Source: Candidatus Latescibacterota bacterium
GTDB lineage: Bacteria; Latescibacterota; UBA2968; GCA-2709665
DNA: 64,000 bases
Direction of reading: 5' to 3'
NCBI GenBank assembly: GCA_963667175.2
Contig: CAXXXF010000015.1
Location: 1 to 64,000, forward strand
Part shown: one piece after another, positions 1 to 64,000 of the stretch
Numbering within the stretch: position 1 is the first letter of the stretch
Layout of the letters: every line of letters starts with the position of its first letter
The notes under the pieces: model-generated
The model's input: only the letters and a program-made list of their open reading frames with translations
What the model was told of the DNA's origin: nothing
The model's database searches: none
Translations under genes and position numbers: made by a program

Positions 1-130
1 TCCTCCTTCCATATGATTGATTTCACGCAGACTTTCGAAAAGGGATGTCGCGATCTTCTGCAGGTGTGGAATGTAGGGTTCACACACCTGTAAGTATTCA
101 CCTTTCAATTGTACCCCACCAGCGGTTTTC

Positions 131-439
131 GTTGGGATATCACTGCTGTCCAAGAACCGTCGGATTCCCAGAGATAAGGTTCGAAAAATGGCTACAATAG
201 GCGATTTTGGACGGGTTTGACCCGGATAATGAAAACCAGGTTTGCCATCGTCTGCGCAATGCTGTCCAAGAACAAGGTGACGTTTCCAGCGGCCATAATT
301 GTGCTGTTTCCGTCTCAATAAGCCCGTGAAATAAGCACTTTGTGAATCTCAGGCAATCTTGGTCGAGGGATTGCTTCGCGGAAGTGAACCAGATGCTGTC
401 CAAGACTGAAACCGATTTTGGACAGGTGTGTTGGGATAT
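131..439. repeat. Degenerate MITE-like repeat cluster bounded by a 10-bp direct repeat
   Basis: GTTGGGATAT at 131-140 and 430-439; TGCTGTCCAAGA at 144, 260 and 394; complementary CGATTTTGGAC at 202 and 413. Confidence 0.5.
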
Positions 440-619
440 GAATATGGACTTCTACGCCACCGCCCGCACCTGATTTCTATTTCCAAAGTCCTGTATGCGT
501 TAACCGTCCGTGGAGAGCGGTTTGCCGCGCGTCATGCGCCTGCGTAGCGTTAGAGTCTTACAGTAAGACTTCAACGCAGAATGTGTGCATGTATATTAAT
601 GCAGATTGCTCACATTACC

Positions 620-765
620 GCGTTGGAATCCCCCCACCGCATCAGCCGTCGCCTGACGGCTCGGCTTCTGCCTGCCTGCCGCCTGCCTGCGCCGCTGCGC
701 TTCCCGCGGCAGGCAGGCGCTCCGCTTGGCGCAGGCAGGCGACTCCCCCTCAAGGGGGGAGTGAT
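620..765. repeat. Composite REP-like palindromic element
   Basis: Nested CCTGCCTGC/GCAGGCAGG inverted repeats plus ACTCCCCCTCAAGGGGGGAGT palindrome; intergenic. Confidence 0.65.
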
Positions 766-945
766 TGCGCCGTCCAACGGGCTTAGACGTTCACCTCCAC
801 CTATTTGGTTGCGTCTGAATACAACGAAGCCGCGCTAGGGTTGCACAAAAGGCGAGCTCGAATTTTCCCTCACGTGTCGCCATTGGCACGGATTTGCGAT
901 ATTTCCCCTGCCTTTTTTGTTCCAAAACCAAATAAGGAGCCACTC

Positions 946-3348
946 ATGCGCCCCGAGATTCTGACGAACCGAAAGCGGACGTCCGTGCCCGCCAGGGAAA
1001 CCCCGCTCAGCCGGAGATATAAACGCATCCTGGAGAACTGGGCGCCGATAGGCCTGAACTATTTCGAAGACTGGCCGGAGCGGCCCAACTGCGGGCATTT
1101 CTTCGGCGGGGCCCACTGGTACGGCAGCGACACGGCCTCGCCGATCTTCGTGTTTGCAGCGCTTGCGAATTCGCCCGAATACGATTCGAAGCGGACGGGA
1201 TGCTCGAAAGAAGAACTGAGCGAACTCGCGCTGAAGGGCATCCGCTACCTCTGCTTTACCCACGACACGGGTCCGGCCGAGTGTATTCGACCCGAAAAGA
1301 GCCTTGGCAATCCCCGGACCTGGGGGACGAAGTGGGGTGAACGCGGGCGGGGCTTCTTCCCCGAGAGCCAGTGCGGCACGAACGTTGCCGACATTGCCCT
1401 GACCGCCCTGATGCTCGGCAACCTGGTCGACGACGAGACCTGGGGCATGATCGCGCGCATGCACGAAGACTATGCCGAGCGGTTCGGCGCTATGGACCCG
1501 AAGAGCGGCGTTTACACCAATACCCAGATGGAAGAAAACGGCTGGACGTCCTGCGGCCTGGCTTCGGTTGAATGTTTCCTCAGCAACTCGCCCAACGTCA
1601 AAACCTGGGCCGAAACGGCCCGCAGGTGGATGTTTTCGACAACCACCACCCAACAGGACACGAAGAATCTCGCGCCCTTCTCAGACGGGAAGACGGTCAG
1701 GGAACTGACCGGCCAGACGTTCGTCGCACTGCCCGACTACATGGCCGAGAACCACGGCATGGTGCATCCCAGCTACACCGGCAGTTCGGTTATGTTCACC
1801 GGGCGGCTCGGTATCATCTACGGAACGTTCGGAGCGAAGGTTCCGGAACACGCCCTGTTCAACCGGAGGGAAATCTACGACCAGCTCAAACGTACGACGG
1901 ACCGGACCGGCTCGATGCATCCCGTGCAGGGCATGGACTGGCCGTATATCCCGCCCGATTCCGGAACGCTGACCCACGCGACGGCCGCACTGCTCCTCGA
2001 CGATCCGGACGGGGCCTATTTTGAGCGCCGGGCACTCGAAACGCTGGAACAGCGCGCCGAAAGCACAGGCGGACGAATGCACGACCGGCAGATTGCCGAG
2101 ACCGTGCACGGACCGCAGGACCCGCTGATCATTCGGGAACACAACATCGTCAATCCCGCCCACACCTATTTCCTCCACAGGATCTTCGGTGACGGCCCCG
2201 AACCGACGTACGGGGCGGCGGTCGAACGCAAGCTGAGGGGCGTCAAGGTCTATCCCCACTCCGGCTTTGTCTTCCTCCGGCACCGGACCGGTCAGTCTTC
2301 ACTTTCCTGGCGCAACGACATCATGGCGCTGCCGTTGAACAGGGACGGCATCTACACCGTCGCACCGGCGTCAAATTCATATCTGGCCAGCATTGACGTT
2401 CAGGACAGGCCCGACAGCCACGACCTGATCTCGGTTCGCGTGGACGAACACCAGGAAAGCTTCGCCGCCGCCATGGTCCTGGACCGCGCCCAGCGATCGG
2501 TGCGGCAGGAAGTGCTCTTCGCAGGGCTGCCCTCCGGGATTTCGCTTTCCTGCGAACGGCTCACCGCCAGAGAGAAAATTACAGTTCAGAGCGTAGACCA
2601 GGGCTTCCTTCGCATCGTCAACGAAGACTTCAAAGCCTTGAAAGGCAACTGCAACGGATTCCGTACCGTTCACACTCCGGACGGATCGGATCGCTTCAGG
2701 AGTTACGTCACCGCCGACCCGGAAAGCGACGTCGTCAAGACCTACGAACATCCGGCATGGATCAACGTCGACAATCGGCTGGGATTCGTCTATGAGAGTA
2801 CCGGGAAGACCGTGTACCACAATCGGCACTTTTACGAGGTCTGGCGCGCCGTGGCGGACGACCTCACCCTCAGCCGGGTCGACGGACCGGTCCGGGCAGG
2901 CTCCGGCAAGACCATTTCCGAACTCACCGCGCTCATCGCTCCGGACCGCACGTCTCGAAAAACGGCCGGTCTCGACCTTGTCGTCATGAAGACACGGCTG
3001 CCAGCGGCGGGTCTTCTGGCCGACGGTCATCTGGCCGTGGCGAACTTCGGCGAGAGCGCCGGTTTGATCTCCTTTTCTGCGTCGCGCTCCGAACTCTGCG
3101 AGATTCCCATCTTCGGTGGCGTTACCCGCGTGGACGAAGTTGGTGTCGCGTATTCGCGAGACCTCGGCGCCGGCGAGGCCCTGCTTCAGAAGGCCATCCT
3201 GAACGTTGAAACGAACGGATCGTTTGAGATCAACGCCGCGGAAACCGGGGAGGTCTGGGCGAGAAACACCGGCGACGCCCCGGCAGCGCTGGCGCACAAC
3301 GGTGCGGAGACCCTGGCGCCGCAGGGGGCGATCGTCGCCCTGGCGTAA
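946..3348 (+). CDS. Hypothetical ~800 aa protein, possibly polysaccharide lyase-like (helical toroid plus beta-sandwich)
   Basis: Long ORF, AAGGAG RBS before ATG 946, host-like codon usage; ENHGMVHPSY motif; fold is inference. Confidence 0.8.
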   Translation: MRPEILTNRKRTSVPARETPLSRRYKRILENWAPIGLNYFEDWPERPNCGHFFGGAHWYGSDTASPIFVFAALANSPEYDSKRTGCSKEELSELALKGIRYLCFTHDTGPAECIRPEKSLGNPRTWGTKWGERGRGFFPESQCGTNVADIALTALMLGNLVDDETWGMIARMHEDYAERFGAMDPKSGVYTNTQMEENGWTSCGLASVECFLSNSPNVKTWAETARRWMFSTTTTQQDTKNLAPFSDGKTVRELTGQTFVALPDYMAENHGMVHPSYTGSSVMFTGRLGIIYGTFGAKVPEHALFNRREIYDQLKRTTDRTGSMHPVQGMDWPYIPPDSGTLTHATAALLLDDPDGAYFERRALETLEQRAESTGGRMHDRQIAETVHGPQDPLIIREHNIVNPAHTYFLHRIFGDGPEPTYGAAVERKLRGVKVYPHSGFVFLRHRTGQSSLSWRNDIMALPLNRDGIYTVAPASNSYLASIDVQDRPDSHDLISVRVDEHQESFAAAMVLDRAQRSVRQEVLFAGLPSGISLSCERLTAREKITVQSVDQGFLRIVNEDFKALKGNCNGFRTVHTPDGSDRFRSYVTADPESDVVKTYEHPAWINVDNRLGFVYESTGKTVYHNRHFYEVWRAVADDLTLSRVDGPVRAGSGKTISELTALIAPDRTSRKTAGLDLVVMKTRLPAAGLLADGHLAVANFGESAGLISFSASRSELCEIPIFGGVTRVDEVGVAYSRDLGAGEALLQKAILNVETNGSFEINAAETGEVWARNTGDAPAALAHNGAETLAPQGAIVALA

Positions 3349-3391
3349 CTGTGCCGGGCGCCGACGTTCTGAGGTTGACAGACGGCAAAAA

Positions 3392-3427
3392 CAGAAGAGG
3401 CCGGGGAGACAACTCCGGCCTCTTCTG
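3392..3427. terminator. Hairpin between convergent genes (likely bidirectional terminator)
   Basis: CAGAAGAGGCCGG...CCGGCCTCTTCTG inverted repeat. Confidence 0.7.
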
Positions 3428-3474
3428 CTACACGGCGGAACTGAGCGCGAGTCCGCCGTATCGGGTCATCCAAA

Positions 3475-5508
3475 TCACCATCTCACTCTGAAACGGGTAA
3501 CCGCCAGCGCTTTTCGACCGGTGTGCAGATCCTCTACCACAACTCGAAACGCCCTCGGCCCGGGCGATGCGCCGTCCATATCCACGCGCAGGTCGCGCGG
3601 CTCCCACTCCCGGACGCCCCGGTACGAATACGAGACGGCCGTCGTCCAGTCGGCCGGGGAGCCGCCGCCCTCCGGCAACGACTGCATCTGGTAGCTGACG
3701 CGGTAGTGCGTGCCGCCGGTTTCGTCCCGCGAGAGATTGTAGATTTCAAAATAGAACCAGGCCTGCCCCTCCGCGCGGCACACCTGAAGCGGATTCGGCA
3801 GGATCGCAAACTGCTCCCGGCCGTATGGCGCGTTCTCACGCATCCGGATTCGCCGCGCCATCAGAAGGCTGCTGATCTCCATCGTGTCCCGCCCGAACGC
3901 CCTTACCCGCAACGGCGCCCTGATCGTGCCCACCCGCTTTGTCGCCCGGTCTTCGGCTTCGCCCGCCAGCAAAAATTCCCCCGGATCGAGGACCATGCGT
4001 TCCGAGGCCAGCAGAAAGGCCTCTTCGGTGGATTCGTACTCGACCCGTGGCATTTGCTCCACGCTTATGACGTTGTGCCGAATCGTATCCCACTCGGAAT
4101 CGAATAGAAAAAGCGCCTGCCTGACGTCCACTGCGGCGGTCCCGCGGCTCCCGGATCCCGCGCTCCGCACGTTTTCTTCCGGCAGCGCGTAATACACTTC
4201 GATGCGGGTATTGCCGTCGTCGTGCCGGAACTGGGTAGTCTGGTATGGCGCGTCGTATTGCAGGGGATGCTCGTACAGGTCGGGTACCGCCGCCACCAGT
4301 TGTTCGAGTTTCAACCGTTTGTTTCCCCGGGCGGCCCATCCGAACCGCCAGGAGTCCCAGGTCAGCTTATTGCCGAATACCACCGCAAACGGACCATAGT
4401 CCCATATCTCCTTTCTTCCCCTCGCGGGGTCCTTCATGAACCGGACGCGCGGGTCTCCGTATCGGATGTAAATCTGACCCCTGTCGGTCTGCCAGCCCTC
4501 CCGCCCGAGTGTGGGATCGGAGAACCGCAGGTTCGCGTACGCCACGCGCCGGCACTGTTCCAGCAGGCGTTCGTTGACCGATGTGAGATACATCGGGTCC
4601 TTGCTGAACCAGAACTTGCGGATTGCTTCGTCGCTCGGCGGCGGCTCACCCCGCTCTTTTTCGTCAGAGTCCTGGATCAGAAAAATCGACTGCATAAACC
4701 TGCGCGCCGTATCGGTCATGCGTTTCAGCCCGTCCACGTATGCACGGTACGCCGCTTCCAGGTTGCCCTTCATCTGATAGCCGAGGCCCGCGAAAAAGTG
4801 GGCGTTCCAATTCTCCGGACGCCGCTTTCGATAGGTCTCGAAGAGGTCGATCAGGGGCCCGGGCATCTCGGCCGCATAGTAGGACAGCCCGAGGTACTGG
4901 TGAGAGGGCCAGTGGACGGGGTCCACGCTGATGGCGCGTGAAAGGTACCCGATTCCAGTGTCGATGCCGAGGTCCGGATATTCTACGTGCGTTCGCGTTT
5001 TTCTGGCCTCCAGGGAATATCTGTCGAGCCTTGCTCTGGTATCCTCATCGGGCATCTCCGTAAAATAAGTATACTCCCAGGACCAGACCGCGAATCGCCC
5101 CGCCCAGAACAGCGCCTCCACGTGTTCCGGGTCTATGTCCAGCGCCTCAAGGGCTTTCCGGTACGAGTTTGGACGCTGCAGCCTGCGCCAATACAATTCG
5201 GCGGAGGTTGCCAGATAGTCCGGGTTCTCCCGCTCCCGGATCATCGCGCGCAGCAGCCACGTGTCCGCAGTCTGACGGGATCCCGGCGTGCCCTGCGCCA
5301 TGTAGAACCTCGCCAGGGCATGCATCGCCCTGCCGGACCGGTCATGCCTGAGCGCACGCTTCATCAGGGCTTCCCGCCGGTCCTGTTCGAGTAGCGTATC
5401 TGCCGCCGCGGCAAGCAGCGAGTCCACCTTCGCCGGATCCGATCGCCCAGCCTCAGCGGAGGGAACGCTCCACGCCAGGAGACAAATCGTAATTGCGAGT
5501 CGAACCAT
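3475..5508 (-). CDS. GWxTD domain protein with TPR repeats and signal peptide
   Basis: GWQTDRGQIYIRYGDP motif; N-terminal hydrophobic signal MVRLAITICLLAWS; AAGGAG RBS. Confidence 0.9.
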   Translation of the reverse strand: MVRLAITICLLAWSVPSAEAGRSDPAKVDSLLAAAADTLLEQDRREALMKRALRHDRSGRAMHALARFYMAQGTPGSRQTADTWLLRAMIRERENPDYLATSAELYWRRLQRPNSYRKALEALDIDPEHVEALFWAGRFAVWSWEYTYFTEMPDEDTRARLDRYSLEARKTRTHVEYPDLGIDTGIGYLSRAISVDPVHWPSHQYLGLSYYAAEMPGPLIDLFETYRKRRPENWNAHFFAGLGYQMKGNLEAAYRAYVDGLKRMTDTARRFMQSIFLIQDSDEKERGEPPPSDEAIRKFWFSKDPMYLTSVNERLLEQCRRVAYANLRFSDPTLGREGWQTDRGQIYIRYGDPRVRFMKDPARGRKEIWDYGPFAVVFGNKLTWDSWRFGWAARGNKRLKLEQLVAAVPDLYEHPLQYDAPYQTTQFRHDDGNTRIEVYYALPEENVRSAGSGSRGTAAVDVRQALFLFDSEWDTIRHNVISVEQMPRVEYESTEEAFLLASERMVLDPGEFLLAGEAEDRATKRVGTIRAPLRVRAFGRDTMEISSLLMARRIRMRENAPYGREQFAILPNPLQVCRAEGQAWFYFEIYNLSRDETGGTHYRVSYQMQSLPEGGGSPADWTTAVSYSYRGVREWEPRDLRVDMDGASPGPRAFRVVVEDLHTGRKALAVTRFRVRW

Positions 5509-5742
5509 AAACGGATCTCCTTGCTCCCCGCAATCAGGCCGTGCAGGTTTGTGGCTTCTTTCAAGGAAAACACCCAAATCCGGACGGAACACAGGACGGT
5601 GTTGCACGTCGCAATGCCCGTGATGCGTCTCTTCCCTTTCGTAAGACACATTCCGGAGGGTTCTGGTTCAGATTATCTAATCGCAATCTGGCACTCTTTC
5701 ACAGGAATGGGGCGCCTTGAGGCATGACGTCATCGGCCAAAA

Positions 5743-5773
5743 CAAAGAAGGGTCCTGAACGGACCCTTCTTTG
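5743..5773. terminator. Intrinsic terminator hairpin
   Basis: CAAAGAAGGGTCC-TGAAC-GGACCCTTCTTTG, downstream of the 5838-6356 gene. Confidence 0.7.
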
Positions 5774-5837
5774 GGGATATATATAAGCTACTATTTATTA
5801 ATATTTTATATCCTTTTCCCCGTTTGACAAAAGGCGG

Positions 5838-6356
5838 CTAGAACTGAATCTGCCGTCCTGCAAGATTGCTCAGCATCAGCTGAAACTCTTCCATGCGTCT
5901 GTTGCCTCTGAAAATCAGAAGATTCACGCCTTCGATTCCTTCCGTCGTCGGGAGGTCGATCTGGTCGAGGAAGGTGAGAAACGCCTCGTGGAAGGTGGTC
6001 AGCCCCTGCTCGTAACTACCGTGAATCCTCCGCAATTCGCTATCGTCCGGCCGGATGCCCCGCACCTGTATCTGAAGCGTTTCCAGGCGGGCAATCAGGT
6101 TGGACATGAACTGCCGTGTCCAGTACCGGGAAACCACGCCGCCCGACCACCCCTGTGTGATGGAGCCGAACTCGGCGTTCATCACATTCACGGTTTCATA
6201 GGTTCGCGAGACGTCCACGAGATACGCATTGAAGTCCGTGGCGGCAACCGATACCATCGCACCCGAAGGATACGGTGACGGTTCGACCACACCGACGGGA
6301 TCCGATGATCCGCAGCCTGTGCAAACGATCAGCAGCATTCCCAGGCATCGTTTCAT
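5838..6356 (-). CDS. Hypothetical lipoprotein
   Basis: MKRCLGMLLIVCTGC lipobox-like signal followed by a helical domain. Confidence 0.7.
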   Translation of the reverse strand: MKRCLGMLLIVCTGCGSSDPVGVVEPSPYPSGAMVSVAATDFNAYLVDVSRTYETVNVMNAEFGSITQGWSGGVVSRYWTRQFMSNLIARLETLQIQVRGIRPDDSELRRIHGSYEQGLTTFHEAFLTFLDQIDLPTTEGIEGVNLLIFRGNRRMEEFQLMLSNLAGRQIQF

Positions 6357-6610
6357 TGTCGTTGTCCCCAGACCCGGCCGGCCGCCGCACATCCAGTGCA
6401 AATGGAACGGAGTACACTAACCTCAATCCGAAAAAAACAGCAACTCGGCGACGCGACAATACCCTCCGAATCGGGGCGTTATCGACGTAAAGAAGGACGT
6501 TTTTTCCTTCACGTCCAGTGACGTGGTGTATCCTGGTAATCCGCCGTCTAATCGCCTTTATTTACAATCACATATTCGAATTAACGTCCCCGAAGACTTA
6601 CGAATCAAGG

Positions 6611-7534
6611 CTAATGGTTGGTAGCGCTGCTCAACGTTTTGCGATAGTGGGCGCGCCGGACGACGACCTTAAAACCCAGCCGGTGATACAGGCGAACGGC
6701 CGATTCCAGCGTTTCGCTGGTATTCAGAGTGGCTTCCCCGTACCCAAGTGCTTTCAACCTGTGCAACGCCCGCACGTTTAACACCCGGCCCAACCCTTTC
6801 TTCCGGTGTCCCGGTACTACCGCCACCCAGTGAATCAGTCCGACTTCCCTGCCTCGATACATCGCTGACCAGGCCGTGGTCGTTCCTACAGGTTCTCCGT
6901 TACAGACTGCGAACAGGACTCTCTCCGGACTGAAATATGGCGAGTCCAGGTATTCCTTTTCAAAGTCCGCAACCGTCCACTCCCGTCCGCCGACGTTTTC
7001 GCTCAGAAAGGCCGCATTCTTGATCCGTACGAATGCCGCATCGTCTCCGGTCTCGTAGGTCCTGATCCGGTACCCCGCCGGCGGTTTCGCCTCAGGCAGG
7101 TGCTTGAGCTCACGCCACATTCTCAGGCTGGCGCCGAATTCGGGCTTCCAGCCCGCCCATTCGAGCAGTCCCGCCGCCGCCAGATTATCGTTGGAAACGA
7201 CCGAGGCCGTCTGCAGCATATGACAACCGCTCCTCCGGGCAACCGCTTCCGCTTTCGCCAACAGCCGCCGGCCCAGCCCCGAACGACGGCGCTCGGGAAT
7301 TACCCCGAGGAATTGCAGCGCCGCTTTCCGTTCTCCTCCCGTGAACGACATCACGCATATGCCTGCCGGCGCGGACCCGTCGAACGCCAGCACAATTTCG
7401 TCGCTCCGCAGGTTTTCAAGCGTCTCCGTGGCCGGCGGCGTTAGTTCGCCTCCACCCTCGGCACATCGCGCCATCAGGTCCGCGAGATCCTGATTTGAAA
7501 GAGATCCGTCGCGCAAACGGAGCGATGCGCTCAC
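6611..7534 (-). CDS. Tandem GNAT N-acetyltransferase (MshD-like architecture)
   Basis: Two acetyl-CoA motifs (GVIPERRRSGLG, AVVPGHRKKGLG); GTG start overlaps the upstream stop (GTGA). Confidence 0.85.
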   Translation of the reverse strand: MSASLRLRDGSLSNQDLADLMARCAEGGGELTPPATETLENLRSDEIVLAFDGSAPAGICVMSFTGGERKAALQFLGVIPERRRSGLGRRLLAKAEAVARRSGCHMLQTASVVSNDNLAAAGLLEWAGWKPEFGASLRMWRELKHLPEAKPPAGYRIRTYETGDDAAFVRIKNAAFLSENVGGREWTVADFEKEYLDSPYFSPERVLFAVCNGEPVGTTTAWSAMYRGREVGLIHWVAVVPGHRKKGLGRVLNVRALHRLKALGYGEATLNTSETLESAVRLYHRLGFKVVVRRAHYRKTLSSATNH

Positions 7535-8319
7535 GAGAGTTTGCCTTCCACATGGTCCAGAAACGCGGGATTGCCAGACGTCACGCCCCCGTCGGCCACG
7601 ACAACCGAGCCGGTAACGAATGACGCCTCCTCCGAGGCGAGAAAGAGCGCAACGTTCGCGATCTCCTCGGGTCTGCCCACGCGTTTGAGGGGATAAACCT
7701 CTGCGATACGTTCGAAAATCCGAGGGTCTTTTTCGAGTACGTGCTGCCACCCTTCCGTGATGACGGTACCGGGGCAGATTGCATTTACCCGCACGCCATC
7801 CGGGCCGTAATCCACCGCCGTTGTTCTGGTGAGCGAAATGACGCCCGCCTTTGCCGCGCTGTACGCGGCCTCGCCAAACGACATCAGTGCGTTGACGGAC
7901 GAAATATTCACGATCGACCCGCCTCCGCGAAGGATCATCCGCGGAAGCGCCGCACGGCTGCACAGGTAGGCGCTCTTCAGACATCCCTCGATATTCCGGT
8001 CCCACAGTTCCGGATCGATGTCCGGGACATGGGTACCATGGCAATAATAGGCATTGTTCACCAGAATATCGAGGCCGCCGAATTCTTCCAGGGCCACATC
8101 CAGCGCCCGGTTGACATCCGTTTCGTCCGTAGCGCTGCCGACTACGAGCGCCGCCTCTCCGCCCGCCCCGCGGATCGACTCGACCACGGCCTCCCCGCGT
8201 CCCTCATCGAGTTCCAGCACAACCACGTTCGCGCCTTCCTTCGCGAACCGGATGGACACCGCCTTGCCGATGCCGGCGCCTCCGCCCGTAATCCACGCGA
8301 CCTTTCCTTCTAACCGCAT
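7531..8319 (-). CDS. SDR family oxidoreductase
   Basis: TGGGAGIG, NNA, YSAAK motifs. Confidence 0.95.
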   Translation of the reverse strand: MRLEGKVAWITGGGAGIGKAVSIRFAKEGANVVVLELDEGRGEAVVESIRGAGGEAALVVGSATDETDVNRALDVALEEFGGLDILVNNAYYCHGTHVPDIDPELWDRNIEGCLKSAYLCSRAALPRMILRGGGSIVNISSVNALMSFGEAAYSAAKAGVISLTRTTAVDYGPDGVRVNAICPGTVITEGWQHVLEKDPRIFERIAEVYPLKRVGRPEEIANVALFLASEEASFVTGSVVVADGGVTSGNPAFLDHVEGKLS

Positions 8320-8477
8320 CGAAACCCTCTCTAACGTCGTCCGATCGCAATTACAATTGAGTCAGCGTCTACGTTGCCAAATAATAATAGCTTACAGACC
8401 GAATAAAATATACACCAGCCGCAGGTTCATGTCAACGAACGTCGCACGACTTCGGACTTCGGCGACAGGGCGCCGAA

Positions 8478-8855
8478 TTATGCGCGTCGAATCCTGGGCG
8501 CGATTTTCGAGCAGTACGTCTTGCGTCGGCCCGCCCGGATTTCGAGAACGTCCGCAAGCGCCGTCTCCGCCGCGCGGACCAGGTCTGCGGTATCGAGTCC
8601 TCTGTGTCCGGGTGTGAACGCCGACAGCTTTCGGATCCCCCTGGTCAGCAAGTGTTCGGCGCCGGCGTAATTCTGGCATGTCAAGTGATAGTAGCCGACG
8701 GCCACCTGGATCATGCCCTGGAAAAAGGGTCTTTCGGGGCCCCGCACGTCCATCCAGACGTCCTCCCACGTGTCGTGAGCCGCATAGAAGTCGCCGTCAT
8801 TGAACTCGCGGATGCCCCGCTCGAATCTCTCGCTGATATCGGATATCGGATCCAC
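8478..8855 (-). CDS. DUF309 domain protein
   Basis: FNDGDFYAAHDTWEDVW and QGMIQVAVGYYH motifs; start uncertain (8855 or 8894). Confidence 0.85.
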   Translation of the reverse strand: MDPISDISERFERGIREFNDGDFYAAHDTWEDVWMDVRGPERPFFQGMIQVAVGYYHLTCQNYAGAEHLLTRGIRKLSAFTPGHRGLDTADLVRAAETALADVLEIRAGRRKTYCSKIAPRIRRA

Positions 8856-8934
8856 GGTACCTGACCTGCGTCTAGATGAAAAAAAACGAACCATGGCTCG
8901 ATGCCGGCTTGCGACACGTCCCGCTGGTCCTGTC

Positions 8935-8963
8935 GTAGGGGCAGGTTTGAAACCTGCCCCTAC
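8935..8963. repeat. GTAG-type REP palindrome
   Basis: GTAGGGGCAGGTTT-G-AAACCTGCCCCTAC perfect inverted repeat. Confidence 0.85.
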
Positions 8964-9094
8964 ATCCCGATCTTCACGGACGTCGTGCGACATGGGCAAT
9001 TGCTTCCCGATCGGCGCCTCCGGTACGGCTAAGAAAAATAAACGGCGGGCGCCAATCCACAGGAGCCCGCCTTCGACGAATCTCAATGTCCATC

Positions 9095-9610
9095 CTACTG
9101 GCCTTGTCCCTTGTAGATGCCCCTCCGCCTGACGTACCCATCCGTATTCTTCCTGAAATGCAGGATTTCTTCATCCGTCAGGTCCCGCCTCACTCTGGCC
9201 GGCACGCCCGCGGCCAGCGTCCGGGACGGGATTTCCATACCCTCCAGCACCAGCGCGTTTGCCGCGACGAGCGCCTCCTCGCCGACCCGGGCATGATTCA
9301 ACACCGTCGCGCCCATCCCGATGGTCGCCCGGCGGTCCACGGTACAGCCGTGTAGAATCGCGTTGTGCCCGACCGTAACGTACTCGCCCACGGTGCAGGG
9401 GCATCCGGGATCGGTATGCAGGACCGCTCCGTCCTGGATGTTGGACCCTTTGCCGATACGGATCGGTTCCTCGTCGCCGCGCAACACGGCGTTGAACCAG
9501 ATGCTCGCCTCCGCCGAGACGCACACCTCTCCGACAAGTATCGCTCCTTCAGCGAGAAACGCGGAATCGTCAATCGCCGGTGAACTATCCTGAAAATGAA
9601 GAACTCTCAA
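9095..9610 (-). CDS. Gamma carbonic anhydrase family protein (YrdA/PaaY-like)
   Basis: Hexapeptide repeats, IWFNAVLRGD, SNIQDG, GHNAILHGC. Confidence 0.92.
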   Translation of the reverse strand: MRVLHFQDSSPAIDDSAFLAEGAILVGEVCVSAEASIWFNAVLRGDEEPIRIGKGSNIQDGAVLHTDPGCPCTVGEYVTVGHNAILHGCTVDRRATIGMGATVLNHARVGEEALVAANALVLEGMEIPSRTLAAGVPARVRRDLTDEEILHFRKNTDGYVRRRGIYKGQGQ

Positions 9611-9710
9611 TTCATCCTCACCGCAACGAGGCAACCGGATTCAAGACGTCCGCAACCAGAGTCGTCGTGGATAAGCCATAGGAGATGAGCGACCCTGGCG
9701 CAATGTCAGC

Positions 9711-10760
9711 CTATTTCCCGCCGGGCTCACGTTGTTCCTTGTCTTCTTCCCTGTCCTCTTCACGGTCCCGTCCGTCGGTCACAGGACCCAGCACGAACTC
9801 CCTTTTGCCGGGACCGCCTCGCGAGCGGAACAGACCGGTGAGAAACCCGATCCCGCCCGATATCGCGCCGAACAGAATGGCCGTTTCTTTAACCGGCGAG
9901 TCGGTTTGCCAGGCGGCAAACGTACCCATAATCGCGCCCGACACGGCGCCCCCGACACCCATTCGAACGGCGGCGCCGAGCTTTCTGGATCGCTCCCCCC
10001 GAAGGAACAGGATCCGGTCGATATCCGCAACCTGAACACGCCGGGCGTCGAGCCCGGATTGGACCAGTATGGTCCCGTCGTCGAATTCCGGCAGCAACTG
10101 ACCCTGTATCCGCTCGCCGTCCTTGAGAACCACCCCGCCCCGAAGACGGCGCGTGATCCCCGCGCGGGTGCGCCGCTCCTCGAAAGATACCTTCCGTTCG
10201 GTATATTTCGGGTATTCGGAATCTTCCGGCAACTTTGATTCAAATCCAATCTTGTATTCGCCCTTCCTCACCTCGTCGAAATGCTCGACGTACTCCCGAA
10301 GTCGTCTGAGCGCATCCTCGTCCCCAACCGGTATCGTCCTGTTCGCTATTTTGGGACCGGACCGGTATCGGATCCTCACCATCACGCGTTCTCCGCGTTT
10401 CAGAAACGAGGCGGTCTGAATTCCGGGAATCGCCATGTCGAGCAAGCGCAGGGGAACCCTTTCGTTATATACGCTTCGCCCCTGGAAGAGGGAGTAACGA
10501 TTGCTTTCCTCCAGGTCGATTTCCGGGCCAACGAGGGGGCTGAGCACCACCAGATTGCCCTCAATCTGCCTCACGTCCACGATGGACCAACCCCCTTCCT
10601 CCAGGGCATCGATCGTCCGGATGGTTTTGGGGCGTTTCTCGCCGTCCTCCTTCGCAGCCTTTTCACCGGTGGACTCCGCCGCCCACGTTTGGCCCGCGCC
10701 AAAGAGGCTGGTCCATAGCAGACAGCAGGCGCAAAGCAAAGCGGTTGCTTTTCGGAACAT
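9711..10760 (-). CDS. Hypothetical exported protein with C-terminal glycine-zipper membrane segments
   Basis: Signal peptide; GGAVSGAIMG and GAISGGIG hydrophobic segments. Confidence 0.75.
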   Translation of the reverse strand: MFRKATALLCACCLLWTSLFGAGQTWAAESTGEKAAKEDGEKRPKTIRTIDALEEGGWSIVDVRQIEGNLVVLSPLVGPEIDLEESNRYSLFQGRSVYNERVPLRLLDMAIPGIQTASFLKRGERVMVRIRYRSGPKIANRTIPVGDEDALRRLREYVEHFDEVRKGEYKIGFESKLPEDSEYPKYTERKVSFEERRTRAGITRRLRGGVVLKDGERIQGQLLPEFDDGTILVQSGLDARRVQVADIDRILFLRGERSRKLGAAVRMGVGGAVSGAIMGTFAAWQTDSPVKETAILFGAISGGIGFLTGLFRSRGGPGKREFVLGPVTDGRDREEDREEDKEQREPGGK

Positions 10761-10952
10761 ATCCATCTCCCTGGATGTGAGGTGTCTTCCCGACGCGACG
10801 TCTCTGTAGGGTGGAGATTCCGGAGGGTCATGCACACGGGCCAATATCACGAAAAAAAACGGGTCGTCGACCCGCGCGCCAGACGTCACTCCGGCGTAGA
10901 ACACTGGTTCTGTAAACGCCCCAACGGACACAAAGTTCCGCCTGCGGGATTG

Positions 10953-11588
10953 CTAACCAGGTTCGTCCTTCAGATCCTCAATCTCGGCGGCAATGCCATC
11001 CATGATATAGGGACGAAACCTCTTGAATGCCGTTCGCCGCTTGAACCATCCGCCATCGGCAGCCGCCGTCCCCGCAACCCGTACGAATTGCATCAGATCG
11101 ATCCCGCCGGAATCGTACGCGCCGAAGAGCCAGAAGTCCAGTTGCCGCCGGACGTTCCGCAGGGAATCGCGAGATACAGGCATCGCCTTGTCGAGCGGAA
11201 AGAACACCTCCCCGTCTGCGAAGACCGAAGCGTCGCGGAGGAACTTCCGCGGAGGCTGAACGAGTCGTTCCGGTTCGCGCACGGCCATTCCGGTTACGAA
11301 GTCGATATCGTCTTCCGCAACGACGTCCTTGAACAGGGTACGCATGCGGTTCTTCAATCCGCCATAGTCCTCCATCAGGCGATTCGACCTTGGGTTCACA
11401 CCCACGGTTAGCGTACCCAGCCCGTTGTACCGCAGGCACTCCGAAACGAAATCGGCCTCGTTATCGAACAACCCGATGCCGATGACATGGTCTCCATCCG
11501 TCGCCTTCAGATGTGTGAGGCCAAGTTCCGGACCGTGCTGCAGAAGGTCGTAGTGCCGCCGCACGTCGCGCTCACTGAAGGACTTCAC
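10953..11588 (-). CDS. Hypothetical protein, possible degenerate AEP/RepB primase-like fold
   Basis: 211 aa ORF overlapping the argH stop (GTGA); VGVNPR, DIDF and FVRVAGT motifs. Confidence 0.7.
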   Translation of the reverse strand: MKSFSERDVRRHYDLLQHGPELGLTHLKATDGDHVIGIGLFDNEADFVSECLRYNGLGTLTVGVNPRSNRLMEDYGGLKNRMRTLFKDVVAEDDIDFVTGMAVREPERLVQPPRKFLRDASVFADGEVFFPLDKAMPVSRDSLRNVRRQLDFWLFGAYDSGGIDLMQFVRVAGTAAADGGWFKRRTAFKRFRPYIMDGIAAEIEDLKDEPG

Positions 11589-12991
11589 TCTTCCGCTCTC
11601 CGCGTTCTCCGGCTCAGCAACTGCCTGCCGTTGCGGATCTGCGCCGCAACGGCCTCATGACCGGTTCCACCATAGAGGTTGCGGCGGTCGATTCCGGCTT
11701 CGACGGAAAGTGACGCAGCCACGTCCGCCTCGAACAAATCGCACGCCGATCGGAGCGTCGGCAGGTCCAGTTCGTCCAGGCGGCTTCCCTGCGACAGGGC
11801 CCTCCGCACCAGCCTGCCCACGATCCTGTGAGATTCTCGAAAGGGCAGCCCCTTCCGCACCAGGTAATCCGCCAGATCCGTCGCTACGACGGCGCCGTCG
11901 AGCGTTTCGCGCATTCGCTTGGACATGACGGTCATCGTCTCCCACGCGCCGGCAAACACCGCCAGTGCCTGATTGATCGTATCGACCGTATCGAAAAAGG
12001 CCTCTTTGTCCTCCTGCAGATCTTTCGAATAGGTCAGGGGCAGTCCCTTCATCACCGTCAACAGCGACATCAGATTGCCGTACACCCGCCCCGTCTTTCC
12101 ACGGATCAACTCCAGCGAATCCGGGTTCTTCTTCTGCGGCATCATGCTCGAACCGGTGCTGTACGCGTCGTCGAGTTCGATAAACCGAAACTCGGAGGAT
12201 GACCACACGATCAGGTCCTCGCAGAACCGACTCAGGTGTCCCATGAGAATTGCCGCGCCGGACATATACTCCAGGAGATAGTCACGGTCGCTCACCGCGT
12301 CGATACTGTTTTCGGTTATCCGCGAGAATCCCAATTCCGATGCCAGGAATTCGCGGTCGATCGGATAGGCGCTTCCGGCGAAAGCACCCGATCCGAGCGG
12401 CATGGCATCCGCCCGATCGGAGCAAACCGTGAATCGTCCGCGGTCCCTTTCCAGCATCCAGAACAACGCCATGGTATAGTGCGACAGGCGCACGGGCTGC
12501 GCCTGCTGCAGATGTGTATATCCCGGCATCAGCACGTCGACGTGCCGGGCGGCGAAGTCCACCAGAACGGCTTGAAGCCGGTCGATGCCGGCAACGGTAT
12601 CCCTTGCCGCCTCCCGCAGATACAACCGCTCATCCAGCGCCACCTGATCGTTCCGGCTGCGCCCGGTATGAATCTTGCCGCCCGCGTCGCCCGCGATCTC
12701 GATCAGCCGCGCCTCGACCGCCATGTGTATGTCTTCCAGATTGGCGGTCAGCGCGAGGCGGCCTTCGGCAATCTCCGCTTCCACCTGGTCCAACCCGTCC
12801 AGGATGCGTTCCAGTTCCTCCGCCGTCAAGACGCCGATCTTCTCGAGCGCTTTCGCCTGCGCACGGCTTCCGGCGACGTCCGCCCTGTATAGCCGCCGGT
12901 CGAACCCGATGGACGCATTGAATTGCTCCATGCCGCTATCCGAGGGCCTGTCAAACCGCCCCGACCAGGGTTTTTGTGCGGATCCGTCCAT
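11585..12991 (-). CDS. argH: Argininosuccinate lyase
   Basis: WSGRF, HTGRSRNDQ, GYTHLQ, GSSMMPQKKNPD. Confidence 0.98.
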   Translation of the reverse strand: MDGSAQKPWSGRFDRPSDSGMEQFNASIGFDRRLYRADVAGSRAQAKALEKIGVLTAEELERILDGLDQVEAEIAEGRLALTANLEDIHMAVEARLIEIAGDAGGKIHTGRSRNDQVALDERLYLREAARDTVAGIDRLQAVLVDFAARHVDVLMPGYTHLQQAQPVRLSHYTMALFWMLERDRGRFTVCSDRADAMPLGSGAFAGSAYPIDREFLASELGFSRITENSIDAVSDRDYLLEYMSGAAILMGHLSRFCEDLIVWSSSEFRFIELDDAYSTGSSMMPQKKNPDSLELIRGKTGRVYGNLMSLLTVMKGLPLTYSKDLQEDKEAFFDTVDTINQALAVFAGAWETMTVMSKRMRETLDGAVVATDLADYLVRKGLPFRESHRIVGRLVRRALSQGSRLDELDLPTLRSACDLFEADVAASLSVEAGIDRRNLYGGTGHEAVAAQIRNGRQLLSRRTRRAEE

Positions 12992-13051
12992 CGAATTCTC
13001 CAAAAACAGCCATGGTCTCAAAATGAACAAAGGACTCGGACCGTGTATTTC

Positions 13052-14305
13052 TCAGGCTTCCGACACTCCTTCACTAACCTGGCGCGAAGCATTCAATGCC
13101 TTCGCACTCACACCCAGCACGTTCAGGAATCCCTCCGAATCCCGATGGTCGTAGTCACCGACCGCTTCCATCGAGGACAGTTCGGACGAATACAGCGAAT
13201 GGGCCACGGCTTCCGAGGATTGGTACGTTACTGTACCCTTGTAGACCGAAACAGTCACCGAACCTTCGGCCAGTTTCCGAACCGGCGCCAGAGCGCCGCG
13301 AATCATCTGCGACGACAGGTCGAAATAATATCCCTGATAGATCTGCTCGGCAAGCACCGAGGAAAGCGAATCGTAGAATCGCCGCGCCCTCCGGTCCAGC
13401 ACCTGCTGCAGCAGGAACTGGTAGCACGAGCCAAGCAGTGCGAGCCCCGGACTTTCGTACACCCCTCTGGATTTTATGCCCACGAAGCGGTTCTCGACCG
13501 TGTGGATGCCGATGCCCACGCCGTGACGCCCGCCGACGTCGTTGGCCGTGGCGATCGCGGAGACGGCATCCACGGGTTCCCCGTTCACGAGGACCGGACG
13601 CCCCGCTTCCAGCGTCACTGAGAACGTCTCCGGGCGGTCCGGCGCGTACTTCGGAAATACGCCCATGCCCGGCTCGATGAAATCTGCCCCCACGTCCAGA
13701 TGTTCGAGTCTGCCCGCCTCATGGGTCAACCCCAGCAGATTCGCATCCGTCGAATACGGCTTGTCCTGCGTGGCGGTAATCGGCAGGTTCCGGGCCTGGC
13801 AGTAAGCGATCATCTCCCTGCGTCCGCCGAAGTGTTCCAGGAAGGCGTCGTCCCGCCAGGGTGCGTACACTTTGACGGCGGGCAAGAGCATATTGGCGAC
13901 AAGCTGAAAACGCACCTGATCGTTCCCGCGGCCCGTGGCGCCGTGCGCGAGCACGTCGATTGCCCGCGCCTCCATCTCGCTGAGAATACCCTGCGCGGTC
14001 ACGTGGCGGGCAAGTCCCGTGGTATTCCAGTATCCGCCTTCATAAACGGCGTTGGCAAGAAGCATGGTGATCGCTTCCCGGGCCAGTTCCGCCTTCAGAT
14101 CGAGAATAACCGATTCCACGGCCCCGCAGGCCAGCATTCGCTGTCCGATATCCGCAATATCGTCCTCGTCCGGCTGCCCGATATCTGCGGTTATGCCGAC
14201 CACCTCCACCCCCTGGTCGGCCAGCCAGCGCGTGACCGTGCAGCTGTCGAGCCCGCCCGATGCCGCCAGCGCAATCCGCTTTCCCCGAATATCCGCCACT
14301 TTCAT
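13052..14305 (-). CDS. argG: Argininosuccinate synthase
   Basis: SGGLDS, HGATGRGNDQVRF, ENRFVGIKSRGVYE. Confidence 0.97.
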   Translation of the reverse strand: MKVADIRGKRIALAASGGLDSCTVTRWLADQGVEVVGITADIGQPDEDDIADIGQRMLACGAVESVILDLKAELAREAITMLLANAVYEGGYWNTTGLARHVTAQGILSEMEARAIDVLAHGATGRGNDQVRFQLVANMLLPAVKVYAPWRDDAFLEHFGGRREMIAYCQARNLPITATQDKPYSTDANLLGLTHEAGRLEHLDVGADFIEPGMGVFPKYAPDRPETFSVTLEAGRPVLVNGEPVDAVSAIATANDVGGRHGVGIGIHTVENRFVGIKSRGVYESPGLALLGSCYQFLLQQVLDRRARRFYDSLSSVLAEQIYQGYYFDLSSQMIRGALAPVRKLAEGSVTVSVYKGTVTYQSSEAVAHSLYSSELSSMEAVGDYDHRDSEGFLNVLGVSAKALNASRQVSEGVSEA

Positions 14306-14343
14306 CCCGCGTACTCCTTTCCCTTCGTCCGTCGGCTGGGTTC

Positions 14344-15543
14344 CTATGCCTTCAGGATTTCGTCGAACGCGTCCATGACCCGATCTATATCCGCCTGTTC
14401 AATCACCAGGGGCGGCAGGAAGCGCACCACGTCGGGTCCGGCGACACACACCAGAATCCCACGTTCCCGAAAGACGCCCATCACGTCCGCGGCGGGAGCG
14501 TCGGTCAGCACGGCGCCTGCGATCAGTCCCTTGCCGCGAACCTCGGCGATCTTATCGGTGTACATTTCCCTTAGCGCGTCCAGCCGGCTATTCAGATGGT
14601 CGCCCTTCGCCTTTGCGTCCGCGATGAATCCCGGATCGGAGAGCTGCTTGAAGACCTCGATGCCCACGGCGCAGCTGACCGGATGCGCCCCGAACGTGGC
14701 CGCATGGTCACTGGCTTCCACGGCATCGGCAACGGCCTGGCTCATCAGGGTCGCGCCGATCGGCAGGCCCCCGGCCAGGGGCTTGGCCAGCGTCATGATG
14801 TCCGGCGACACGCCATAGTGTTCGTAACAGAACAGGGCGCCGGTCCGGCAGAGACCGGACTGGATCTCATCGAACACCAGCAGCATCTTCATCTCGTCGC
14901 ACAACTGCCGAAGCCCTTCCAGAAAGGCCGGTTCCGCCGTATGAATGCCGCCCTCCGCCTGCAGGGGTTCCAGGAGTACCGCCACCGTCTCCGCGTCCAC
15001 GAGCCGCTCCACCGATTCGAGATTGTTGAATTCCGCAAACGAGATTCCGGGCAGCATGGGTCCGAAGCCCTTGTGGTACTTCGGCTGGCCGGTCGTGGAA
15101 ACCGACCCCATCGTGCGTCCGTGAAACGAGTTGTTCATCGCGATGAACTTGTGCTTCGCGCGATCCTCGAAATTCCTGTACCCCCACTTTCTCGCAAACT
15201 TCAGCGCGGCTTCCCAGGACTCGGTGCCGCTGTTGCAAAAGAACACACGGTCCGCGAATGAACGCTCGCACAGCAATTTCGCCAGCCGGGGCGCGGGGAT
15301 CGTATGGTACAGGTTCGAAACGTGGATCAGCTTCTTCGCCTGCGCGGCCATCGCATCGCCTATGGTCGGGTTATTGTAACCCAGCGCATTCACGGACAAC
15401 CCGCTCACAAAATCCAGGTACTGGTTCCCGTCGGTGTCGAACAGGTGTACCCCGTCTCCGCGCTCCAGGACGAAGTCGGGCCGCCCGTACGTCTGCAGAA
15501 TGTAGTTTTGCTCCAGATCGATGATCGCTTTCGTATCCATCAT
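14344..15543 (-). CDS. argD: Acetylornithine aminotransferase
   Basis: Class III aminotransferase motifs FHGRT, DEIQSG, TLAKPLAGG; arg operon context. Confidence 0.95.
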   Translation of the reverse strand: MMDTKAIIDLEQNYILQTYGRPDFVLERGDGVHLFDTDGNQYLDFVSGLSVNALGYNNPTIGDAMAAQAKKLIHVSNLYHTIPAPRLAKLLCERSFADRVFFCNSGTESWEAALKFARKWGYRNFEDRAKHKFIAMNNSFHGRTMGSVSTTGQPKYHKGFGPMLPGISFAEFNNLESVERLVDAETVAVLLEPLQAEGGIHTAEPAFLEGLRQLCDEMKMLLVFDEIQSGLCRTGALFCYEHYGVSPDIMTLAKPLAGGLPIGATLMSQAVADAVEASDHAATFGAHPVSCAVGIEVFKQLSDPGFIADAKAKGDHLNSRLDALREMYTDKIAEVRGKGLIAGAVLTDAPAADVMGVFRERGILVCVAGPDVVRFLPPLVIEQADIDRVMDAFDEILKA

Positions 15544-15595
15544 CCACTCCCGGTTGGTTGGGTTTCCTGCGTGCGACCCGGACCGCGTCGCCGCT

Positions 15596-16474
15596 TCATT
15601 GAACAATCTCTGTACCGATCCCCTCACGCGTAAAGACTTCGAGCAGCAACGCGTGAGGGACCCGTCCGTCGATGATATGGGTTTTCTTCACCCCCCCTCT
15701 CACGGAACGCACACAAGCCTGAAGCTTCGGAATCATCCCTCCTTTTGCCGTACCGTCCTGAATGAGGCTCTCCACGTCGTCGACGCGCAACGTAGAGATT
15801 CTGGATTCCGGATCGGCGCTGTCTCTCAAAATGCCATTAACGTCCGTCAGGAAAACCAGCTTCTCCGCCTCCAGCGTCCGCGCGATTTCTCCCGCGGCCG
15901 TGTCCGCGTTCACGTTGTAACTCCTGCCGTCGGGACCCAGGCCGATCGGCGCGATCACAGGAATCGTCTCTTCCAGGCAGGCCCGTCGGACCGGTTCCGG
16001 ATTCACCCGGCGTACGTCGCCCACGAACCCGATGTCCACCGGCTTTTCATCGGAGGCTGCCCGCGCATCGTGTTTCCTGACGTGCATCACGCCGGCTTCC
16101 TTCGCCGAGATCCCGAATGCGCAACCGTCCAGCGACCGGATGCCCTCGACAATCCGTCTGTTGACCACGCCGACGAGTGTGTCTTCAACCACCTGCATCG
16201 AATCCGCGTCCGTCACCCGCAATCCGTTGATCCACTTCGACTCCAGACCCGCGTCATCCAGGCGTCTGCTGATCTCTTTGCCGCCGCCGTGCACGACCAC
16301 GGGTCGCATCCCGACCGTTTCCATGAAGACCAGGTCCGCCAGAATCGTGGCCGATCCACCGTCGTCCGGTTGGGTGCTGCCTCCATATTTCACGACGATG
16401 ATCTTGTCCCGAAACGACCGGATATAGGGAAACGCCTCAACCAGTGTGGCGGCCTTGTGGATGTATTGCTCCAT
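15596..16474 (-). CDS. argB: Acetylglutamate kinase
   Basis: VKYGG, VHGGG, GLRVTD, NVNAD, GGMIPK. Confidence 0.97.
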   Translation of the reverse strand: MEQYIHKAATLVEAFPYIRSFRDKIIVVKYGGSTQPDDGGSATILADLVFMETVGMRPVVVHGGGKEISRRLDDAGLESKWINGLRVTDADSMQVVEDTLVGVVNRRIVEGIRSLDGCAFGISAKEAGVMHVRKHDARAASDEKPVDIGFVGDVRRVNPEPVRRACLEETIPVIAPIGLGPDGRSYNVNADTAAGEIARTLEAEKLVFLTDVNGILRDSADPESRISTLRVDDVESLIQDGTAKGGMIPKLQACVRSVRGGVKKTHIIDGRVPHALLLEVFTREGIGTEIVQ

Positions 16475-16522
16475 CGCAGATTCCTTCAATTCCGTGCGGC
16501 CGCGGCTTGAGCCGGCGGCTCA

Positions 16523-17467
16523 TCACGTGCTGTACGCCCCGTCAATTCCATAGAGTCTGGGAAGACCGCACATCAGGTTCATGTTCTCCACCGCCTGGCT
16601 GGCTGCGCCCTTGCCCAGGTTGTCTTCCATCGCGCAGACGTAGGCAAACCCGTCGTCTACGCCCACCTTGATCGCCAACCGGTGCGTGCCTACGACGTCG
16701 CGCGTGCCCCATTGCTTGTCATCGGTATCCTCAACGGGACAGACCAGGTCTTCGTCGGTATACGCGGAAGCGATGGCCTCGACCAGCCGCCTGCCTGTCT
16801 GACCCGCCGGGACCGGCTTCAGGCTGTCGGCCAGTTCAATCCGTATATTGGCATTGATGCCCGCGAAAACCGACCTCAGAACGATCGGCGTGAAATTCAC
16901 GCGAAACCCGGAGTAATGTTCCATCTCCGGCACATGTTTGTGTCGCCGGCCGAAACTGTAGGTGACTTCGTCGGGTTCCGGTTCCACCTCCCTCCGGGCC
17001 CCTGAATTTCCCGACGTCGCCACGATCGTCGCTTCCCCTTGCACCATGCCCGTCAGGGGCTTCAGAGCCAGAATGACGCTGGTCGGATAACAGCCCGGAT
17101 TGCCCACAAGCCGTGCGCCGCCGATCCGGTCGGAAAACAGCGCGGGCATCCCGTAAACCGCCTCTTCGAGCAATTCCGGCGAACGGTGTTCCATACCGTA
17201 GCCCGCTTCGAACAGCCGTCTCGGCAACCGGAACGCGCCGCTCATATCGATGACTCTTGCGCCTGCCTGCAGCGCCTGGGGAGCGAACTGCATGGATTCC
17301 GGGTCTTTTGTCGCCAGGAATACCAGGTCACACCCGTCCACGGTTCCCTGCCGGCGACTGGAATTCTGCCGAAAGACGATTTCCGCACGGTCGTGGTGCG
17401 CCAGTACCCGCTCGATTTCCTGGCCGACCATTCCCGTATCGCCGAAAATGCCGATGTTCAGAGACAC
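16523..17467 (-). CDS. argC: N-acetyl-gamma-glutamyl-phosphate reductase
   Basis: IDMSGAFRL, NPGCYPT, DNLGKGAASQAVENMN. Confidence 0.95.
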   Translation of the reverse strand: MSLNIGIFGDTGMVGQEIERVLAHHDRAEIVFRQNSSRRQGTVDGCDLVFLATKDPESMQFAPQALQAGARVIDMSGAFRLPRRLFEAGYGMEHRSPELLEEAVYGMPALFSDRIGGARLVGNPGCYPTSVILALKPLTGMVQGEATIVATSGNSGARREVEPEPDEVTYSFGRRHKHVPEMEHYSGFRVNFTPIVLRSVFAGINANIRIELADSLKPVPAGQTGRRLVEAIASAYTDEDLVCPVEDTDDKQWGTRDVVGTHRLAIKVGVDDGFAYVCAMEDNLGKGAASQAVENMNLMCGLPRLYGIDGAYST

Positions 17468-17485
17468 GCGAATCCTCCGTCGACG

Positions 17486-17950
17486 TCACTGAGAAATCTC
17501 AAGTATCCGCTCCCTCAGCAGTTCGCGCTTTTCCACGGACCGGCACAGGATGAATATCGTGTTTTCTCCCGCAATCGTACCTACGACCTCGGTCCATCCG
17601 GCCCGGTCGATGGCTTCGCACACGCCCTGCGCATGACCGGTCATCGTCTTCAACACCAGCGTATTCCCCGCCCCGTCGGTTTCAACGACGAAATCCCTCA
17701 ACTCCCTCGCGAGCAGCTCCGGACGGACGCCATCCGGCCCGTCTTCCGCGACCTGCGCCTGATAGCGAAAACCACCCGTTCCGTCGGGCGATTTTACGAC
17801 GCCCAATTGTTTCAGGTCCTTTGAGAGTGTGGACTGTGTGGTGGATATTCCCGCTTCTATGAGCGCTTCGCTTAGCGCCCTTTGGGTCCCGATTGCACGC
17901 GAAGCAATGAGGTCAAGAATTCGCCGCTGCCGTTCCTGTTTTTCACCCAT
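17486..17950 (-). CDS. argR: Arginine repressor
   Basis: TQSTLSKDL, GTIAGENT motifs. Confidence 0.95.
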   Translation of the reverse strand: MGEKQERQRRILDLIASRAIGTQRALSEALIEAGISTTQSTLSKDLKQLGVVKSPDGTGGFRYQAQVAEDGPDGVRPELLARELRDFVVETDGAGNTLVLKTMTGHAQGVCEAIDRAGWTEVVGTIAGENTIFILCRSVEKRELLRERILEISQ

Positions 17951-18028
17951 GAATTAATATTCCATTAAATCGGATTATTATTCGAATAATACAAAAAAAA
18001 ATCCAGAAGTCAAGAATATTTATTCAAA
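17948..18028 (-). promoter_or_regulatory. arg operon sigma70 promoter with three ARG-box-like operators
   Basis: Minus strand TTGACT-16-TATTAT (18013-17986); ATGAATTAATATTCC, CGGATTATTATTCG and AAGAATATTTATTCAA resemble TGAAT-n4-ATTCA. Confidence 0.8.
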
Positions 18029-18058
18029 TCCGACAATTTCCGTTTGGCATTTCCGGAC

Positions 18059-19474
18059 TCAAATCTCCACGACCTTTCCCGGATTCATAATGTTGAGCGG
18101 GTCAAGCGCTTTCTTGATTGCTCGCATGACCGGCACTCCGTTACCATGTTCCTGCTCCAGGGCCGCCAGTTTGCCCATTCCAATCCCGTGCTCACCCGTG
18201 CATGTTCCACCCATTTCCAGGGCGAATTCCACGATGCGTTCGCCGAATTGACGCGCTTCGGCAAGCTCGTCGGGCCGATCAGGATCGATGAGGAAGACGA
18301 CGTGGAAGTTCCCGTCGCCGACGTGTCCGAAGAGAGGCGCAATCAGCGAAGATGCCTTGAGTTCTTCTCTGGTTCTGAGGATACATTCCGCGAGTCTTGA
18401 AACTGGAACGCAGACGTCCGTCACATATCCCACAGAACCCGGTCGCATGGTCTGTGACGCGTAATAGGCGTCGTACCTCGCCTGCCAGAGGCGGTCGCGT
18501 TCCTTTTGTCCGGTCGCCCATCGGAAATCTTCGGCGCCGTGCCTGTCCGCAACCGGCCTGGCCGCGGCCACGCGCTCGGCAACGGACGACTCGGAACCGT
18601 GGAACTCGAAAAACAGGGTTGGCGCCACCCTGTAGTCAAAGCCTGAATACGCGTTGATTGCGCCCATCTGAACCTCGTCGAGCAGCTCGATTCGCGCCAT
18701 TTCAATTCCCGCCGACGTCATTTCAATAACCGCGTTTACCGCCGACGAAATGTCGGGAAACGCACAGACCGCCGCGGAAACCGCCTCGGGAACCCTTGCC
18801 AGTTTCAGTGTCACTTCAGTAATGACACCCAGCGTACCCTCGGATCCGACGAACAAGCGCGCCAGGTCGTAACCGGCGGACGACTTCCTCGCCCGTCCGC
18901 CGGCGTGGACGATGCTCCCGTCGGCAAGGACGGCCGTCAGTCCCAGGACGTTTTCCCTCATCGTTCCGTATCCCACGGCCGCACTGCCAGATGCCCGGGT
19001 CGCGGTCATGCCGCCCAGCGAAGCATCTGCTCCCGGATCCACAGGAAAGTACAGTCCCGTCCCTGTTTCGGCAAGATGCCTGTTAAGCCGTTTTCTCGTA
19101 ACACCGGCTTCCACCGTTGCGTCCAGGTCCGTTGTGCCAACCCTCAAGATGCGTTTCATTTGGCTCAAGTCGATGCACACCCCGCCCTGGACGGCGACGA
19201 TGCCGCCTTCCACCGCCGTCCCCGTCCCGTATGGCACGACGGGTGTCCGGTTTTGCGCACAGATCGCCACAATCTTCGACACTTCCGCATTGCAGGCGGG
19301 ATAGACCACCGCATCCGGTAATCTTGGCGTATGATATGATGCGTCCGCGGCGTGGGCTTCCCGGGTACCCCCGTCTGTCTTCACCCGATCTCCAAGCAAC
19401 GACCGGAGTTCACCAATGACCGGCGCCCGGCTCGGGTATGCAGGTCCAATCGCTGTCTGTGCGTGGTCCGTCAT
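18059..19474 (-). CDS. FAD-linked oxidase (D-lactate dehydrogenase/GlcD family)
   Basis: FPVDPGA, GSEGTLG, GHVGDGNFH, GEHGIG, NIMNPGK. Confidence 0.93.
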   Translation of the reverse strand: MTDHAQTAIGPAYPSRAPVIGELRSLLGDRVKTDGGTREAHAADASYHTPRLPDAVVYPACNAEVSKIVAICAQNRTPVVPYGTGTAVEGGIVAVQGGVCIDLSQMKRILRVGTTDLDATVEAGVTRKRLNRHLAETGTGLYFPVDPGADASLGGMTATRASGSAAVGYGTMRENVLGLTAVLADGSIVHAGGRARKSSAGYDLARLFVGSEGTLGVITEVTLKLARVPEAVSAAVCAFPDISSAVNAVIEMTSAGIEMARIELLDEVQMGAINAYSGFDYRVAPTLFFEFHGSESSVAERVAAARPVADRHGAEDFRWATGQKERDRLWQARYDAYYASQTMRPGSVGYVTDVCVPVSRLAECILRTREELKASSLIAPLFGHVGDGNFHVVFLIDPDRPDELAEARQFGERIVEFALEMGGTCTGEHGIGMGKLAALEQEHGNGVPVMRAIKKALDPLNIMNPGKVVEI

Positions 19475-19511
19475 GTTTCCCAACCTCATTTCCGGTTTCT
19501 CTCGCGATCTC

Positions 19512-21878
19512 TCACAGGTGACGGGCCAGCCATTCCGTCATTTCCCAAAATACATGCATCACCGATTCCCGCGCGCTGTAGCCGTGGCTCTCGTGGGGCA
19601 GCATCACCAGGCGGGTCGTCGCGCCGTGCCCCTTAAGCGCGTTGTAGAGCCGCTCACTTTGCATCGGAAACGTCCCGGAATTGTTGTCGGCCTGCCCATG
19701 AATCAACAACAGGGGCGCCCTGATTTTGTCGGCATGCATAAATGCGGACGTCGCGTAATATACGTCCGGCGCCTGCCACAACGTACGTTCTTCCGACTGA
19801 AAACCGAACGGTGTCAGCGTACGATTGTATGCGCCGCTCCGGGCGATTCCCGCCTTGAAAAGATCGCTGTGTGCGAGGAGATTCGCCGCCATGAACCCGC
19901 CGTAGGAATGCCCGCCGATCGCAATGCGGTTGCGGTCGGCAACGCCCCGGCGCACGACTTCCTCAACCGCCGCCTCCGCGCTGGATACCAGCTGGGTCAC
20001 GTAAGTGTCGTTGGCTTCCTCGCCGTCTTCTCCCACAATCGGCATGGTGGGCCCGTCCAGAACCGCGTACCCCTGCTTCAGCCAGGGCAGAGGCGACGTC
20101 CATGCCACGTGGTTGAATCTGTACGGAGAGCCTTTCACCTGCGCAGCCGCATCGGCGCTTCTGAACTCGCGCGGATAGGCCCAGATCAGCAGAGGCAGTG
20201 GACCCTGCCCTTCGGAATACCCCGGCGGCAGATAGAGGGTGCCATTCAGGCCGATTCCGTCCGCCCGCCGGTAACGGATGATTTCCTTTCCGATCTCCGC
20301 CAGCTGCGGCGCCGGGTGGGGAAACGCTGTCAGCTGCCGCACGGCGCCGGTCTTCAGAGCCCTTAAGAACACGTTCGGCGGGCTCTGGGCCGTTTCACGC
20401 ACCGTCAATAACAGACCTCGGGCCTCATCGACCAGATTGACGGGTTGCTCATAGTACGGGGACTCGCATTGCCACAGCCGCTCTGTCGAGTTCGTTTGCA
20501 GGTCGAGCCGGTCCAGGAACGGGAAATCCCCCTCCGGCGATGCCCCGCCGCCCGCCAGGTAGAGGTGGCGGCCGCCGTTGCTCGTCAACAACACCCTCCG
20601 CCCCGCCGAGTTCACCGTCAACAGCGGCGCACCGGGATCTCCGTACCGGTCTTCCCACGACCGGTCGACAAGCAATTCACGGTCGCAGGAATCCGCGTCA
20701 GGAGCAAACTTCCAGGTCCGCGTACGGCGGATCTTCCACCAGCGCTCGGTCGCCAGCGCCGTCTCGCCGTCTCCCCAGGTCAACCCGGCGTACCTGAACT
20801 CGAGAGACTGCAGCATTGCCGGTGCGCTTTCGAAAGGCTCGGAAAGCGCGTATACGCGATCCCGCACGTTTGCCGCAACGGACGGGTCGCCGCCATCCTG
20901 CGCCTCCACCCAGCACACCGTCGCCTCGGCGTCATTGCGCCATCGGAACGAGCGCGGGCCCTCGCGGACTGCGTCGAACGCGATGGGCACGTTTTCCGCG
21001 AGGGGCGCATCGGCCAGTTCGCGAATCACCCGCCCGTCCAGGTTCCATACTTCAACACGAACCGGGAATCGATCGTGCGGTGCCAGGTACGAATACGGCC
21101 GGTGGAGGGTCTCCACCAGCAGATAGGCGCCACCCGGCGCCGGCTCGGCCCGGCGAATGATTCCCGGACGTCCGACGTCACGTTCGTTTCCGTCCGCGGT
21201 CAGCATCACAATCCGGGATGTCGCATAGTATTCGAATAGCGCCTCGTCGTGCGCCCCTTCCAACAGATCCTGCCAGGTCCTCGACGGCGCCAACTGCCCG
21301 GTATTTTCCCGGATCTGGGGACCTGAGGGAAACTTCGGCGCTTCGGGAACTTCGCCCCGTTCATCTGGAACAGCGCGGACGACCAGGGAACGGACGCACC
21401 CCGTTTTCGAAGGTATCCAGGCAAAGGGCACGCCGAAAATGCCGTTTAAGCGGATATTGGACACCTGCCTCGCCTCACTCGAGTCCATGCCAACCCACCA
21501 CAGCCGGATCCCCGTACTGTCTCGCATCGTAAACGCAATACGGCTTCCGTCCGGCGCCCATCGCGGGCGCCCTATGCGGACGTCTTTCGGCAGACCTTTC
21601 ACGCGGCGTTCCATGCCGTCCGATATCCGTAACAGCGCCATTCCCGTATAATACCCCGAACGGCTCGGACCGTTGGCCTCGGGGTCGATACGCAGTCCCG
21701 CCAGCCGCAATTCCGGACGTGCCAATTCGGATATGGGCGGCAGGCCCGGCTTCGTGAGCATCAGGATCCAACGCCCGGTGGGGTCGACGCTGAGGTCCGG
21801 TGCGCGCGGCGCGTCCAGCAGCGCCGCGATTTCTTCCGGCGGCATCCGGTATACAGGTACTGTGGTTGTCTGGCTCAT
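19512..21878 (-). CDS. S9 family serine peptidase (glutamyl endopeptidase-like)
   Basis: GGHSYG nucleophile motif, RSGAYNRTLTPFGFQ, HG..DNN, ESHGY. Confidence 0.93.
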   Translation of the reverse strand: MSQTTTVPVYRMPPEEIAALLDAPRAPDLSVDPTGRWILMLTKPGLPPISELARPELRLAGLRIDPEANGPSRSGYYTGMALLRISDGMERRVKGLPKDVRIGRPRWAPDGSRIAFTMRDSTGIRLWWVGMDSSEARQVSNIRLNGIFGVPFAWIPSKTGCVRSLVVRAVPDERGEVPEAPKFPSGPQIRENTGQLAPSRTWQDLLEGAHDEALFEYYATSRIVMLTADGNERDVGRPGIIRRAEPAPGGAYLLVETLHRPYSYLAPHDRFPVRVEVWNLDGRVIRELADAPLAENVPIAFDAVREGPRSFRWRNDAEATVCWVEAQDGGDPSVAANVRDRVYALSEPFESAPAMLQSLEFRYAGLTWGDGETALATERWWKIRRTRTWKFAPDADSCDRELLVDRSWEDRYGDPGAPLLTVNSAGRRVLLTSNGGRHLYLAGGGASPEGDFPFLDRLDLQTNSTERLWQCESPYYEQPVNLVDEARGLLLTVRETAQSPPNVFLRALKTGAVRQLTAFPHPAPQLAEIGKEIIRYRRADGIGLNGTLYLPPGYSEGQGPLPLLIWAYPREFRSADAAAQVKGSPYRFNHVAWTSPLPWLKQGYAVLDGPTMPIVGEDGEEANDTYVTQLVSSAEAAVEEVVRRGVADRNRIAIGGHSYGGFMAANLLAHSDLFKAGIARSGAYNRTLTPFGFQSEERTLWQAPDVYYATSAFMHADKIRAPLLLIHGQADNNSGTFPMQSERLYNALKGHGATTRLVMLPHESHGYSARESVMHVFWEMTEWLARHL

Positions 21879-21936
21879 CCCGCTCTCTGGTTAATCCGAC
21901 CCTTCGGCCGCGAATTCTCCCTCCCCGAATCGAACA

Positions 21937-23043
21937 CTACACCGCAACAGGCTCCAATCCGTCCGCGTTCCGTTGCCTGTTCACATCGTCAATCCGCCAG
22001 GGAACGACGGAACCGTCGGCGCGATAGCGATCGTAATAGCCGCTCTCGTAACGTGCGATAGGCATCAACGTCTTTCCCGATCGGACGTCCGCCAGCGTCT
22101 GCATATCCATGGATTCGCCGCTGGCAAGGTCCACCACTTCGATCTCTTCCACCCGGTTGCAGCCCAGGCCCCGCGCGGCGGCGAATTTCAGATAGGGCGT
22201 CTTTACGGGATCCAGTCCCATCAGATAGGTCCCCACGGCATCGACGTGGACCTCGTTCTCGCCGATCAACGTCCACCCAAGCGGATAGTTATCTCCCTCG
22301 TTGAACGCGGTGCCGTCTCGTCCGATCAATCCGTCGACCATGCAAAGCCGGGGAATATCCAGGGAACGCAGGGCTGCCACCAGGTCGCACAATTTGTGGT
22401 AGAACCGGTCTTCGAAGAGACTCAATCCGCTATCGGTCAGTCTCCAGATTTCGCTTTCGTACGGCCGGTCGACGTCCTGAATATGACACAGATGGCGCTC
22501 CGGCCGCGCCAGGATTCCCATCAGGTTCTTGATGGCCAGCGTCGTACATCCCAGATTGTGGCACTTTGCCAGCGGCACGTTGAAAAAGAACGCGCAGTCC
22601 GTCACGTCCCGATAGATCGGATAGGCTTCGAACACCTCGCCACCGGGCACAGGGACCGATCTGCTCGGCCGATCGTTCAATGCGGTCAACGCCAGGTTTC
22701 TGCCGTCCGCCATCTCTGTGTAACCCGCCCCACGCCAGGTATTCCCGCTTTCCGGCTGTTCGCCGGACTGTCCGTCCGCGACCACCAGCCGGCGGGCGTC
22801 GACGCCTTTCTCCACGAGCGCGTCGGCCATTCCCGCCAGGAAGCCGGGGTGGGTCACGATTCGTTTCTCCGCGGGAAACAGCACCGTCGCATTGGGCTTG
22901 AGAAGTACTTTTCCCTGTTCCGGGAGCGCGAGGTCCACGTGCCGCAATGCCTCATGGGCAAGGTCCCTATATGCCTCGAAAGGCGCGACGGCTCCGGCAA
23001 TCCCGACTCGATACAGGTAGACTCTGTCACTTTGGGTTCGCAT
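21937..23043 (-). CDS. DUF362 domain protein
   Basis: VLLKPN, THP, K.H...TLAIKNLMG, VDA motifs. Confidence 0.88.
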   Translation of the reverse strand: MRTQSDRVYLYRVGIAGAVAPFEAYRDLAHEALRHVDLALPEQGKVLLKPNATVLFPAEKRIVTHPGFLAGMADALVEKGVDARRLVVADGQSGEQPESGNTWRGAGYTEMADGRNLALTALNDRPSRSVPVPGGEVFEAYPIYRDVTDCAFFFNVPLAKCHNLGCTTLAIKNLMGILARPERHLCHIQDVDRPYESEIWRLTDSGLSLFEDRFYHKLCDLVAALRSLDIPRLCMVDGLIGRDGTAFNEGDNYPLGWTLIGENEVHVDAVGTYLMGLDPVKTPYLKFAAARGLGCNRVEEIEVVDLASGESMDMQTLADVRSGKTLMPIARYESGYYDRYRADGSVVPWRIDDVNRQRNADGLEPVAV

Positions 23044-23363
23044 CCTGGCCTCCTCTCTCGGGGCTGAATGAACTCGGCTGCCATATACTGGGCCTCCAAT
23101 CGCGGCCAAGGGATCGGTCGTAGGACTTGATTCTACTCCACTCGACGTCCCTTATTGCATATCGGCTGAGACCCAAATTGCAGGCCTGTTTTGGACACCT
23201 TGAACGCTCTTGATTTCAACAATAATTCAGCATATATTCGCACGATTACTCACGCGAATACTGACCCGCTGTCTCAGTTCATGGAAGCCAGAGTCGATAT
23301 AGAACCGTTGCCATTGTGCCAAATTTTTACTAACCTTTCAGTTGTAGTCTCAATGTCAGAAAA

Positions 23364-23600
23364 ATGCCAACTATCAGAGACATTACCGGTCCCTATCGAT
23401 TCTTCTTTTTCAGCTTCGACTGCAATGAACCGAAACATGTACACGTTCAGCGTGAAAAACGGATCTGCAAATTCTGGCTCGAACCGATCTGTCTTTGCAA
23501 GAATCTGGGTTTTTCTCCCCATGAACTCAACCGAATTCGTCGAGTAATTCACGCCGATTTAATTCTGATCTTGGAGAACTGGGATGAACATTGCGGGTAG
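23364..23600 (+). CDS. DUF4160 domain protein (putative TA toxin)
   Basis: GPYRFFFFSFDCNEPKHVHV, KFWL. Confidence 0.9.
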   Translation: MPTIRDITGPYRFFFFSFDCNEPKHVHVQREKRICKFWLEPICLCKNLGFSPHELNRIRRVIHADLILILENWDEHCG

Positions 23601-23850
23601 TCCGGAACCGAGAATTCAGCTTCTCCGGGTTACTGATGACTCCATCACGGCTGACTTTGATGACGGTCGTACAGTCAGTGTTCCTCTTGTCTGGTCGTGG
23701 CGGCTGTCGGAGGCCACACCGGAGGAACGCGCCAACTACGAAATAATCGGCGATGGGATCGGGGTTCGCTGGCCCGACGTCGATGAAGATTTAAGCGCTC
23801 AGGGCATGTTGGCAGGTATTCCGGCTCGACCGCCCAAACACAGGGTCTGA
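23584..23850 (+). CDS. DUF2442 domain protein (putative antitoxin)
   Basis: DGRTVSVPL.W..RL..AT, GVRWPDVDEDLS; overlaps the DUF4160 gene. Confidence 0.9.
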   Translation: MNIAGSPEPRIQLLRVTDDSITADFDDGRTVSVPLVWSWRLSEATPEERANYEIIGDGIGVRWPDVDEDLSAQGMLAGIPARPPKHRV

Positions 23851-23957
23851 ATCAGTCATTTCGTTTCTTTTGATGTCGCTCCTTCGAGGATCTAATACGG
23901 GCATGAACGACGCGCCGTTGCCGTTGTCCTGCTGTATTCAGCCAATGTTCATTCTTC

Positions 23958-24725
23958 TCATCGCATAGCGCGAAGGGCGATCTCCCGGCTGCGCCGGAGC
24001 GCATCGGCGGGATCCGGCAATTCGGGATTCAGCTCCAGGCTCAATGCGCCGCGATAGCCTATTTCCCTGAGCGCGGCAACGGTATCGCCCAGCGCCGCCT
24101 CGGTCAGCACACCGTCCGTCAACGCCAGGTGTAGATCGCGCGATCCGTCGTTGTCGTCCAGATGGACGTATCCCAGCAGGCTTCCCGCGTCGGAAATGAC
24201 CCCTGCTGGATCTTCCCCGGACATCTGGGCGTGACCGATATCGAGCAGGAGGAACAGGTTGGGATGTCCCACGCCCCGGAGGAACGCGATCGTTCCGGAA
24301 GCGTCGGGCAACGCGGTGCCCGGGAAGTGTTCCACGCACAACCGCACACCCAGTTCGTCGGCCCGTTCGGCCACTTCCTTCAATACCTCCGCATAACGGT
24401 CCAGAAGCATCGGGTCCCGTTCCGGAACAACGTATGCCGCGGTGGCGCCGTGCCCGGCGGCAAAGTCCAGCCCCCGATTGAGATAGCTTGCGGCTCTTGC
24501 TGCGGATTCCGGATCGGCACTGCCCAATAGGGCGTCTTCCGGCATGCCGAAGGATGCCGCAACGCAGGACACCGAAAGCCCGTGTTCCCCGATCCTCCGG
24601 CGCGCTGCCTTCGATGAAAACGCGAACGGCCGCACGTCGATCCACTCGAACCCCAGCGAGGCCGCGCGCGACAGAATCCCGCTTTCGGACCCCTCAATCG
24701 CCCATACACAGCAAGCAAGAATCAC
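23958..24725 (-). CDS. Sugar phosphate isomerase/epimerase (xylose isomerase-like TIM barrel)
   Basis: LDIGH, YVHLDDNDGSRDLH, LSLE. Confidence 0.88.
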   Translation of the reverse strand: MILACCVWAIEGSESGILSRAASLGFEWIDVRPFAFSSKAARRRIGEHGLSVSCVAASFGMPEDALLGSADPESAARAASYLNRGLDFAAGHGATAAYVVPERDPMLLDRYAEVLKEVAERADELGVRLCVEHFPGTALPDASGTIAFLRGVGHPNLFLLLDIGHAQMSGEDPAGVISDAGSLLGYVHLDDNDGSRDLHLALTDGVLTEAALGDTVAALREIGYRGALSLELNPELPDPADALRRSREIALRAMR

Positions 24726-25732
24726 GACGTCTCCCGTGTCCGAATTGCGTCCTCCACCATATCGTATACCGAGTAACGGGCTTCATACCCCAGAAGTCGT
24801 GTCGCTTTGTCGCTGGTGATATACCACGGCCTTCGCGCGGTTGGCACACAGGCCGTGACGTGCGGCAAATCCAATCGCGCGGCAAGGAACTTTACGAATT
24901 CCTCGGCGCTATGCGGTTCGCGCCCCCCAAGATTGAACACCTGTCCCGTCGCCGCCGTCGTGCCCAGTGCCCGGATACATCCCGATGCGACGTCGCGCGC
25001 ATCCGCCCACTGGCGGACCTCGGCATTGCCGCGGCAATCGGCTAAGACGACCAGTTGTTCCCGTCCCGAATGCAACGCTTCCAGCGCCGCCAGCGTCTCG
25101 GACCGCGCGCCGTTTGCCGCAACCGATGCCCTGGCGTGGTCAATCGCCGCGCTCAGAAACAACCAGCGTGCGAATACACTCTTCGGATCGATGAGTTCCG
25201 CGGCGTCCGCCGTTGCGCCGAAACGGAAGATCGTCACCGGAATCCCCAAGCCGCGGCTGAAGCTCAGGCAGAGTTCCTCCGCGCCGATCTTGCTGGCGCC
25301 GTAAATCGATCCGGACAGCCTGGGATGGTCTTCGTCCACGGGCAGGTACCGGGCGTCCGCGTCCGGCCTTTCGAAATAGACGGCATCGCTGCTGGCGTAT
25401 ACAAAGTGTGCCAGTGCGGGCGCCCGTTCACGAACGGCCTTCAGAAGATGGAACGTGCCCTGAACGTTCACCCGGATGAAGGCCTCGTCGGCGCAGCCTC
25501 GCGACGTCAGCGCGCCGGCCAGGTGGAACACGGCGTCCACGCCATCGACGGCCGGGCGAAGCGAGTCAAGCTCCTCGACGCGCCCGCATACGGCCTCGAC
25601 GCGGGGTGACAGACACGCCGCCCGGGGGTCGTCCGGCATCACCAGCGCCCGAACCTCGTGCCCCGCAGCCGTCAGGCCGCGCACGAGGCGCCGCCCGATT
25701 CGGCCGGTTGCCCCGGTCACAAGAACCCGCAC
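24722..25732 (-). CDS. NAD-dependent epimerase/dehydratase
   Basis: VTGATGRIG, HLAG, YGASK. Confidence 0.9.
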   Translation of the reverse strand: MRVLVTGATGRIGRRLVRGLTAAGHEVRALVMPDDPRAACLSPRVEAVCGRVEELDSLRPAVDGVDAVFHLAGALTSRGCADEAFIRVNVQGTFHLLKAVRERAPALAHFVYASSDAVYFERPDADARYLPVDEDHPRLSGSIYGASKIGAEELCLSFSRGLGIPVTIFRFGATADAAELIDPKSVFARWLFLSAAIDHARASVAANGARSETLAALEALHSGREQLVVLADCRGNAEVRQWADARDVASGCIRALGTTAATGQVFNLGGREPHSAEEFVKFLAARLDLPHVTACVPTARRPWYITSDKATRLLGYEARYSVYDMVEDAIRTRETS

Positions 25733-25734
25733 GA

Positions 25735-26739
25735 TTAAGTCCTCGCCGCCAGACCGCCGATCAACGTGTCCACGTGCATCACAAACTCCAGCGTCAGTTC
25801 GATTCGCGACCCCAACGTCAGGTATCCCTCCCAGTGCCAGCACCCATCGCTCCGCTGGGTCTGCGTGTACCAATCGGCCATGCGAATTGACCAGTCCAGG
25901 TACGCCCGTTCGCCGGTAAGCTGATAAAGAAGCGCGCCGCCCCAGCTGCTCTTGCAGGCCTGCGCGTACTTGAACTGCGCATCCGTCGCCGCCATCGAAA
26001 AAGCCTGGAACTTTCGGGCGAGCGCCAGGTATTCAGCGCGTGGATCCGCCAGGAAGAGGCGGCACAGAAACCCGGCTGCGATGCCCCCGACGGTCCAGCG
26101 TTGCGGCCGGTCCAGGCGGTTTTCCACCACGTGCCAGAAAGCCTCGTTCTCCGGGAATTCCTTGATCGCGGCGCCAGCCTCGCACGACCAGGAGTAGCAG
26201 AACCGGTCGGGCATCTCCGTCTGCGCCGAGTATATCCGGCGCAAGAAACGATAGACCGAGCGCGCGACGTCCAGGCGGCCGGTCGCCAGGCACGCCAGCC
26301 CGGGGCCGCACGCGTATGGAACGTCCATGCGGTCGCTCATGCCGCCGTCGGCCGTCCGGTCGTTGTGAAAACCGCCGGATTTCCGATCCTGCCACGACAG
26401 GAGATCCCGCATCAGATCGTGGCTCAGATCGTACTGCCGCGCGAGATGCGCGCCGGCGATCAGGGTGGCATTCCGGTACGCGTACGCGTCGTCGAACACG
26501 CGATACGGTCCTTCGATCCTGCCCTCCCCGGTCAACATCTCCCGCCGGATCCAGTTGCAGATTCCCGCTGCCGCTGCGGTTTCGCCGGCGACTGTAAACG
26601 TCCATGGCGCCCGGTAGAAATGGAATCCTTCTGCCGGATCGCCGAGGGAGCCATCCGCATTCAGTTGATCCAGCAGCCATGCCGCTCCCTTTCGACGTAC
26701 CTCCCGTAGTGCCGCGATCGTTTTCTGTTTTTCATCCAT
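25735..26739 (-). CDS. Hypothetical (alpha/alpha)-toroid protein
   Basis: QLNADGSL, WQD..SGGF and Q.SDGCW QW-like repeats; operon-coupled. Confidence 0.75.
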   Translation of the reverse strand: MDEKQKTIAALREVRRKGAAWLLDQLNADGSLGDPAEGFHFYRAPWTFTVAGETAAAAGICNWIRREMLTGEGRIEGPYRVFDDAYAYRNATLIAGAHLARQYDLSHDLMRDLLSWQDRKSGGFHNDRTADGGMSDRMDVPYACGPGLACLATGRLDVARSVYRFLRRIYSAQTEMPDRFCYSWSCEAGAAIKEFPENEAFWHVVENRLDRPQRWTVGGIAAGFLCRLFLADPRAEYLALARKFQAFSMAATDAQFKYAQACKSSWGGALLYQLTGERAYLDWSIRMADWYTQTQRSDGCWHWEGYLTLGSRIELTLEFVMHVDTLIGGLAART

Positions 26740-29700
26740 CCGGGAAAAGTACCAGGTTCGGGATCTCCAGCCAGTCTCCCGCGCCCACCATCGCGATCGA
26801 ATACCGGGGTCCGGGATCGCCGTCGGCCACGGGGAAGTGTTCCAATGTCATCGGACCTCTGCCCTCGCGGTCAATCCGCCAGCCGCCGTCCACTCTTGCG
26901 GCCAACCTGCCCTGCGGTTCCCCCGCGCTGTTCAGCAGGGTCATCCCCGCGTTCGCATGCGGATTGGACGCGCTGGAGAAAAGGCGGTCCGCCTGCACGC
27001 CGGACACGGGTCCGCCCGCGACCCGTACGTCTTCGTCGCCTATGGAAATCCGCCGTCGATCCATCGCTCTCGACAGCGTCACGCAGCCGGAATACCCGTC
27101 CGAGACGACCGGTACGGCCTGCCCCGCAACGAGGTCGTCGCCGATCACGGGTTCATCGAGTTCGATTGTGCCCCGCGTGTAATCGACGGAGGCGATTCTG
27201 CTCCGGCGCATCCCCGTTCCGTCCAGTCTGAATCCGTCCATCGACAGCGTCCTGCCGTTGAACAACATCGCCCGGACGGGGCGTCCCTGATCATCGAGCG
27301 CGAGGAATGCCGCCTGCCCCGATACGCAGATCCCGTTCTCCGTCGAGTATTCCCGGTCTGCGTCCAGGGCGTGAAACAGATAATGTATGCTTCCGTCTTC
27401 CAGGTCCACGCGGACCGCGGCCGCCCCGATACCCTCCGGGGTCAGCTGCACCCGTGTCGCGCGCCGGATCCACGTCCGGTCCCGATAGGGTTCGAACACC
27501 GTGGCGAACAGGCTGGAGAGATCGGCGCCGGTTCGCCTGCGCACAAGAAACTTGACGCTTTCGGGCAGGTATTTGTATTTCTGTACCGGTCCGTCGCATG
27601 CGAACAACGCCTCGTTTCTTCCCATGAGATGGGCTCGAAGTCCAATCCCCCGCCATGGGCGTTCCGGCTGGCCTTCGAGGGGTTCCGTCAGGCGCCACTC
27701 GGCGGTTGCCTCCCCGTTCAACTGTCCTTCCTGCACGTTGTACAGAAACTGGTAGCCGCTGCCGAGGTAACCCCTGTACGGCACGCTGGACAACCGCTTG
27801 TCCTTCAACTCGGGATCGTCGTAAAACTGCTCGTAGGGCACGTCCTCACCGGCCAGCGTGCCCCGTTCCCTGACGGGCCCAAGCGCAGGCAGGCATTCGA
27901 AATCGGCCTGGTTGCCGTGAAGCGCGTAGTCGTGCTGCCGGCCCCCGTTTGCATAGAATACGTCGAACAGGTAGTGCTGTCCGGGCGCAGCGTCAACCAG
28001 CATATTCGCCCGCCGGTAGAGATCGACTTGATCAGGGTAGGCGCCCTCGCAGGACGCATCCACGACCTGCGCGAAACCCTCCGCCATCAGCCCGTGCAGG
28101 CGCCCGGAACCTCGTCCCTGCCTCATTTCATCGACCACGACCGTATTGTGCGCCACGGTATTGGTGAAAAAACCGGCGAGCCGGTGATTGAAGGCGTCGG
28201 TCTGTTCCGGGTACCCGATATCGGTCAGCAGCGCGTTGTCGTGCGAGAACAGCAGGATGTTCAGCTGGTCGAAATGCCGGTGCGCCTGGTGGTCTCCGTA
28301 AAAGAACGAGACCGCCGACCGGTTCTGTTCATCGCCGCATTGCAGATTGGCCATGCCGTACGCCGGAAAATGGAACGACCGCAGACCGATCTCCGGTGCT
28401 TCGCCTTCCGGAAACTCCGATTGCCGCGCTTCAACCGGTTTGCTGAACAGGTCCTGCCGGACCCCCGGTTGCGTCTTAAGGACCCACGCCAGGCGGGCGT
28501 CGTTCACGTACGGAAGCGCGAGCTGACAGACGGCCGGCTCCCAGGCGCCGCCGTGTGCGAACATGTCCCCGGAATCTCCGGTGGACGGGGTGAACTTCCC
28601 CGCGATGCAAACGTCGAACGCCCAGGTTACCAGTTTCCTGTACCGCGGATGCTCGAACAGGTTCACACCCGAATCCACCATCAGGGCAGCCAGTTCCGTC
28701 AAGTCGTGCACCCAGATTCGATTGTATGAGAGCGACTCATGCGGCATTCCGTCGCGGTACACCAGGTTCTCAAGCGCGTCCCGCAATCCCATATCCGTAT
28801 CCGTGTAGGGACTCGGGTTCGCCAGAACGTACTCCACCATTTCCTCGCTGCGCGGACAACCGCTGGAGGTCGCAAGTACCTGGGCAAGCGTCAACAGCGC
28901 CTTCTGATGCATTCCGTAGTTGCCCCTGATACGCCCGCCGGGCGCGTCCATAATGCACCTGGCCGCTTCCAGGAGCAGACCCTCGCGCATTGTCGCGTCA
29001 ATCTCGGCGCCTGTTCTGTCTTCCAAACGGTGGAGCTCGACGTCGGCGTCCAGATAGGGGCGCACCGCGTCGTACGCGATCGCGCAGGTATGCGGAGGTC
29101 GTGTTGCCCAGATCCTATTGAACAACTTTCCCGTGTACTCGGGATTGTGCTCCTTCGACTCCCTGGACTGGATTTCGTACTTGTAGTCCGGATAGTATTC
29201 CGCAAGCTGCCACAGCAGCAGCGCACATTTGTGCGCGTACCGTTTCGCGCCGTCACCGTCTTCCGAAAGTACGGTCGCCTGTCCCAGGACTTCGATTGCT
29301 TCCATCAGGAACCGCATCATGCTCCAGTGCGCGTAATAGGCGACGAACCAGTAGTTCGCCGGTATCGGGTCTCCGGGACGATGCCACCCCCATCCGTCGT
29401 CGGCGTACGGTCCGGTCAGCAGCGACCGGTCTTTCATATCCGTGGCCAGAAACGCCTCGAAGTCGTTCGACGGATAGGTTTCTCCCCCCACGGGGCACGT
29501 CACCTTATACGGGCGGTCGAAATCGATAATCCACCTGTACAGCCCCTGCTCATGGACTCTGACCCCGTGTGCCGGGCACCCGTCGTTGTGCACCTGGTAT
29601 CCCCGCGGCACCTGAGGGGGTGACACGAGGGTGCGCAGCTTCGCGTCCCCGTAGCCGGCCCAATGCTCCGCTTTGCGCATTAACTCCAGCCTCTGCTCCC

Positions 29701-29872
29701 GAGCCCAGTCATAATGCTCCAGATTGTTCCGGATCACGTCCATCCGGGCGTCCGTATAGTAGGCGCGCGTTTCGGACGCAAATACGGGTCGTGAAGCGAT
29801 GGCAAGCACGAACAAAAATACGACGGCCAGCGGAACATCCGTCGAAACGACGGCGGCCAGGAATTCAAACAT
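26732..29872 (-). CDS. Heparinase II/III family protein (polysaccharide lyase-like)
   Basis: DGM.HESLSY, H.H.DQLN, DIGYP, T.AHNTVVVD motifs. Confidence 0.85.
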   Translation of the reverse strand: MFEFLAAVVSTDVPLAVVFLFVLAIASRPVFASETRAYYTDARMDVIRNNLEHYDWAREQRLELMRKAEHWAGYGDAKLRTLVSPPQVPRGYQVHNDGCPAHGVRVHEQGLYRWIIDFDRPYKVTCPVGGETYPSNDFEAFLATDMKDRSLLTGPYADDGWGWHRPGDPIPANYWFVAYYAHWSMMRFLMEAIEVLGQATVLSEDGDGAKRYAHKCALLLWQLAEYYPDYKYEIQSRESKEHNPEYTGKLFNRIWATRPPHTCAIAYDAVRPYLDADVELHRLEDRTGAEIDATMREGLLLEAARCIMDAPGGRIRGNYGMHQKALLTLAQVLATSSGCPRSEEMVEYVLANPSPYTDTDMGLRDALENLVYRDGMPHESLSYNRIWVHDLTELAALMVDSGVNLFEHPRYRKLVTWAFDVCIAGKFTPSTGDSGDMFAHGGAWEPAVCQLALPYVNDARLAWVLKTQPGVRQDLFSKPVEARQSEFPEGEAPEIGLRSFHFPAYGMANLQCGDEQNRSAVSFFYGDHQAHRHFDQLNILLFSHDNALLTDIGYPEQTDAFNHRLAGFFTNTVAHNTVVVDEMRQGRGSGRLHGLMAEGFAQVVDASCEGAYPDQVDLYRRANMLVDAAPGQHYLFDVFYANGGRQHDYALHGNQADFECLPALGPVRERGTLAGEDVPYEQFYDDPELKDKRLSSVPYRGYLGSGYQFLYNVQEGQLNGEATAEWRLTEPLEGQPERPWRGIGLRAHLMGRNEALFACDGPVQKYKYLPESVKFLVRRRTGADLSSLFATVFEPYRDRTWIRRATRVQLTPEGIGAAAVRVDLEDGSIHYLFHALDADREYSTENGICVSGQAAFLALDDQGRPVRAMLFNGRTLSMDGFRLDGTGMRRSRIASVDYTRGTIELDEPVIGDDLVAGQAVPVVSDGYSGCVTLSRAMDRRRISIGDEDVRVAGGPVSGVQADRLFSSASNPHANAGMTLLNSAGEPQGRLAARVDGGWRIDREGRGPMTLEHFPVADGDPGPRYSIAMVGAGDWLEIPNLVLFPDG

Positions 29873-29887
29873 CGGCAATCCGCCTTT

Positions 29888-32443
29888 CTACTTTACGTTC
29901 CACTCGATGTCAAGACCCGTGGATTCACGGAACCGCTCCTTTGCGTCAGCCTGCGCCGCCGGGTCCGGCGCCACTGCCACGGGGACCACGACGCGGTTCT
30001 CGGCAAGATAGATTCTCGGGGCGCCCGGAACCCCGCACGCGCGGGGCGTGAGGCGTCTCGCTTCCTGCGCGATTTGCTCCTGGTTGGCCGACTCGCGGAT
30101 TCGGACCGGCCAGCCGATCTCACCGGAAATCCCCGACAGGAACGCTTCATACCGTTTGCCTACCCTGGGCGAGATAAACGACAGCTCGATGTACGGTCCC
30201 GATGCGGCCGACTTCAACCCCACCTTGTACGGAACCTGCGGCTGGTGCTTGAATCGTTCGCGAATCTCCGTGTACGCACGGTTGATCTCCCAGGCGTCGG
30301 GGGGCGTTTCCCCTGTGGGTAGGGCCGCTTCCCGGTTCGGCCGGACCAACGTCAGCGCATATCCGGTCTCGACCAGAAACCGCCTCGCCGCTTCGCCGGT
30401 CAGCGTCTCCCAATCGGTATCCGGGCACTCCGACACCGCCACGTCAACGGCGACCTCTTTCCTATCCATGTGAAGCGCCGGCGCTCTTAACGGCGCCACG
30501 CCATCGGGCAGGAGTTCAATCGCTGTTTGCGCGAGGCGTCCCTGGTGGGGTGTCTGCCGAAGCCGGATCTTCCATCGCGTTTCAACCTCCAATGCCCTGA
30601 TAAGATCGCCGTAACGCGCGGCTACAACCTCCGGGAAGTAGAAGGCCAACTCGAATGTGCCCGCATCCGTAAAGGCGCTGCACTTGAATAGGCCCGCCTC
30701 CGGCGGGAACCCGCCCATCAGGCGTGCCCTGGCTTCGTTCACCTCCATCGGCCCGACTCCCGCTTCTACGTCCCCATCTTCTGAAGCGTGGTAAAGATAT
30801 GGCCGCCGGAAGTCAGGTTTGAACGCCGACTGCTCGCCATCGAGTAACCGTTTGAACGCTTCCACCTTCGCCAGGTCCATCTCCCCGGTCCCATACCAGA
30901 CTTCCGCCAGTACCTGCGCCCGGAACGGACCCTTCATTCCCGTTTCCAACACGTAGTCCCTCACGTCGGCCAGCGCATCCACGTTTGCCGTCAGTCCACC
31001 GGAGATTCCGCGCATCTGAACGGCCCGCGCCCGTCCGCGCTCTTCCGAGGCTTCAGCGGTGTACACGCCGCCGTTCTCCGGCAGAACCACCCCCTCCGGC
31101 AAATACACGTCGAGGTCGGACGCCAGGGAGCGACGGGCATCCTCGTCTCCGTGAACCAGATACACGGACCGGGGCGTCAATCGGCGCACAAGGGAAACCA
31201 GTTCGCCCCTGTCCGCGTGGGCGGACAGCGAGTACGTCTCGACCCGGCAGTCGATCGGCACGCGCTGACCGTCCAGCGTGAGCAACCGTTCACGCGCGGG
31301 ACAGGACGCTTCGGTCGCGTTCGGCGGCGTCCGGCGTGCGAGGTCCAGCAGCGCCCGGCCGGGGGACTCTTCGTCCTGGTACCCGGTAATCGCAATCAGA
31401 TTCTCTGAACTTCCCGCCAGCCGCGCCGCATAGTAGCTCGACGCGCCTCCCACCAGCATCCCGGAACTGGCCACGATACAACAGGGAGGTCCCTTCAGGA
31501 TGCGGTCCCGATCCGAAGGCGAGGCCACCTGCACGATGAATTCCGAGTAGAAGGGGTCCTCTCCTTTCGACACCCGCCGGCGCAAGTGTGGGGTCAGTTC
31601 GTCCGGAAAAGCGCCGTAAACCGCGTTTACGGCCCGCACCATGCCGTCCACGTAAACGGGAAAAGGGGGTATTCGTCCCCTGCGCATCGCCCGGGACAAC
31701 ACCAGAACCACTTCCTGCGCACGGCCCACGGCAAAGGCCGGAACCAGCACTTTCCCGCCTTCGGCAATCACCTCTGCCACCCTCAGAACAAGTGCCGTTT
31801 CCTGCTGCGACCGGTCCGCGTGCTGTCTGTTTCCGTACGTCGATTCCATCACCATCACGTCAGGCTTACACCGCGGCACGACCATACCTGGGATCGTCTG
31901 CTGATTTGCCATGGAAACGTCCCCGGTCATCAAGACGTTTTCGCGCTTCCCCTGGATATGGATCGACGCGGCGCCCAGGATATGTCCGGATGGGATCCAC
32001 GTGGCTTTTATTGCGCCCTCGCAGAGCGGTACGCTGGAAAGAAACGGCACGGGGCTCATGCGTCCGACACACGCCTCCACGGCTTCGGGAGGATACAGGG
32101 GTAACTCCCCATCCTCCTCGCCGCGCTGGCGCATGATCTTGACCGCGTCGCCCAGCAGGACCCCCACAATCGCCCGCGTCGACCGCGTACTGTGAATCCG
32201 AACCTCCGGGGGCAACCCCGGAAGCAGAACCGGCAGCGCCCCGCTGTGATCCGAATGAGCGTGCGTCAACAGCGCTGCTTCCGGCTTGCCGACCTCATCC
32301 AGTACCGAAAGATTGGGCAATTGCGAGCCGGGAGGAGCGCCCATTCGAATGCCCGCGTCCACAAGAATGCGCCGTCCCTCGATCTCCACCAGCGTACACG
32401 ACGCGCCGACTTCATTCGCGCCGCCCAGAAAGTGCAGCTTCAT
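29888..32443 (-). CDS. MBL-fold beta-CASP ribonuclease with long C-terminal extension
   Basis: LGGANEVGAS, THAHSDH, GHILG, ESTYG, AVGRAQE, SSGML, SAHAD, VHG. Confidence 0.93.
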   Translation of the reverse strand: MKLHFLGGANEVGASCTLVEIEGRRILVDAGIRMGAPPGSQLPNLSVLDEVGKPEAALLTHAHSDHSGALPVLLPGLPPEVRIHSTRSTRAIVGVLLGDAVKIMRQRGEEDGELPLYPPEAVEACVGRMSPVPFLSSVPLCEGAIKATWIPSGHILGAASIHIQGKRENVLMTGDVSMANQQTIPGMVVPRCKPDVMVMESTYGNRQHADRSQQETALVLRVAEVIAEGGKVLVPAFAVGRAQEVVLVLSRAMRRGRIPPFPVYVDGMVRAVNAVYGAFPDELTPHLRRRVSKGEDPFYSEFIVQVASPSDRDRILKGPPCCIVASSGMLVGGASSYYAARLAGSSENLIAITGYQDEESPGRALLDLARRTPPNATEASCPARERLLTLDGQRVPIDCRVETYSLSAHADRGELVSLVRRLTPRSVYLVHGDEDARRSLASDLDVYLPEGVVLPENGGVYTAEASEERGRARAVQMRGISGGLTANVDALADVRDYVLETGMKGPFRAQVLAEVWYGTGEMDLAKVEAFKRLLDGEQSAFKPDFRRPYLYHASEDGDVEAGVGPMEVNEARARLMGGFPPEAGLFKCSAFTDAGTFELAFYFPEVVAARYGDLIRALEVETRWKIRLRQTPHQGRLAQTAIELLPDGVAPLRAPALHMDRKEVAVDVAVSECPDTDWETLTGEAARRFLVETGYALTLVRPNREAALPTGETPPDAWEINRAYTEIRERFKHQPQVPYKVGLKSAASGPYIELSFISPRVGKRYEAFLSGISGEIGWPVRIRESANQEQIAQEARRLTPRACGVPGAPRIYLAENRVVVPVAVAPDPAAQADAKERFRESTGLDIEWNVK

Positions 32444-32558
32444 CTCTACCTCTCAAACGTTCGCCATATCCGGGTACGCGGGACGCCGCCCCCGCCATCT
32501 CCGGCGTATACGCCGGAATTATCAGACGCTGTCACGTCGATAGACGCGTTGATTGACC

Positions 32559-32590
32559 AAAAAAAGCGCACTTCCTGAAGAGGTGCGCTT
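32559..32590 (-). terminator. Intrinsic terminator
   Basis: AAGCGCACTTC...GAGGTGCGCTT hairpin with a U-tract on the minus strand. Confidence 0.75.
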
Positions 32591-32635
32591 GAGAAAAGAA
32601 ATCGCCGGGTGCGAGTAACTGGGAATGGACCGGTC

Positions 32636-33049
32636 TCAGAGCTTGATCACGGCGATGAGAATGCCCGTCAGCGCCACCACGGTTGTAATCAGCCACGCGA
32701 AACGGGAGTCAATGAGTCTATTGGTTTCGTCGACGCGCTTGTTGGTCTCAGCAATCTGTTGACCAAGTGTCTGGCTGAATTCGTCAATGCGCTTGTTGGT
32801 CCCGGCGATCTGCTGACCAAGTGTCTGGCTGAATTCGTCAATGCGCTTGTTGGTCTCAGCAATCTGCTGACCAAGTGTCTGGCTGAATTCGTCAATGCGC
32901 TTGTTGGTCTCAGCAATCTGCTGGCGCAGGTCTTTGACGTCATCGCGGATCTGCTGGCGCAGATCCTGCAGGTCTTCGCGCAGATAGGCGACCCCCCAGT
33001 GGGTGTTGTCCGGGGCCGACGCGGCTTGAGATTCGGGCGTTTCGGCCAT
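32636..33049 (-). CDS. Coiled-coil tandem-repeat protein with C-terminal membrane anchor (DUF1640/CCDC90-like architecture)
   Basis: QQIAETNKRIDEFSQTLG repeats; C-terminal WLITTVVALTGILIAVIKL. Confidence 0.8.
   Translation of the reverse strand: MAETPESQAASAPDNTHWGVAYLREDLQDLRQQIRDDVKDLRQQIAETNKRIDEFSQTLGQQIAETNKRIDEFSQTLGQQIAGTNKRIDEFSQTLGQQIAETNKRVDETNRLIDSRFAWLITTVVALTGILIAVIKL
32735..32923. repeat. 54-bp coding tandem repeat, ~3.5 copies
   Basis: GAATTCGTCAATGCGCTTGTTGGT at 32777, 32831 and 32885. Confidence 0.95.
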
Positions 33050-33363
33050 AATAGAAGGACTCCTGTCCGCGTATGGGTATCCTCACTTCGAACAGAACGT
33101 CTACCGACGCGAGGGCCTGGAGACGTCGTCAACTGGACCTGCGCGTCACGTCCATAATAAGCGGTTGACCAGGCATTGTCAAGCCGCTTTCGTCATTTGC
33201 GTTCCATGGAACCCGACGCGGCCGCTCGACCCCGCCCGATCCCGGCTTGACAGCGAATGACGCCGGTGTTATGATGGGAAGAGGAAGGAACGCAGGGCAT
33301 TCGGGGCCTGGCCCCGCGCCGGGTACAGGCAAACGAGCGATTTCAGGCGAGAGGAAATCGTCG

Positions 33364-34638
33364 ATGAGCGATTCGAACCGGAACGGGCGAATTCTGGCGG
33401 GATTCGGCAAGGTGGATATGACGCCTCCGGCCCACGAGTCATTCGAGATTTACGATCCCATCTTCTTTCGGGCGCTGCACGTGCGGCAGGGCGACCGCCA
33501 GGTCACGTTTCTGGCGGCGGATTTGTTTCTGTTCGACGATGCCTGTTTCGACATGATGGCCGCAGACCTGGCGGAGACGGACGTGGACCCCGCCTGGGTC
33601 CTCCCCGGCGCCAGCCATATGGGAACGGGGCCCACGCTGTTCCAGTTCTACGTGAATCAGCCCACGGAGGCATTGAAGGAATTCGGAAACGAGGCGTGTT
33701 ACGCCCGGGCGGCGGCGGAAGCGGTTCGCATGGCCCGGGACGACGCTGCTCCCGCCCGCGTGGCGGTCGGCACGGGCGCGGCGGAGCAGGGCTTGCAATA
33801 TAACCGCCGCGCGCACGATGAGCAGGGCAATCTGCGGATGGTCTCGCTGACGGAATTTCCCAGGCCGCCGGACGATCTTGTCTATGACGCGGTGGATCTC
33901 CAGGTGGGCGTCGTGCGCTTCGACCGGGACGGCAGGCGGCCCATCGCGCTGACGAATTTCGGCTGTCACGCACTCGCTATGTGGGATCTGCGAGGCAACG
34001 TCTCGGCGGATTACCCCGGTGTGCTGGTCGGCGGACTGGACGAGAGAGGAATCGACGGCCTCTTCATCCCGGGCGCGCTGGGCAACGTCCATCCCGTGCG
34101 GGAAACGGACGACCCCTGCGGCCGCATCGGCCGGTCGCTGGCAGGAACGGCGCTGGAGATCTACAACGGGCTCACGCCGCGTGCGGACGTGCAACTCGGG
34201 CGCTTCAAGCATACGATTCAGATCGCACGCCAACCCGTTTCGGAAGTCGAGGCCGCCCGGAAAGAATGGGAGGCGAATCCTCCCGCCGCGGAGGGACTCG
34301 CACGATACGAATACTGGCTCGCTCGGACGTACCGGGATCAGCCGGCCTGCGCGTTTGACTTTCACGCGGTCGTGCTCGGCGACAGCGCGTTGGTCCACGT
34401 TCCCGGCGAGCCCTTCGTGGAGACCGCGTTCGCCATCCGGGAGGCCGCCTCGTTCGACACGGTTCTGCTCTTGTGCAACCCGTGCCCGGAGGTGGGGTAT
34501 CTGCCGACGGCGCGCGCACGCGAGGAGGGAGACGGTGAGGTGTTGTTCGCGCCGCTGGAGATGGAATCCGAGGCGCAGATCCGCGATGGAGCGATCGCAT
34601 TGTTAACGGAAGCCGGACGGGAGTCGGCCAATGGCTGA
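33364..34638 (+). CDS. Neutral/alkaline ceramidase-like amidohydrolase
   Basis: AGFGKVDMTP, SHMGTGP, YNRR, NFGCH, SADYPG, PGEPF, GYLPT. Confidence 0.8.
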   Translation: MSDSNRNGRILAGFGKVDMTPPAHESFEIYDPIFFRALHVRQGDRQVTFLAADLFLFDDACFDMMAADLAETDVDPAWVLPGASHMGTGPTLFQFYVNQPTEALKEFGNEACYARAAAEAVRMARDDAAPARVAVGTGAAEQGLQYNRRAHDEQGNLRMVSLTEFPRPPDDLVYDAVDLQVGVVRFDRDGRRPIALTNFGCHALAMWDLRGNVSADYPGVLVGGLDERGIDGLFIPGALGNVHPVRETDDPCGRIGRSLAGTALEIYNGLTPRADVQLGRFKHTIQIARQPVSEVEAARKEWEANPPAAEGLARYEYWLARTYRDQPACAFDFHAVVLGDSALVHVPGEPFVETAFAIREAASFDTVLLLCNPCPEVGYLPTARAREEGDGEVLFAPLEMESEAQIRDGAIALLTEAGRESANG

Positions 34639-35533
34639 AGGGCTGATGCAGCGGCTGGAAAAGGGATTCGTACTGGGCGACGGAGGCTACCTGATGGGGC
34701 TGCGCCTCCGGGGGTTTGTTCGAACGGGCGCCATGACGCCGCAGGTGGTGGCAACCCACCCCGAGGAGGTCCGCAGGTTGACACAGGAGTTCAAGGACGC
34801 CGGGGCCGAGGTCCTGCAGACTCTCACGTTTTTCGGCACCTCCAACATGCTGAAGCCGGCGGGGCTCGGGGACCGCGCGAGGGAAATCAATGCCACGGCC
34901 TGCCGGATCGCCAGGGAAGTGGCGGGCGACGAGGCGCTGGTCGCGGGCAATCTGAACAGCCCGACCATCTCACTGATGGATTACGATCCTTCCGACGCCG
35001 CAAAGCGGGACCGGACGCGCGCGTGGCTGAACGAGCAGCTTCCCTGGATCTGCGACGGGGGCGTTGATTTCCTCATCCTGGAGACGTTCTCATGGCTGGA
35101 TGAGGCGCTCCTAGCGCTTGACGTGGCCAAAGGAACGGGTCTCCCGCTAGTGGTTACGGTGAGCATGGAGGGCAGGGGAAACGCGGAGACGTTCGACGGG
35201 TTTTCGCCGGCCGAATGCGCCACACAACTGGCGGATGCCGGCGCCGACGTGGTGGGATTGAACTGCATCTGTCCGCCATCGTCGATGCTCGACTTTGCGG
35301 TTCAGATGCGACGGGCGGTGGACGTACCGGTCTGCTGCCAGCCTTCGGCCTGGCATTCCTGGTGGGACGGGCCCGCGGCCACGGAGGCGCAATTCGCCCG
35401 GTTCGCGAGGGACGCGGCGGCGGCGGACGTCCGCTACCTGGGGTCCTGCTGCGGCGCCGGCCCGGAACACGTGCGCGCGATGGCGCGGGCGATGGGGAAG
35501 CAGGCGTACCCCGCCGGTTGCAGGCGCGATTAA
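34631..35533 (+). CDS. Homocysteine S-methyltransferase family protein
   Basis: LGDGG, GLNC and GSCCG zinc ligands. Confidence 0.9.
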   Translation: MAEGLMQRLEKGFVLGDGGYLMGLRLRGFVRTGAMTPQVVATHPEEVRRLTQEFKDAGAEVLQTLTFFGTSNMLKPAGLGDRAREINATACRIAREVAGDEALVAGNLNSPTISLMDYDPSDAAKRDRTRAWLNEQLPWICDGGVDFLILETFSWLDEALLALDVAKGTGLPLVVTVSMEGRGNAETFDGFSPAECATQLADAGADVVGLNCICPPSSMLDFAVQMRRAVDVPVCCQPSAWHSWWDGPAATEAQFARFARDAAAADVRYLGSCCGAGPEHVRAMARAMGKQAYPAGCRRD

Positions 35534-35551
35534 ATATATAACGAGTCGATT

Positions 35552-36616
35552 ATGTTCCATCTCCGGACCGAAGGCGACGCGCGCACAAGGGGGATCGCCC
35601 ACGGGCGCGCCGCGTCGGAACGCATCGCAGGCCTGATCGATCGATACAGGGAGGACTTTGCCGACGGGGAAGGCGGCTGGCGCCCGGGGCTCGGGCCGGA
35701 TGCGCGGAAGCGGAAAGTGGACCTGTGGACGGAACGGATCGGTCGCCTGTTTCCCGATACGGTCGCGGAAATCGACGGGATTGCAGCGGGCGCCGGCCTG
35801 CCGTTCGAAGATGTGTTCGAGCTCAACCTTGTCTTCGATCTGGATGCGTCCGTAACGCCGGCGTGCACCGTTTTCGGATTTGCCGACCGGAACGGGCAGG
35901 TCTGGCTGGGGAAGTCCGACGATCTCGGGAAGAGAGAACTGGGCGCCAACGCCATCCATCAGGCGGCGCCTTCCGGTGAGTTGCGGTCCGTCCAGATACA
36001 CTTTGTCGGAACCGTCTGGACGTCGGCCGCGGTCAACGAAGCCGGGTTCGGGTTCGGCATGACCGGACTGACCGGATGCGAACGCCGCCAGGGCGGGGCG
36101 CCGGTGCTGTTCCTCCTGCCACTACTGGCGGAACAGTGCCGCACGGTCGAGGATGCCGTGGCTCTGTGCGACCGGTTCGAGGTGCCGATGCATGGGATGA
36201 GCGTGCTGATGGGCGACGCGACCGGGGACGTGGCGATTCTGGAAAAACACGTTGCCGGTCAGACCGTCAGGCGCCCGGCCGGCCCCGATGCCGCGGTGTG
36301 GGAGACCAACCATTGTCTCGGAAAGGAGCTTGCCGGTAAGGACGATCCGGCGTCGCCGTACCTGGACAACAGCCATGCGCGAGTCTCCTTGCTCCGAAGA
36401 ATGGAAAAGGAAGTCGAGAGGAGCCTCGAGGGACTGACGCGGATGTACCGGACGCACGACGATCCCGTGGGGATCTGCCAGCACGGGCAGGCCGGGCTGC
36501 ATACGGACAGCGGGATCATCATTTGTCCGGGCAAGCGGACCATGTGGGCAACGGAGGGGTATCCCTGCTCGCATCCCTTTTTACGACATGAAGTCGACGC
36601 AAAACAGGTGTTGTAA
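35552..36616 (+). CDS. C45 family Ntn-hydrolase (acyl-CoA:6-APA acyltransferase-like)
   Basis: EIDGIA.G, ACT nucleophile, NEAG, TNH, ICQH, GYPC. Confidence 0.85.
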   Translation: MFHLRTEGDARTRGIAHGRAASERIAGLIDRYREDFADGEGGWRPGLGPDARKRKVDLWTERIGRLFPDTVAEIDGIAAGAGLPFEDVFELNLVFDLDASVTPACTVFGFADRNGQVWLGKSDDLGKRELGANAIHQAAPSGELRSVQIHFVGTVWTSAAVNEAGFGFGMTGLTGCERRQGGAPVLFLLPLLAEQCRTVEDAVALCDRFEVPMHGMSVLMGDATGDVAILEKHVAGQTVRRPAGPDAAVWETNHCLGKELAGKDDPASPYLDNSHARVSLLRRMEKEVERSLEGLTRMYRTHDDPVGICQHGQAGLHTDSGIIICPGKRTMWATEGYPCSHPFLRHEVDAKQVL

Positions 36617-36677
36617 ACATTTGTATTTTTTGTTAACTTTACGTCGAGATGACGGATGATGCATTCAGGATGTGTAA

Positions 36678-37193
36678 ATGATCGTAGCCGACGCTTCCCC
36701 ATTGATAGCCCTTGCCAAGCTCCGGCGACTGGGCATCCTGCGCGACATGTACGGCAACATAACGATCGCACCCGCGGTAAGGGCGGAAACTATCGACGCC
36801 GGGAGGGCGATTAGCGCCCCCGGTGTCGTGCAACTCGAAGCCGCCGTCGAATACGGATGGCTGCAGGAGGTTCGTCTGACCGATGGCGAACGTGACGTCG
36901 CGCGGCGCCTGATTGAACTGTCCCGGTTGGGTCCTGGCGAAGCTGAATCCATCGCACTCGCGCGGGGCAAGTCGCTGCGGTTGGTCGTTGACGACAAGGA
37001 GGCGCGAAACGTGGCTGCGGCAGCGTCGGTTGAATACGTGGGTACTGCCGGAGTACTATTGGAAGCCCGTCTGAGACAACATCTCAGCCTGGGGGAAACG
37101 GAGAAAGCGGTTCGGGACCTCGGACAGATCCTGTGGCTCGCGCCATCGGTTGTCGCGGAAATATTGAGACTCGCAAGGGAGGTTGAAGCATGA
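36678..37193 (+). CDS. DUF3368 PIN-domain protein (putative toxin)
   Basis: VADASPLIAL, LGPGEAESI, VDDKEAR, GTAGVL. Confidence 0.9.
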   Translation: MIVADASPLIALAKLRRLGILRDMYGNITIAPAVRAETIDAGRAISAPGVVQLEAAVEYGWLQEVRLTDGERDVARRLIELSRLGPGEAESIALARGKSLRLVVDDKEARNVAAAASVEYVGTAGVLLEARLRQHLSLGETEKAVRDLGQILWLAPSVVAEILRLAREVEA

Positions 37194-37513
37194 AACTGGA
37201 ACAGATGGTAGGGACCAGGCTTCCCTTGGATCTGGTCCATGCGCTGGAGTTGATCGAAGACGTCGAGCAGTCGGACCGCTCAACCACGGTTCGCCGTCTG
37301 CTGTCGAAAGCAATTCATCAATGGAAGCTGGAACATTACGCGCGCCTGTTCGGAGAAAGAAAGCTCACGCTTGCACGGGCCGCCCGGGAAGCGGGCGTGT
37401 CCCTATGGGAAATGATGGACTTCGCCCGCGAATCGAAGGCGCCGTTCCAATACGACCTCGACGACCTCCATCAGGATCTGGAAGTCATTCATCGATACGC
37501 GCGAAGACAGTAG
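37190..37513 (+). CDS. UPF0175 family antitoxin-like protein
   Basis: TLARAAREAGVSLWEM HTH; ATGA overlap with the PIN gene. Confidence 0.85.
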   Translation: MKLEQMVGTRLPLDLVHALELIEDVEQSDRSTTVRRLLSKAIHQWKLEHYARLFGERKLTLARAAREAGVSLWEMMDFARESKAPFQYDLDDLHQDLEVIHRYARRQ

Positions 37514-37646
37514 AGACGTCTGTATATAGGGACACCGAGGTCTGAAGGCCGTTTAATACACACCGACCAGAATAAGGCCCCCGGGTATTAGACCACGGGG
37601 GCTCGTGTCTCGATGACAAGACCGCCAGGACCGGCGGCAGTTAATC

Positions 37647-37722
37647 TGGTAGCGGCGGAGGGACTTGAACCCCCGACCCATGGATTATGATTCCACTGCT
37701 CTGCCAACTGAGCTACGCCGCC
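37647..37722 (-). tRNA. tRNA-Met (CAT), elongator type
   Basis: GGCGGCGTAGCTCAGTTGGCAGAGCA...anticodon loop ATCATAA...GGTTCAAGTCC...CCA; 76 nt cloverleaf. Confidence 0.93.
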
Positions 37723-38069
37723 ACCGATACTCTCGTGTGAAAAATACAAGGTTGCGGCGTCGATGTCAAGCCGGAAAACGCCAGCGAACACGGTTCCTGT
37801 ACCTCCGCGGTTGGCTGGAAAGCCATTGACAAACCCGAGCGAATACGGTACACTGGTATCAGTGTCCTGTCCCGGAAAACCCTCACCATTCGGCCGCACA
37901 TTCATCCCATCTCGCCGCGTTCCCCTCGCTCGCTGATCTTACTCAGGTCGCCTGCGCTTCGGCGCCTTGCGAGCCGGGCGACTCTGCGGCCGAATTCTGG
38001 CAACTTATTTCCGGGACGGAACACCGGTTCATGCCGCATGATTTCCGACTGCCGTGGGAGTTCTCCGAT

Positions 38070-39413
38070 ATGCGCGTTCTTCTTCGGGCTCTGGCGCTCG
38101 TCCTGCTTCTGCCGGCCCTGTGCCGGGCGGGAGGTTCGGTCTACGTCGTACCCATCGAGGGTACCATCGAGGGGGGGTTGGCCGCCTTCATCTCCCGGGT
38201 CATGGAAGAAGCGGAAGCAGAGGACGTGTCGGCGGTTATCTTCGAAATCGACACCCCAGGCGGCGCGCTGGACGCGGCCCTTGTTATCCGGGACGCGATC
38301 CTTTACAGCGACGTGAAGACGATTGCCTTTATCAACCCCCGTGCGATTTCGGCCGGCGCATTGATTTCACTGGCCACCCGGCATATCGTCATGGTGGAAG
38401 GGGGGACGATCGGCGCGGCCACGGCCGTGGACATGCAGGGAAAGAAAGCCAGTGAAAAAGTGATCTCCTATTTCCGCAACGAGATGAAGGCGACCGCCGA
38501 GAAGACGGGCCGCCCTCCCAAACTCGCGGAGGCGATGGTCGACGAAGACGTGGATATAGCGGATCTCGCACCGAAAGGTAAGCTGCTGACGCTCACCACG
38601 ACCGAGGCGGTTGCGAAGAAGATCGCGGAAACCACGGTTACGGCAACGGGCGACGGCGACAAACTCCGGGCAGTACTGGCGCACTACGAACTGGATGGGG
38701 CGCGGATAACCCGCCAGTCGGTGAACTGGTCGGAGCAGGTCGTGCGCTGGCTCACCCATCCGATTGTGGCGTCGTTGCTGATGTCGCTCGGTTTTCTGGG
38801 ATTGATTTTTGAGATCCAGAGCCCGGGTTGGGGCGTCGGCGGCACGATCGGCCTGATTTGCCTTGGTCTGTTTTTCGGCAGCCATCTGTTGGTGCAACTG
38901 GCGGACTGGACGGAAGTACTTCTCTTTTTGGGCGGTGTGATTCTGGTGATTGCCGACCTGTTTTTCATCGTCGGATTCGGAGTGCTGGCCGTTCCCGGCG
39001 TCATTCTGATGATTGCAGGTCTCTTCCTGAGTCTGATGGGACGACCCGAACTGTGGACGTGGGAGTCCGTCGGAATCGGCGCCCGGCCTTTATTGCTGGC
39101 GTTTTTGACGACGGTTCTGATCGCCGGCGTGATGTTGAAAATGCTGCCGCGCACGTCCGCGTGGAAGTGGCTGGTGCTTCAGGAAGAAGAACGCAGCGAC
39201 GCGGGTTACATTGCCACGGGAAAACATGAAGCGCTACTTGGCAAAGAGGGGGTGGCCTTTACGCCGCTGCGTCCCTCGGGTACGGGTCTGATCGACGGGC
39301 GGCGCGTCAATGTCGCGGCGGACGGCGAATTCATCGACAGGGACAGTCGGATCACGGTGGTGGAGGTTGAGGGCAACCGGATTGTCGTCCGCAAATCGGA
39401 GGAGACGGGTTAG
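38070..39413 (+). CDS. nfeD: NfeD family membrane-bound serine protease (long form, YqeZ-like)
   Basis: DTPGG, AISAGA, TM region, C-terminal OB fold TPLRPSG. Confidence 0.92.
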   Translation: MRVLLRALALVLLLPALCRAGGSVYVVPIEGTIEGGLAAFISRVMEEAEAEDVSAVIFEIDTPGGALDAALVIRDAILYSDVKTIAFINPRAISAGALISLATRHIVMVEGGTIGAATAVDMQGKKASEKVISYFRNEMKATAEKTGRPPKLAEAMVDEDVDIADLAPKGKLLTLTTTEAVAKKIAETTVTATGDGDKLRAVLAHYELDGARITRQSVNWSEQVVRWLTHPIVASLLMSLGFLGLIFEIQSPGWGVGGTIGLICLGLFFGSHLLVQLADWTEVLLFLGGVILVIADLFFIVGFGVLAVPGVILMIAGLFLSLMGRPELWTWESVGIGARPLLLAFLTTVLIAGVMLKMLPRTSAWKWLVLQEEERSDAGYIATGKHEALLGKEGVAFTPLRPSGTGLIDGRRVNVAADGEFIDRDSRITVVEVEGNRIVVRKSEETG

Positions 39414-39472
39414 CAACGGACGGGAATTGGGAAATCCGGCTCCGTCGACCGAAGTTGAACCGGAGACATGGT

Positions 39473-39781
39473 ATGGTCGAAGGAATTGTGATTTTATTCG
39501 TCCTTATCGTCGCCATTGCGGTTCCGCTGCGGAAATGGCTTGTTCTCCACGCCGACGAAAGGGCGGAAGCCGGCTACATCGCCACGGGAACACATGAAGC
39601 GCTACTTGGCAAAGAGGGGGTGGCCTTTACGCCGTTGCGCCCCTCGGGTACGGGTCTGATCGACGGGCGGCGCGTCAACGTGGCTGCCGACGGGGAGTTC
39701 ATCGAAAGGGATTGCCGGATCAAGGTCGTCGAGGTCGAAGGCAACCGGGTTGTGGTTCGAAAAACCGAGGACGCCCGCTAG
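39473..39781 (+). CDS. Short NfeD protein (one TM plus OB fold)
   Basis: Near-identical copy of the upstream NfeD C-terminus. Confidence 0.85.
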   Translation: MVEGIVILFVLIVAIAVPLRKWLVLHADERAEAGYIATGTHEALLGKEGVAFTPLRPSGTGLIDGRRVNVAADGEFIERDCRIKVVEVEGNRVVVRKTEDAR

Positions 39782-39830
39782 AGACGTCGCCGGTTGAGTC
39801 CGATCGTTTGCAGATACAAGGAGTCGTATC

Positions 39831-40829
39831 ATGGTCGATGCAGCCCTGCTTCTGGTCATTGTTGTCGCTGTAGTCGTCGCGCTGTTCCTATTCTTCTATT
39901 TCATACCGGTCGGGCTCTGGATCTCGGCCCTTGCGGCCCGCGTCCGAATCGGCATCGGGGAACTGGTGGGGATGCGCCTGCGGCGCGTTCCCCCGCGAAT
40001 CATCCTGGGGTCGCAGATCAGCGCCACCAAGGCGGGTCTGGCGATTCCGACCTCCTTCCTGGAAGCGCATTACCTGGCGGGAGGACACGTGGAGAACGTG
40101 GTAACGGCCCTTATTGCGGCTGACAAAGCCGGGATCAATCTCACCACGGAGCGGGCCGCGGCCATCGACCTGGCAGGCCGAAACGTGCTGGAGGCCGTCC
40201 AGGTCAGCGTCAATCCCAAAGTGATTTCCACGCCCATGGTCACGGCCGTGGCGAAGGACGGTATCCAGGTCAAGGCCACGTCACGGGTGACGGTGCGCGC
40301 CAACATCGACCGGCTTGTGGGCGGGGCCGGCGAAGAAACGATCGTCGCGCGCGTTGGCGAAGGGATCGTGACGACGATCGGATCCTCGGAAACGCACAAG
40401 GCCGTTTTGGAGAACCCGGATCTGATTTCGAAAACCGTGCTGGGGAAGGGGCTGGATTCGGGCACGGCGTACGAGATCCTGTCGATCGATATTGCGGACG
40501 TGGACGTGGGTGACAATATCGGGGCGAAACTTCAGACGGACCAGGCCGAGGCCGACCTCAAGATTGCGCGGGCCAAAGCGGAGGAACGGCGGGCGATGGC
40601 GGTCGCCCACGAGCAGGAGATGAGCGCGAGGGTCGTCGAGATGCGGGCGCGCGTCGTGGAGGCCGAGGCCGAGGTGCCGCGCGCAATGGCCGAAGCGTTC
40701 CGCAGCGGCCATCTGGGCGTGATGGACTATTACCGCATGCAGAATATCCAGGCCGATACCTCGATGCGCGAGGGGATCGCCGACACCCAGGAGGGCGCGG
40801 AGGACGATACGGACAGGAGCGAATCGTAA
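39831..40829 (+). CDS. floA: Flotillin-like protein FloA (YqfA)
   Basis: [43 protein letters not shown]. Confidence 0.95.
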
Positions 40830-40832
40830 GCC

Positions 40833-41471
40833 ATGAGTTTCGAGTTCACCATCATCCTGCTGATCGTGACAGGCTTGATTTCCTCTCTGGTCAACAAGTT
40901 CTTTGAATCCCGGCGGCGTCGGGAACTGGAGGATGAGGATCCGGATCTGCCCCCGTTGGGCGGGCCGGTCGTCGACCCTTCCGAGGATGACGTCTTTCCC
41001 GAACCGCAAACCTTTGGACAGCCGCCCGCGGGGCGGGAGTTCAGAGAGGTCAGGGGCACGAGGCCGGTAAGCGAAGCGCCCACGGGAGAGGAATTTCGGG
41101 AGATTCGGGGCGCTCGCCCCGTGGACGAGCCTCGGGGTGGAATCGAGTTTCGGGAAGTCAGGGGCGCGCGGCCGGTGAGTGAGGAGTACGACGGGGTCGA
41201 ATTCAGGGAGGTGGAATTCGACCGCCCCGACGATGGCCGCCCCGGCGGAGCCAATATCGGAGGCCCGCCGGCTGAACGGCCTCGCGATGGGTCTGAAACC
41301 GCGGCGGAAGCCCCGGCGGACGACTTGCTGGAGGACCTGCCGCTGGTTTTGGCGCCTCGCCGTCGAGCCCGCCGTCGCAGGATCCGGCTCGATTTTAAAC
41401 CGCAAACGGTCCGCAAGGCGATCGTCTACCACGAAATTCTCGGGCCTCCCGTGGCGGATCGACGGCCGTAG
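40833..41471 (+). CDS. YqfB-like membrane-anchored protein with internal repeats
   Basis: N-terminal TM; C-terminal RKAIVYHEILGPP; position after floA. Confidence 0.75.
   Translation: MSFEFTIILLIVTGLISSLVNKFFESRRRRELEDEDPDLPPLGGPVVDPSEDDVFPEPQTFGQPPAGREFREVRGTRPVSEAPTGEEFREIRGARPVDEPRGGIEFREVRGARPVSEEYDGVEFREVEFDRPDDGRPGGANIGGPPAERPRDGSETAAEAPADDLLEDLPLVLAPRRRARRRRIRLDFKPQTVRKAIVYHEILGPPVADRRP
41037..41216 (+). repeat. Degenerate 54-bp (18 aa) coding repeat
   Basis: EFRE(V/I)RG.RPV.E units starting at 41037, 41091, 41145 and 41199. Confidence 0.85.
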
Positions 41472-41564
41472 CGTCATTTGCCTGGCAAGACGTGACGGGC
41501 AGGAGGTACGCTCGCTTTTACTGGCGTCAGTATGGCCGATGAGGCACCTGTTACGTAAGCCGCT

Positions 41565-41583
41565 CCCTGAGCTTGTCGAAGGG
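41565..41583. repeat. Short REP-like palindrome
   Basis: CCCTGAGCTTGTCGAAGGG, intergenic. Confidence 0.5.
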
Positions 41584-41742
41584 TCGGCGACGGCTGATGC
41601 GGTGGGGGTAGCGAACCCTGGCGTACCCTCTCAATCGCGTTCGCCCGGCCTGTCATCCTGAGGAAAGCCCCGTCTGCCGTGCCCGGACAGCTTGTATGTC
41701 GGGCGGAATTTAAACAACGCTATCTGTAGAGGAATAGGTTGT

Positions 41743-42024
41743 ATGCGCTGGCCCGAGATATGCAAAGACCGTCCCGATAAGTGGCTGATTGTTGAGGCAT
41801 TAGAAGCCCATACAACCTCTGATTGTCGGCGGCATCTGAATCGTCTGACAGTGGTTGAAGAATGCCCGGATGGCAAAACAGCTATGAAACGGAATCAGAC
41901 CCTTCACCATCAATATCCCGAACGGGAATATTATTATCTCCATACCAGTCGTGATTCACTTGATATTCAAGTAAGACAATCGTCGGGTATTCGTGCGCTG
42001 TATGCAACTGGTACGCAGGTATGA
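41743..42024 (+). CDS. Small hypothetical protein (partner upstream of an aspartyl protease gene)
   Basis: MRWPEI...PDKWLIVEALEAH...YYYLHT; AGGA RBS; AT-richer than host. Confidence 0.75.
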   Translation: MRWPEICKDRPDKWLIVEALEAHTTSDCRRHLNRLTVVEECPDGKTAMKRNQTLHHQYPEREYYYLHTSRDSLDIQVRQSSGIRALYATGTQV

Positions 42025-42163
42025 TCTGCCATTTACATCGGTGTCTATTGACTATCGGGGATCAACTATTGAGATCCCTCAAGTCCTGGTCGATACCGGA
42101 TCAGCCAGCACGGTAATATCCTCCGATCCTGACGGGCGGCACGCATTTCGACGAGTTCGATGA
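42002..42163 (+). pseudogene. Truncated retropepsin-like (clan AA) aspartyl protease
   Basis: Manual translation MQLVRRYDLPFTSVSIDYRGSTIEIPQVLVDTGSASTVISSD..., stop after 53 aa. Confidence 0.75.
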
Positions 42164-42271
42164 ACGCGGTCCGACGGACTGAAAAATCCCCCTTGAACGG
42201 GAGCGAACGCCTGTTTCCTCTTGACAGTTTAAGTGCCGATTGGGATATTTGTCGCCCCATGAATCAATGAC

Positions 42272-42358
<87 letters not shown>

Positions 42359-42368
42359 GAACCAAAGA

Positions 42369-42394
42369 AAGGCACCTGCGAAAGCGGGTGCCTT
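42369..42394 (+). terminator. Hairpin terminator after tRNA-Leu
   Basis: AAGGCACCTGC-GAAA-GCGGGTGCCTT. Confidence 0.75.
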
Positions 42395-42548
42395 GTTCTT
42401 CTCCAATAAGAATTATGACTAAGTGTAACTCAATCTCAACCGAATTCGGCTATGCGCCTTGCCACGTTGCTTCCATTAGCTCAAATGTCCCAAAAACTAC
42501 GTTAACGATATCCGATCTGTCACTAATATTCGAAGGAGTAATAACAAA

Positions 42549-43649
42549 ATGGCAAAACACACAGTCTATATTGATGAAAGTGGGAATACTGGTGCCAATT
42601 TCCTGGATGAAACTCAGCCCATTCTTGTTTTACTTGGAGTGGGAATTCCCCACGAATCAATGTCAGATATCCTATTGAGACTTGATGAGGCAAAAAGGAA
42701 GTTCGGCTATTCTGTAGATCATCCGTTACACGCGAGGAATATCGCCCAGCGAACCAGAGAGCGTCTTTGCCAGAAAGTATTGAATTTGTTGATGGAGTAC
42801 GAATTCAACCTGTTTGTGTCCGTTTCAGAAAAGGAATATGTCTTGGCTACGATAATCTATGATTATTTTTTTGATCCGGCGTACAATGATCATTGCGATG
42901 TGACATGGACCCACCCATCACACATGAAACCTGAACGAGCTGATTTTATATACAATTGTCTTTCTGACGATGCCTGGCGAGTCTGTGGTCAAGCGTTTCG
43001 AAATGGCGACAAGATGCAACAGGCGTACGAGTTGGTTCTTAATGACATCAAGAACAAGACTTGCGATATTGACCTTTACCCAATCCTTCAAGGAGCGAAA
43101 GCCCATATCGACGAATTGGCAACGGCGTTTGCGTCTTCCTCTAAAGCTGATCCTAGCGGCCGTTTGCCGACTGGTGTCCGCAATTCTCCCAATATTCTCG
43201 GATTTTGTGGACTTACGAACAAGATTGAACAGTACTACGGTAAACTCGGACAGGAAGTAACAATTATGTTTGATCATTCAAGACAGTATACGGTTGCATT
43301 CCTTGATATGTTCTCGCGGTTACGGGACGCCAAGAACGCCAAACTGAAGATGAAGGGAACGCTGCCATTACAATTGGGATATAATGCACTAAAGCGATTT
43401 GATGCAGACAAATCCAAGAAAAATAGCTTCTTGCAGTTGTCCGATTTGGTGGCTACATCAGTGATGGACTGCCTATTAAAAGCACACAAGGGTGTTTCCC
43501 TGTCTGTAGATGAGGCATGTCTGTTATACCTAATTGTGGATTACTGGGGAAAATTCGAGGAGACCTTCTGCGATTTTTCGGTCTCTACGCGTTTTCTGAG
43601 ACAGGTCGGAGACGCAATTGGGTCTGCCTCAGATGTGACGACGAGATAG
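42549..43649 (+). CDS. DUF3800 domain protein (RNase H-like fold)
   Basis: YIDESGNTG N-terminal motif, IMFD, LQLSDLVA; AAGGAG RBS. Confidence 0.85.
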   Translation: MAKHTVYIDESGNTGANFLDETQPILVLLGVGIPHESMSDILLRLDEAKRKFGYSVDHPLHARNIAQRTRERLCQKVLNLLMEYEFNLFVSVSEKEYVLATIIYDYFFDPAYNDHCDVTWTHPSHMKPERADFIYNCLSDDAWRVCGQAFRNGDKMQQAYELVLNDIKNKTCDIDLYPILQGAKAHIDELATAFASSSKADPSGRLPTGVRNSPNILGFCGLTNKIEQYYGKLGQEVTIMFDHSRQYTVAFLDMFSRLRDAKNAKLKMKGTLPLQLGYNALKRFDADKSKKNSFLQLSDLVATSVMDCLLKAHKGVSLSVDEACLLYLIVDYWGKFEETFCDFSVSTRFLRQVGDAIGSASDVTTR

Positions 43650-43752
43650 CATACGAACAGAATCTTTGACGTTGAAGTGTCCTTCGTTTTGTGTGCTTGT
43701 ACCCACGTGTTTTATTAACCTTTCCTCACAGATAATTGTTAAGGGTATTGAA

Positions 43753-44217
43753 ATGAGTGATCTTGAAGAATTCCCAGGCATTAAGTACGCATATCCATTA
43801 GCGGTGGAGAGCTATACAATAATGCAACAGCGATTTGATGCCGTTAATGGGTTGCTGCAACAATCTCTAACAACCATAATATCCTTAAATCTAGGTGTTG
43901 TGGCATTGTTACGAATTTTCCCAGATAAGGAAGCCACTTGCCTCTTTATGATTGCTGTTGGTCTTGGTTGTGCTGCGGCGATAACAGCAATTGCTGGAAG
44001 ATTATGGTTAAGGATTTCTGCACTTGATCCAAAACTTGTGTGGGAACATGCATTGAGGAAGGATGAATTCGAATTTAAGAAAGACCTGATTTTTGGTGCC
44101 GGGGAATCATTTGCGAAAAATAGACGGCGAGTAGCACAGAAACAAGGGTGTTCGGCTATTGCCCTAATTCTTATGTTTGTGGAGGTTGTGATTATTGGCG
44201 TTTGGATGATTCAGTAG
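43753..44217 (+). CDS. Hypothetical 3-TM membrane protein
   Basis: Three hydrophobic segments; N......K motif before the last TM. Confidence 0.75.
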   Translation: MSDLEEFPGIKYAYPLAVESYTIMQQRFDAVNGLLQQSLTTIISLNLGVVALLRIFPDKEATCLFMIAVGLGCAAAITAIAGRLWLRISALDPKLVWEHALRKDEFEFKKDLIFGAGESFAKNRRRVAQKQGCSAIALILMFVEVVIIGVWMIQ

Positions 44218-44374
44218 CCTCTTCCCTATTAATAGGCTCAATTATGGTTGTCGTGTCGTAGTTCTTATCATCATAGGTTTCTGTATGAATTGGTGGCGTT
44301 ACTGGTGGTTCCGGAGTTGTTTGGGCCTGCTGGTCGGTTGAACTGTCCTTAGGGTCATTTCCGTTTTTGGGCAT
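44192..44374 (-). CDS. Small acidic Pro/Thr-rich peptide (60 aa)
   Basis: AAGGAG RBS before ATG 44374; MPKNGNDPKDSST...PEPPVTPP. Confidence 0.5.
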   Translation of the reverse strand: MPKNGNDPKDSSTDQQAQTTPEPPVTPPIHTETYDDKNYDTTTIIEPINREEATESSKRQ

Positions 44375-44594
44375 TTTATGCTCCTTTCGTCCTTGAAGAG
44401 TATTATGGTTAGTGTCGGAAGAATTCAACCCTCTGAGAGGAGTCGTGCGAGATATCGACAGCGTTGTCACCTAACCTATCTTCGGGTAAGGTCCGGCTAA
44501 TCACGGAACGGATTTTTGAAGGCGCGTGCAAGGTTGTCCATTGTAGGGCCATTGGGTGTGGTTTTCTATACGTCAATCGGTTAGTTCCGGTTCG

Positions 44595-46073
44595 CTACGT
44601 TTGTGTCAGGACGGCTTCCATAATATCCTTAGCAGTGCGCGGGGATGGCGAGACCGCTACCAAAGTCCGGAAGACCCTACGGTATATCGCAGCTTCGTCG
44701 GTGGAAATACTACTCAACGGCGTGCAGCTTTGTCCAGCTTGAAAGTTCTCCAACTTCCTCCCAACGGCTTCGAGTTGTTCGAAGGTGATTTCCAAACGGC
44801 CATTCATTGAGAGCATCTGGTTTCGGAGTTCGGCGAATTGGCTCAATGAACTTACTACCAATGCGCTGGCATCTTCAGGAGCCAGATATCCAGATACGGC
44901 CAATTCATATGTCTCCTCCAATTGACACAGCACGGAATAAAGCTTGCGGTTATTGTTCCGTGTCGTGGATGCCTTTCGACATCGTGCAGATGTTCTGCGA
45001 AAGACGGCACCAAGATGGTTTTCGAGATTTCTGATGTGGGGACCGGGTTCGAAGTAATCGCGACGCCCATTTGGCACGATGCGAGAATCTAGAACGTGTA
45101 TTTCCCCAATGCACCAACGGTTAAACCGCTCCTCGGGAAAAAGGTGTTCAAATGCGGACTCATCGCCGACCTGTATATTTCCCACACGCGCTCGGATTCC
45201 TCTGATTCCTGTTTCCTTCGGTATTGCTCCTAGGTATGAGGAATGCCCGATCCATCCTATTGCGGCAATTCCGTTCCCATCGGCAGACGGGATATAGATC
45301 TCTTCGAAATCGGTAAAGGTGTCCTCTCGCTCTTTTGACAACCGGATCGTGTCACCATATCGTCGTGTTATGGATGATTCTTCATCGTCCAGCACAATAT
45401 CAAGCGTTAATGGCGATGTGTCTTGTTCAAACAGAGTGATGACTCTTGAAGCATATGGAAACTTGGTCGAAATCGGAACGGGACAAATGTCTGCGATGTA
45501 ATCTCGAACAGCGACACGGTTTAGAATTCTCGACGCGGCATGCCGTCCTACGCCGCAAATCCTAACTTCGAAAAAGTTAGCAGGATAATCAGACCCTGGA
45601 AGAGTTTCAATTTCGACGCACTCGTGAATCACACGATCGTTTTCGCAGTGTTGACGTACTCGTTCTCGAAGCTTTGTACCATCCCAGACAACGCGGGTAA
45701 CGGGGTCACCGTGCCGAGTACGCGTAAAAAATGAAACAGAGTCAGCAAACGCGAGACCGGATAGACGTCCGATACCGCGAAAGCCCCTGTCTGTCCCTTG
45801 TCGCTTCTGGCTACGAGCGACCGGAAGTAACGCTCGGACCGCCGCTTCTTTAGATAGACCCGGACCATTGTCGGTAATACTGACGCTCGAGCTCGACGGG
45901 TCGATCTTGATTCTTACCTGACCTAGAGAGCCATTGCCCACCGTCGAGAGTGCATCCGCTGCGTTCTGGATGTATTCGCGGTAAACGGCAAGCGGATTAT
46001 CGTACATCCCAGAAGTAATGAGACCCCAAATATCGCCGCCGATAAATGGTGCAAATCCTTCTTTATCTTTCAT
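44595..46073 (-). CDS. GHKL (MORC/Hsp90/MutL-like) ATPase
   Basis: YREYIQNAAD, DNGPG and GFRGIG Bergerat-fold motifs; S5-like region GEIHV...PNGRRDYF; C-terminal coiled coil. Confidence 0.88.
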   Translation of the reverse strand: MKDKEGFAPFIGGDIWGLITSGMYDNPLAVYREYIQNAADALSTVGNGSLGQVRIKIDPSSSSVSITDNGPGLSKEAAVRALLPVARSQKRQGTDRGFRGIGRLSGLAFADSVSFFTRTRHGDPVTRVVWDGTKLRERVRQHCENDRVIHECVEIETLPGSDYPANFFEVRICGVGRHAASRILNRVAVRDYIADICPVPISTKFPYASRVITLFEQDTSPLTLDIVLDDEESSITRRYGDTIRLSKEREDTFTDFEEIYIPSADGNGIAAIGWIGHSSYLGAIPKETGIRGIRARVGNIQVGDESAFEHLFPEERFNRWCIGEIHVLDSRIVPNGRRDYFEPGPHIRNLENHLGAVFRRTSARCRKASTTRNNNRKLYSVLCQLEETYELAVSGYLAPEDASALVVSSLSQFAELRNQMLSMNGRLEITFEQLEAVGRKLENFQAGQSCTPLSSISTDEAAIYRRVFRTLVAVSPSPRTAKDIMEAVLTQT

Positions 46074-46095
46074 TTCTCTTTCCACAATGTGAGAC

Positions 46096-47739
46096 TTAGT
46101 TTGTGAGCTTAGATGATCCCTTACTTTCTCTACGTAGCGAGTACTCGTGGTCGAAGAGCCCCGCATCCTCGACGACCTCATCTTCTTTAGGCATTGCAAA
46201 TCTTGTGCCGGATTCGGGAAACAAATCTAACGCTTGACTGTGTCTGACATCCGGCTTGTCTTTTGTGTCCAGCAGGTGAAACTGCATGACTTCTCGAATA
46301 AGCCTGTCCACGCTTCTGTCGTTCCCAAGCATTCGATAATGTTCTCGTCGTAAACCCGTCCCTTGTGCTGGCTCCGAAAGATGATTAATCAGTTCTCGGT
46401 TTTGACTCTCTGATAATCGCTTACGTAGCGACATATACTCATCGAGTTCTGCTCGACCGTCGCCATTTTCGTAGTGGTCACGATAGAAGATAAACGCATG
46501 TGGAAGGCTCAGCAGCCTTTCAAATGCCCCCTCGTCCTCCCCATAAGCCCGTACAAAGAAGGAAGGGTTGCCACTAACTATTCCGTGAGTCGCTTGAAGC
46601 ATAATCTGGAATGAACGAAGATAGTACCTGTACCAGTTTTTCCCTACATGTGAACGATCCTTCAACGTGACTGGTTGATACCGCATTGGGAATGACCAGA
46701 TTCGAACCCCCAACTCCTCGTTCAGTGCTATGTTCAGACGCATACGTTTATACAAGTCTCGGGGGGTATCCATGAAGTTGTAGAGCATGTAATTGGACAA
46801 CGAGGTAATTCCGTTTTCTGCCGCCATTCGGACCGCGATTTCATATACCTTGCGGACGCCCATATGGTCGAACGCGATGCGAAGAGGACTGATACATATT
46901 GTCGCCATCTCCCGCAGAAACATTGGCGACTTTGCCAGTATTCGAGCATCAACACCTTGGTTGAAATCGACACGGCGATTGACTGGGCGTTGACCATCTC
47001 GGTGAAGTTTTGCGCCAGGCTTGAAACCAAGGTCACGGATTTCAGCGATCACTTCCTTGTAACGCCACGAAGCGGTGATGTTGTTGTCCATCAATACAAG
47101 GTCTTTTTTCGGTCCATACATGGTTTCAACACCATCAACGAGTTTCGCAAGTGGTGGCATTTCTTTTTGTCCACCCTCAAGTTTGGGGACTCCACAGAAG
47201 GCGCACTTCCGCACGCAGCCCCGCGAGGCGTACCCAAAATAAGCGTCACGCACCGGATAGCGGTAATCGATATGTTCGAGGATGCTGTAGTCCGGGACCA
47301 ATTCCTCTATCGGCGTACTTCGCAGGTCATCCGCGCCAAAGTCGCCATCGTCTTCAGACAACGCGAGCGCTGCAGCTGGAGGTCCGCCCAGTAATCCTTT
47401 GATAAATCGAACACCTGCCCAACGCGGTTCGTTCACGAACTCGTCGTACATTAAGGAGGCCGCAATTCCTCCTACGAACACACGCTCGGGTTGGTTGCCG
47501 GCTGCTTGAATGGCAAAATCAATCGCTGCCGCTGTACGTTTCCACTCGAAACTAAAAAGCGTTGTTACATAAACTCGGTCCCACGGTTCAAGCAAGACAT
47601 CGTTCGCTTTACCCTTGATAAAACGCACCCTGTCACCACGCCCCTGGTGGCCGTGGTAGGATGCCAGCTTCATCAAACCGAGGGGTGGGTACTTGTTAGG
47701 ATAACCTGGTTCGATTAGTAGCACGTTTTTTCGAGTCAT
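46096..47739 (-). CDS. Radical SAM protein with N-terminal cobalamin-binding-like domain
   Basis: RGCVRKCAFC (CX3CX2C); N-terminal YPPLGLMKLA...VFVGG; MDNN, DFNQG. Confidence 0.9.
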   Translation of the reverse strand: MTRKNVLLIEPGYPNKYPPLGLMKLASYHGHQGRGDRVRFIKGKANDVLLEPWDRVYVTTLFSFEWKRTAAAIDFAIQAAGNQPERVFVGGIAASLMYDEFVNEPRWAGVRFIKGLLGGPPAAALALSEDDGDFGADDLRSTPIEELVPDYSILEHIDYRYPVRDAYFGYASRGCVRKCAFCGVPKLEGGQKEMPPLAKLVDGVETMYGPKKDLVLMDNNITASWRYKEVIAEIRDLGFKPGAKLHRDGQRPVNRRVDFNQGVDARILAKSPMFLREMATICISPLRIAFDHMGVRKVYEIAVRMAAENGITSLSNYMLYNFMDTPRDLYKRMRLNIALNEELGVRIWSFPMRYQPVTLKDRSHVGKNWYRYYLRSFQIMLQATHGIVSGNPSFFVRAYGEDEGAFERLLSLPHAFIFYRDHYENGDGRAELDEYMSLRKRLSESQNRELINHLSEPAQGTGLRREHYRMLGNDRSVDRLIREVMQFHLLDTKDKPDVRHSQALDLFPESGTRFAMPKEDEVVEDAGLFDHEYSLRRESKGSSKLTN

Positions 47740-48746
47740 TTTGTGCCAAATACCTCAATCATCTTGTTGATTCTTCTCATTTGTTGTGATAATCTGCGGA
47801 CGGCTTGTCTAAACGCGTTGAAATTACTCTGATCCAACTGTGAGACCTCCTTCCGAGACACATCATCCAGCAGTACCCAGGCTTGCCTTACATTTTCTTC
47901 CACCTTACTAATCTTTGCGAGTTGAAATCCTTCATCTAGTTCGATTTTTCCATCGGAAAACTTCTTCAGGACTTTTGGCTTTTTAAGAATCACAGGTAGT
48001 TTCTTCCTAAGGTCTTGTGCAGTGAACTTGTGTTCCTCGACCTCACTTTCCATGTTCTTTATCTTCCCAAAGAGAACTTCGGTGAGTTTGTCTGATTTCT
48101 CCATTTCCTTTAGAACTGACGTGTTACGTACCAAGACATCGTAGTAACTAAAATGGGACCGATCGTTATCCTCGTTGTGCTTCATCATTTCAACTACTTT
48201 GACCCTTGTACGTATTGTGACGCTAGATTCGCCAAACAATTCTGCGACTTTGTCGACACTCCATCCTTGATCTTTGCGCACGTAAGCAAAATTGGCCTTT
48301 TCATAAGCAGACCACTGTGTCTTTCCCTTTACGTGAATTTGATTCAAAAATGCTGCCTGCTGGTCGTCTGTTAGACCCGTTACTACGTTGCATTGAATCC
48401 GCTCCCAGTCCCCCGGCTCACCTTGTTGATGTAACTTTCGATAAACCGCCAATCTTGAATTGCCCTCAATTACCTCCATCGTGTCTCTTCGAATTAAGAT
48501 TGGCTCGATAAGGCCGCCGTGGCGCACAATCTCTGGAACCAGTTTCCTCACGCTCGGTTCCTCAAGCAATTTCTTATAGATCAGATCTTGTTTCTCTTCC
48601 TCGATTAACTGGGCGAAATCAGGTTCCGAGTGCATACAGGCATAAACTCTAGGATTATCCTTGAGAAATTTAAGTTTGTAGATGTCTTCATCGCCGTTAG
48701 CAAGATAGATGGATTCACCCAAAATTCTCATTTCGTTATTTGCCAT
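47736..48746 (-). CDS. ParB/Srx-like N-terminal domain protein (copy 2)
   Basis: NPR, GGLIEPILI, VIEGNSRL, H..G...WSAYEKA. Confidence 0.85.
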   Translation of the reverse strand: MANNEMRILGESIYLANGDEDIYKLKFLKDNPRVYACMHSEPDFAQLIEEEKQDLIYKKLLEEPSVRKLVPEIVRHGGLIEPILIRRDTMEVIEGNSRLAVYRKLHQQGEPGDWERIQCNVVTGLTDDQQAAFLNQIHVKGKTQWSAYEKANFAYVRKDQGWSVDKVAELFGESSVTIRTRVKVVEMMKHNEDNDRSHFSYYDVLVRNTSVLKEMEKSDKLTEVLFGKIKNMESEVEEHKFTAQDLRKKLPVILKKPKVLKKFSDGKIELDEGFQLAKISKVEENVRQAWVLLDDVSRKEVSQLDQSNFNAFRQAVRRLSQQMRRINKMIEVFGTK

Positions 48747-48771
48747 GTCGTGTCAACCCTTCCGATGGCGA

Positions 48772-50238
48772 CTACGCAGCGCTTACGGGGACGAGTAGCT
48801 CTGTCAATGTACCCTTCAGATCATGAGCGAAAACTGTATCGAACTCTTCGCGTGATACGTCACCTTGTGTTAACTGTGCCGCCTGATACTTTGCATTCAA
48901 CAGCATGTCGACCCACTCATCGATAGTGTTTCTAGCGATAAGGTTATGGACGAAACAATCTTCCGTTTGAGAAATCCGGTGGATGCGATCTTGTGCTTGT
49001 AGGTAGTCATCAAGACTGAATCCACGGTCATAGAATATCGCGTGATTTGCAACAGTCAATGTTAACCCTTCTTTTGCCGACCCGGGTGTAGCCAACAATA
49101 CCCTGCAGTTTGAGTTTGTCTTGAACCGTCTAATCGACTCGTTTCGATCATCCACGGACATATGGCCGTGGACTTTGCGTGGCATAAGATAATCTAGTTC
49201 GCGGCTTAACCATTCGACGTTTTTGATAAATCCTGTCCAAATAATCGCTTTGTTTGACCGAATATCGATTTCGTCAATCAACTCAGCCAACTTTGCCTGT
49301 TTTGCTGAGATTTCATCATAGGTCTCATCCACCAAGGTTGGATTTGAGGCACACTGCACCAAACGCAACAAGCGTTTCAGAATGTCTTCGGCATCATCTA
49401 ACGACAAGTCGTTTTCGGTTTGCATCTCGTAGCTCAGCGCATCTCTGTAAGACGCGTAGATTTCAGATTGACGAGGTGCGAGTTCGACCGAATGAGTAAG
49501 GATCGTCTTTTCGGGAAGCTCAATTCCTGCTGTCCGCTTCGTATCGCGTATCGAAAAACTCTTGATCTTCTCCATAACATTGGATAACCGGCTGCCATAC
49601 TCTGATGCGCAACGAGACTGCGACGGTAGGTCCAGCGCATCTTTGAACTCAGCGTACGAAGCCCCCAATGTTGTACCGCCATCGAGGAACTTTATCTGTG
49701 ACCAGATATCAAACGGGCGATTCGCGACAGGAGTTCCTGTCATGATTACACGTCGCGCAAAACAGTCGAAAATTGAATGGAAACTCGCCGAAATCCTTGA
49801 CTCTGGATTCTTAATCTTTTGGCTTTCGTCCAAAATCGCGGCTGCTCGGCACGTTGCCAGAAATTCCCCCAAGAGGTCGAGATTTGCTGAGACGACTTCG
49901 TAGTTCATTATGTAGATGAGAACCGGTGAATTTAGCGCAATGCTGTTATGGCGACGATTACCCGAAAGAACTCTAGGTGTGACAAATGAATGAGATACCA
50001 ACTCATCAAACCAATTTTGAACTAACGACTTCTTTGTTATAACGAACGTTGTATCAACTATGTCTTCACTTAGCCAATGCAACATTAGATCGATGGCAAT
50101 TTTGGTCTTTCCGAGCCCCTGCTCATGGAAAATTGCGGCATACGGTAAGGATTTGATGGACCTTACGGCATCAAGTTGATAAGGATAGGCGTCGTGTTTG
50201 GCGCTCAGTCGTGGGGGTTTTCTCAGCTTAAACGCCAT
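48772..50238 (-). CDS. SNF2-family helicase/translocase
   Basis: EQGLGKT, DESQ, TGTP, EGLTLT, QAQDRIHRISQ. Confidence 0.92.
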   Translation of the reverse strand: MAFKLRKPPRLSAKHDAYPYQLDAVRSIKSLPYAAIFHEQGLGKTKIAIDLMLHWLSEDIVDTTFVITKKSLVQNWFDELVSHSFVTPRVLSGNRRHNSIALNSPVLIYIMNYEVVSANLDLLGEFLATCRAAAILDESQKIKNPESRISASFHSIFDCFARRVIMTGTPVANRPFDIWSQIKFLDGGTTLGASYAEFKDALDLPSQSRCASEYGSRLSNVMEKIKSFSIRDTKRTAGIELPEKTILTHSVELAPRQSEIYASYRDALSYEMQTENDLSLDDAEDILKRLLRLVQCASNPTLVDETYDEISAKQAKLAELIDEIDIRSNKAIIWTGFIKNVEWLSRELDYLMPRKVHGHMSVDDRNESIRRFKTNSNCRVLLATPGSAKEGLTLTVANHAIFYDRGFSLDDYLQAQDRIHRISQTEDCFVHNLIARNTIDEWVDMLLNAKYQAAQLTQGDVSREEFDTVFAHDLKGTLTELLVPVSAA

Positions 50239-50666
50239 GTTGGGTGCCCAATTGGGTCAAGTCTCCAGAAGTCACATCCGTCATGGACTTCAATCTGTGT
50301 CTTGCTCGCTTGTATGCGGGTTCGCGTGAATCGTAATATTGACTTGGCAAGGTCGGCCCTGCAGCCCGTCACCGAAAGTACGAATAATCCGAAACTCTTC
50401 CGTTCTAGATAAGTGATAAAGGTCTCTATCTGGTTGTACGTGTGAGTCCTTTCAACGTCCTTATCGGTCTTAGCTTCAGCTATAACAGCCGAATTTTCGA
50501 CCGTGTTAATTGCATACAAATCTGGTCGGTATCGGTCGATTAACGGAGGAATTGGCTCGCCAGGACTTTCTTGTAAGTCGGCGATTATCGAGAATTCAGG
50601 ATAACGAGACTCAAGTGCCTTAGCTACTTGGGTCACGAGGTCTCTGTGGGTATCACTCTGAGACAT
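50223..50666 (-). CDS. Small PD-(D/E)XK nuclease-fold protein
   Basis: H...V, RPDL and AEAKT motif spacing; overlaps both neighbours. Confidence 0.75.
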   Translation of the reverse strand: MSQSDTHRDLVTQVAKALESRYPEFSIIADLQESPGEPIPPLIDRYRPDLYAINTVENSAVIAEAKTDKDVERTHTYNQIETFITYLERKSFGLFVLSVTGCRADLAKSILRFTRTRIQASKTQIEVHDGCDFWRLDPIGHPTWRLS

Positions 50667-51687
50667 CTTGAAGTAGATTGTGCAAGCTATCAGACAGGTC
50701 TTCAAGGGACTGGATTTGGTCAGATACCTCATCGCTTTCTTTGCTTTTTAGCGTGCGCACCTCGGAATACGGCAAATCATTGATACGTCGTGCTAGAATT
50801 GCAGAAAGTTGATATATAGAAATCGTGTCCAACTTCGTGTCATCGGCCGTTTCGGTTCGCTCTCGTTGTGTCTTCTTGTCTAGTATTGCTATTGCCTCCT
50901 CAATTGAGCGGGGGCCTCCATTTAGGAATTCATCCTTTGCCTCATCGTCGCGAAGTACACGTGGCAACTGCCGAACGTCGGCCAAGCGGTAGATCTTACC
51001 GTCGCGAATCCATTCGCCAAAATGCCTTAAATCCAATCCAGCATCAAATATGGCTTCTTTAATCTTTGGTTTCTGAAGTTCAACAAAACCACTAAACCTG
51101 TCAATATGGAAAGCCGTGTCATCCACTATATCCCGATAATACTCATTCATGTCCTGATAAGCGTCAATTTGACGCTCAATTTCAGTCTTATTTCCGCCGC
51201 ATAAAGCCACCATTTCATTGTAGTCCATGAATTCTTGGTTGCGCAGATAATGTAGATATCTTGCCTTCTCGTACGCTGGCCATTCCCTAGCACCTACCAA
51301 GTGTGCTGACACACGGATCATTTCGACATCGCGTTCGTTTACATCCTCAATGATAATTGCCTTAATGCTGGACCACGACCCTTTCATCCCCTCTCTCAAG
51401 AACTGTTTGTAGATCGCAAGTCGAGTGTTTCCATCGATACAGACATACCCGTCTTTCCCATGTATAACTGTGACCGGAGCCATTACACCTCCGCTGGCTC
51501 GAATCGCATCCCTTAGCTGGGTATATGACGAAGACCCGCTTTCGCCGTCTGTCGCCGACCTCAAAGCAAAGTGAATACGTTCAGCATTCAGCTGGTCCCC
51601 GTACTTTTCCAACGCCTTCTTGATTCGTGGGTTTTCTGTGTCGAACGAAATATCATCGACCTTTAGCCTGGTATAATTGTCTGTCAT
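50653..51687 (-). CDS. ParB/Srx-like N-terminal domain protein (copy 1)
   Basis: ENPRI, GGVMAPVTV, CIDGNTRL, H..G...WPAYEKA. Confidence 0.85.
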   Translation of the reverse strand: MTDNYTRLKVDDISFDTENPRIKKALEKYGDQLNAERIHFALRSATDGESGSSSYTQLRDAIRASGGVMAPVTVIHGKDGYVCIDGNTRLAIYKQFLREGMKGSWSSIKAIIIEDVNERDVEMIRVSAHLVGAREWPAYEKARYLHYLRNQEFMDYNEMVALCGGNKTEIERQIDAYQDMNEYYRDIVDDTAFHIDRFSGFVELQKPKIKEAIFDAGLDLRHFGEWIRDGKIYRLADVRQLPRVLRDDEAKDEFLNGGPRSIEEAIAILDKKTQRERTETADDTKLDTISIYQLSAILARRINDLPYSEVRTLKSKESDEVSDQIQSLEDLSDSLHNLLQDVSE

Positions 51688-51829
51688 TTTGTCCCCATTT
51701 ATAGAAAAAATCGATCAGTGCGCCGCCAATAATCACGCCCCACGACTCGAGCGATAATCCTTTGAGATGGATCGTGAGGGATTGGGGTCCTTGATTTGCG
51801 GCGTCAGTTTTGCATTTTCTCTCGCAAAA

Positions 51830-51857
51830 AGTATAAGCATCTTTCACACAATGTCAA
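51830..51857 (-). promoter_or_regulatory. Near-consensus sigma70 promoter for the six-gene operon
   Basis: Minus strand TTGACA-16 nt-TATACT. Confidence 0.7.
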
Positions 51858-52102
51858 CAATGGAGCGGACCTTGCAAGTGCACTTGTCAATTATTCCTGA
51901 ACCCCCAGAAGTCAACTCGAATAAGTTTTTCGAATTGAGCCTGCTGAGGTCTTCTAGAGAGTTATACAAGTGGATTCAGGCAGCCAGTTTACCCTCCATG
52001 TGGGTCGGGGTTTCGACGAGACTTTCCGACCCGCCTGCCTGACCCGCGGAACAAGCGAGTTCGTATACACCGTGGGCATGCGGTGAAATTCAGCGGATTC
52101 CC

Positions 52103-53254
52103 TCACGGCCACAGCGTATCGGCGGCAAGCAGGTTGGAAAAGTGTGAAAACGGGAGGACCTCGATACCGTCAGCGGTCCGCAATTCAGGCCCGTCGGGAT
52201 AAACGACAAGCCTGCGGCAAAGTCCCGGCAGCTCGGTCAGAACCCTTAGTCCCTTGCACCAGGATTCCGCGAACGCGCCGCCGGATTTGACTTCGATTGC
52301 CACGAATTCCCCGCCGCGCTTGAGCAGGAAGTCCACCTCGGTACCGGTCTGCGCCGCGGTCGACCAATAGAAGCACTCGTCGCAGACATGACGGTAGTCT
52401 GTATACGCCCGGATCAACTGGGCAATCAGGCCTTCGAATAGAGCGCCGCGCTCCTCCGGGGCGGGAGGCGTCGTGACCCGTTTCATCGCCCGTACGAGAC
52501 CGGGGTCGCACCAATACCACTTTGGCATTTTGCGTTCGCGCACGCGCAATCGGGTCTCGTATGCAGGAAGTTGAAAGCAGAGGAGTGTTTCTTCCAGGAT
52601 CTGCAGGTATCCCGTCACTGTCGTGCGCGCAACCTGAGCTTCTCTTGCGATGTTGGTCGCGTTGAAGGTCTGGCCGTGAAAGAGCGCCGCAACCGGGAGA
52701 AAGCGCGCGAATCCGGGAAGGTTCCGCACAAGTGCCTCTGCTTGTATCTCCTCTTTGAGATACATCTGCGTATAGGCAACCAGTGTCTCCGCCCTGTCAT
52801 CCGAATCCCATACGATGGGCAGCAGTCCATGTTGCAAGGCGTCGTCGAGCGCGAACCGTTCTCCCAACTCCTCGGGAGTAAAGGGATGCATCGCGCGATT
52901 CAGGGCGCGGCCCGCAAGGAGGTTGACACCTGCCCTTTTGAGTTTTCTTGCACTGGACCCGCACAATACAAAGCGCATTCGCTTTTCTTCGATAAACCGG
53001 TGTACCTCGTTAAGCAACGTCGGCAATCTCTGCATCTCGTCCAGAACCACCCACCGGTCATCCGGCACGGCGCGCAGCTCCGCGGCAAGGAGACCCGGAT
53101 TCGCAAGCAGGCGCTGGTACGTATCCTCGGCGAGCAGATTCACGACGTGCGCATCCGGAAATGCCGATCGCAGACAGGTGCTCTTTCCAACGCCGCGAGG
53201 TCCCAGGAGAAAGAAGCTCTTCCGGGGGGCGTCAAATATGCGTGGAATTGTCAT
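52103..53254 (-). CDS. AAA_14 ATPase with DUF4143 C-terminal domain
   Basis: GPRGVGKST, LDEMQ, GSS, LAGR, DPGL, EVDF, IEVK. Confidence 0.92.
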   Translation of the reverse strand: MTIPRIFDAPRKSFFLLGPRGVGKSTCLRSAFPDAHVVNLLAEDTYQRLLANPGLLAAELRAVPDDRWVVLDEMQRLPTLLNEVHRFIEEKRMRFVLCGSSARKLKRAGVNLLAGRALNRAMHPFTPEELGERFALDDALQHGLLPIVWDSDDRAETLVAYTQMYLKEEIQAEALVRNLPGFARFLPVAALFHGQTFNATNIAREAQVARTTVTGYLQILEETLLCFQLPAYETRLRVRERKMPKWYWCDPGLVRAMKRVTTPPAPEERGALFEGLIAQLIRAYTDYRHVCDECFYWSTAAQTGTEVDFLLKRGGEFVAIEVKSGGAFAESWCKGLRVLTELPGLCRRLVVYPDGPELRTADGIEVLPFSHFSNLLAADTLWP

Positions 53255-53685
53255 TTGACTATGTTGTCGTCATTTTTCGCAGTAATTTGACGATAATATA
53301 GTCAAATTTCAAGAATCTGTCAAATCAGGACTTGACCTGCCCCAACGCCGTCTTGCCGGGTATGATCGCTTGATTCTAAAGGCGATTTCGGAAACTTGAA
53401 ACCTCTCCGCCCGGAGCGCGTCTAAGCGGATACAACCATGCTACATCCCTCCCGAAAGGCGTCGATCGTACCCAGTACGGCCGGCGCCTTTTCTGAGTGT
53501 ATCGACGAGGTGTCTGTCTGTGGAATCATCGCGATGGCTGGCGGCGATTTCATTCAAACGCGGGGAAAGTCCTGTTGCGCGCCCTTGCCGGCGCTCGTAT
53601 TTTATGCCTGTTCGAAGTGAGGGTTCCCGGCCTTTGGCAAGGGACGGACCGCGCTTTTCCAGAGGAATCAGTTGGGGAGAACCTT

Positions 53686-54603
53686 ATGCGCAGGATTGTG
53701 CTTCGGCAGGTCACGAAGACGTTCGACGGCGTACGGGCCGTGGACGGATTGGATCTCGACGTCGAGGCGGGCGAGGTATACGGTCTGCTGGGGCCCAACG
53801 GCGCCGGAAAGACCACCACGATTCGCACGGTCCTGGGGATTTACGCGCCGGATTCAGGGAGGATCGATTGTGACAACGGGGGAACGGGACTGTCGAAGGA
53901 CCGGGTAGGCTATCTGCCGGAAGAACGAGGGCTGTATCCCAAGATGCGGGTGATGGACCTGCTGGTATTCCTGGGGGAGATCAAGTCGCTCTCGCGCCCG
54001 GAAGCCGCGGGCCGCGCGGGAGAATGGCTGGAACGGATGGGCCTGTCGGAGTGGTCGAACCGGCGCGTGGATCAGCTTTCCAAGGGCATGCAGCAAAAGC
54101 TGCAATTCATCGCGACCATCATCCACGACCCGGACCTCCTGATTCTGGACGAGCCGTTCAGCGGCCTCGATCCGATCAATGTGGCCGTCCTGAAGGAGAT
54201 TATGCAGACCTTGACGAACGAAGGCAAGATTCTCATTTTTTCCACCCATCAAATGGAGGATGCAGAGGCGCTTTGCGACCGGATCTGCCTGATCAACCGC
54301 GGTCGTAAGGTGCTGGAAGGCACCGTACCCGAACTGAAGGCCCTTTACAAAAGAAACAGGCTGCGCATCGCTTTTGAGGGCAATGACGATTTTCTCGAGG
54401 ATACGAAGCTGGTCCGGCGTGCGGACCGTCGCGCGAATCACGTGGAGGTCGAACTCCAGACGGGCGCAGATCCCGGCGACCTGCTGAGACGGGCGCTATC
54501 CGGGGCCCGGATCCACCGGTTCGAAGTCTCGGAGCCGTCCCTCCGGGATATCTTTTTGATGGCTGTGGGCGGCGAAGATGCCGGGGAGAGCCGGAATGAA
54601 TAA
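53686..54603 (+). CDS. ABC-2 transporter ATP-binding protein (NatA/YhaQ-like)
   Basis: GPNGAGKTT, LSKGMQQK, LDEPFSGLD. Confidence 0.93.
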   Translation: MRRIVLRQVTKTFDGVRAVDGLDLDVEAGEVYGLLGPNGAGKTTTIRTVLGIYAPDSGRIDCDNGGTGLSKDRVGYLPEERGLYPKMRVMDLLVFLGEIKSLSRPEAAGRAGEWLERMGLSEWSNRRVDQLSKGMQQKLQFIATIIHDPDLLILDEPFSGLDPINVAVLKEIMQTLTNEGKILIFSTHQMEDAEALCDRICLINRGRKVLEGTVPELKALYKRNRLRIAFEGNDDFLEDTKLVRRADRRANHVEVELQTGADPGDLLRRALSGARIHRFEVSEPSLRDIFLMAVGGEDAGESRNE

Positions 54604-55852
54604 GGTATTCAAGATCGTCCGACGGGAATTTGTCGAGATCGTCCGCAAGAAGAGTTTCCTGATCGGCCTGTTTCTTGTGCCGGTTTTCGTCGTGGCCAGT
54701 ATCCTCGTTCCCGTGCTTCTGGCGGGTGTCGACGTCGGCAAACAGAAACGCATCGCCGTTGTCGACCAGACCGGGATCCTGTACGGGCCGCTCGAAGCCC
54801 GCATGGACGAACGGCTTGAGGACGGCCGGCCGGAATACCTCTTGCAGGAAGTACGGCCCGGCGCCGACCTGGAAACCACGCGGCGACAGCTTACGTCCGA
54901 GATCAACGCCGAAAAACTGGACGCCTACCTTGTGGTGCCTCCCGACGTTTTCGAGAAGGGCGAGGCCGGGTTCTACGGGAAGAACGTGAGCGACATCCGG
55001 CAGGTCGGGCGATTGCGGAGCGCGTTGACTCACATTGTGGTTGCCCACAGGCTGGCGCAGCGGGGGCTGGACCCTCAAGAGGTGAGAAAATGGACCCGCA
55101 CGGTGCAGCTCCAGACATTGAAAATCGTCAAGGGGAAGGAGAAGAAGAGCGGGTTTGCCCGGGAATATTTCACTTCGTTCGCCTTTGCCATGTTGCTGTA
55201 CATGGTAACCATTCTGTATGGAATTATGGTCATGCGCGGCGTCCTTGAAGAGAAGTCCACCCGCATGGTGGAGGTGATGCTATCCTCGGTCGATCCCCTG
55301 CAGATGATGGCGGGAAAGATCCTGGGTATCGGCGCCGCCAGCCTGGTCCAGATCACGGTCTGGATCGGGGTGGGCCTGCTGGCCACGGCGTACGGCAGGA
55401 TGGCGTTCGGTCCGAATCTGCCCTTTGCGATCGAGACGGGCGTGGTGGTCTACTTCGGGATCTACTTCATTCTGGGTTATTTCCTGTACGCCACACTCTA
55501 CGCCATCATCGGCGCGATCTGCGACACCGAACAGGATGCGCAGCACCTGCAGATCCTCGTCATCGTGCCCATGATCCTTTCGCTGCTTGCCATGACGTTC
55601 ATCACCCGGCAGCCCAACGCCGTCCCGTCGGTGGTGATGTCACTGGTTCCGTTCTTTGCGCCCATGATCATGATTGTGCGGGTGAACGTCCTCACCCCTC
55701 CTCTGATCGAAATCGCGGCGTCGGTACTGATTCTGATCGGGACGATTGCAGGGGTGACGTGGGCGGCCGCACGGATCTACCGGGTGGGGATCCTGATGCG
55801 GGGCAAGCGGGCCACGCTGTCGGAGATGGTCCGGTGGGTTCGACACGGATAG
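54596..55852 (+). CDS. ABC-2 transporter permease (NatB/YhaP-like)
   Basis: EEKSTRMVEVMLSSV, GKILG, multiple TMs. Confidence 0.92.
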   Translation: MNKVFKIVRREFVEIVRKKSFLIGLFLVPVFVVASILVPVLLAGVDVGKQKRIAVVDQTGILYGPLEARMDERLEDGRPEYLLQEVRPGADLETTRRQLTSEINAEKLDAYLVVPPDVFEKGEAGFYGKNVSDIRQVGRLRSALTHIVVAHRLAQRGLDPQEVRKWTRTVQLQTLKIVKGKEKKSGFAREYFTSFAFAMLLYMVTILYGIMVMRGVLEEKSTRMVEVMLSSVDPLQMMAGKILGIGAASLVQITVWIGVGLLATAYGRMAFGPNLPFAIETGVVVYFGIYFILGYFLYATLYAIIGAICDTEQDAQHLQILVIVPMILSLLAMTFITRQPNAVPSVVMSLVPFFAPMIMIVRVNVLTPPLIEIAASVLILIGTIAGVTWAAARIYRVGILMRGKRATLSEMVRWVRHG

Positions 55853-55886
55853 GACCGGCCGGCGGCCTTGAACTACGGGTGGAGCC

Positions 55887-56651
55887 ATGACAAACCTGAT
55901 TGCGTGCAACCTGAACAGCTATCGACGATATCGCGACGGCGCGTTCGAACATCTCGCCCGGATCGGCCTGACCAACGTGGAGATTCCATGCCCCGAACCC
56001 GAGGAGAGGGTTGCCGTGCAACGTGAGCTCGACCGGTTCGGAATGCGTCCATCAAGCCTCATCATCCGCTGCGAGATGCACGCCGACGACGCGGTCCCGA
56101 GGTTCGCGCACGCCCTGAATACCGTCGCGGAGATGGGGGTCGGCCTGGTGTTCACGAGCATGAAGACCGGAGGCATAGACCGGGATTTCGTGTACGGGAG
56201 ACTACAGGACATCGGCGATGCCGCGGCCGAACGGGGGATTGTCGTGGCCATGGAAACGCATCCGGACCTGGTCACGAATGCCGACGTCGCGCTGGAGACG
56301 ATGAGGAGTGTGGACCATCCCAATATCCGGGTCAATTTCGATACGGCAAACGTGCACTATTACAATGAAGGCGTGGATTCGGTCGACCAGTTTCGAAAGA
56401 TTGCCCACGCGGTGGCCGGCGTGCATCTGAAGGACACGAACGGCGGATATCAGACATGGCATTTTCCCGCCCTCGGAGAGGGGATCGTGGATTTCCCCTC
56501 TATTTTCGAGATATTCGCGGGTCACGGCCGCAACGGCCCTTACACGCTCGAAGTGGAGGGGATCAGCGGCGAGTCGCTGACGCGGCAGGACGTGGAACGA
56601 CGGATCGAGCAGTCGCTGGACTACCTTCGCGACCACGGGCTGGCGGACTGA
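55887..56651 (+). CDS. Sugar phosphate isomerase/epimerase
   Basis: METHP, NFDTAN, VHLKD, GEGIVDF, LEVE. Confidence 0.9.
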   Translation: MTNLIACNLNSYRRYRDGAFEHLARIGLTNVEIPCPEPEERVAVQRELDRFGMRPSSLIIRCEMHADDAVPRFAHALNTVAEMGVGLVFTSMKTGGIDRDFVYGRLQDIGDAAAERGIVVAMETHPDLVTNADVALETMRSVDHPNIRVNFDTANVHYYNEGVDSVDQFRKIAHAVAGVHLKDTNGGYQTWHFPALGEGIVDFPSIFEIFAGHGRNGPYTLEVEGISGESLTRQDVERRIEQSLDYLRDHGLAD

Positions 56652-57616
56652 TGATTCTTGCGGTCGACATCGGCGGCACCCGTTTTCGTCTGGCGTTGGG
56701 GACTTCCGACGGGCGCATTCTGAAGCAGAAGACCGGCGCCACCGATCGCTCCGGCGGCGCCCGATGGATGATTGATCGTATCCTCGAAGAGGGGCGCCGG
56801 CTGCTTGCGTCATCCCCGGAAACTGTGACCGCGTGCGGAATCAGTTTCGGCGGCCCCGTGAATTTTGAAACGCAGCGGATCGTCAATTCAACCCATGTGG
56901 CGGGTTGGGACAACGTGGCCATTCCGGAGGCGATTCAAGGGAGTCTGGGAGTACCGGCCATCGTGGACAACGACGCCAACGTGGGCGCGCTGGGCGAACT
57001 CAGGTTTGGAGCGGGCAAAGGCTGCCGCCACCTCGTCTACTACAATATAGGGACGGGAATCGGCGCCGGGATCATCATCGACCGGCAGATCTACAGGGGC
57101 GCCAACGGCAACGCGGGTGAACTCGGGCACGTTCCGGTCCTTCCCGACGGGCCGCTCTGCGATTGCGGCAATCGCGGGTGCCTCGAAGCGCTGTGTTCCG
57201 GCACGGCGATCGGGCGCCGCGGTGAAGAGGCCGTACGTGGGCCGCCTCGGAGAGCCGGCGGGATCCGGCAGGCGTCCGAAGGTCCGATTACGGCCAAAGC
57301 GGTCTTCGACGCCGCGCGAACGGGCGACGGGCTGGCCCTGGAGCTTGTGAACGAGACCTGCCGGTATCTGGGCATGGGTGTGGCGGCCGCGATGAATGCG
57401 CTCGCGCCCGAAGCCATCGTGATTGGCGGCAGCGTGGCCAAAGCGGGCAGGGTGCTCCTGGAACCGTTGCGCGAACAGGCGGATCGGTTTCTGATGCCCG
57501 TGCACCGCCCCCATCTGAGAATTCTTCCTGCGCGGCTGAAAGACAATTCGGGTCTGCTTGGCGCGGTCGCCCTGACCGAGGCATTGAAACGCGGTCACTC
57601 GACGACGAACCCATGA
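56651..57616 (+). CDS. ROK family sugar kinase
   Basis: VDIGGT, NDAN, GTGIG, GELGH, C.CG..GCLE. Confidence 0.93.
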   Translation: MILAVDIGGTRFRLALGTSDGRILKQKTGATDRSGGARWMIDRILEEGRRLLASSPETVTACGISFGGPVNFETQRIVNSTHVAGWDNVAIPEAIQGSLGVPAIVDNDANVGALGELRFGAGKGCRHLVYYNIGTGIGAGIIIDRQIYRGANGNAGELGHVPVLPDGPLCDCGNRGCLEALCSGTAIGRRGEEAVRGPPRRAGGIRQASEGPITAKAVFDAARTGDGLALELVNETCRYLGMGVAAAMNALAPEAIVIGGSVAKAGRVLLEPLREQADRFLMPVHRPHLRILPARLKDNSGLLGAVALTEALKRGHSTTNP

Positions 57617-58272
57617 ATTGCAACGCGGTACCGGAAAACACAAACGGATTGGCATACGATCCCGGAGAAGCGGTTGCGGCGCTATCGAGGGTGGACCCGG
57701 CCCTGGGACGATTGATGGAACGCGCCGGCCCCTGCCTGCTGGAAGCGCGGGCGCCGTACTCTCCGTTTCGGGCGTTGATGCGCTCGATTGTCTACCAGCA
57801 GCTTTCCGGGAAGGCCGCCGGGACGATCTACGGCCGGGTTCTGGATCTGTTTCCTGAATGCACGCATCCTGAGCCGGAACAGGTGCTGGCGTTATCCGAC
57901 GAAGCGTTTCGCGGCGCAGGGATGTCCCGAGCCAAGGTGGCGGCCATAAAAGACCTTGCCGAAAAGACGCTCGAGGGCGAGGTCCCGCCCGGGCGGCGGC
58001 TGAACCGGATGCCCGACGACGAGATCATCAAGCGCTTCACGCGTGTCCGGGGGGTGGGCGAATGGACCGTGCAGATGATGCTGATATTCGATCTGGGCCG
58101 GGCGGACGTGCTGCCGGTCAAGGACCTGGGCGTGAGGAAGGGGTTTATGCTCACCTATGGGTCGAGCGGGCTGCCCGAACCTGCGGATCTGCTGGATCAC
58201 GGTGAAATCTGGCGTCCGTACCGGTCGGTGGCGAGCTGGTACCTCTGGCGGGCCGTGGAACTGTATGGATGA
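57613..58272 (+). CDS. DNA-3-methyladenine glycosylase II (AlkA family)
   Basis: IVYQQLS, RGVGEWT HhH, DLGVR, WRPYRS. Confidence 0.93.
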   Translation: MNCNAVPENTNGLAYDPGEAVAALSRVDPALGRLMERAGPCLLEARAPYSPFRALMRSIVYQQLSGKAAGTIYGRVLDLFPECTHPEPEQVLALSDEAFRGAGMSRAKVAAIKDLAEKTLEGEVPPGRRLNRMPDDEIIKRFTRVRGVGEWTVQMMLIFDLGRADVLPVKDLGVRKGFMLTYGSSGLPEPADLLDHGEIWRPYRSVASWYLWRAVELYG

Positions 58273-58380
58273 GGAATCCTGCGGAGACGGACCCCTATCG
58301 AGCGGCATACGTCCTGCGGCCGATTGCCGAACGATCGCCCTGGACGTTGCGCCGGCAGTCGAACCTGGAGAGGAAATTTC

Positions 58381-59424
58381 ATGTCTGGCAGAACCTATCG
58401 TGCCGGGATCGTGGGCCTGGGCTTTATTGGCGGCGCGGATCAGGTTTCGGGCGACGCAATCGGGCAATTCGTAAGCGACCTGGACGGTACCCACGTCGAT
58501 GCGTTGAGCGGACATCCGCGGGTCGTGATCGGGTCCGGGGCCAGCCGGGACAGCGGACGGAGGGAGCGGTTTCACGCCCGAACGGGCGTACCGACCTACG
58601 CCGACTGGCGGGAAATGCTGGCAGAGGAATCACTCGACGTCGTAAGCGTCGCGACCTATGCGCCATTTCATGTCGACGTCACGGTCGCCTGCGCGCAACA
58701 AGGGGTGCGAGCCGTCTATTGCGAAAAACCCGTCGCGACCCGTGCATCGGACGCGGAGCGGATGCGCAGCGCATGCGATGACGCCGGAACGCTCCTCGTC
58801 GTGAACCACAACCGCCGTTTTCAGGCCAACGCGCGGCGTCTGCGCGACCTCGTGGTCGAAGGCGCATTGGGCAACCTGACGTCGGCAACCGTGCAATGGG
58901 GCTCGGGGCGGCTTGGCAACGTCGGAACGCATATGATCGATACGATCCAGATGTTGACGGGACGGGCCGTCGAGGCGGTCTCGGGCACGCTGGATCCGGC
59001 CGGGAAGCCGGATTGCCGCGGGCCACAGTTCCGCGACCCTGGCGGATGGGGCATGCTGCGTCTCGAGCGCGGACTGATCTGTACGGTCGACGCGGCGGAC
59101 GATGCGACGTTGCCGCCGAGGATCGCGGTCCACGGTACGGAAGGCTGCGCCGCGCTCGACGGCAGGGACGTGTTCCTGGAATTCCGGGACGGGCGGCGGG
59201 AGAACTGGCCCGATCCTCACGGTTCCCAATCGTCGATGGACGTGGCGGTGGGCGAGATCGTGGATTGGCTGGACGACGTAGCGCCCTTTCCCTATGCCGC
59301 TACGGAAGCTGCGCGGACGCTGGAGGCCATTGTGGGTTTTCACGTATCCCACTCCAGGAAGGCCGCGTGGGTCGGGTTGCCGTTGACGGGACCGGACCGG
59401 GAATACGAGGTCTTGAGCGGTTAG
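58381..59424 (+). CDS. Gfo/Idh/MocA family oxidoreductase
   Basis: GIVGLGFIG, CEKP, NHNRRF, GTHMID. Confidence 0.92.
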   Translation: MSGRTYRAGIVGLGFIGGADQVSGDAIGQFVSDLDGTHVDALSGHPRVVIGSGASRDSGRRERFHARTGVPTYADWREMLAEESLDVVSVATYAPFHVDVTVACAQQGVRAVYCEKPVATRASDAERMRSACDDAGTLLVVNHNRRFQANARRLRDLVVEGALGNLTSATVQWGSGRLGNVGTHMIDTIQMLTGRAVEAVSGTLDPAGKPDCRGPQFRDPGGWGMLRLERGLICTVDAADDATLPPRIAVHGTEGCAALDGRDVFLEFRDGRRENWPDPHGSQSSMDVAVGEIVDWLDDVAPFPYAATEAARTLEAIVGFHVSHSRKAAWVGLPLTGPDREYEVLSG

Positions 59425-59633
59425 CAGTCCGTTGGAAACGTCGCTCTGCAGGCGAGGCCGAGTCATTGTGGCCGAAGACAAGACGCGCCTGTCTGCGTGC
59501 GGACACGCACAGGCAGGCGACCGACGCGAATCCCTGGATTCGGGGAGGGAGCGCCTGCCTGCCGCAGGCAGGCAACGAAGTATTTCGGTCACAAGGGCCG
59601 GACGCAGTCCGGATGGACTTTATCAACGGGCTG
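59425..59633. mobile_element. 209-bp MITE with imperfect 18-bp TIRs and TTAG target-site duplication
   Basis: Left CAGTCCGTTGGAAACGTC vs right (reverse complement) CAGCCCGTTGATAAAGTC; TTAG at 59421-59424 and 59634-59637. Confidence 0.8.
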
Positions 59634-59650
59634 TTAGGCAGTGAACCCGG

Positions 59651-60424
59651 CTATCCGGGCGCCGGGCCGTACTCCAGAATGGCGTCGTCCGGCCCCACCG
59701 GACAGGGGGATTGATCGGCGGTTTTCTTACCCGCGAGTTGGGGGTTGCCCAGAGCGTTGTAACAGATGATGAACGACCGCCGATGGCGGCTGGACGCATT
59801 GGGCGTTGAGGAATGGAGCAGGTTGCAGTGGAAGAAGAGGACCGAACCCGGTGACATCTCGCAATTGATGCAATCGAACAGGGGTTCGATACCCTCGATT
59901 CTTGCGGGTTCGGCGCCGGTCTGGGTGCCGACTCTGACGTGGTCCAGCCGCCCCAGATGGTGTGACCCGCGTAGAACACGAAGGCAGCCGTTTTCCGGCC
60001 TGCATTCGTCCAGGGCGATAAACGCGCTGATCATCCTGGGAAAGACGAACCCCTGATTGTACCAGTACCCGTAGTCCTGGTGCCATTCCCACGCCCCGCC
60101 TTCATGGGCGTCCTTGAACATCACCTTGCCGTGGAAGAAGGCGACCTCTTCGCCCAGAAGGATGCGGATATTGTTGACGATGCGGGGACACGTGGAAACC
60201 GCGGTCCAGATATCGTTTCCCAGTTCGTGCCAGATCGCCAGCCTGGACGACTTTCCCGATGCGTCCGACGTGGCGCGGGTGTTCTCGGCCACCCGCGCGC
60301 CCGTTTCGACCGCGTCGAGCAGAATGCGGACTTCGGCTTCACTGAAGAGGTTGTCCAACAGGACGTAACCGTTCCTGCGAAAACCGGCAACTCCGTCGGG
60401 ATCCAGGGTTTTCGGCAACTCCAT
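59651..60424 (-). CDS. Phytanoyl-CoA dioxygenase (PhyH) family Fe/2OG enzyme
   Basis: WHQDYGYW, ENGCL...GSH, FHCNLLH.S..N. Confidence 0.92.
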   Translation of the reverse strand: MELPKTLDPDGVAGFRRNGYVLLDNLFSEAEVRILLDAVETGARVAENTRATSDASGKSSRLAIWHELGNDIWTAVSTCPRIVNNIRILLGEEVAFFHGKVMFKDAHEGGAWEWHQDYGYWYNQGFVFPRMISAFIALDECRPENGCLRVLRGSHHLGRLDHVRVGTQTGAEPARIEGIEPLFDCINCEMSPGSVLFFHCNLLHSSTPNASSRHRRSFIICYNALGNPQLAGKKTADQSPCPVGPDDAILEYGPAPG

Positions 60425-60716
60425 CTTTCGCCCTTTCTGCCATAGCTGGGGTTTTTCAGGCTGGTCTGAATCTCGTAGATTGAGGCATTGCGTCCGCGTG
60501 CGAAGTGATTTCATGATGAATATAGGTACTGCGCCGAGGATTCGCAACCGGCGATGTTCGGATCTGCATCGGGACCGGAGGTTTCCAGGAAAACCGGGAA
60601 TATCGGGAAGTCCTCTCTTCTGGAAGTTTGGATAATTACGACGCAGTGCCATACGGGGTCTCCACATTGATCACTTTGGGACGCATATTCGTCTTGGCAA
60701 ACATAAGCGCCGTTTG

Positions 60717-60745
60717 CTGAAAAGACCCCGTCAGGGTCTTTTCAG
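60717..60745. terminator. Hairpin / intrinsic terminator
   Basis: CTGAAAAGACCC-CGTCA-GGGTCTTTTCAG. Confidence 0.65.
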
Positions 60746-61202
60746 TTTGGCGATTTCCGCTGTGACATGGAGAATCTGATTGACACCCATGTATATCTTA
60801 ACCTACTTTTAGCTGTTGCAACGGGTCTAAATTCGGTCTATCAGACTTGGCCAAAAGTCTAACTCCCGCAGTCATATTCGGTTGAATCGTACTTCGATGC
60901 ACGGGAAGCCTCTGCAATAATGGGCGACGTTGGTAGATCGAAATCTAACAGCGTCAACTCGGGTCCGGCTCGCGCACAGGACAACAGACATGAGCATTGT
61001 CAATCGCGCGGACAATTTCGCCTCCAATTGCCGCAGGAGCAACCAGCGAAGGCGGTGGCGGACCACCTTATTTTGCAAAGTACGTGGCAGTCCTTTTTTG
61101 CGGATCGAAATGCCAGATTCAACAGTTGGTCGAAGAGTCTGACCGGGAGGAACACTGTATCGAGTTCAACTCGACAACAACGCACGCCGGAGTAGAACAA
61201 AA

Positions 61203-63905
61203 GTGAAAGAGACGACGGATTCCAACTCAGACCCTAGGGCGCCTTCGGGAGCACGATTCTACAAGTGCGCGCTTCAAGTGAACCCTCACCATTATGGCGG
61301 TACCTTCCGGGGGCAGCCATCAGATGGGGACGCGATTAGCCACGCACAGGCGATTGTGAATAAGGCTGTTGACCTCGGTATCGAGGTACTCGCCATCACC
61401 GATCACAATAATGTCAGCGATGTCGCCGTTTTTCGATCCGCTGCACGCACTCGCGGTGTCCGTATCTTCCCTGGCTTTGAGCTATCTTCCAGAGAGGGCG
61501 TGCATATCTTGTGCCTTTATCCCCCTGACACCGACGAGGTCCAGCTCGGTCGTTATCTCGGCGAGTTCGGCATTCGTGATACGAGTCCCTCCTCGGATTT
61601 AGCCAAACAGACGTTTACGGAAGCGTTGGAGGTGGTACCCAGCCAAGGGGGGATTGCCATCGCGGCGCACGTTACGAACGATGGCGGCCTCTTCAAGGTT
61701 TTGTCCCGTCAAGCTAGAATCCGCGCATGGCAGGACGATAACCTCCTCGCAATCCAGATTCCGGGCTTGGTCCAGGATCTTCCAGAGGACGTCCGCCCAA
61801 TCGTAGAGAACCGGAATACCGACTATCGGCGCCTTCACGCACCCGATGACGGCCACGCGATCGCGGTTGTTAATGCGAAGGACATCGTGAAACCGGAACA
61901 ACTCAATGGCCGAACGGCTACTTGTTGGATCAAAATGCAGGAAGTCACTATTGACGGATTGCGCCAAGCCTTCCTGGACCCGGGATCGCGCATACGTCTG
62001 AACCCCAAGGAAGGAAGGTTTGAGCCCGACGACCACATGGAAATAGTTACTGTGGCGTGGGAGGGCGGATTTCTGGACGGTGTGACCGTACATCTCAATC
62101 CTAATTTAAATGTCCTGATCGGGGGGCGCGGTACGGGAAAATCGACGGTGATCGAAAGCATCCGCAGCGCGCTTGGACTTGATCCTATCGGCGACGAGGC
62201 GCGCAAGGCCCATGACGGAATCGTGCGTCAGGTTCTGCGCAACGGCACAAAGATATCGCTTCGTGTGCGTGTCCAGCGTCCAGGTGTTCGCGAATATCGC
62301 ATCGAGCGCACCATCCCCAATCCGCCGCTGGTCCGCGAAGTGACCGGCGAGGTGCTGCACCGTGCGCCGGCGGACATACTACCGCGAGTCGAAGCCTATG
62401 GTCAGCACGAGATTTCGGAACTTGCAAGAAGCCCCGATAAACTTACGCGCTTGCTCGATCGCTTCGTTGAGCGGGATGATTCACTCGCACGTCGCAAGAT
62501 GTCGGTCACGCGTGACCTCGACAGGAATCGCCGCGCTCTGGGCGAAGCCCGCGCCGAGATTAAGTCGATCCAAGAGCGACTCGCTGCACTTCCCAGGCTG
62601 AACGAAACGCTTGAGCGATTCCAGGAAGTGGGCCTTGAGGAGCGTCTAAAGGAGCAGAGCCTGCTCTTGCGAGAGGAGCGTGTGATTGGTTCCGTTCCTC
62701 AACGTCTGGCGCCCTTCCGGGAGGCACTAGATATCTTGCGTAGTGAGCTACCGATCGATTTGGTCTTTCTGTCTGAGAAAGCGCTAGAGGAACTGCCTGG
62801 CAGGGACATTCTTTCCGAGGCGAGCAGGACGCTCACCGATCTGGGGGAGGAAGTCGGCCACATTGCCGATAGGATGGAGCAAGCTTTGGTGCGCGCTGAT
62901 CAAGGTATCGAACAGGTGCGGACCAGGTGGGACGTGCGCAGGCGGCAGGTTAAGGCCGAGTACGAACGTATTCTGCGCGAGCTTCAGAAATCGCGAGTGG
63001 ATGGAGAGGAGTTCATCCGCGTTCGGCGCCAGATCGAGGAACTGCGACCGCTTCAAGAGCGGCTGGTAGTTCTGCGGAGATTGGCGAAGGAACACGCCGA
63101 CCAACGTCGCACGCTGCTTGCCGAGTGGGAAGACATCAAGGCTTCAGAGTTCCGTACCTTGGACGAGGCCGCGAGGAAGGTCAGCAACAAACTTCATAAC
63201 CGTGTACAGGTGGAGGTGACCGGCGCGGGAAACCGTGAACCGCTCTTTCAGATGCTGCGAAACGAGATCGGCGGCCGCATGTCAGAAGCCATAGAGAGCC
63301 TGAGTAACTCACCTGACCTATCCCTTCCGCAGTTCGTCAAAGCTTGCCGGTCCGGTGCCGACGCGCTGCGCAAGACCTACGACCTCACGCCCGGTCAGGC
63401 CGAACGTCTCGCCAACGGCGAGGATCAGGTGTTTATGCAAATTGAGGAACTGGAGCTCATACCCACCACTTCGATTCGCCTTAACACGGCGCCGGCGGGC
63501 GATCCGCCCGCGTGGCAGTCTTTGGAAGATCTGTCGACCGGTCAGAAGGCAACCGCCGTCCTCTTGCTTCTGCTCCTCGAATCAGGTGCCCCACTGATCG
63601 TGGATCAGCCGGAGGACGATCTTGACAACCGCTTTATCACTGAAGGCGTCGTGCCGCGCATGCGCGAGGAGAAGCAACGACGGCAGTTTATCTTTTCATC
63701 GCACAATGCGAACATTCCCGTGCTCGGGGACGCCGAGTTGATCCTCGGTCTTTCCGCTGCCGGTGATGCAGACAGAGGACGAGCGCGTGTCTCGCCCGAG
63801 CATTCGGGGTCGATCGACTCCCGAACGGTTCGCGAGCTAGTGGAGGAGATCCTCGAGGGCGGTCGCGAGGCATTCGAGACGCGACGCAGGAAGTACGGGT
63901 TCTGA
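61203..63905 (+). CDS. PHP domain-SMC-like ABC ATPase fusion (Ppl/TrlF-like)
   Basis: AITDHN, GFE and AAHV PHP motifs; GGRGTGKST, coiled coil, LSTGQK, IVDQPEDDLDN, SHNAN. Confidence 0.9.
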   Translation: MKETTDSNSDPRAPSGARFYKCALQVNPHHYGGTFRGQPSDGDAISHAQAIVNKAVDLGIEVLAITDHNNVSDVAVFRSAARTRGVRIFPGFELSSREGVHILCLYPPDTDEVQLGRYLGEFGIRDTSPSSDLAKQTFTEALEVVPSQGGIAIAAHVTNDGGLFKVLSRQARIRAWQDDNLLAIQIPGLVQDLPEDVRPIVENRNTDYRRLHAPDDGHAIAVVNAKDIVKPEQLNGRTATCWIKMQEVTIDGLRQAFLDPGSRIRLNPKEGRFEPDDHMEIVTVAWEGGFLDGVTVHLNPNLNVLIGGRGTGKSTVIESIRSALGLDPIGDEARKAHDGIVRQVLRNGTKISLRVRVQRPGVREYRIERTIPNPPLVREVTGEVLHRAPADILPRVEAYGQHEISELARSPDKLTRLLDRFVERDDSLARRKMSVTRDLDRNRRALGEARAEIKSIQERLAALPRLNETLERFQEVGLEERLKEQSLLLREERVIGSVPQRLAPFREALDILRSELPIDLVFLSEKALEELPGRDILSEASRTLTDLGEEVGHIADRMEQALVRADQGIEQVRTRWDVRRRQVKAEYERILRELQKSRVDGEEFIRVRRQIEELRPLQERLVVLRRLAKEHADQRRTLLAEWEDIKASEFRTLDEAARKVSNKLHNRVQVEVTGAGNREPLFQMLRNEIGGRMSEAIESLSNSPDLSLPQFVKACRSGADALRKTYDLTPGQAERLANGEDQVFMQIEELELIPTTSIRLNTAPAGDPPAWQSLEDLSTGQKATAVLLLLLLESGAPLIVDQPEDDLDNRFITEGVVPRMREEKQRRQFIFSSHNANIPVLGDAELILGLSAAGDADRGRARVSPEHSGSIDSRTVRELVEEILEGGREAFETRRRKYGF

Positions 63906-63908
63906 TCG

Positions 63909-64000
63909 ATGAACAAGACAGAATTGCTCGAATTCATCGCCAGTCAGGAGAACTCCCGGGTCGAGTTCAAACGTGACGATTGTCATCCAGATCAGTTGAC
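63909..64000 (+). CDS. Partial AlbA_2 (Schlafen-like) domain protein, runs off the window
   Basis: MNKTELLEFIASQENSRVEFKRDD (E...VEFK motif). Confidence 0.8.
   Translation, partial: MNKTELLEFIASQENSRVEFKRDDCHPDQL

Follow-up and report, generated by a model that had tools for sequence, protein, structure and literature searches.

Several described systems share single features with the locus analysed here. The phosphorothioate systems (DndABCDE with DndFGH; SspABCD with SspE or SspFGH; PbeABCD) contain a constant enzymatic unit and varying nuclease/ATPase units, a pattern of constant modification unit and varying restriction units, together with a ParB-fold member (DndB, the N-domain of SspE). 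Systems linked to DNA modification (Dnd, Dpd, Ssp, GmrSD) repeatedly contain domains of the ParB/DndB/DGQHR type. Dpd contains the ParB-like DpdB and the SNF2-type DpdE, and its pathway is supplied by radical SAM chemistry (QueE). In DISARM and Zorya an SNF2 motor is paired with a nuclease, and ZorD is an SNF2 helicase fused to an Mrr-like nuclease. The prokaryotic viperins (pVips) are antiviral radical SAM enzymes, single-domain and usually standalone, whereas the class B radical SAM enzymes (TsrM, MgmA, TokK, CysS, OxsB) and the B12-domain dehydratase AprD4 have a two-domain architecture with a CX3CX2C cluster site. GHKL ATPases occur within multi-gene defence-like operons as MORC-type proteins, as MzaB of Mza and in Tiamat. 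HerA-type ATPases are described as serving in phosphorothioate restriction modules, and Dnd modification genes as commonly decoupled or orphan, in the text of PMC10853773.

The window, a stretch of 64,000 nucleotides from Candidatus Latescibacterota bacterium (contig CAXXXF010000015.1), was found to contain six intact, co-oriented minus-strand ORFs at 44595-51687, downstream of a single near-consensus promoter (Table 1). The starts of genes 2 and 6 were shifted inward on the basis of homologue alignments, to 50666 for gene 2 and to the ATG at 46073 for gene 6, 5 nt past the Shine-Dalgarno-like stretch GGAAAGAG. Genes 1 and 2 were found to overlap by 14 nt (50653-50666) and genes 2 and 3 by 16 nt (50223-50238), followed by a gap of 25 nt between genes 3 and 4, an overlap of 4 nt (47736-47739) between genes 4 and 5, and a gap of 22 nt between gene 5 and the revised start of gene 6. 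These ORFs and junctions agree with the first-pass annotation, which had described six co-oriented genes with overlaps or gaps of at most 25 bp. The promoter named there was recovered with 11 of 12 consensus matches (51857-51830) as the top-scoring of 11 sites within 44000-52200, and is a consensus match only, because this site total equals the shuffle level (shuffle mean 9.5). The six domain calls likewise held (two paralogous ParB-like proteins, PD-(D/E)xK nuclease, SNF2, B12-domain radical SAM enzyme and GHKL ATPase), and the catalytic motifs were complete in all six of the window's own proteins.

Table 1. Features of the operon and of the surrounding insertion in the window.
Feature	Position	Strand	Details
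Gene 1, ParB-like protein 1	50653-51687	-	344 aa
Gene 2, small PD-(D/E)xK-type nuclease candidate	50223-50666	-	147 aa; ORF extends to 50732
Gene 3, SNF2-family helicase core	48772-50238	-	488 aa
Gene 4, ParB-like protein 2	47736-48746	-	336 aa
Gene 5, radical SAM enzyme	46096-47739	-	547 aa
Gene 6, HSP90-like GHKL ATPase	44595-46073	-	492 aa; ORF extends to 46199
Sigma-70-like promoter candidate	51830-51857	-	TTGACA, 16 nt, TATACT; 143 nt upstream of gene 1
Low-GC insertion, 9.7 kb	about 42394-52096		carries the operon and two unrelated plus-strand genes; GC profile, empty sites
tRNA-Leu(CAA)	42272-42358	+	ARAGORN; left edge of insertion
DUF3800 gene	42549-43649	+	inside insertion
183-aa ORF	43666-44217	+	inside insertion; without family match

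The ParB-like proteins of genes 1 and 4 were found to be paralogues (hhalign probability 99.9, E 4e-32). Gene 1 contained invariant NPR and (D/E)GNTR motifs in the homologue alignment and gave no Pfam match at E<=10; its profile (18 homologues) matched H. pylori ParB 4umk (E 0.0039, about 110 residues aligned). Gene 1 also matched TIGR03764 ParB at E 0.048, and its nearest ESM Atlas clusters carried PF02195 ParB_N (59% of a 2357-member cluster, score 0.98). Gene 4 contained invariant NPR and EGNSR motifs (15 homologues), together with a possible HTH near residues 155-182 with weak HTH_DeoR and Sigma70_r4 matches (E 0.06-0.12), and by itself gave no ParB match in the PDB. The nuclease candidate of gene 2 contained P48-D49, E64 and K66, invariant in 18 of 18 aligned homologues, in the layout (R)PD...(13-17 residues)...ExK, with a weak match to the Pfam AHJR-like REase (E 0.049). 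Gene 3 exceeded the gathering scores of Pfam SNF2-rel_dom (2.2e-27) and Helicase_C (7.7e-16) and carried the GLGKT, DESQ and QAQDRIHR motifs.

The radical SAM enzyme of gene 5 was found to begin with a B12-binding-like Rossmann domain (about residues 1-137); the radical SAM barrel comes next, and then a helical C-terminal part. The three cysteines of the CX3CX2C cluster site (C175, C179, C182) were conserved without exception in alignments of 21 and of 34 sequences, and a conserved VEDAGL motif was present in the tail at 523-528. The protein attained the cut-off of none of the curated families, and against Pfam Radical_SAM it scored 19.9 bits, under the cut-off of 29.5, which its relatives P0127 and P0129 exceed. 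In the AF2 model (pLDDT 87.4) the fold resembled TsrM (Foldseek 1.9e-10), with further matches to MgmA, MiaB, AprD4, OxsB, TokK and CysS; the whole-length VIA Z scores were 17.3 for AprD4, 16.4 for MgmA, 16.1 for TsrM and 14-14.5 for OxsB, CysS and TokK, and the N-domain, taken alone, gave Z 9.7 with the B12-binding domain of AerR and Z 8.8 with that of MetH. Methylation chemistry is not implied by this fold, because AprD4, the top structural match, is a cobalamin-independent dehydratase.

The GHKL ATPase of gene 6 contained intact ExxxNxxDA, DxGxG and RGFRGxGRL motifs, together with a middle domain and an extended helical C-terminal part. The first-pass annotation had placed it with the MORC-type ATPases. 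That assignment was not demonstrable, and the protein is HSP90-like by sequence and by fold: it exceeded the Pfam HATPase_c_3 cut-off (2.4e-8), its profile (20 homologues) matched HtpG at 2.8e-12, and its AF2 model (pLDDT 82.4) matched GRP94 (3.7e-15), TRAP1, HSP90 and SMCHD1 (1.9e-12). Neither the radical SAM enzyme nor the GHKL ATPase showed a recognisable DNA-specificity domain (TRD or similar).

The operon lies in a true insertion. The GC content was found to be 0.44-0.51 over 42001-52000, versus 0.58-0.66 in the flanks, which together with the adjoining tRNA-Leu(CAA) and the empty sites bears out an earlier description as an AT-richer tRNA-Leu island. In two of the five same-genus genomes compared (G008 and G014) the insertion was missing and the tRNA-Leu flank and the right-hand gene (52103-53254) were 74 bp apart, versus 9.7 kb in the window, whereas other inserts of about 3.4 kb (G009), 2.8 kb (G001) and 1.1 kb (G007) occupied the same site. 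A direct repeat of the tRNA-Leu 3' end was looked for at the right edge of the insertion and was not found. The two plus-strand genes of the island do not accompany the cassette, with weak matches in none (183-aa ORF) and one (DUF3800) of 79 related genome loci.

These 79 loci show that the cassette is made of two units, a hub of the radical SAM and GHKL genes plus a nuclease/translocase module drawn from a set of at least four interchangeable ones, and not the one indivisible six-gene system that had been proposed. The hub was found on one strand in 77 of the 79 loci. The ParB-nuclease-SNF2-ParB module was present in 44, so that these contain all six gene types, and 30 of the 44 contained exactly the contiguous gene order of the window. 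In other loci the ParB module was replaced or joined by a NurA-HerA-GHKL module (14 loci), a DndB-HEPN module (11) or a GHKL gene with an unknown protein (10). The HerA of the NurA-HerA module matched PDB 7f6d at E 7e-34 and its partner was a NurA-like protein; the partner of HEPN was DndB/DpdB-like (DndB 7.4e-11, DpdB 3e-18), and another partner set contained DndB (Pfam DndB 5.9e-17), a metallo-beta-lactamase-fold protein and an SMC-like ATPase. The same partners recurred beside radical SAM enzymes just 36-63% identical to the query P0129. The conservation of gene order is far beyond chance, and the check for conserved synteny was positive in the genome loci, in metagenome loci and on IMG/VR contigs. 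The 80 metagenome loci, many of them on short contigs, contained GHKL in 45, ParB2 in 26, PDxK in 22 and ParB1 in 21, and the 45 IMG/VR contigs contained GHKL in 21, NurA-HerA in 9 and the ParB module in 8.

At least one nuclease/translocase module adjoins the hub in 72 of the 79 loci. The other seven, without a full module, were cut by a contig end, broken or decayed: the radical SAM-GHKL pair was kept in L036, L057, L066 and L068, a truncated radical SAM gene with GHKL in L076, and the radical SAM gene alone in L064 and L075 (truncated in L075). No locus among the 79 was found to have an intact hub and uncut flanks and zero module genes, L057 keeping one ParB-like gene. In the distant relatives L094, L100, L105 and L106 the ParB module was present without any GHKL gene, and L104 was cut at a contig end.

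The cassette was found to be patchily spread across phyla, the record titles of the 79 loci naming at least 11. In 168 genomes of the phylum, the radical SAM gene was present in 7 and the ParB-like gene in 4, every one with the radical SAM gene adjoining (4/4), whereas GHKL was present in 7, six with the radical SAM gene and the seventh a fragment with a stop codon. Within the genus the cassette was found in 1 of 14 other genomes, as the DndB-HEPN variant with a radical SAM enzyme 58% identical. The radical SAM enzyme was the most conserved cassette protein, with 54-76% identity across phylum labels versus 29-62% for GHKL and 27-58% for the nuclease. Along its tree (73 labelled rows) the modules have switched repeatedly, with 16 changes needed for ParB-nuclease-SNF2-ParB (B), 6 for NurA-HerA-GHKL (N), 9 for DndB-HEPN (D) and 4 for GHKL with the unknown protein (M), and near-identical radical SAM enzymes were found with different modules, e.g. 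L044 (D) and L032 (B). The phylum labels needed 23 changes, versus a minimum of 10. A neighbourhood check suggested earlier gave conserved synteny but did not demonstrate defence-island enrichment, because the nearest flanking genes in other genomes were mostly ordinary housekeeping genes: among 133 ORFs scanned out of the 143 nearest flanking ORFs, a few matched defence families, namely PDC-S01 three times and LmuB, GajA, GajB, DRT, MTase_I, REase_II and MkoB once each.

The first-pass annotation had found neither a known modification enzyme in the cassette nor a named system to which it belongs, and both statements stand. No DNA methyltransferase, PAPS reductase or TGT was found among the nine island proteins. 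PADLOC-DB 2.0.0 gave no full match on the island, nor did the named systems compared; it gave helicase-level matches for SNF2 (ZorD 4e-51, DpdE 1e-35, DrmD 2e-18, confined to the helicase parts), weak matches for GHKL (REase_II 4.7e-6 and TmtA), and nothing for the radical SAM enzyme, the nuclease or the second ParB-like protein. The phosphorothioate systems resemble the cassette in the constant and varying units and in the DndB-like and HerA partners of other loci, but the island contains no DndA, DndC, DndD, DndE or SspABCD homologue, and the enzyme at its centre belongs to the radical SAM proteins proper and carries a B12-like domain. Dpd resembles the cassette in gene 3 and in the DpdB-like partner of HEPN, whereas DpdA (TGT), DpdC and the preQ0 pathway genes are absent here, and by best fold matches the radical SAM enzyme is unrelated to QueE-type enzymes. 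Genes 2 and 3, which overlap, resemble a nuclease-SNF2 pair that has been split, but no DrmA, DrmB, DrmC, DrmMI, DrmMII, ZorA, ZorB or ZorC is present. A barrel fold is common to the radical SAM enzyme and the pVips, but the former adds the B12-binding-like domain and helical C-terminus and is set among DNA enzymes. Its identity to the class B enzymes and AprD4 is 11-17%, in a context of DNA enzymes and not of biosynthesis, and its binding of cobalamin is putative. The other Mza genes are absent, although an extra 620-aa GHKL paralogue of other loci matches MzaB (4.8e-7) and REase_II models. The sole find of the literature searches was one line of a 2026 preprint (bioRxiv 10.64898/2026.10.19.760177, section 32), in which the three-gene neighbourhood 'PAACC + HSP90 + Radical SAM' is given in a cyclase-like effector context. 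Judged from the preprint text alone, this is probably the same hub, with an HSP90-type ATPase and a radical SAM enzyme co-encoded in a presumed immune context; in that text the hub is not presented as a system, and the ParB-nuclease-SNF2-ParB, NurA-HerA and DndB-HEPN modules and the spread are absent.

The operon is tentatively read as one version of a modular system that is widespread and moves horizontally, and that would act on DNA and defend against phages and plasmids. The radical SAM enzyme, aided or gated by the GHKL ATPase, would make a radical-based chemical change on host DNA that marks it as self; with cobalamin as cofactor this could, for instance, be a C-methylation. The two ParB-like proteins, as NTP switches, would load on DNA and read its state, followed by translocation by the SNF2 motor and cutting by the small nuclease of DNA without the mark. 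Among the parts of this reading, action on DNA is quite probable and a role in defence is probable, whereas the writing of a self mark by the radical SAM enzyme is possible at somewhat less than an even chance. The full chain, taken together, is a working proposal of similarly limited probability.

The GHKL ATPase may only help the radical SAM enzyme to fold or to take up its cofactors, as a dedicated chaperone or activase with no role on DNA; this is rather unlikely, and would be compatible with any system-level model. Its HSP90-like character and its position directly after the radical SAM gene in nearly all loci favour such a role, as does the tail motif, which was found in 104 radical SAM enzymes with a downstream GHKL gene and in one without it (L064, once five ORF-calling artefacts were corrected), and was missing in 32 without and 20 with the gene, counts that come from related sequences and hence are not an independent-sample statistic. 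Against it, extra GHKL paralogues were found in the NurA-HerA and GHKL-plus-unknown modules, apart from the radical SAM gene, and the chromatin GHKL protein SMCHD1 matches the fold equally well.

The roles may also be distributed otherwise, with the ParB/SNF2/nuclease module or its alternatives detecting invading DNA, the HSP90-like ATPase as an NTP-driven switch and the radical SAM enzyme as the effector, which would damage DNA or RNA or, viperin-like, turn a nucleotide into a chain terminator or deplete it, so that replication is blocked or infection is abortive. The mutual dependence of hub and modules in the 79 loci and the 168 phylum genomes is consistent with this unlikely arrangement, and so are the barrel common to viperin-like enzymes (Z 8.9) and, in L105, an NT5C 5'-nucleotidase-domain gene after the radical SAM gene, which points to nucleotides rather than DNA. 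HSP90-like NTPases are also described as immune-system switches, and HSP90 with radical SAM is set beside a presumed effector, in the text of bioRxiv 10.64898/2026.10.19.760177. The radical SAM enzyme, however, evolves slowest of all the cassette genes, its fold is much nearer to the B12-domain enzymes (Z 14-17) than to viperin, and PADLOC, a list of known defence families, gave no match to it. Effectors in arms races tend to vary, and here the variable parts already resemble effectors because nucleases sit in them.

Nucleotide-signalling defence systems are likewise built from a conserved enzyme and exchangeable nuclease modules, and the radical SAM enzyme could make a modified nucleotide whose binding to the NTP-binding ParB-like or GHKL domains in the modules would switch the nucleases on. 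CTP is both the ligand of the switch formed by ParB N-terminal domains and the target of viperins, and a ParB/DndB-like or GHKL domain was found in most modules. This reading is improbable: no known signal-sensing domain (SAVED, CARF etc.) was found in any module examined, and nothing hints how infection would trigger the enzyme; the scheme as a whole is pure conjecture. A role outside defence, as a DNA-repair or maintenance kit of mobile elements in which HerA-NurA, SNF2, nuclease and GHKL ATPase would process DNA and the radical SAM enzyme would reverse or process a lesion like spore photoproduct lyase, is very improbable. Repair roles are known for HerA-NurA, MutL-type GHKL ATPases, SNF2 motors and a radical SAM lyase, and spore photoproduct lyase is among the weak fold matches (Foldseek E 2e-3), but this match is far weaker than those to B12-domain enzymes, and the patchy spread (7 of 168 phylum genomes, 1 of 14 other genus genomes), the frequent exchange of modules, HEPN nucleases included, and the location in a low-GC insertion and on IMG/VR contigs argue against it. 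That the radical SAM enzyme tailors a peptide (RiPP) or natural product beside coincidental DNA-related neighbours is scarcely credible: B12-domain radical SAM enzymes often do so and the best folds (TsrM, TokK, CysS, OxsB, AprD4) are of that kind, but no precursor-peptide, protease, transporter or biosynthetic gene accompanies it in the 79 loci, in 72 of which it sits among DNA enzymes, and the intergenic gaps of at most 25 bp leave no room for a precursor-peptide gene inside the operon.

The data are compatible with the modification-based system proposed above, and also with effector or signalling models. Classical modification enzymes are often orphan. Dnd modification genes often are as well (PMC10853773). 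The hub, unlike these, is almost never alone, and since hub and modules appear to be mutually dependent, an integrated machine or a sensor-effector design fits at least as well. The cassette around this unusual radical SAM enzyme is unnamed, and most probably represents a novel type of phage and plasmid defence.

The six genes were found to form a conserved, mobile and intact cassette, in which a hub of a radical SAM enzyme (rSAM, gene 5) and a GHKL ATPase (gene 6) was combined with interchangeable DNA nuclease/translocase modules, and this hub-and-module structure together with its wide spread is the main new result. A scan with the rSAM, keeping one genome per species, yielded a close set of 79 loci at 54-76% identity, and their content was assigned by tblastn and ORF clustering. 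The source MAGs were labelled Acidobacteriota, Nitrospirota, Latescibacterota, Binatota, Chloroflexota, Pseudomonadota, Gemmatimonadota, Actinomycetota, Thermodesulfobacteriota, Poribacteria and Spirochaetota. In 77 of the 79 loci the rSAM gene was followed by a co-oriented GHKL gene, the exceptions being L064, which contained the rSAM alone, and L075, which contained a truncated rSAM and no GHKL ORF.

Four partner modules were found beside the hub. Module B, which is that of the window, contained ParB1, nuclease, SNF2 and ParB2 genes and was present in 44 of the 79 loci; it was contiguous and in the window's order in 30 of them, in the same order with an insertion in 2, downstream of the hub in 9, inverted in 2 and rearranged in 1. 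Module N (14 loci) contained a NurA-like protein, HerA (PDB 7f6d, E 7e-34) and a second GHKL protein, module D (11 loci) contained a single protein of 690-780 aa with a DndB/DpdB-like and a Swt1-type HEPN part, and module M (10 loci) contained a 620-aa GHKL protein and a 322-aa protein without an assigned role. Module B also occurred together with another module, with D in 3 loci and with M in 4. The hub with at least one module was present in 72 loci, the other seven being contig-end cuts, broken genes or remnants, and wherever the hub genes were intact and the flanks uncut, at least some module gene was present (L057 retained one ParB-like gene). The conserved synteny expected of the six-gene system proposed in the first-pass annotation was thus found, and because of this synteny across genomes a chance juxtaposition of the six genes was rejected.

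Some further observations were made on these loci. Several of the source MAGs had names linked to marine sponges (Candidatus Poribacteria, Ca. Spongiihabitans and Ca. Poriferihabitaceae), and the more distant rSAM relatives came from many other metagenomes; the close family may circulate within one kind of community. The 620-aa GHKL paralogue, with MzaB- and REase_II-like matches, was always paired with the 322-aa protein (L006:6562-9392, L010:17253-20141 and others), and L025 contained two copies of the pair (6745-9500 and 13201-16131). The ESM Atlas clusters nearest to the 322-aa protein carried PF28273 (PP_RS20740) or Methyltransf_35, a likeness of language-model features only, and its search against PDB profiles gave nothing usable.

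The family was found to extend well beyond the close set. Among 8000 candidates examined, 7122 clusters at 90% identity matched the rSAM at E<=0.001, and at the level of 50%-identity representatives 1630 clusters matched at E<=0.001 and 260 below 1e-30. The listed relatives carried no informative names, P0131 alone being named, as 'hypothetical protein', and many genomes would therefore carry an unannotated multi-gene system. A distant set of 80 metagenome loci, many on short contigs, contained rSAMs 36-63% identical to the relative P0129 used as query. A recognisable rSAM ORF was present in 77 of these loci; for the other genes the number of loci was 45 for GHKL, 26 for ParB2, 22 for the nuclease, 21 for ParB1, 8 for the 322-aa protein, 2 for NurA and 1 for HerA. 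Shorter rSAMs of 440-480 aa were accompanied by module B without any GHKL gene in L094, L100, L105 and L106, and L104 ended at a contig end. The partners of GHKL-less distant rSAMs included a protein with an NT5C nucleotidase domain, DndB with a metallo-beta-lactamase-fold protein, and an SMC-like AAA_23 ATPase with a 154-aa protein (loci L105:5886-7190, L119:5678-7971, L097:2149-4649 and L107), and these partners represent additional module types of the hub. Another distant neighbourhood type contained another GHKL protein and a 372-aa protein beside the rSAM. Among 45 IMG/VR contigs, 43 had a recognisable rSAM ORF, 21 had GHKL, 9 had NurA-HerA (often in the order NurA-HerA-GHKL-rSAM) and 8 had module B.

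The occurrence of the cassette was found to be sporadic in the phylum of the window. The rSAM was present in 7 of 168 genomes, the ParB-like gene in 4, always next to the rSAM, and the GHKL gene in 7, of which six also had the rSAM and the seventh had a GHKL fragment interrupted by a stop codon. Of the 14 other genomes of the genus, 1 contained the rSAM. This locus (L208, G002:C50:100500-120400) contained DndB-HEPN, rSAM and GHKL genes and no module B, and the different variant together with the rSAM identity of 58% to that of the window points to an independent acquisition. A quick maximum-likelihood tree was made of 78 rSAMs, 73 of which carried a module label. The changes needed on it were 16 for module B, 6 for N, 9 for D and 4 for M, and the phylum labels needed 23 changes against a minimum of 10; these counts are descriptions and no tests, since the sequences share ancestry and the labels of MAGs may be wrong. 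Close rSAMs with unlike modules were found in L044 (D) and L032 (B), and L027, with module N, lay next to L024 and L073, both with D. From these sequence comparisons, repeated module exchange and cross-phylum transfer are hard to avoid.

The flanks were surveyed through the nearest ORFs to the left and right of the cassette with a length of 200-700 aa, of which 143 were found and 133 scanned. They were heterogeneous and mostly housekeeping genes (dehydrogenases, sulfatases, carbamoyltransferases, Mur ligases), with a few transposases and one integrase, and this heterogeneity indicates that the cassette is self-contained and lands in many places. The matches to defence models among the 133 ORFs were, as raw counts, PDC-S01 three times and LmuB, GajA, GajB, DRT, a type I MTase, a type II REase and MkoB once each, and these counts do not establish an enrichment in defence islands. 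No methyltransferase or other extra gene travelling with the cassette was found in the flank survey.

In the window, alignments of homologues shifted the start of gene 2 inward from 50732 to 50666 and placed the start of gene 6 at ATG 46073, with GGAAAGAG ahead of the ATG, and not at TTG 46199. The successive junctions were then overlaps of 14 and 16 nt, a gap of 25 nt, an overlap of 4 nt and a gap of 22 nt. The first-pass annotation had described overlapping or <=25-bp junctions, one near-consensus promoter, and an island richer in AT than the host beside tRNA-Leu. The junction lengths were as claimed once the two starts had been corrected, and the promoter stood as a consensus match. The count of promoter-like sites in the region was equal to the shuffle expectation, so that the site is a match to the consensus and no proof of a promoter. 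The GC content was 0.44-0.51 over 42001-52000 against 0.58-0.66 around, in agreement with the described island.

Features of the island and its borders in the window
Feature	Position	Strand	Remark
Short repeated element	41543-41618		just left of the tRNA-Leu region
tRNA-Leu(CAA)	42272-42358		left edge of insert
Insert	~42394-52096		9.7 kb
DUF3800 protein (366 aa) and 183-aa ORF without family match	42549-44217	+	inside insert
Six-gene operon	44595-51687	-	six ORFs
Promoter-like site TTGACA-16-TATACT	51857-51830	-	11/12 consensus match, the only strong one
AAA_14/DUF4143 ATPase gene	52103-53254	-	borders island

For the insertion site, the left (39800-42400) and right (52050-55900) flanks were searched in five complete genomes of the same genus. 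The tRNA-Leu flank was found to lie only 74 bp from the AAA_14/DUF4143 gene in G008 and G014, and the window therefore carries an insert, whereas other inserts of ~3.4, ~2.8 and ~1.1 kb occupied the same site in G009, G001 and G007, respectively. The site after tRNA-Leu (42358-42400 / 52050-52100) is thus variable in the genus, empty in two of the five genomes and otherwise filled in three. The family scan of the island proteins found no integrase within the insert, and no direct repeat of the tRNA-Leu 3' end was found at the right edge of the island. The DUF3800 gene and the 183-aa ORF were not found to travel with the operon in other genomes.

Two observations concern the borders of the island. 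The AAA_14/DUF4143 ATPase, which matched the PADLOC candidate PDC-S01 (4.9e-50), was also present at the empty site of the relatives, and similar genes were found near the cassette in seven other loci, adjoining it in L024, L027, L029, L033, L057 and L073 and ~8 kb off in L012; this proximity may be a coincidence, a preferred landing site or the sign of an accessory gene. The repeated element to the left was a sequence of ~35-60 bp with dozens of copies at 86-100% identity in each of the five genomes, and by its sequence looks like a REP-like dispersed repeat.

The domain calls of the first-pass annotation were found to be essentially right, on the evidence of Pfam, profiles, invariant motifs and the folds of genes 5 and 6, and the catalytic motifs were kept in all six window proteins. 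Genes 1 and 4 gave no Pfam match, PF02195 included, even at E<=10, and the ParB model TIGR03764 matched gene 1 at E 0.048 with 13.3 bits, the cut-off being 143.75. The profile of gene 1 matched the ParB of H. pylori (4umk) at E 0.0039 and three further ParB entries only at E 0.28-0.38, and the ESM Atlas clusters nearest to gene 1 carried ParB_N; the profile of gene 4 gave no ParB match and nothing usable in the PDB profile search. The two genes were paralogous (hhalign probability 99.9, E 4e-32), with NPR and (D/E)GN(T/S)R motifs invariant in both families, and both are likely to be ParB-like. A link from ParB to DndB was unsupported, the hhalign comparison of the ParB-like and DndB-HEPN profiles being not significant (probability 0.2-3.4%), with GNTR and GNSR aligned to the DGQHR motif. 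Gene 2 gave a weak match to Pfam AHJR-like (E 0.049) and contained D49, E64 and K66 of the PD...ExK motif, which were invariant in 18 of 18 sequences and make it a candidate PD-(D/E)xK nuclease. Gene 3, with a SNF2-related N-lobe (96.3 bits against 24.9) followed by Helicase_C (58.8 against 23.5) in Pfam, is by its domain matches a SNF2 helicase core.

The rSAM contained C175, C179 and C182 of the 4Fe-4S-binding motif CX3CX2C, which did not vary among 21 close homologues, nor in a wider set of 34 sequences with relatives of 32-43% identity. In Pfam, PF04055 gave 19.9 bits against a gathering cut-off of 29.5; the relatives P0127 (35.1) and P0129 (31.0) passed it and 8 of the 10 scanned remained below. 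The AF2 model (pLDDT 87.4) gave 27 Foldseek matches at E<=0.001, nearly all to rSAM enzymes, which indicates a partial TIM-barrel fold. Over the whole length, the predicted fold matched two-domain B12-type enzymes, namely AprD4 (structural Z score 17.3), MgmA (16.4) and TsrM (16.1), followed by OxsB, MiaB, CysS and TokK at Z 14-14.5. Residues 1-137 of the model aligned to the B12-binding domains of photocobilin (Z 10.1), AerR (9.7) and MetH (8.8), and the Pfam B12-binding model gave 22.1 bits in one rSAM relative, under the cut-off of 32.1. On the predicted structure, gene 5 is a radical SAM enzyme with an N-terminal Rossmann-type, B12-binding-like domain before the barrel. AprD4, a dehydratase, has the same B12-type domain and works without cobalamin, and we know of no sequence motif that decides cobalamin binding or use.

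Two other identities of the rSAM were considered. The NCBIfam models gave only sub-threshold B12-rSAM and MiaB/RimO matches around the cluster motif, and the PDB sequence search did likewise; a methylthiotransferase of the MiaB or RimO type was rejected because no further conserved cysteines that could hold a second cluster were present at the N-terminus. A role in RiPP or natural-product synthesis was also rejected, as there were no companion genes and no space for a precursor.

Gene 6 matched HATPase_c_3 with 34.5 bits against a cut-off of 25, and its family contained the invariant Bergerat-fold motifs E33, N37, D40, D68xGxG and RGFRGxGRL. The profile of 20 homologues matched HtpG at 2.8e-12, and the model (pLDDT 82.4) matched the N-terminal and middle domains of GRP94, TRAP1 and HSP90 in Foldseek at 1e-13 to 4e-15 over ~420-570 columns, followed by SMCHD1 at 1.9e-12; MutL models matched only at E 7.6e-4 to 0.03. 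The first-pass annotation had called this protein MORC-type, which was not supported, as HtpG and HSP90 were the best matches and no MORC entry was present among the matches listed for the profile and fold searches, an absence that does not by itself exclude the MORC family. By its modelled fold, gene 6 is a GHKL ATPase of the HSP90-like branch.

The C-terminus of the rSAM was a poorly modelled or disordered tail with a conserved acidic motif, VEDAGL, at residues 523-528 (46096-46170 in the window). In a survey of 188 rSAM ORFs from three locus sets, 162 had enough downstream sequence or a downstream GHKL gene. The motif was present with a GHKL gene just downstream in 104 rSAMs, and absent in 32 without a downstream GHKL gene and also in 20 with one. 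Six rSAMs with the motif were scored as lacking a downstream GHKL gene, but five of them do have it, so that L064 alone remains. Since the motif was nearly restricted to rSAMs directly followed by a GHKL gene, a contact of the tail with the GHKL protein is suggested, and VEDAGL may be a docking peptide.

The comparison with known systems was made on the nine island proteins with PADLOC-DB 2.0.0, in which no model matched the rSAM, the nuclease or ParB2, and ParB1 matched the candidate model PDC-M38A at 1.2e-6. The cassette differs from DISARM in that gene 3 alone matched the DrmD models, on the helicase C-lobe, and DrmA, DrmB, DrmC and a methyltransferase were absent. It differs from Dpd by the absence of DpdA (TGT-like), DpdB and DpdC, with DpdE-model matches on the SNF2 core only, from Zorya by the absence of ZorA, ZorB and ZorC, gene 3 matching only ZorD models, and from Dnd and Ssp by the absence of DndA, DndC, DndD, DndE and SspABCD. 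The database thus assigned the island to none of DISARM, Dpd, Zorya or Dnd/Ssp, and the reported lack of methyltransferase and TGT genes was reproduced. The full-text literature search found no description of a radical SAM enzyme with GHKL, ParB, SNF2 or HerA-NurA partners, except for one line on an HSP90 and radical SAM neighbourhood in section 32 of a preprint (bioRxiv 10.64898/2026.10.19.760177). The genes of that line likely belong to the present family, and the 322-aa protein may be the extra partner meant there. In the portions of the other sources covered, Table 1 of PMC3710099 lists a ParB-HEPN fusion architecture, the term radical SAM in PMC10853773 is confined to the discussion of DndC, and the passages of PMC7159879 and PMC3226654 are unrelated to the present system. 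The view that the system is an unnamed one therefore stands within the databases and literature searched, with no full match and one preprint line, and the observation as a whole was confirmed in its operon, domains, island and recurrence.

There is good reason to expect that the cassette acts on DNA, and it is probably an anti-mobile-element system. As its mechanism, a modification-based discrimination is tentatively favoured by analogy, at somewhat under an even chance. Host DNA would be marked by the rSAM, with the HSP90-like ATPase as its gate or helper, ParB/DndB-type NTP switches would read the DNA, and SNF2 or HerA motors with PD-(D/E)xK, NurA or HEPN nucleases would attack unmarked DNA. 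ParB, DndB and DGQHR domains are recurrently tied to DNA-modification systems, and phosphorothioate systems have a layout of constant enzyme and variable nuclease; both of these likenesses, together with the rate of evolution of the rSAM, the slowest among the cassette genes, argue for the modification model, which is weakened by the hub having no orphan occurrence, by no DNA-specificity domain being seen and by the top fold match being a dehydratase. The more specific proposal, that the rSAM writes a new radical-derived DNA mark which is read by ParB/DndB-type NTP switches licensing several unrelated nuclease machines, is possible but doubtful; the candidate marks would include a change of the backbone or the C-methylation of a base or sugar at an unactivated carbon.

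The GHKL protein could serve only as a chaperone dedicated to the rSAM, which is rather unlikely and would be compatible with any system-level model. It is unlikely that the rSAM acts as an effector, either like viperin or by damaging DNA, with the GHKL protein as its switch: in contrast to prokaryotic viperin, the rSAM contained an extra B12-like domain and gave no PADLOC viperin match (it matched no PADLOC family at all at E<=0.01), and viperin-like structures aligned to its model only at Z 8.8-8.9 against 14-17 for the B12-domain enzymes. A signalling role is improbable, and an accessory role in repair still more so.

At 7.1 kb the cassette is compact, and as it includes a promoter-like site and its catalytic motifs are all intact, it is directly testable by cloning. 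It is also a clean natural experiment in modularity, in which a single hub is combined with at least four nuclease machines that can replace one another. If the cassette serves in defence, the combination of a B12-domain radical SAM enzyme and an HSP90-like ATPase would be a new immune principle; if the rSAM makes a nucleotide, viperin-like chemistry would be widened, and if it modifies DNA, its product would be a new epigenetic mark and the enzyme itself might serve as a tool. Were the proposed radical-derived mark to prove true, it would be a third enzymatic route of self-marking, beside methyltransferases and the sulfur/deazaguanine pathways, and the cassette would represent a new family of modification-based immunity that has spread horizontally through at least 11 bacterial phyla.

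Follow-up and report, generated by a model that had tools for sequence, protein, structure and literature searches.

A mobile six-gene island joining a radical SAM protein to an Hsp90-like ATPase and ParB-like proteins is a candidate anti-invader DNA system of a new kind

What might a radical SAM protein of class-B-like layout be doing among genes that process DNA? The question is raised by an operon in the 64-kb window, i.e., the whole stretch of DNA that was analyzed, for which a first-pass annotation had proposed a cobalamin-binding-type enzyme with DNA or a nucleotide as its possible substrate. Six genes (~7 kb) follow one another in the order ParB2, PD-(D/E)xK-like nuclease, SNF2 helicase, ParB1, radical SAM protein (rSAM), and GHKL ATPase. 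They lie in a low-GC island (~41700–52000; GC 0.41–0.55 vs ~0.60 outside), with a tRNA-Leu(CAA) identified through Rfam at its left edge (42272–42358, plus strand). Neither an integrase nor a tRNA-derived direct repeat was found, and no convincing att-type direct repeat turned up at the island edges. Within the operon, profile searches detected no ordinary DNA methyltransferase, which we counted in favor of a defense system with the rSAM as its DNA modifier. Counted against it, no sequence-specificity element was identified, and PADLOC 2.0.0 had no model for the rSAM, so that the family has no experimental defense phenotype attached to it.

The rSAM gene (46096–47739, minus strand, 547 aa) is open on the minus strand only, from an ATG start, while the plus-strand frame is interrupted by stops throughout; the first-pass annotation had missed the strand. 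Since 7122 of 8000 scored database candidates matched its product at E ≤ 1e-3, the best 120 of them being 72–96% identical, this is a genuine gene rather than a chance open frame. The product is a member of the radical SAM superfamily, as indicated by its cluster motif, its Pfam similarity, and its partial TIM-barrel fold. The CX3CX2C motif reported by the first-pass annotation is indeed present as C175-x3-C179-x2-C182; all 17 close homologues retain the three cysteines, and in a more diverse set (n = 39) C179 and C182 remain invariant and C175 is ≥90% conserved. The Pfam radical SAM model PF04055 matched the protein itself below its gathering score (E 8.7e-4; 19.9 bits vs 29.5), and 35 of the 39 relatives at E ≤ 0.01 (best 4.3e-9). 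When the AlphaFold model (pLDDT 85, pTM 0.84) was compared with PDB structures using Foldseek, all 25 matches listed at E ≤ 0.001 were radical SAM enzymes. Sequence and profile searches of the PDB gave matches confined to the cluster loop, a search of the ESM Atlas returned solely unnamed rSAM clusters, and a viral fold library yielded generic COG1032-type phage rSAMs.

The predicted structure also bears out the Rossmann-like N-terminus that had been proposed from short sequence strings, all of which are present: in the model, the N-domain (residues ~1–115) is Rossmann-like, with strands at 5–10, 37–42, 55–60, and 87–91 alternating with helices at 20–29 and 63–79. A disordered loop (120–140) leads to the barrel with C175, C179, and C182, followed by a helical C-domain (~400–490) and a disordered linker; the acidic tail beyond it is conserved and has the motif V-E-D-A-G-L at about residues 523–528. 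This tail motif, in the form [VI]ED[AS]x[LF], was found in 80 of 80 related loci. No nucleic-acid-binding domain was recognizable in the rSAM, which we counted against DNA as its substrate.

Whether this layout implies cobalamin is a separate matter. The best Foldseek matches were TsrM, MgmA, OxsB, TokK, and CysS (E 3e-9 to 3e-6), in agreement with the class-B-type two-domain architecture initially suggested, and like these class B methylases the protein has an N-terminal Rossmann-like domain followed by a CX3CX2C radical SAM barrel; unlike in fold, its sequence similarity to them is confined to the cluster loop. However, MiaB/RimO and the cobalamin-free AprD4 scored as well as the class B enzymes, so the fold does not single out cobalamin binding: of the predicted B12-binding domain, the Rossmann-like fold stood and an exclusive match to class B did not. 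The B12-binding model PF02310 gave weak matches in 6 of 39 relatives and in 3 of 17 further ones. No cobalamin genes are linked to the locus, and Rfam found no cobalamin riboswitch within the 64-kb window (two tRNAs only), which says little either way. A methylthiotransferase identity (MiaB/RimO/MtaB) was rejected, as residues 1–174 contain no cysteine, and thus no three-cysteine auxiliary cluster, and there is no TRAM match. Two of the best fold matches, MgmA included, are protein modifiers, and AprD4 has a sugar substrate and no cobalamin; both observations were counted against a DNA substrate. To our knowledge, the substrates of known class B methylases are small molecules, peptides, or proteins, and none is DNA. 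A 2026 review mentions DNA modification for the radical SAM superfamily at large only (PMC12931638).

Directly upstream, ParB1 (47736–48746, minus strand, 336 aa) overlaps the rSAM gene in an ATGA: its last codons run into the rSAM start at 47739, where the encoded protein begins M-T-R-K-N. The overlap noted by the first-pass annotation can thus be read directly from the sequence, and the ParB identity that it gave to the upstream gene follows by indirect evidence only. ParB1 has no Pfam match of its own, and 1 of 14 orthologues showed a weak ParB_N match. Its profile is clearly paralogous to that of ParB2 (hhalign probability 99.96%, E 5e-39), and the NPR and EGNSRLA motifs are conserved. ParB2 (50653–51687, minus strand, 344 aa), the first gene of the operon, gave a profile match to Noc/ParB structures (E 8e-4) that is limited to the ParB N-domain and takes in the GxxR box, the EGNTR box of ParB2 being aligned to the GERR of Noc; 5 of 14 orthologues matched Pfam ParB_N (best E 7.4e-6), and the gathering score was reached in 1 of 28 orthologues of the two proteins. 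On these comparisons, both genes are predicted members of the ParB/Srx superfamily, ParB1 by indirect evidence. We rejected a ParABS partition identity, the operon having no ParA-like open reading frame and the ParB matches covering the N-domain and no centromere-binding HTH. ParB1 was likewise rejected as a diverged DGQHR protein (hhalign probability 0.8%, no relationship), and is therefore a positional counterpart of DGQHR only.

Between the two ParB-like genes lie a helicase and a small protein. The SNF2-family helicase (48772–50238, minus strand, 488 aa; SNF2-rel_dom E 2e-27, Helicase_C E 8e-16) consists of the helicase core alone without a fused nuclease, and its matches to the ZorD and DpdE models are restricted to their helicase part. 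The small protein (50223–50732, minus strand; ~147 aa from a likely start Met at ~50666) had no match in Pfam, NCBIfam, or PADLOC. Its alignment of 16 sequences displays invariant H29, D52, P70-D71, E86-x-K88, D92, and Q101, from which we infer a PD-(D/E)xK-like nuclease.

The gene downstream of the rSAM (44595–46073, minus strand, 492 aa) encodes a GHKL/Hsp90-like ATPase, with E-x3-N, DxGxG, and GxxGxG motifs and a middle domain (HATPase_c_3 E 2.4e-8). Its start was placed at ATG 46073 from homologue alignment and an RBS-like purine run 22 nt past the rSAM stop; the mechanically called frame extends further, to a TTG at 46199. Across all 29 sequences, the Bergerat residues E33, N37, D68, and G97/G100/G102 never vary, and G70 and G72 are ≥90% conserved. 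The AlphaFold model (pLDDT 87) is built of N-terminal and middle domains and a long helical C-region, and its best Foldseek matches were TRAP1, GRP94, and Hsp90 (E 6e-17). The first-pass annotation had passed over this near-obligate partner, and the ParB1 that it had named instead is part of a separable four-gene module. Co-folding of the ATPase (492 aa) with rSAM residues 141–547, shortened because two full chains exceed 1000 residues, gave a score of 0.00 in a run without controls, which speaks neither for binding nor against it. The C-terminal extension seen in rSAM relatives of ~800 aa was considered as a GHKL domain and ruled out.

Next, we asked how far this arrangement extends beyond the window. 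Of 80 related loci spread over at least 10 phyla, 76 had the GHKL gene as the immediate downstream neighbor of the rSAM, with a 4-bp overlap in 34 of 74 pairs. Pairwise distances correlated far more tightly for rSAM and GHKL (r = 0.89, 74 loci) than for rSAM and SNF2 (0.46, 46 loci), and the two form an inseparable, co-evolving pair. This pair is usually preceded by a ParB/Srx protein, ParB-like here and DGQHR in a sister clade: a ParB-superfamily neighbor was present in 64 of 80 loci, and a DGQHR (DndB/DpdB-like) gene stood directly upstream of the rSAM in 23, strongly assigned through TIGR03187 (E 1e-35 to 1e-40) and the DpdB model (E 1e-12 to 1e-18). The pair is also joined to interchangeable nuclease/translocase modules, with at least one nuclease- or helicase-type accessory module in 75 of 80 loci. 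In the window this module is ParB2, the PD-(D/E)xK-like protein, SNF2, and ParB1, a block that recurred in variable position in 46 of 80. Mean p-distances were 0.39 for rSAM, 0.52 for SNF2, and 0.63 for GHKL, making the rSAM the most conserved component, which fits a modification enzyme with variable partners. The family comprises >7000 clusters at 90% identity and is carried by at least 527 species representatives, and its members are 54–79% identical across phyla from Chloroflexota to Proteobacteria, plus one archaeal metagenome-assembled genome. Contexts of relatives at 35–49% identity come from a few plasmid and phage records; in one virome contig, a 41% identical relative is likewise fused-coupled to an HATPase_c_3 gene.

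Plasmids and fusion proteins displayed the same associations. Among 72,556 plasmids, a full-length rSAM was detected in 12 records, including conjugative plasmids, and the GHKL family (E ≤ 1e-8) in exactly those 12, which include near-duplicates and amount to ~9 independent records; the ParB2 family was found in 7 records, all within the 12. Three fusions, each a single database protein and thus one that could be a gene-calling artefact, link the same parts: in P0270 (1359 aa), the order is that of the operon, from DGQHR (E 1e-90) through rSAM (E 4e-80) to GHKL (hhalign E 1.7e-66), P0206 is a DGQHR-rSAM, and P0244 a SAP-rSAM. As a raw count without baseline, 19 of 112 flanking open reading frames, in 10 of 15 loci, matched known defense families at E ≤ 1e-10, including Mokosh, type II RM, GajB, and AbiL. 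The DNA-processing context first noted in this window is thus conserved across the 80 loci, the plasmids, and the fusions rather than a local coincidence. A preponderance of homologues in metabolic operons had been named in advance as the contrary outcome, and none of the 80 loci had a metabolic operon context.

Given these patterns, we put at roughly 45% the probability that the island is a mobile, Dnd/Dpd-like defense system acting on DNA, with the rSAM as its conserved modification core and a substrate that we infer. Specifically, the rSAM would reductively cleave SAM and mark host DNA covalently; given its class-B layout, the methylation of a base or sugar at an unactivated carbon is the most likely form of the mark. 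The GHKL ATPase would clamp or distort the duplex, presenting the target, while the SNF2 and nuclease module would translocate on, and then cut, unmarked DNA. The ParB/DGQHR NTPase might load or regulate the rSAM, a role modeled on the Dpd system, in which DpdA is driven by the ATPase activity of DpdB (PMC12839542). It is possible, if on the whole doubtful, that a perhaps cobalamin-dependent rSAM in complex with the Hsp90-like ATPase and the ParB/DGQHR NTPase writes a new genomic DNA mark with which a widespread restriction system labels self. Such a mark could arise by C-methylation, at an unactivated carbon in a base or sugar, or by P-methylation of the backbone.

The same context of DNA genes, i.e., the GHKL pairing, DGQHR, and the fusions, would apply if the rSAM were itself the effector: on sensing invader DNA, its 5'-deoxyadenosyl radical would damage that DNA directly, e.g., through hydrogen abstraction from deoxyribose, leading to a break or crosslink, with GHKL, ParB, and SNF2 as sensors or positioners. 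The rSAM is the most conserved part, as effectors often are, and its fold matches include spore photoproduct lyase, a radical SAM enzyme that acts on DNA. Nevertheless, we consider this unlikely, as the module already has a separate PD-(D/E)xK-like nuclease, a Rossmann-like N-domain is typical of methyl-transfer-type enzymes and not of simple radical initiators, and we know of no precedent for a DNA-damaging rSAM effector. A free nucleotide as the substrate, converted to an antiviral or signaling nucleotide with ParB/DGQHR and GHKL as NTP-handling partners, appears distinctly improbable. Radical SAM defense by nucleotide chemistry does have a precedent in the viperin-like pVips, which act on free nucleotides. 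It has also been proposed for Ophion (10.1101/2025.09.30.679545). ParB/Srx and GHKL proteins are, moreover, both NTP binders. However, the rSAM matches no PADLOC model, its architecture is unlike what we take to be that of viperins, and it is accompanied by a DNA translocase and a nuclease and not by any kinase, phosphatase, or PRTase; the SAP-domain fusion P0244 points to DNA.

The rSAM could instead modify a protein, e.g., GHKL or ParB, or itself depend as a client on the Hsp90-like ATPase for its maturation, the DNA context then reflecting the function of the modified protein. Very tight co-evolution with GHKL, the fusion forms, an acidic C-terminal tail past a disordered linker, i.e., a typical partner-docking motif, and the presence of the protein-modifying MgmA among the best fold matches all argue in this direction. 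Yet no precursor peptide gene was seen, the DGQHR fusion fits a single DNA-bound machine, and GHKL ATPases of prokaryotic conflict systems are generally DNA-handling (Biol Direct 2008, PMC2292703), which together leave a protein substrate or client role improbable. Very unlikely, finally, is a function outside immunity in plasmid or island maintenance or in DNA repair, e.g., partition by the ParB proteins or radical repair of a lesion: despite the conjugative plasmids and the ParB-superfamily proteins in the operon, there is no ParA, the ParB-like matches cover the N-domain only, the module has a nuclease and an SNF2 helicase, its distribution is patchy across phyla at high identity, known defense genes adjoin, and neighboring modules vary.

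A DNA-directed defense function, if correct, would have several consequences. The rSAM family is very widespread, unusually conserved, and unnamed, with the Hsp90-like ATPase and ParB/DGQHR as fixed partners, and we found no description of an rSAM, GHKL, and ParB/DGQHR system in the literature searched. As a defense system, it would provide a new enzymatic core for bacterial immunity. Modification of DNA by the rSAM, if real, would reveal novel DNA chemistry that could be put to use in epigenetic tagging, and an unannotated block that recurs on rhizobial and sphingomonad plasmids would find an explanation as well. Should the rSAM mark DNA as proposed, epigenetic chemistry would gain a new class, and the rSAM would be the first of class B type to modify DNA.

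Known systems share individual features with the island. In the MORC/GHL-ATPase conflict systems (MORC and SNF2 RM-like operons, Tiamat, and MzaB), GHKL ATPases are likewise found with SNF2 helicases and nucleases on mobile islands (PMC2292703), and the TmtA (Tiamat) and BbrUII-type models were weakly matched here; however, our ATPase is nearest to Hsp90 by fold and is welded to an rSAM, an association unreported in the part of that literature available. Prokaryotic viperins and Ophion similarly have an rSAM as the essential catalytic part of an anti-phage system, a putative role here, but belong to other rSAM families with other partners, PHP and PRTase in the case of Ophion (10.1101/2025.09.30.679545), and the rSAM of the island has no PADLOC match. 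A Zorya identity was rejected, the SNF2 protein covering only positions 439–881 of the 908-position ZorD model without any ZorABC match. Closer parallels exist with the Dpd 7-deazaguanine system: similarity to DpdB is seen in the DGQHR proteins encoded at related loci (E to 1e-18), and similarity to DpdE models in the SNF2 helicase (E 1e-35), whereas there is no DpdA (TGT) or DpdC, the SNF2 is nearer to ZorD than to DpdE, and the operon of the window itself has no DGQHR gene.

Dnd/Ssp phosphorothioation (DndABCDE with DndFGH, PbeABCD, or SspE) differs in its parts: profile searches found no DndA, DndC, DndD, or DndE homologue among the six operon proteins, the Fe-S enzyme of the island belongs to the true radical SAM proteins and has a Rossmann-like N-domain, and the ATPase is Hsp90-like GHKL instead of SMC-like. 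In organization, the two are alike. Both are mobile, both combine an Fe-S enzyme as modifier, a role that would fall to the rSAM here, with a DNA-handling ATPase and a ParB-superfamily accessory, 23 of the 80 loci have a DGQHR/DndB-like gene immediately ahead of the rSAM, and in both a conserved core, of modification in Dnd/Ssp and putatively so here, is coupled to interchangeable restriction modules.

The first-pass annotation had described, at 46096–47739, a CX3CX2C motif behind a Rossmann-like N-terminus and an ATGA overlap with the upstream gene, a layout it considered typical of cobalamin-dependent (class B) radical SAM enzymes. This description was correct, since all three features were found. 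The reading frame is open on the minus strand only, which the annotation had left unstated, and encodes a 547-residue radical SAM protein (rSAM) whose start codon overlaps the preceding stop as ATGA. The cluster motif is C175-x3-C179-x2-C182. Each of the 17 close homologues (17/17) retains the three cysteines; in a separate, diverse set of 39 relatives, C179 and C182 never vary and conservation of C175 is ≥90%. An AlphaFold model on the diverse 39-member alignment was confident (pLDDT 85.1, pTM 0.84), with low confidence in loop 120–140, stretches 458–461 and 499–514, and the last ~30 residues. In this model, strands alternate with helices across residues 1–115, forming a Rossmann-like domain; because the N-domain sequence contains no cysteine, a methylthiotransferase-type cluster domain was ruled out. 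An acidic tail motif, [VI]ED[AS]x[LF], follows a variable linker in all 80 close relatives (the best 80 of 527 loci) and is absent from diverse-set relatives at ~30–42% identity.

Sequence profiles matched rSAM at the cluster loop only. Pfam Radical_SAM scored E = 8.7e-4, under its gathering score, the NCBIfam ladderane B12-rSAM and RimO models E ~1e-3, and the best PDB matches E = 0.69 by sequence and 0.043 by profile. All fold matches listed at E ≤ 0.001 were radical SAM enzymes, led by TsrM (3.4e-9), MiaB, MgmA, OxsB, AprD4, TokK, CysS, and RimO, and the B12-binding family PF02310 gave weak matches in 6/39 relatives plus 3/17 further relatives. Taken together, these matches indicate that the predicted architecture is class-B-like, and this part of the layout claim was thus upheld. 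AprD4 shares this fold and works without cobalamin, so that a class-B-like fold alone is compatible with a cobalamin-free function.

The gene sits in an island where GC falls from ~0.60 to 0.41–0.55 (about 41700–52000), with a tRNA-Leu(CAA) (42272–42358) at the left edge; no integrase was found, nor any att repeat at the island edges. The operon is tight and comprises six minus-strand genes: ParB-like 2 (ParB2, 50653–51687), a small protein (50223–50732), an SNF2 helicase (48772–50238), ParB-like 1 (ParB1, 47736–48746), rSAM, and an Hsp90-like GHKL ATPase. ParB1 and ParB2 are paralogues, and neither has a Pfam match of its own; the match of the ParB2 profile to Noc/ParB structures (E = 8e-4) spans the N-domain and takes in the nucleotide-binding box. 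The small protein is a putative nuclease, carrying the invariant residues H...D...PD...ExK...D...Q in an arrangement typical of PD-(D/E)xK nucleases. The probable start codon of GHKL is the ATG at 46073, which follows the rSAM stop by 22 nt and is preceded by a purine-rich stretch. The predicted GHKL structure (pLDDT 87.4) most closely resembles the Hsp90-family chaperones TRAP1 and GRP94 (E = 6e-17), and the ATP-binding residues E33, N37, D68, and G97/G100/G102 are invariant in 29/29 homologues, with G70/G72 ≥90% conserved.

Convergent with the operon, and inside the same island, a DUF3800 gene (366 aa, E = 3e-10) is followed by one for a 183-aa predicted membrane protein (42549–44217, plus strand); as the 80 related loci contain no homologue of either, the two appear to be a separate cargo pair. 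Just beyond the island, at host-like GC, an AAA_14/DUF4143 ATPase (52103–53254, minus) matches the PADLOC candidate family PDC-S01 (E = 5e-50). A gene for a 900-aa protein, in which an N-terminal PHP domain is combined with an AAA_23/SMC_N/AAA_21-type ATPase (61203–63905, plus), coincides with a local GC dip and may be another defence-type gene. Elsewhere in the window are an 851-aa metallo-beta-lactamase/beta-CASP/RMMBL nuclease (29888–32443, minus), whose ~400-residue C-terminal extension has no family match, and an NfeD-FloA (flotillin-like) pair followed by a 212-aa ORF (38031–41471, plus; ORF at 40833–41471), the translation of which shows a peptide repeat resembling E-F-R-E-V-R-G-x-R-P-V in several tandem copies.

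Close, unnamed relatives of rSAM number in the thousands: 7122 of 8000 scored candidates match, the top 120 at 72–96% identity, and among representatives of 50%-identity clusters 1630 matched at E ≤ 1e-3, of which 260 reached E ≤ 1e-30. A one-genome-per-species scan confirmed 527 loci, of which the best 80 (54–76% identity) were retained. These come from Acidobacteriota, Chloroflexota, Alpha- and Gammaproteobacteria, Nitrospirota, Thermodesulfobacteriota, Gemmatimonadota, Verrucomicrobiota, Latescibacterota, and Nitrospinota, plus one Woesearchaeota MAG. Among these best 80, GHKL lies directly downstream of rSAM in 76, with a 4-bp overlap in 34/74 pairs. The ParB2–small protein–SNF2–ParB1 module occurs within 10 kb in 46/80, upstream, downstream, or inverted; a DGQHR (DndB/DpdB-like) gene lies immediately upstream in 23/80, and a longer DGQHR protein is nearby in 14/80. 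Other neighbours are a PIN-like gene with a GHKL paralogue (13/80), a GHKL paralogue with an unnamed 320-aa gene (12/80, sometimes with HerA-like and DUF5131 genes), and NurA-HerA-GHKL (4/80). Overall, 64/80 loci have a ParB-superfamily neighbour and 75/80 at least one accessory module, the remaining five including a 4.7-kb contig.

Several of these modules have features of their own. Beside the rSAM pair, a PIN_8-domain protein (~600–640 aa) occurs coupled with a further Hsp90-like GHKL paralogue (L031, L032, L037, L048, L057, L059, L064, L065, L067, L070, L072, L077, and L025), also on plasmid pNL1 (L081, 4090–7643); among the plasmids searched, members of this GHKL family were confined to rSAM-bearing records. 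A ~620-aa GHKL paralogue, closer to BbrUII/MutL/Tiamat-type models, is always found with an unnamed ~320-aa protein with a weak PP_RS20740-family match (L002, L005–L007, L010, L034, L035, L040, L050, L052, L063, and L078), often together with HerA/DndH-C-like and DUF5131 genes; the combination appears to be a second undescribed module accompanying the rSAM pair. Finally, in L054, L059, L061, and L072 the helicase module takes a variant form, in which three tandem ParB-like paralogues stand in place of the window's two and the small PD-(D/E)xK-like protein is a different one (cluster c33).

Pairwise protein distances of rSAM and GHKL are strongly correlated (r = 0.89, 74 loci). Across the 43 loci with rSAM, GHKL, and SNF2, the correlation is 0.91 for rSAM–GHKL vs 0.48 for rSAM–SNF2 (0.46 on all 46 loci); hence, the rSAM–GHKL pair travels as a unit while the helicase module reassorts. 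rSAM is the slowest-evolving of the three (mean p-distance 0.39, vs 0.52 for SNF2 and 0.63 for GHKL). Among 72,556 plasmids, full-length rSAM occurs in 12 records (~9 independent), and tblastn recovered GHKL in exactly these 12 and ParB2 in 7, all within the 12. On a virome contig, a HATPase_c_3 gene precedes an rSAM relative (41% identical) with a 4-bp overlap. Three database proteins, each a single sequence known as a protein record only, are apparent fusions: a 1359-aa protein joins DGQHR (47% identity to the operon type, E = 1e-90), rSAM (E = 4e-80), and a GHKL of the same family (hhalign E = 1.7e-66) in operon order, a second joins a degenerate DGQHR domain to rSAM, and a third bears an N-terminal SAP DNA-binding motif on rSAM.

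Flanking ORFs (≥200 aa, 15 loci) matched PADLOC models at E ≤ 1e-10 in 19/112 cases from 10 loci, a raw count that leaves out 24 further ORFs from three loci for size; matches include MkoA/B, type II methylases and an endonuclease, GajB, AbiL/AriA, RmrA, and mad2/mad8. PADLOC 2.0.0 itself has no model for rSAM, the small protein, ParB1, or the PIN-like or NurA/HerA-like partners. RefSeq labels for the genes on the plasmids are limited to “radical SAM protein”, “DGQHR domain-containing protein”, “ATP-binding protein”, “PIN-like domain-containing protein”, “ParB N-terminal domain-containing protein”, and “DEAD/DEAH box helicase”, and a full-text literature search, preprint supplements aside, found no description of the rSAM, GHKL, and ParB/DGQHR gene set. 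Distant relatives (27–30% identity) occur in phages. In Bacteroides phage LoVEphage, the relative has a PAPS reductase as well as Dam and cytosine methylases for neighbours, which suggests that phage-borne relatives are also part of DNA-modification gene sets; in Marinitoga camini virus 1, it adjoins HerA and a NurA-like exonuclease. The LoVEphage relative is short (305 aa), lying between PAPS reductase and split Dam methylase genes (L084, 3957–7630).

Together, these results show a three-part mobile system, with an invariant rSAM–GHKL core, a coupled ParB-superfamily protein, and exchangeable nuclease/translocase modules, i.e., a putative modification/restriction-type defence island in new form, the chemistry of which could possibly be categorically new. 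In such a system, rSAM would be the self-marking enzyme with DNA as its target, GHKL may act as a DNA clamp or remodeller, and SNF2 and the PD-(D/E)xK protein would form the restriction arm. Alternatively, rSAM might damage invader DNA directly by a radical, carry out viperin- or Ophion-type nucleotide chemistry, or modify a partner protein, and the system might have a non-immune maintenance role. We favor a self-marking DNA enzyme because no ordinary methyltransferase was found in the operon and because the architecture mirrors the Dnd/Ssp and Dpd systems, which likewise combine a conserved modification module and a ParB-like accessory with variable restriction modules. For Dpd, an excerpt of PMC12839542 describes the ParB-like DpdB as supplying the ATPase activity that the modifying enzyme needs.
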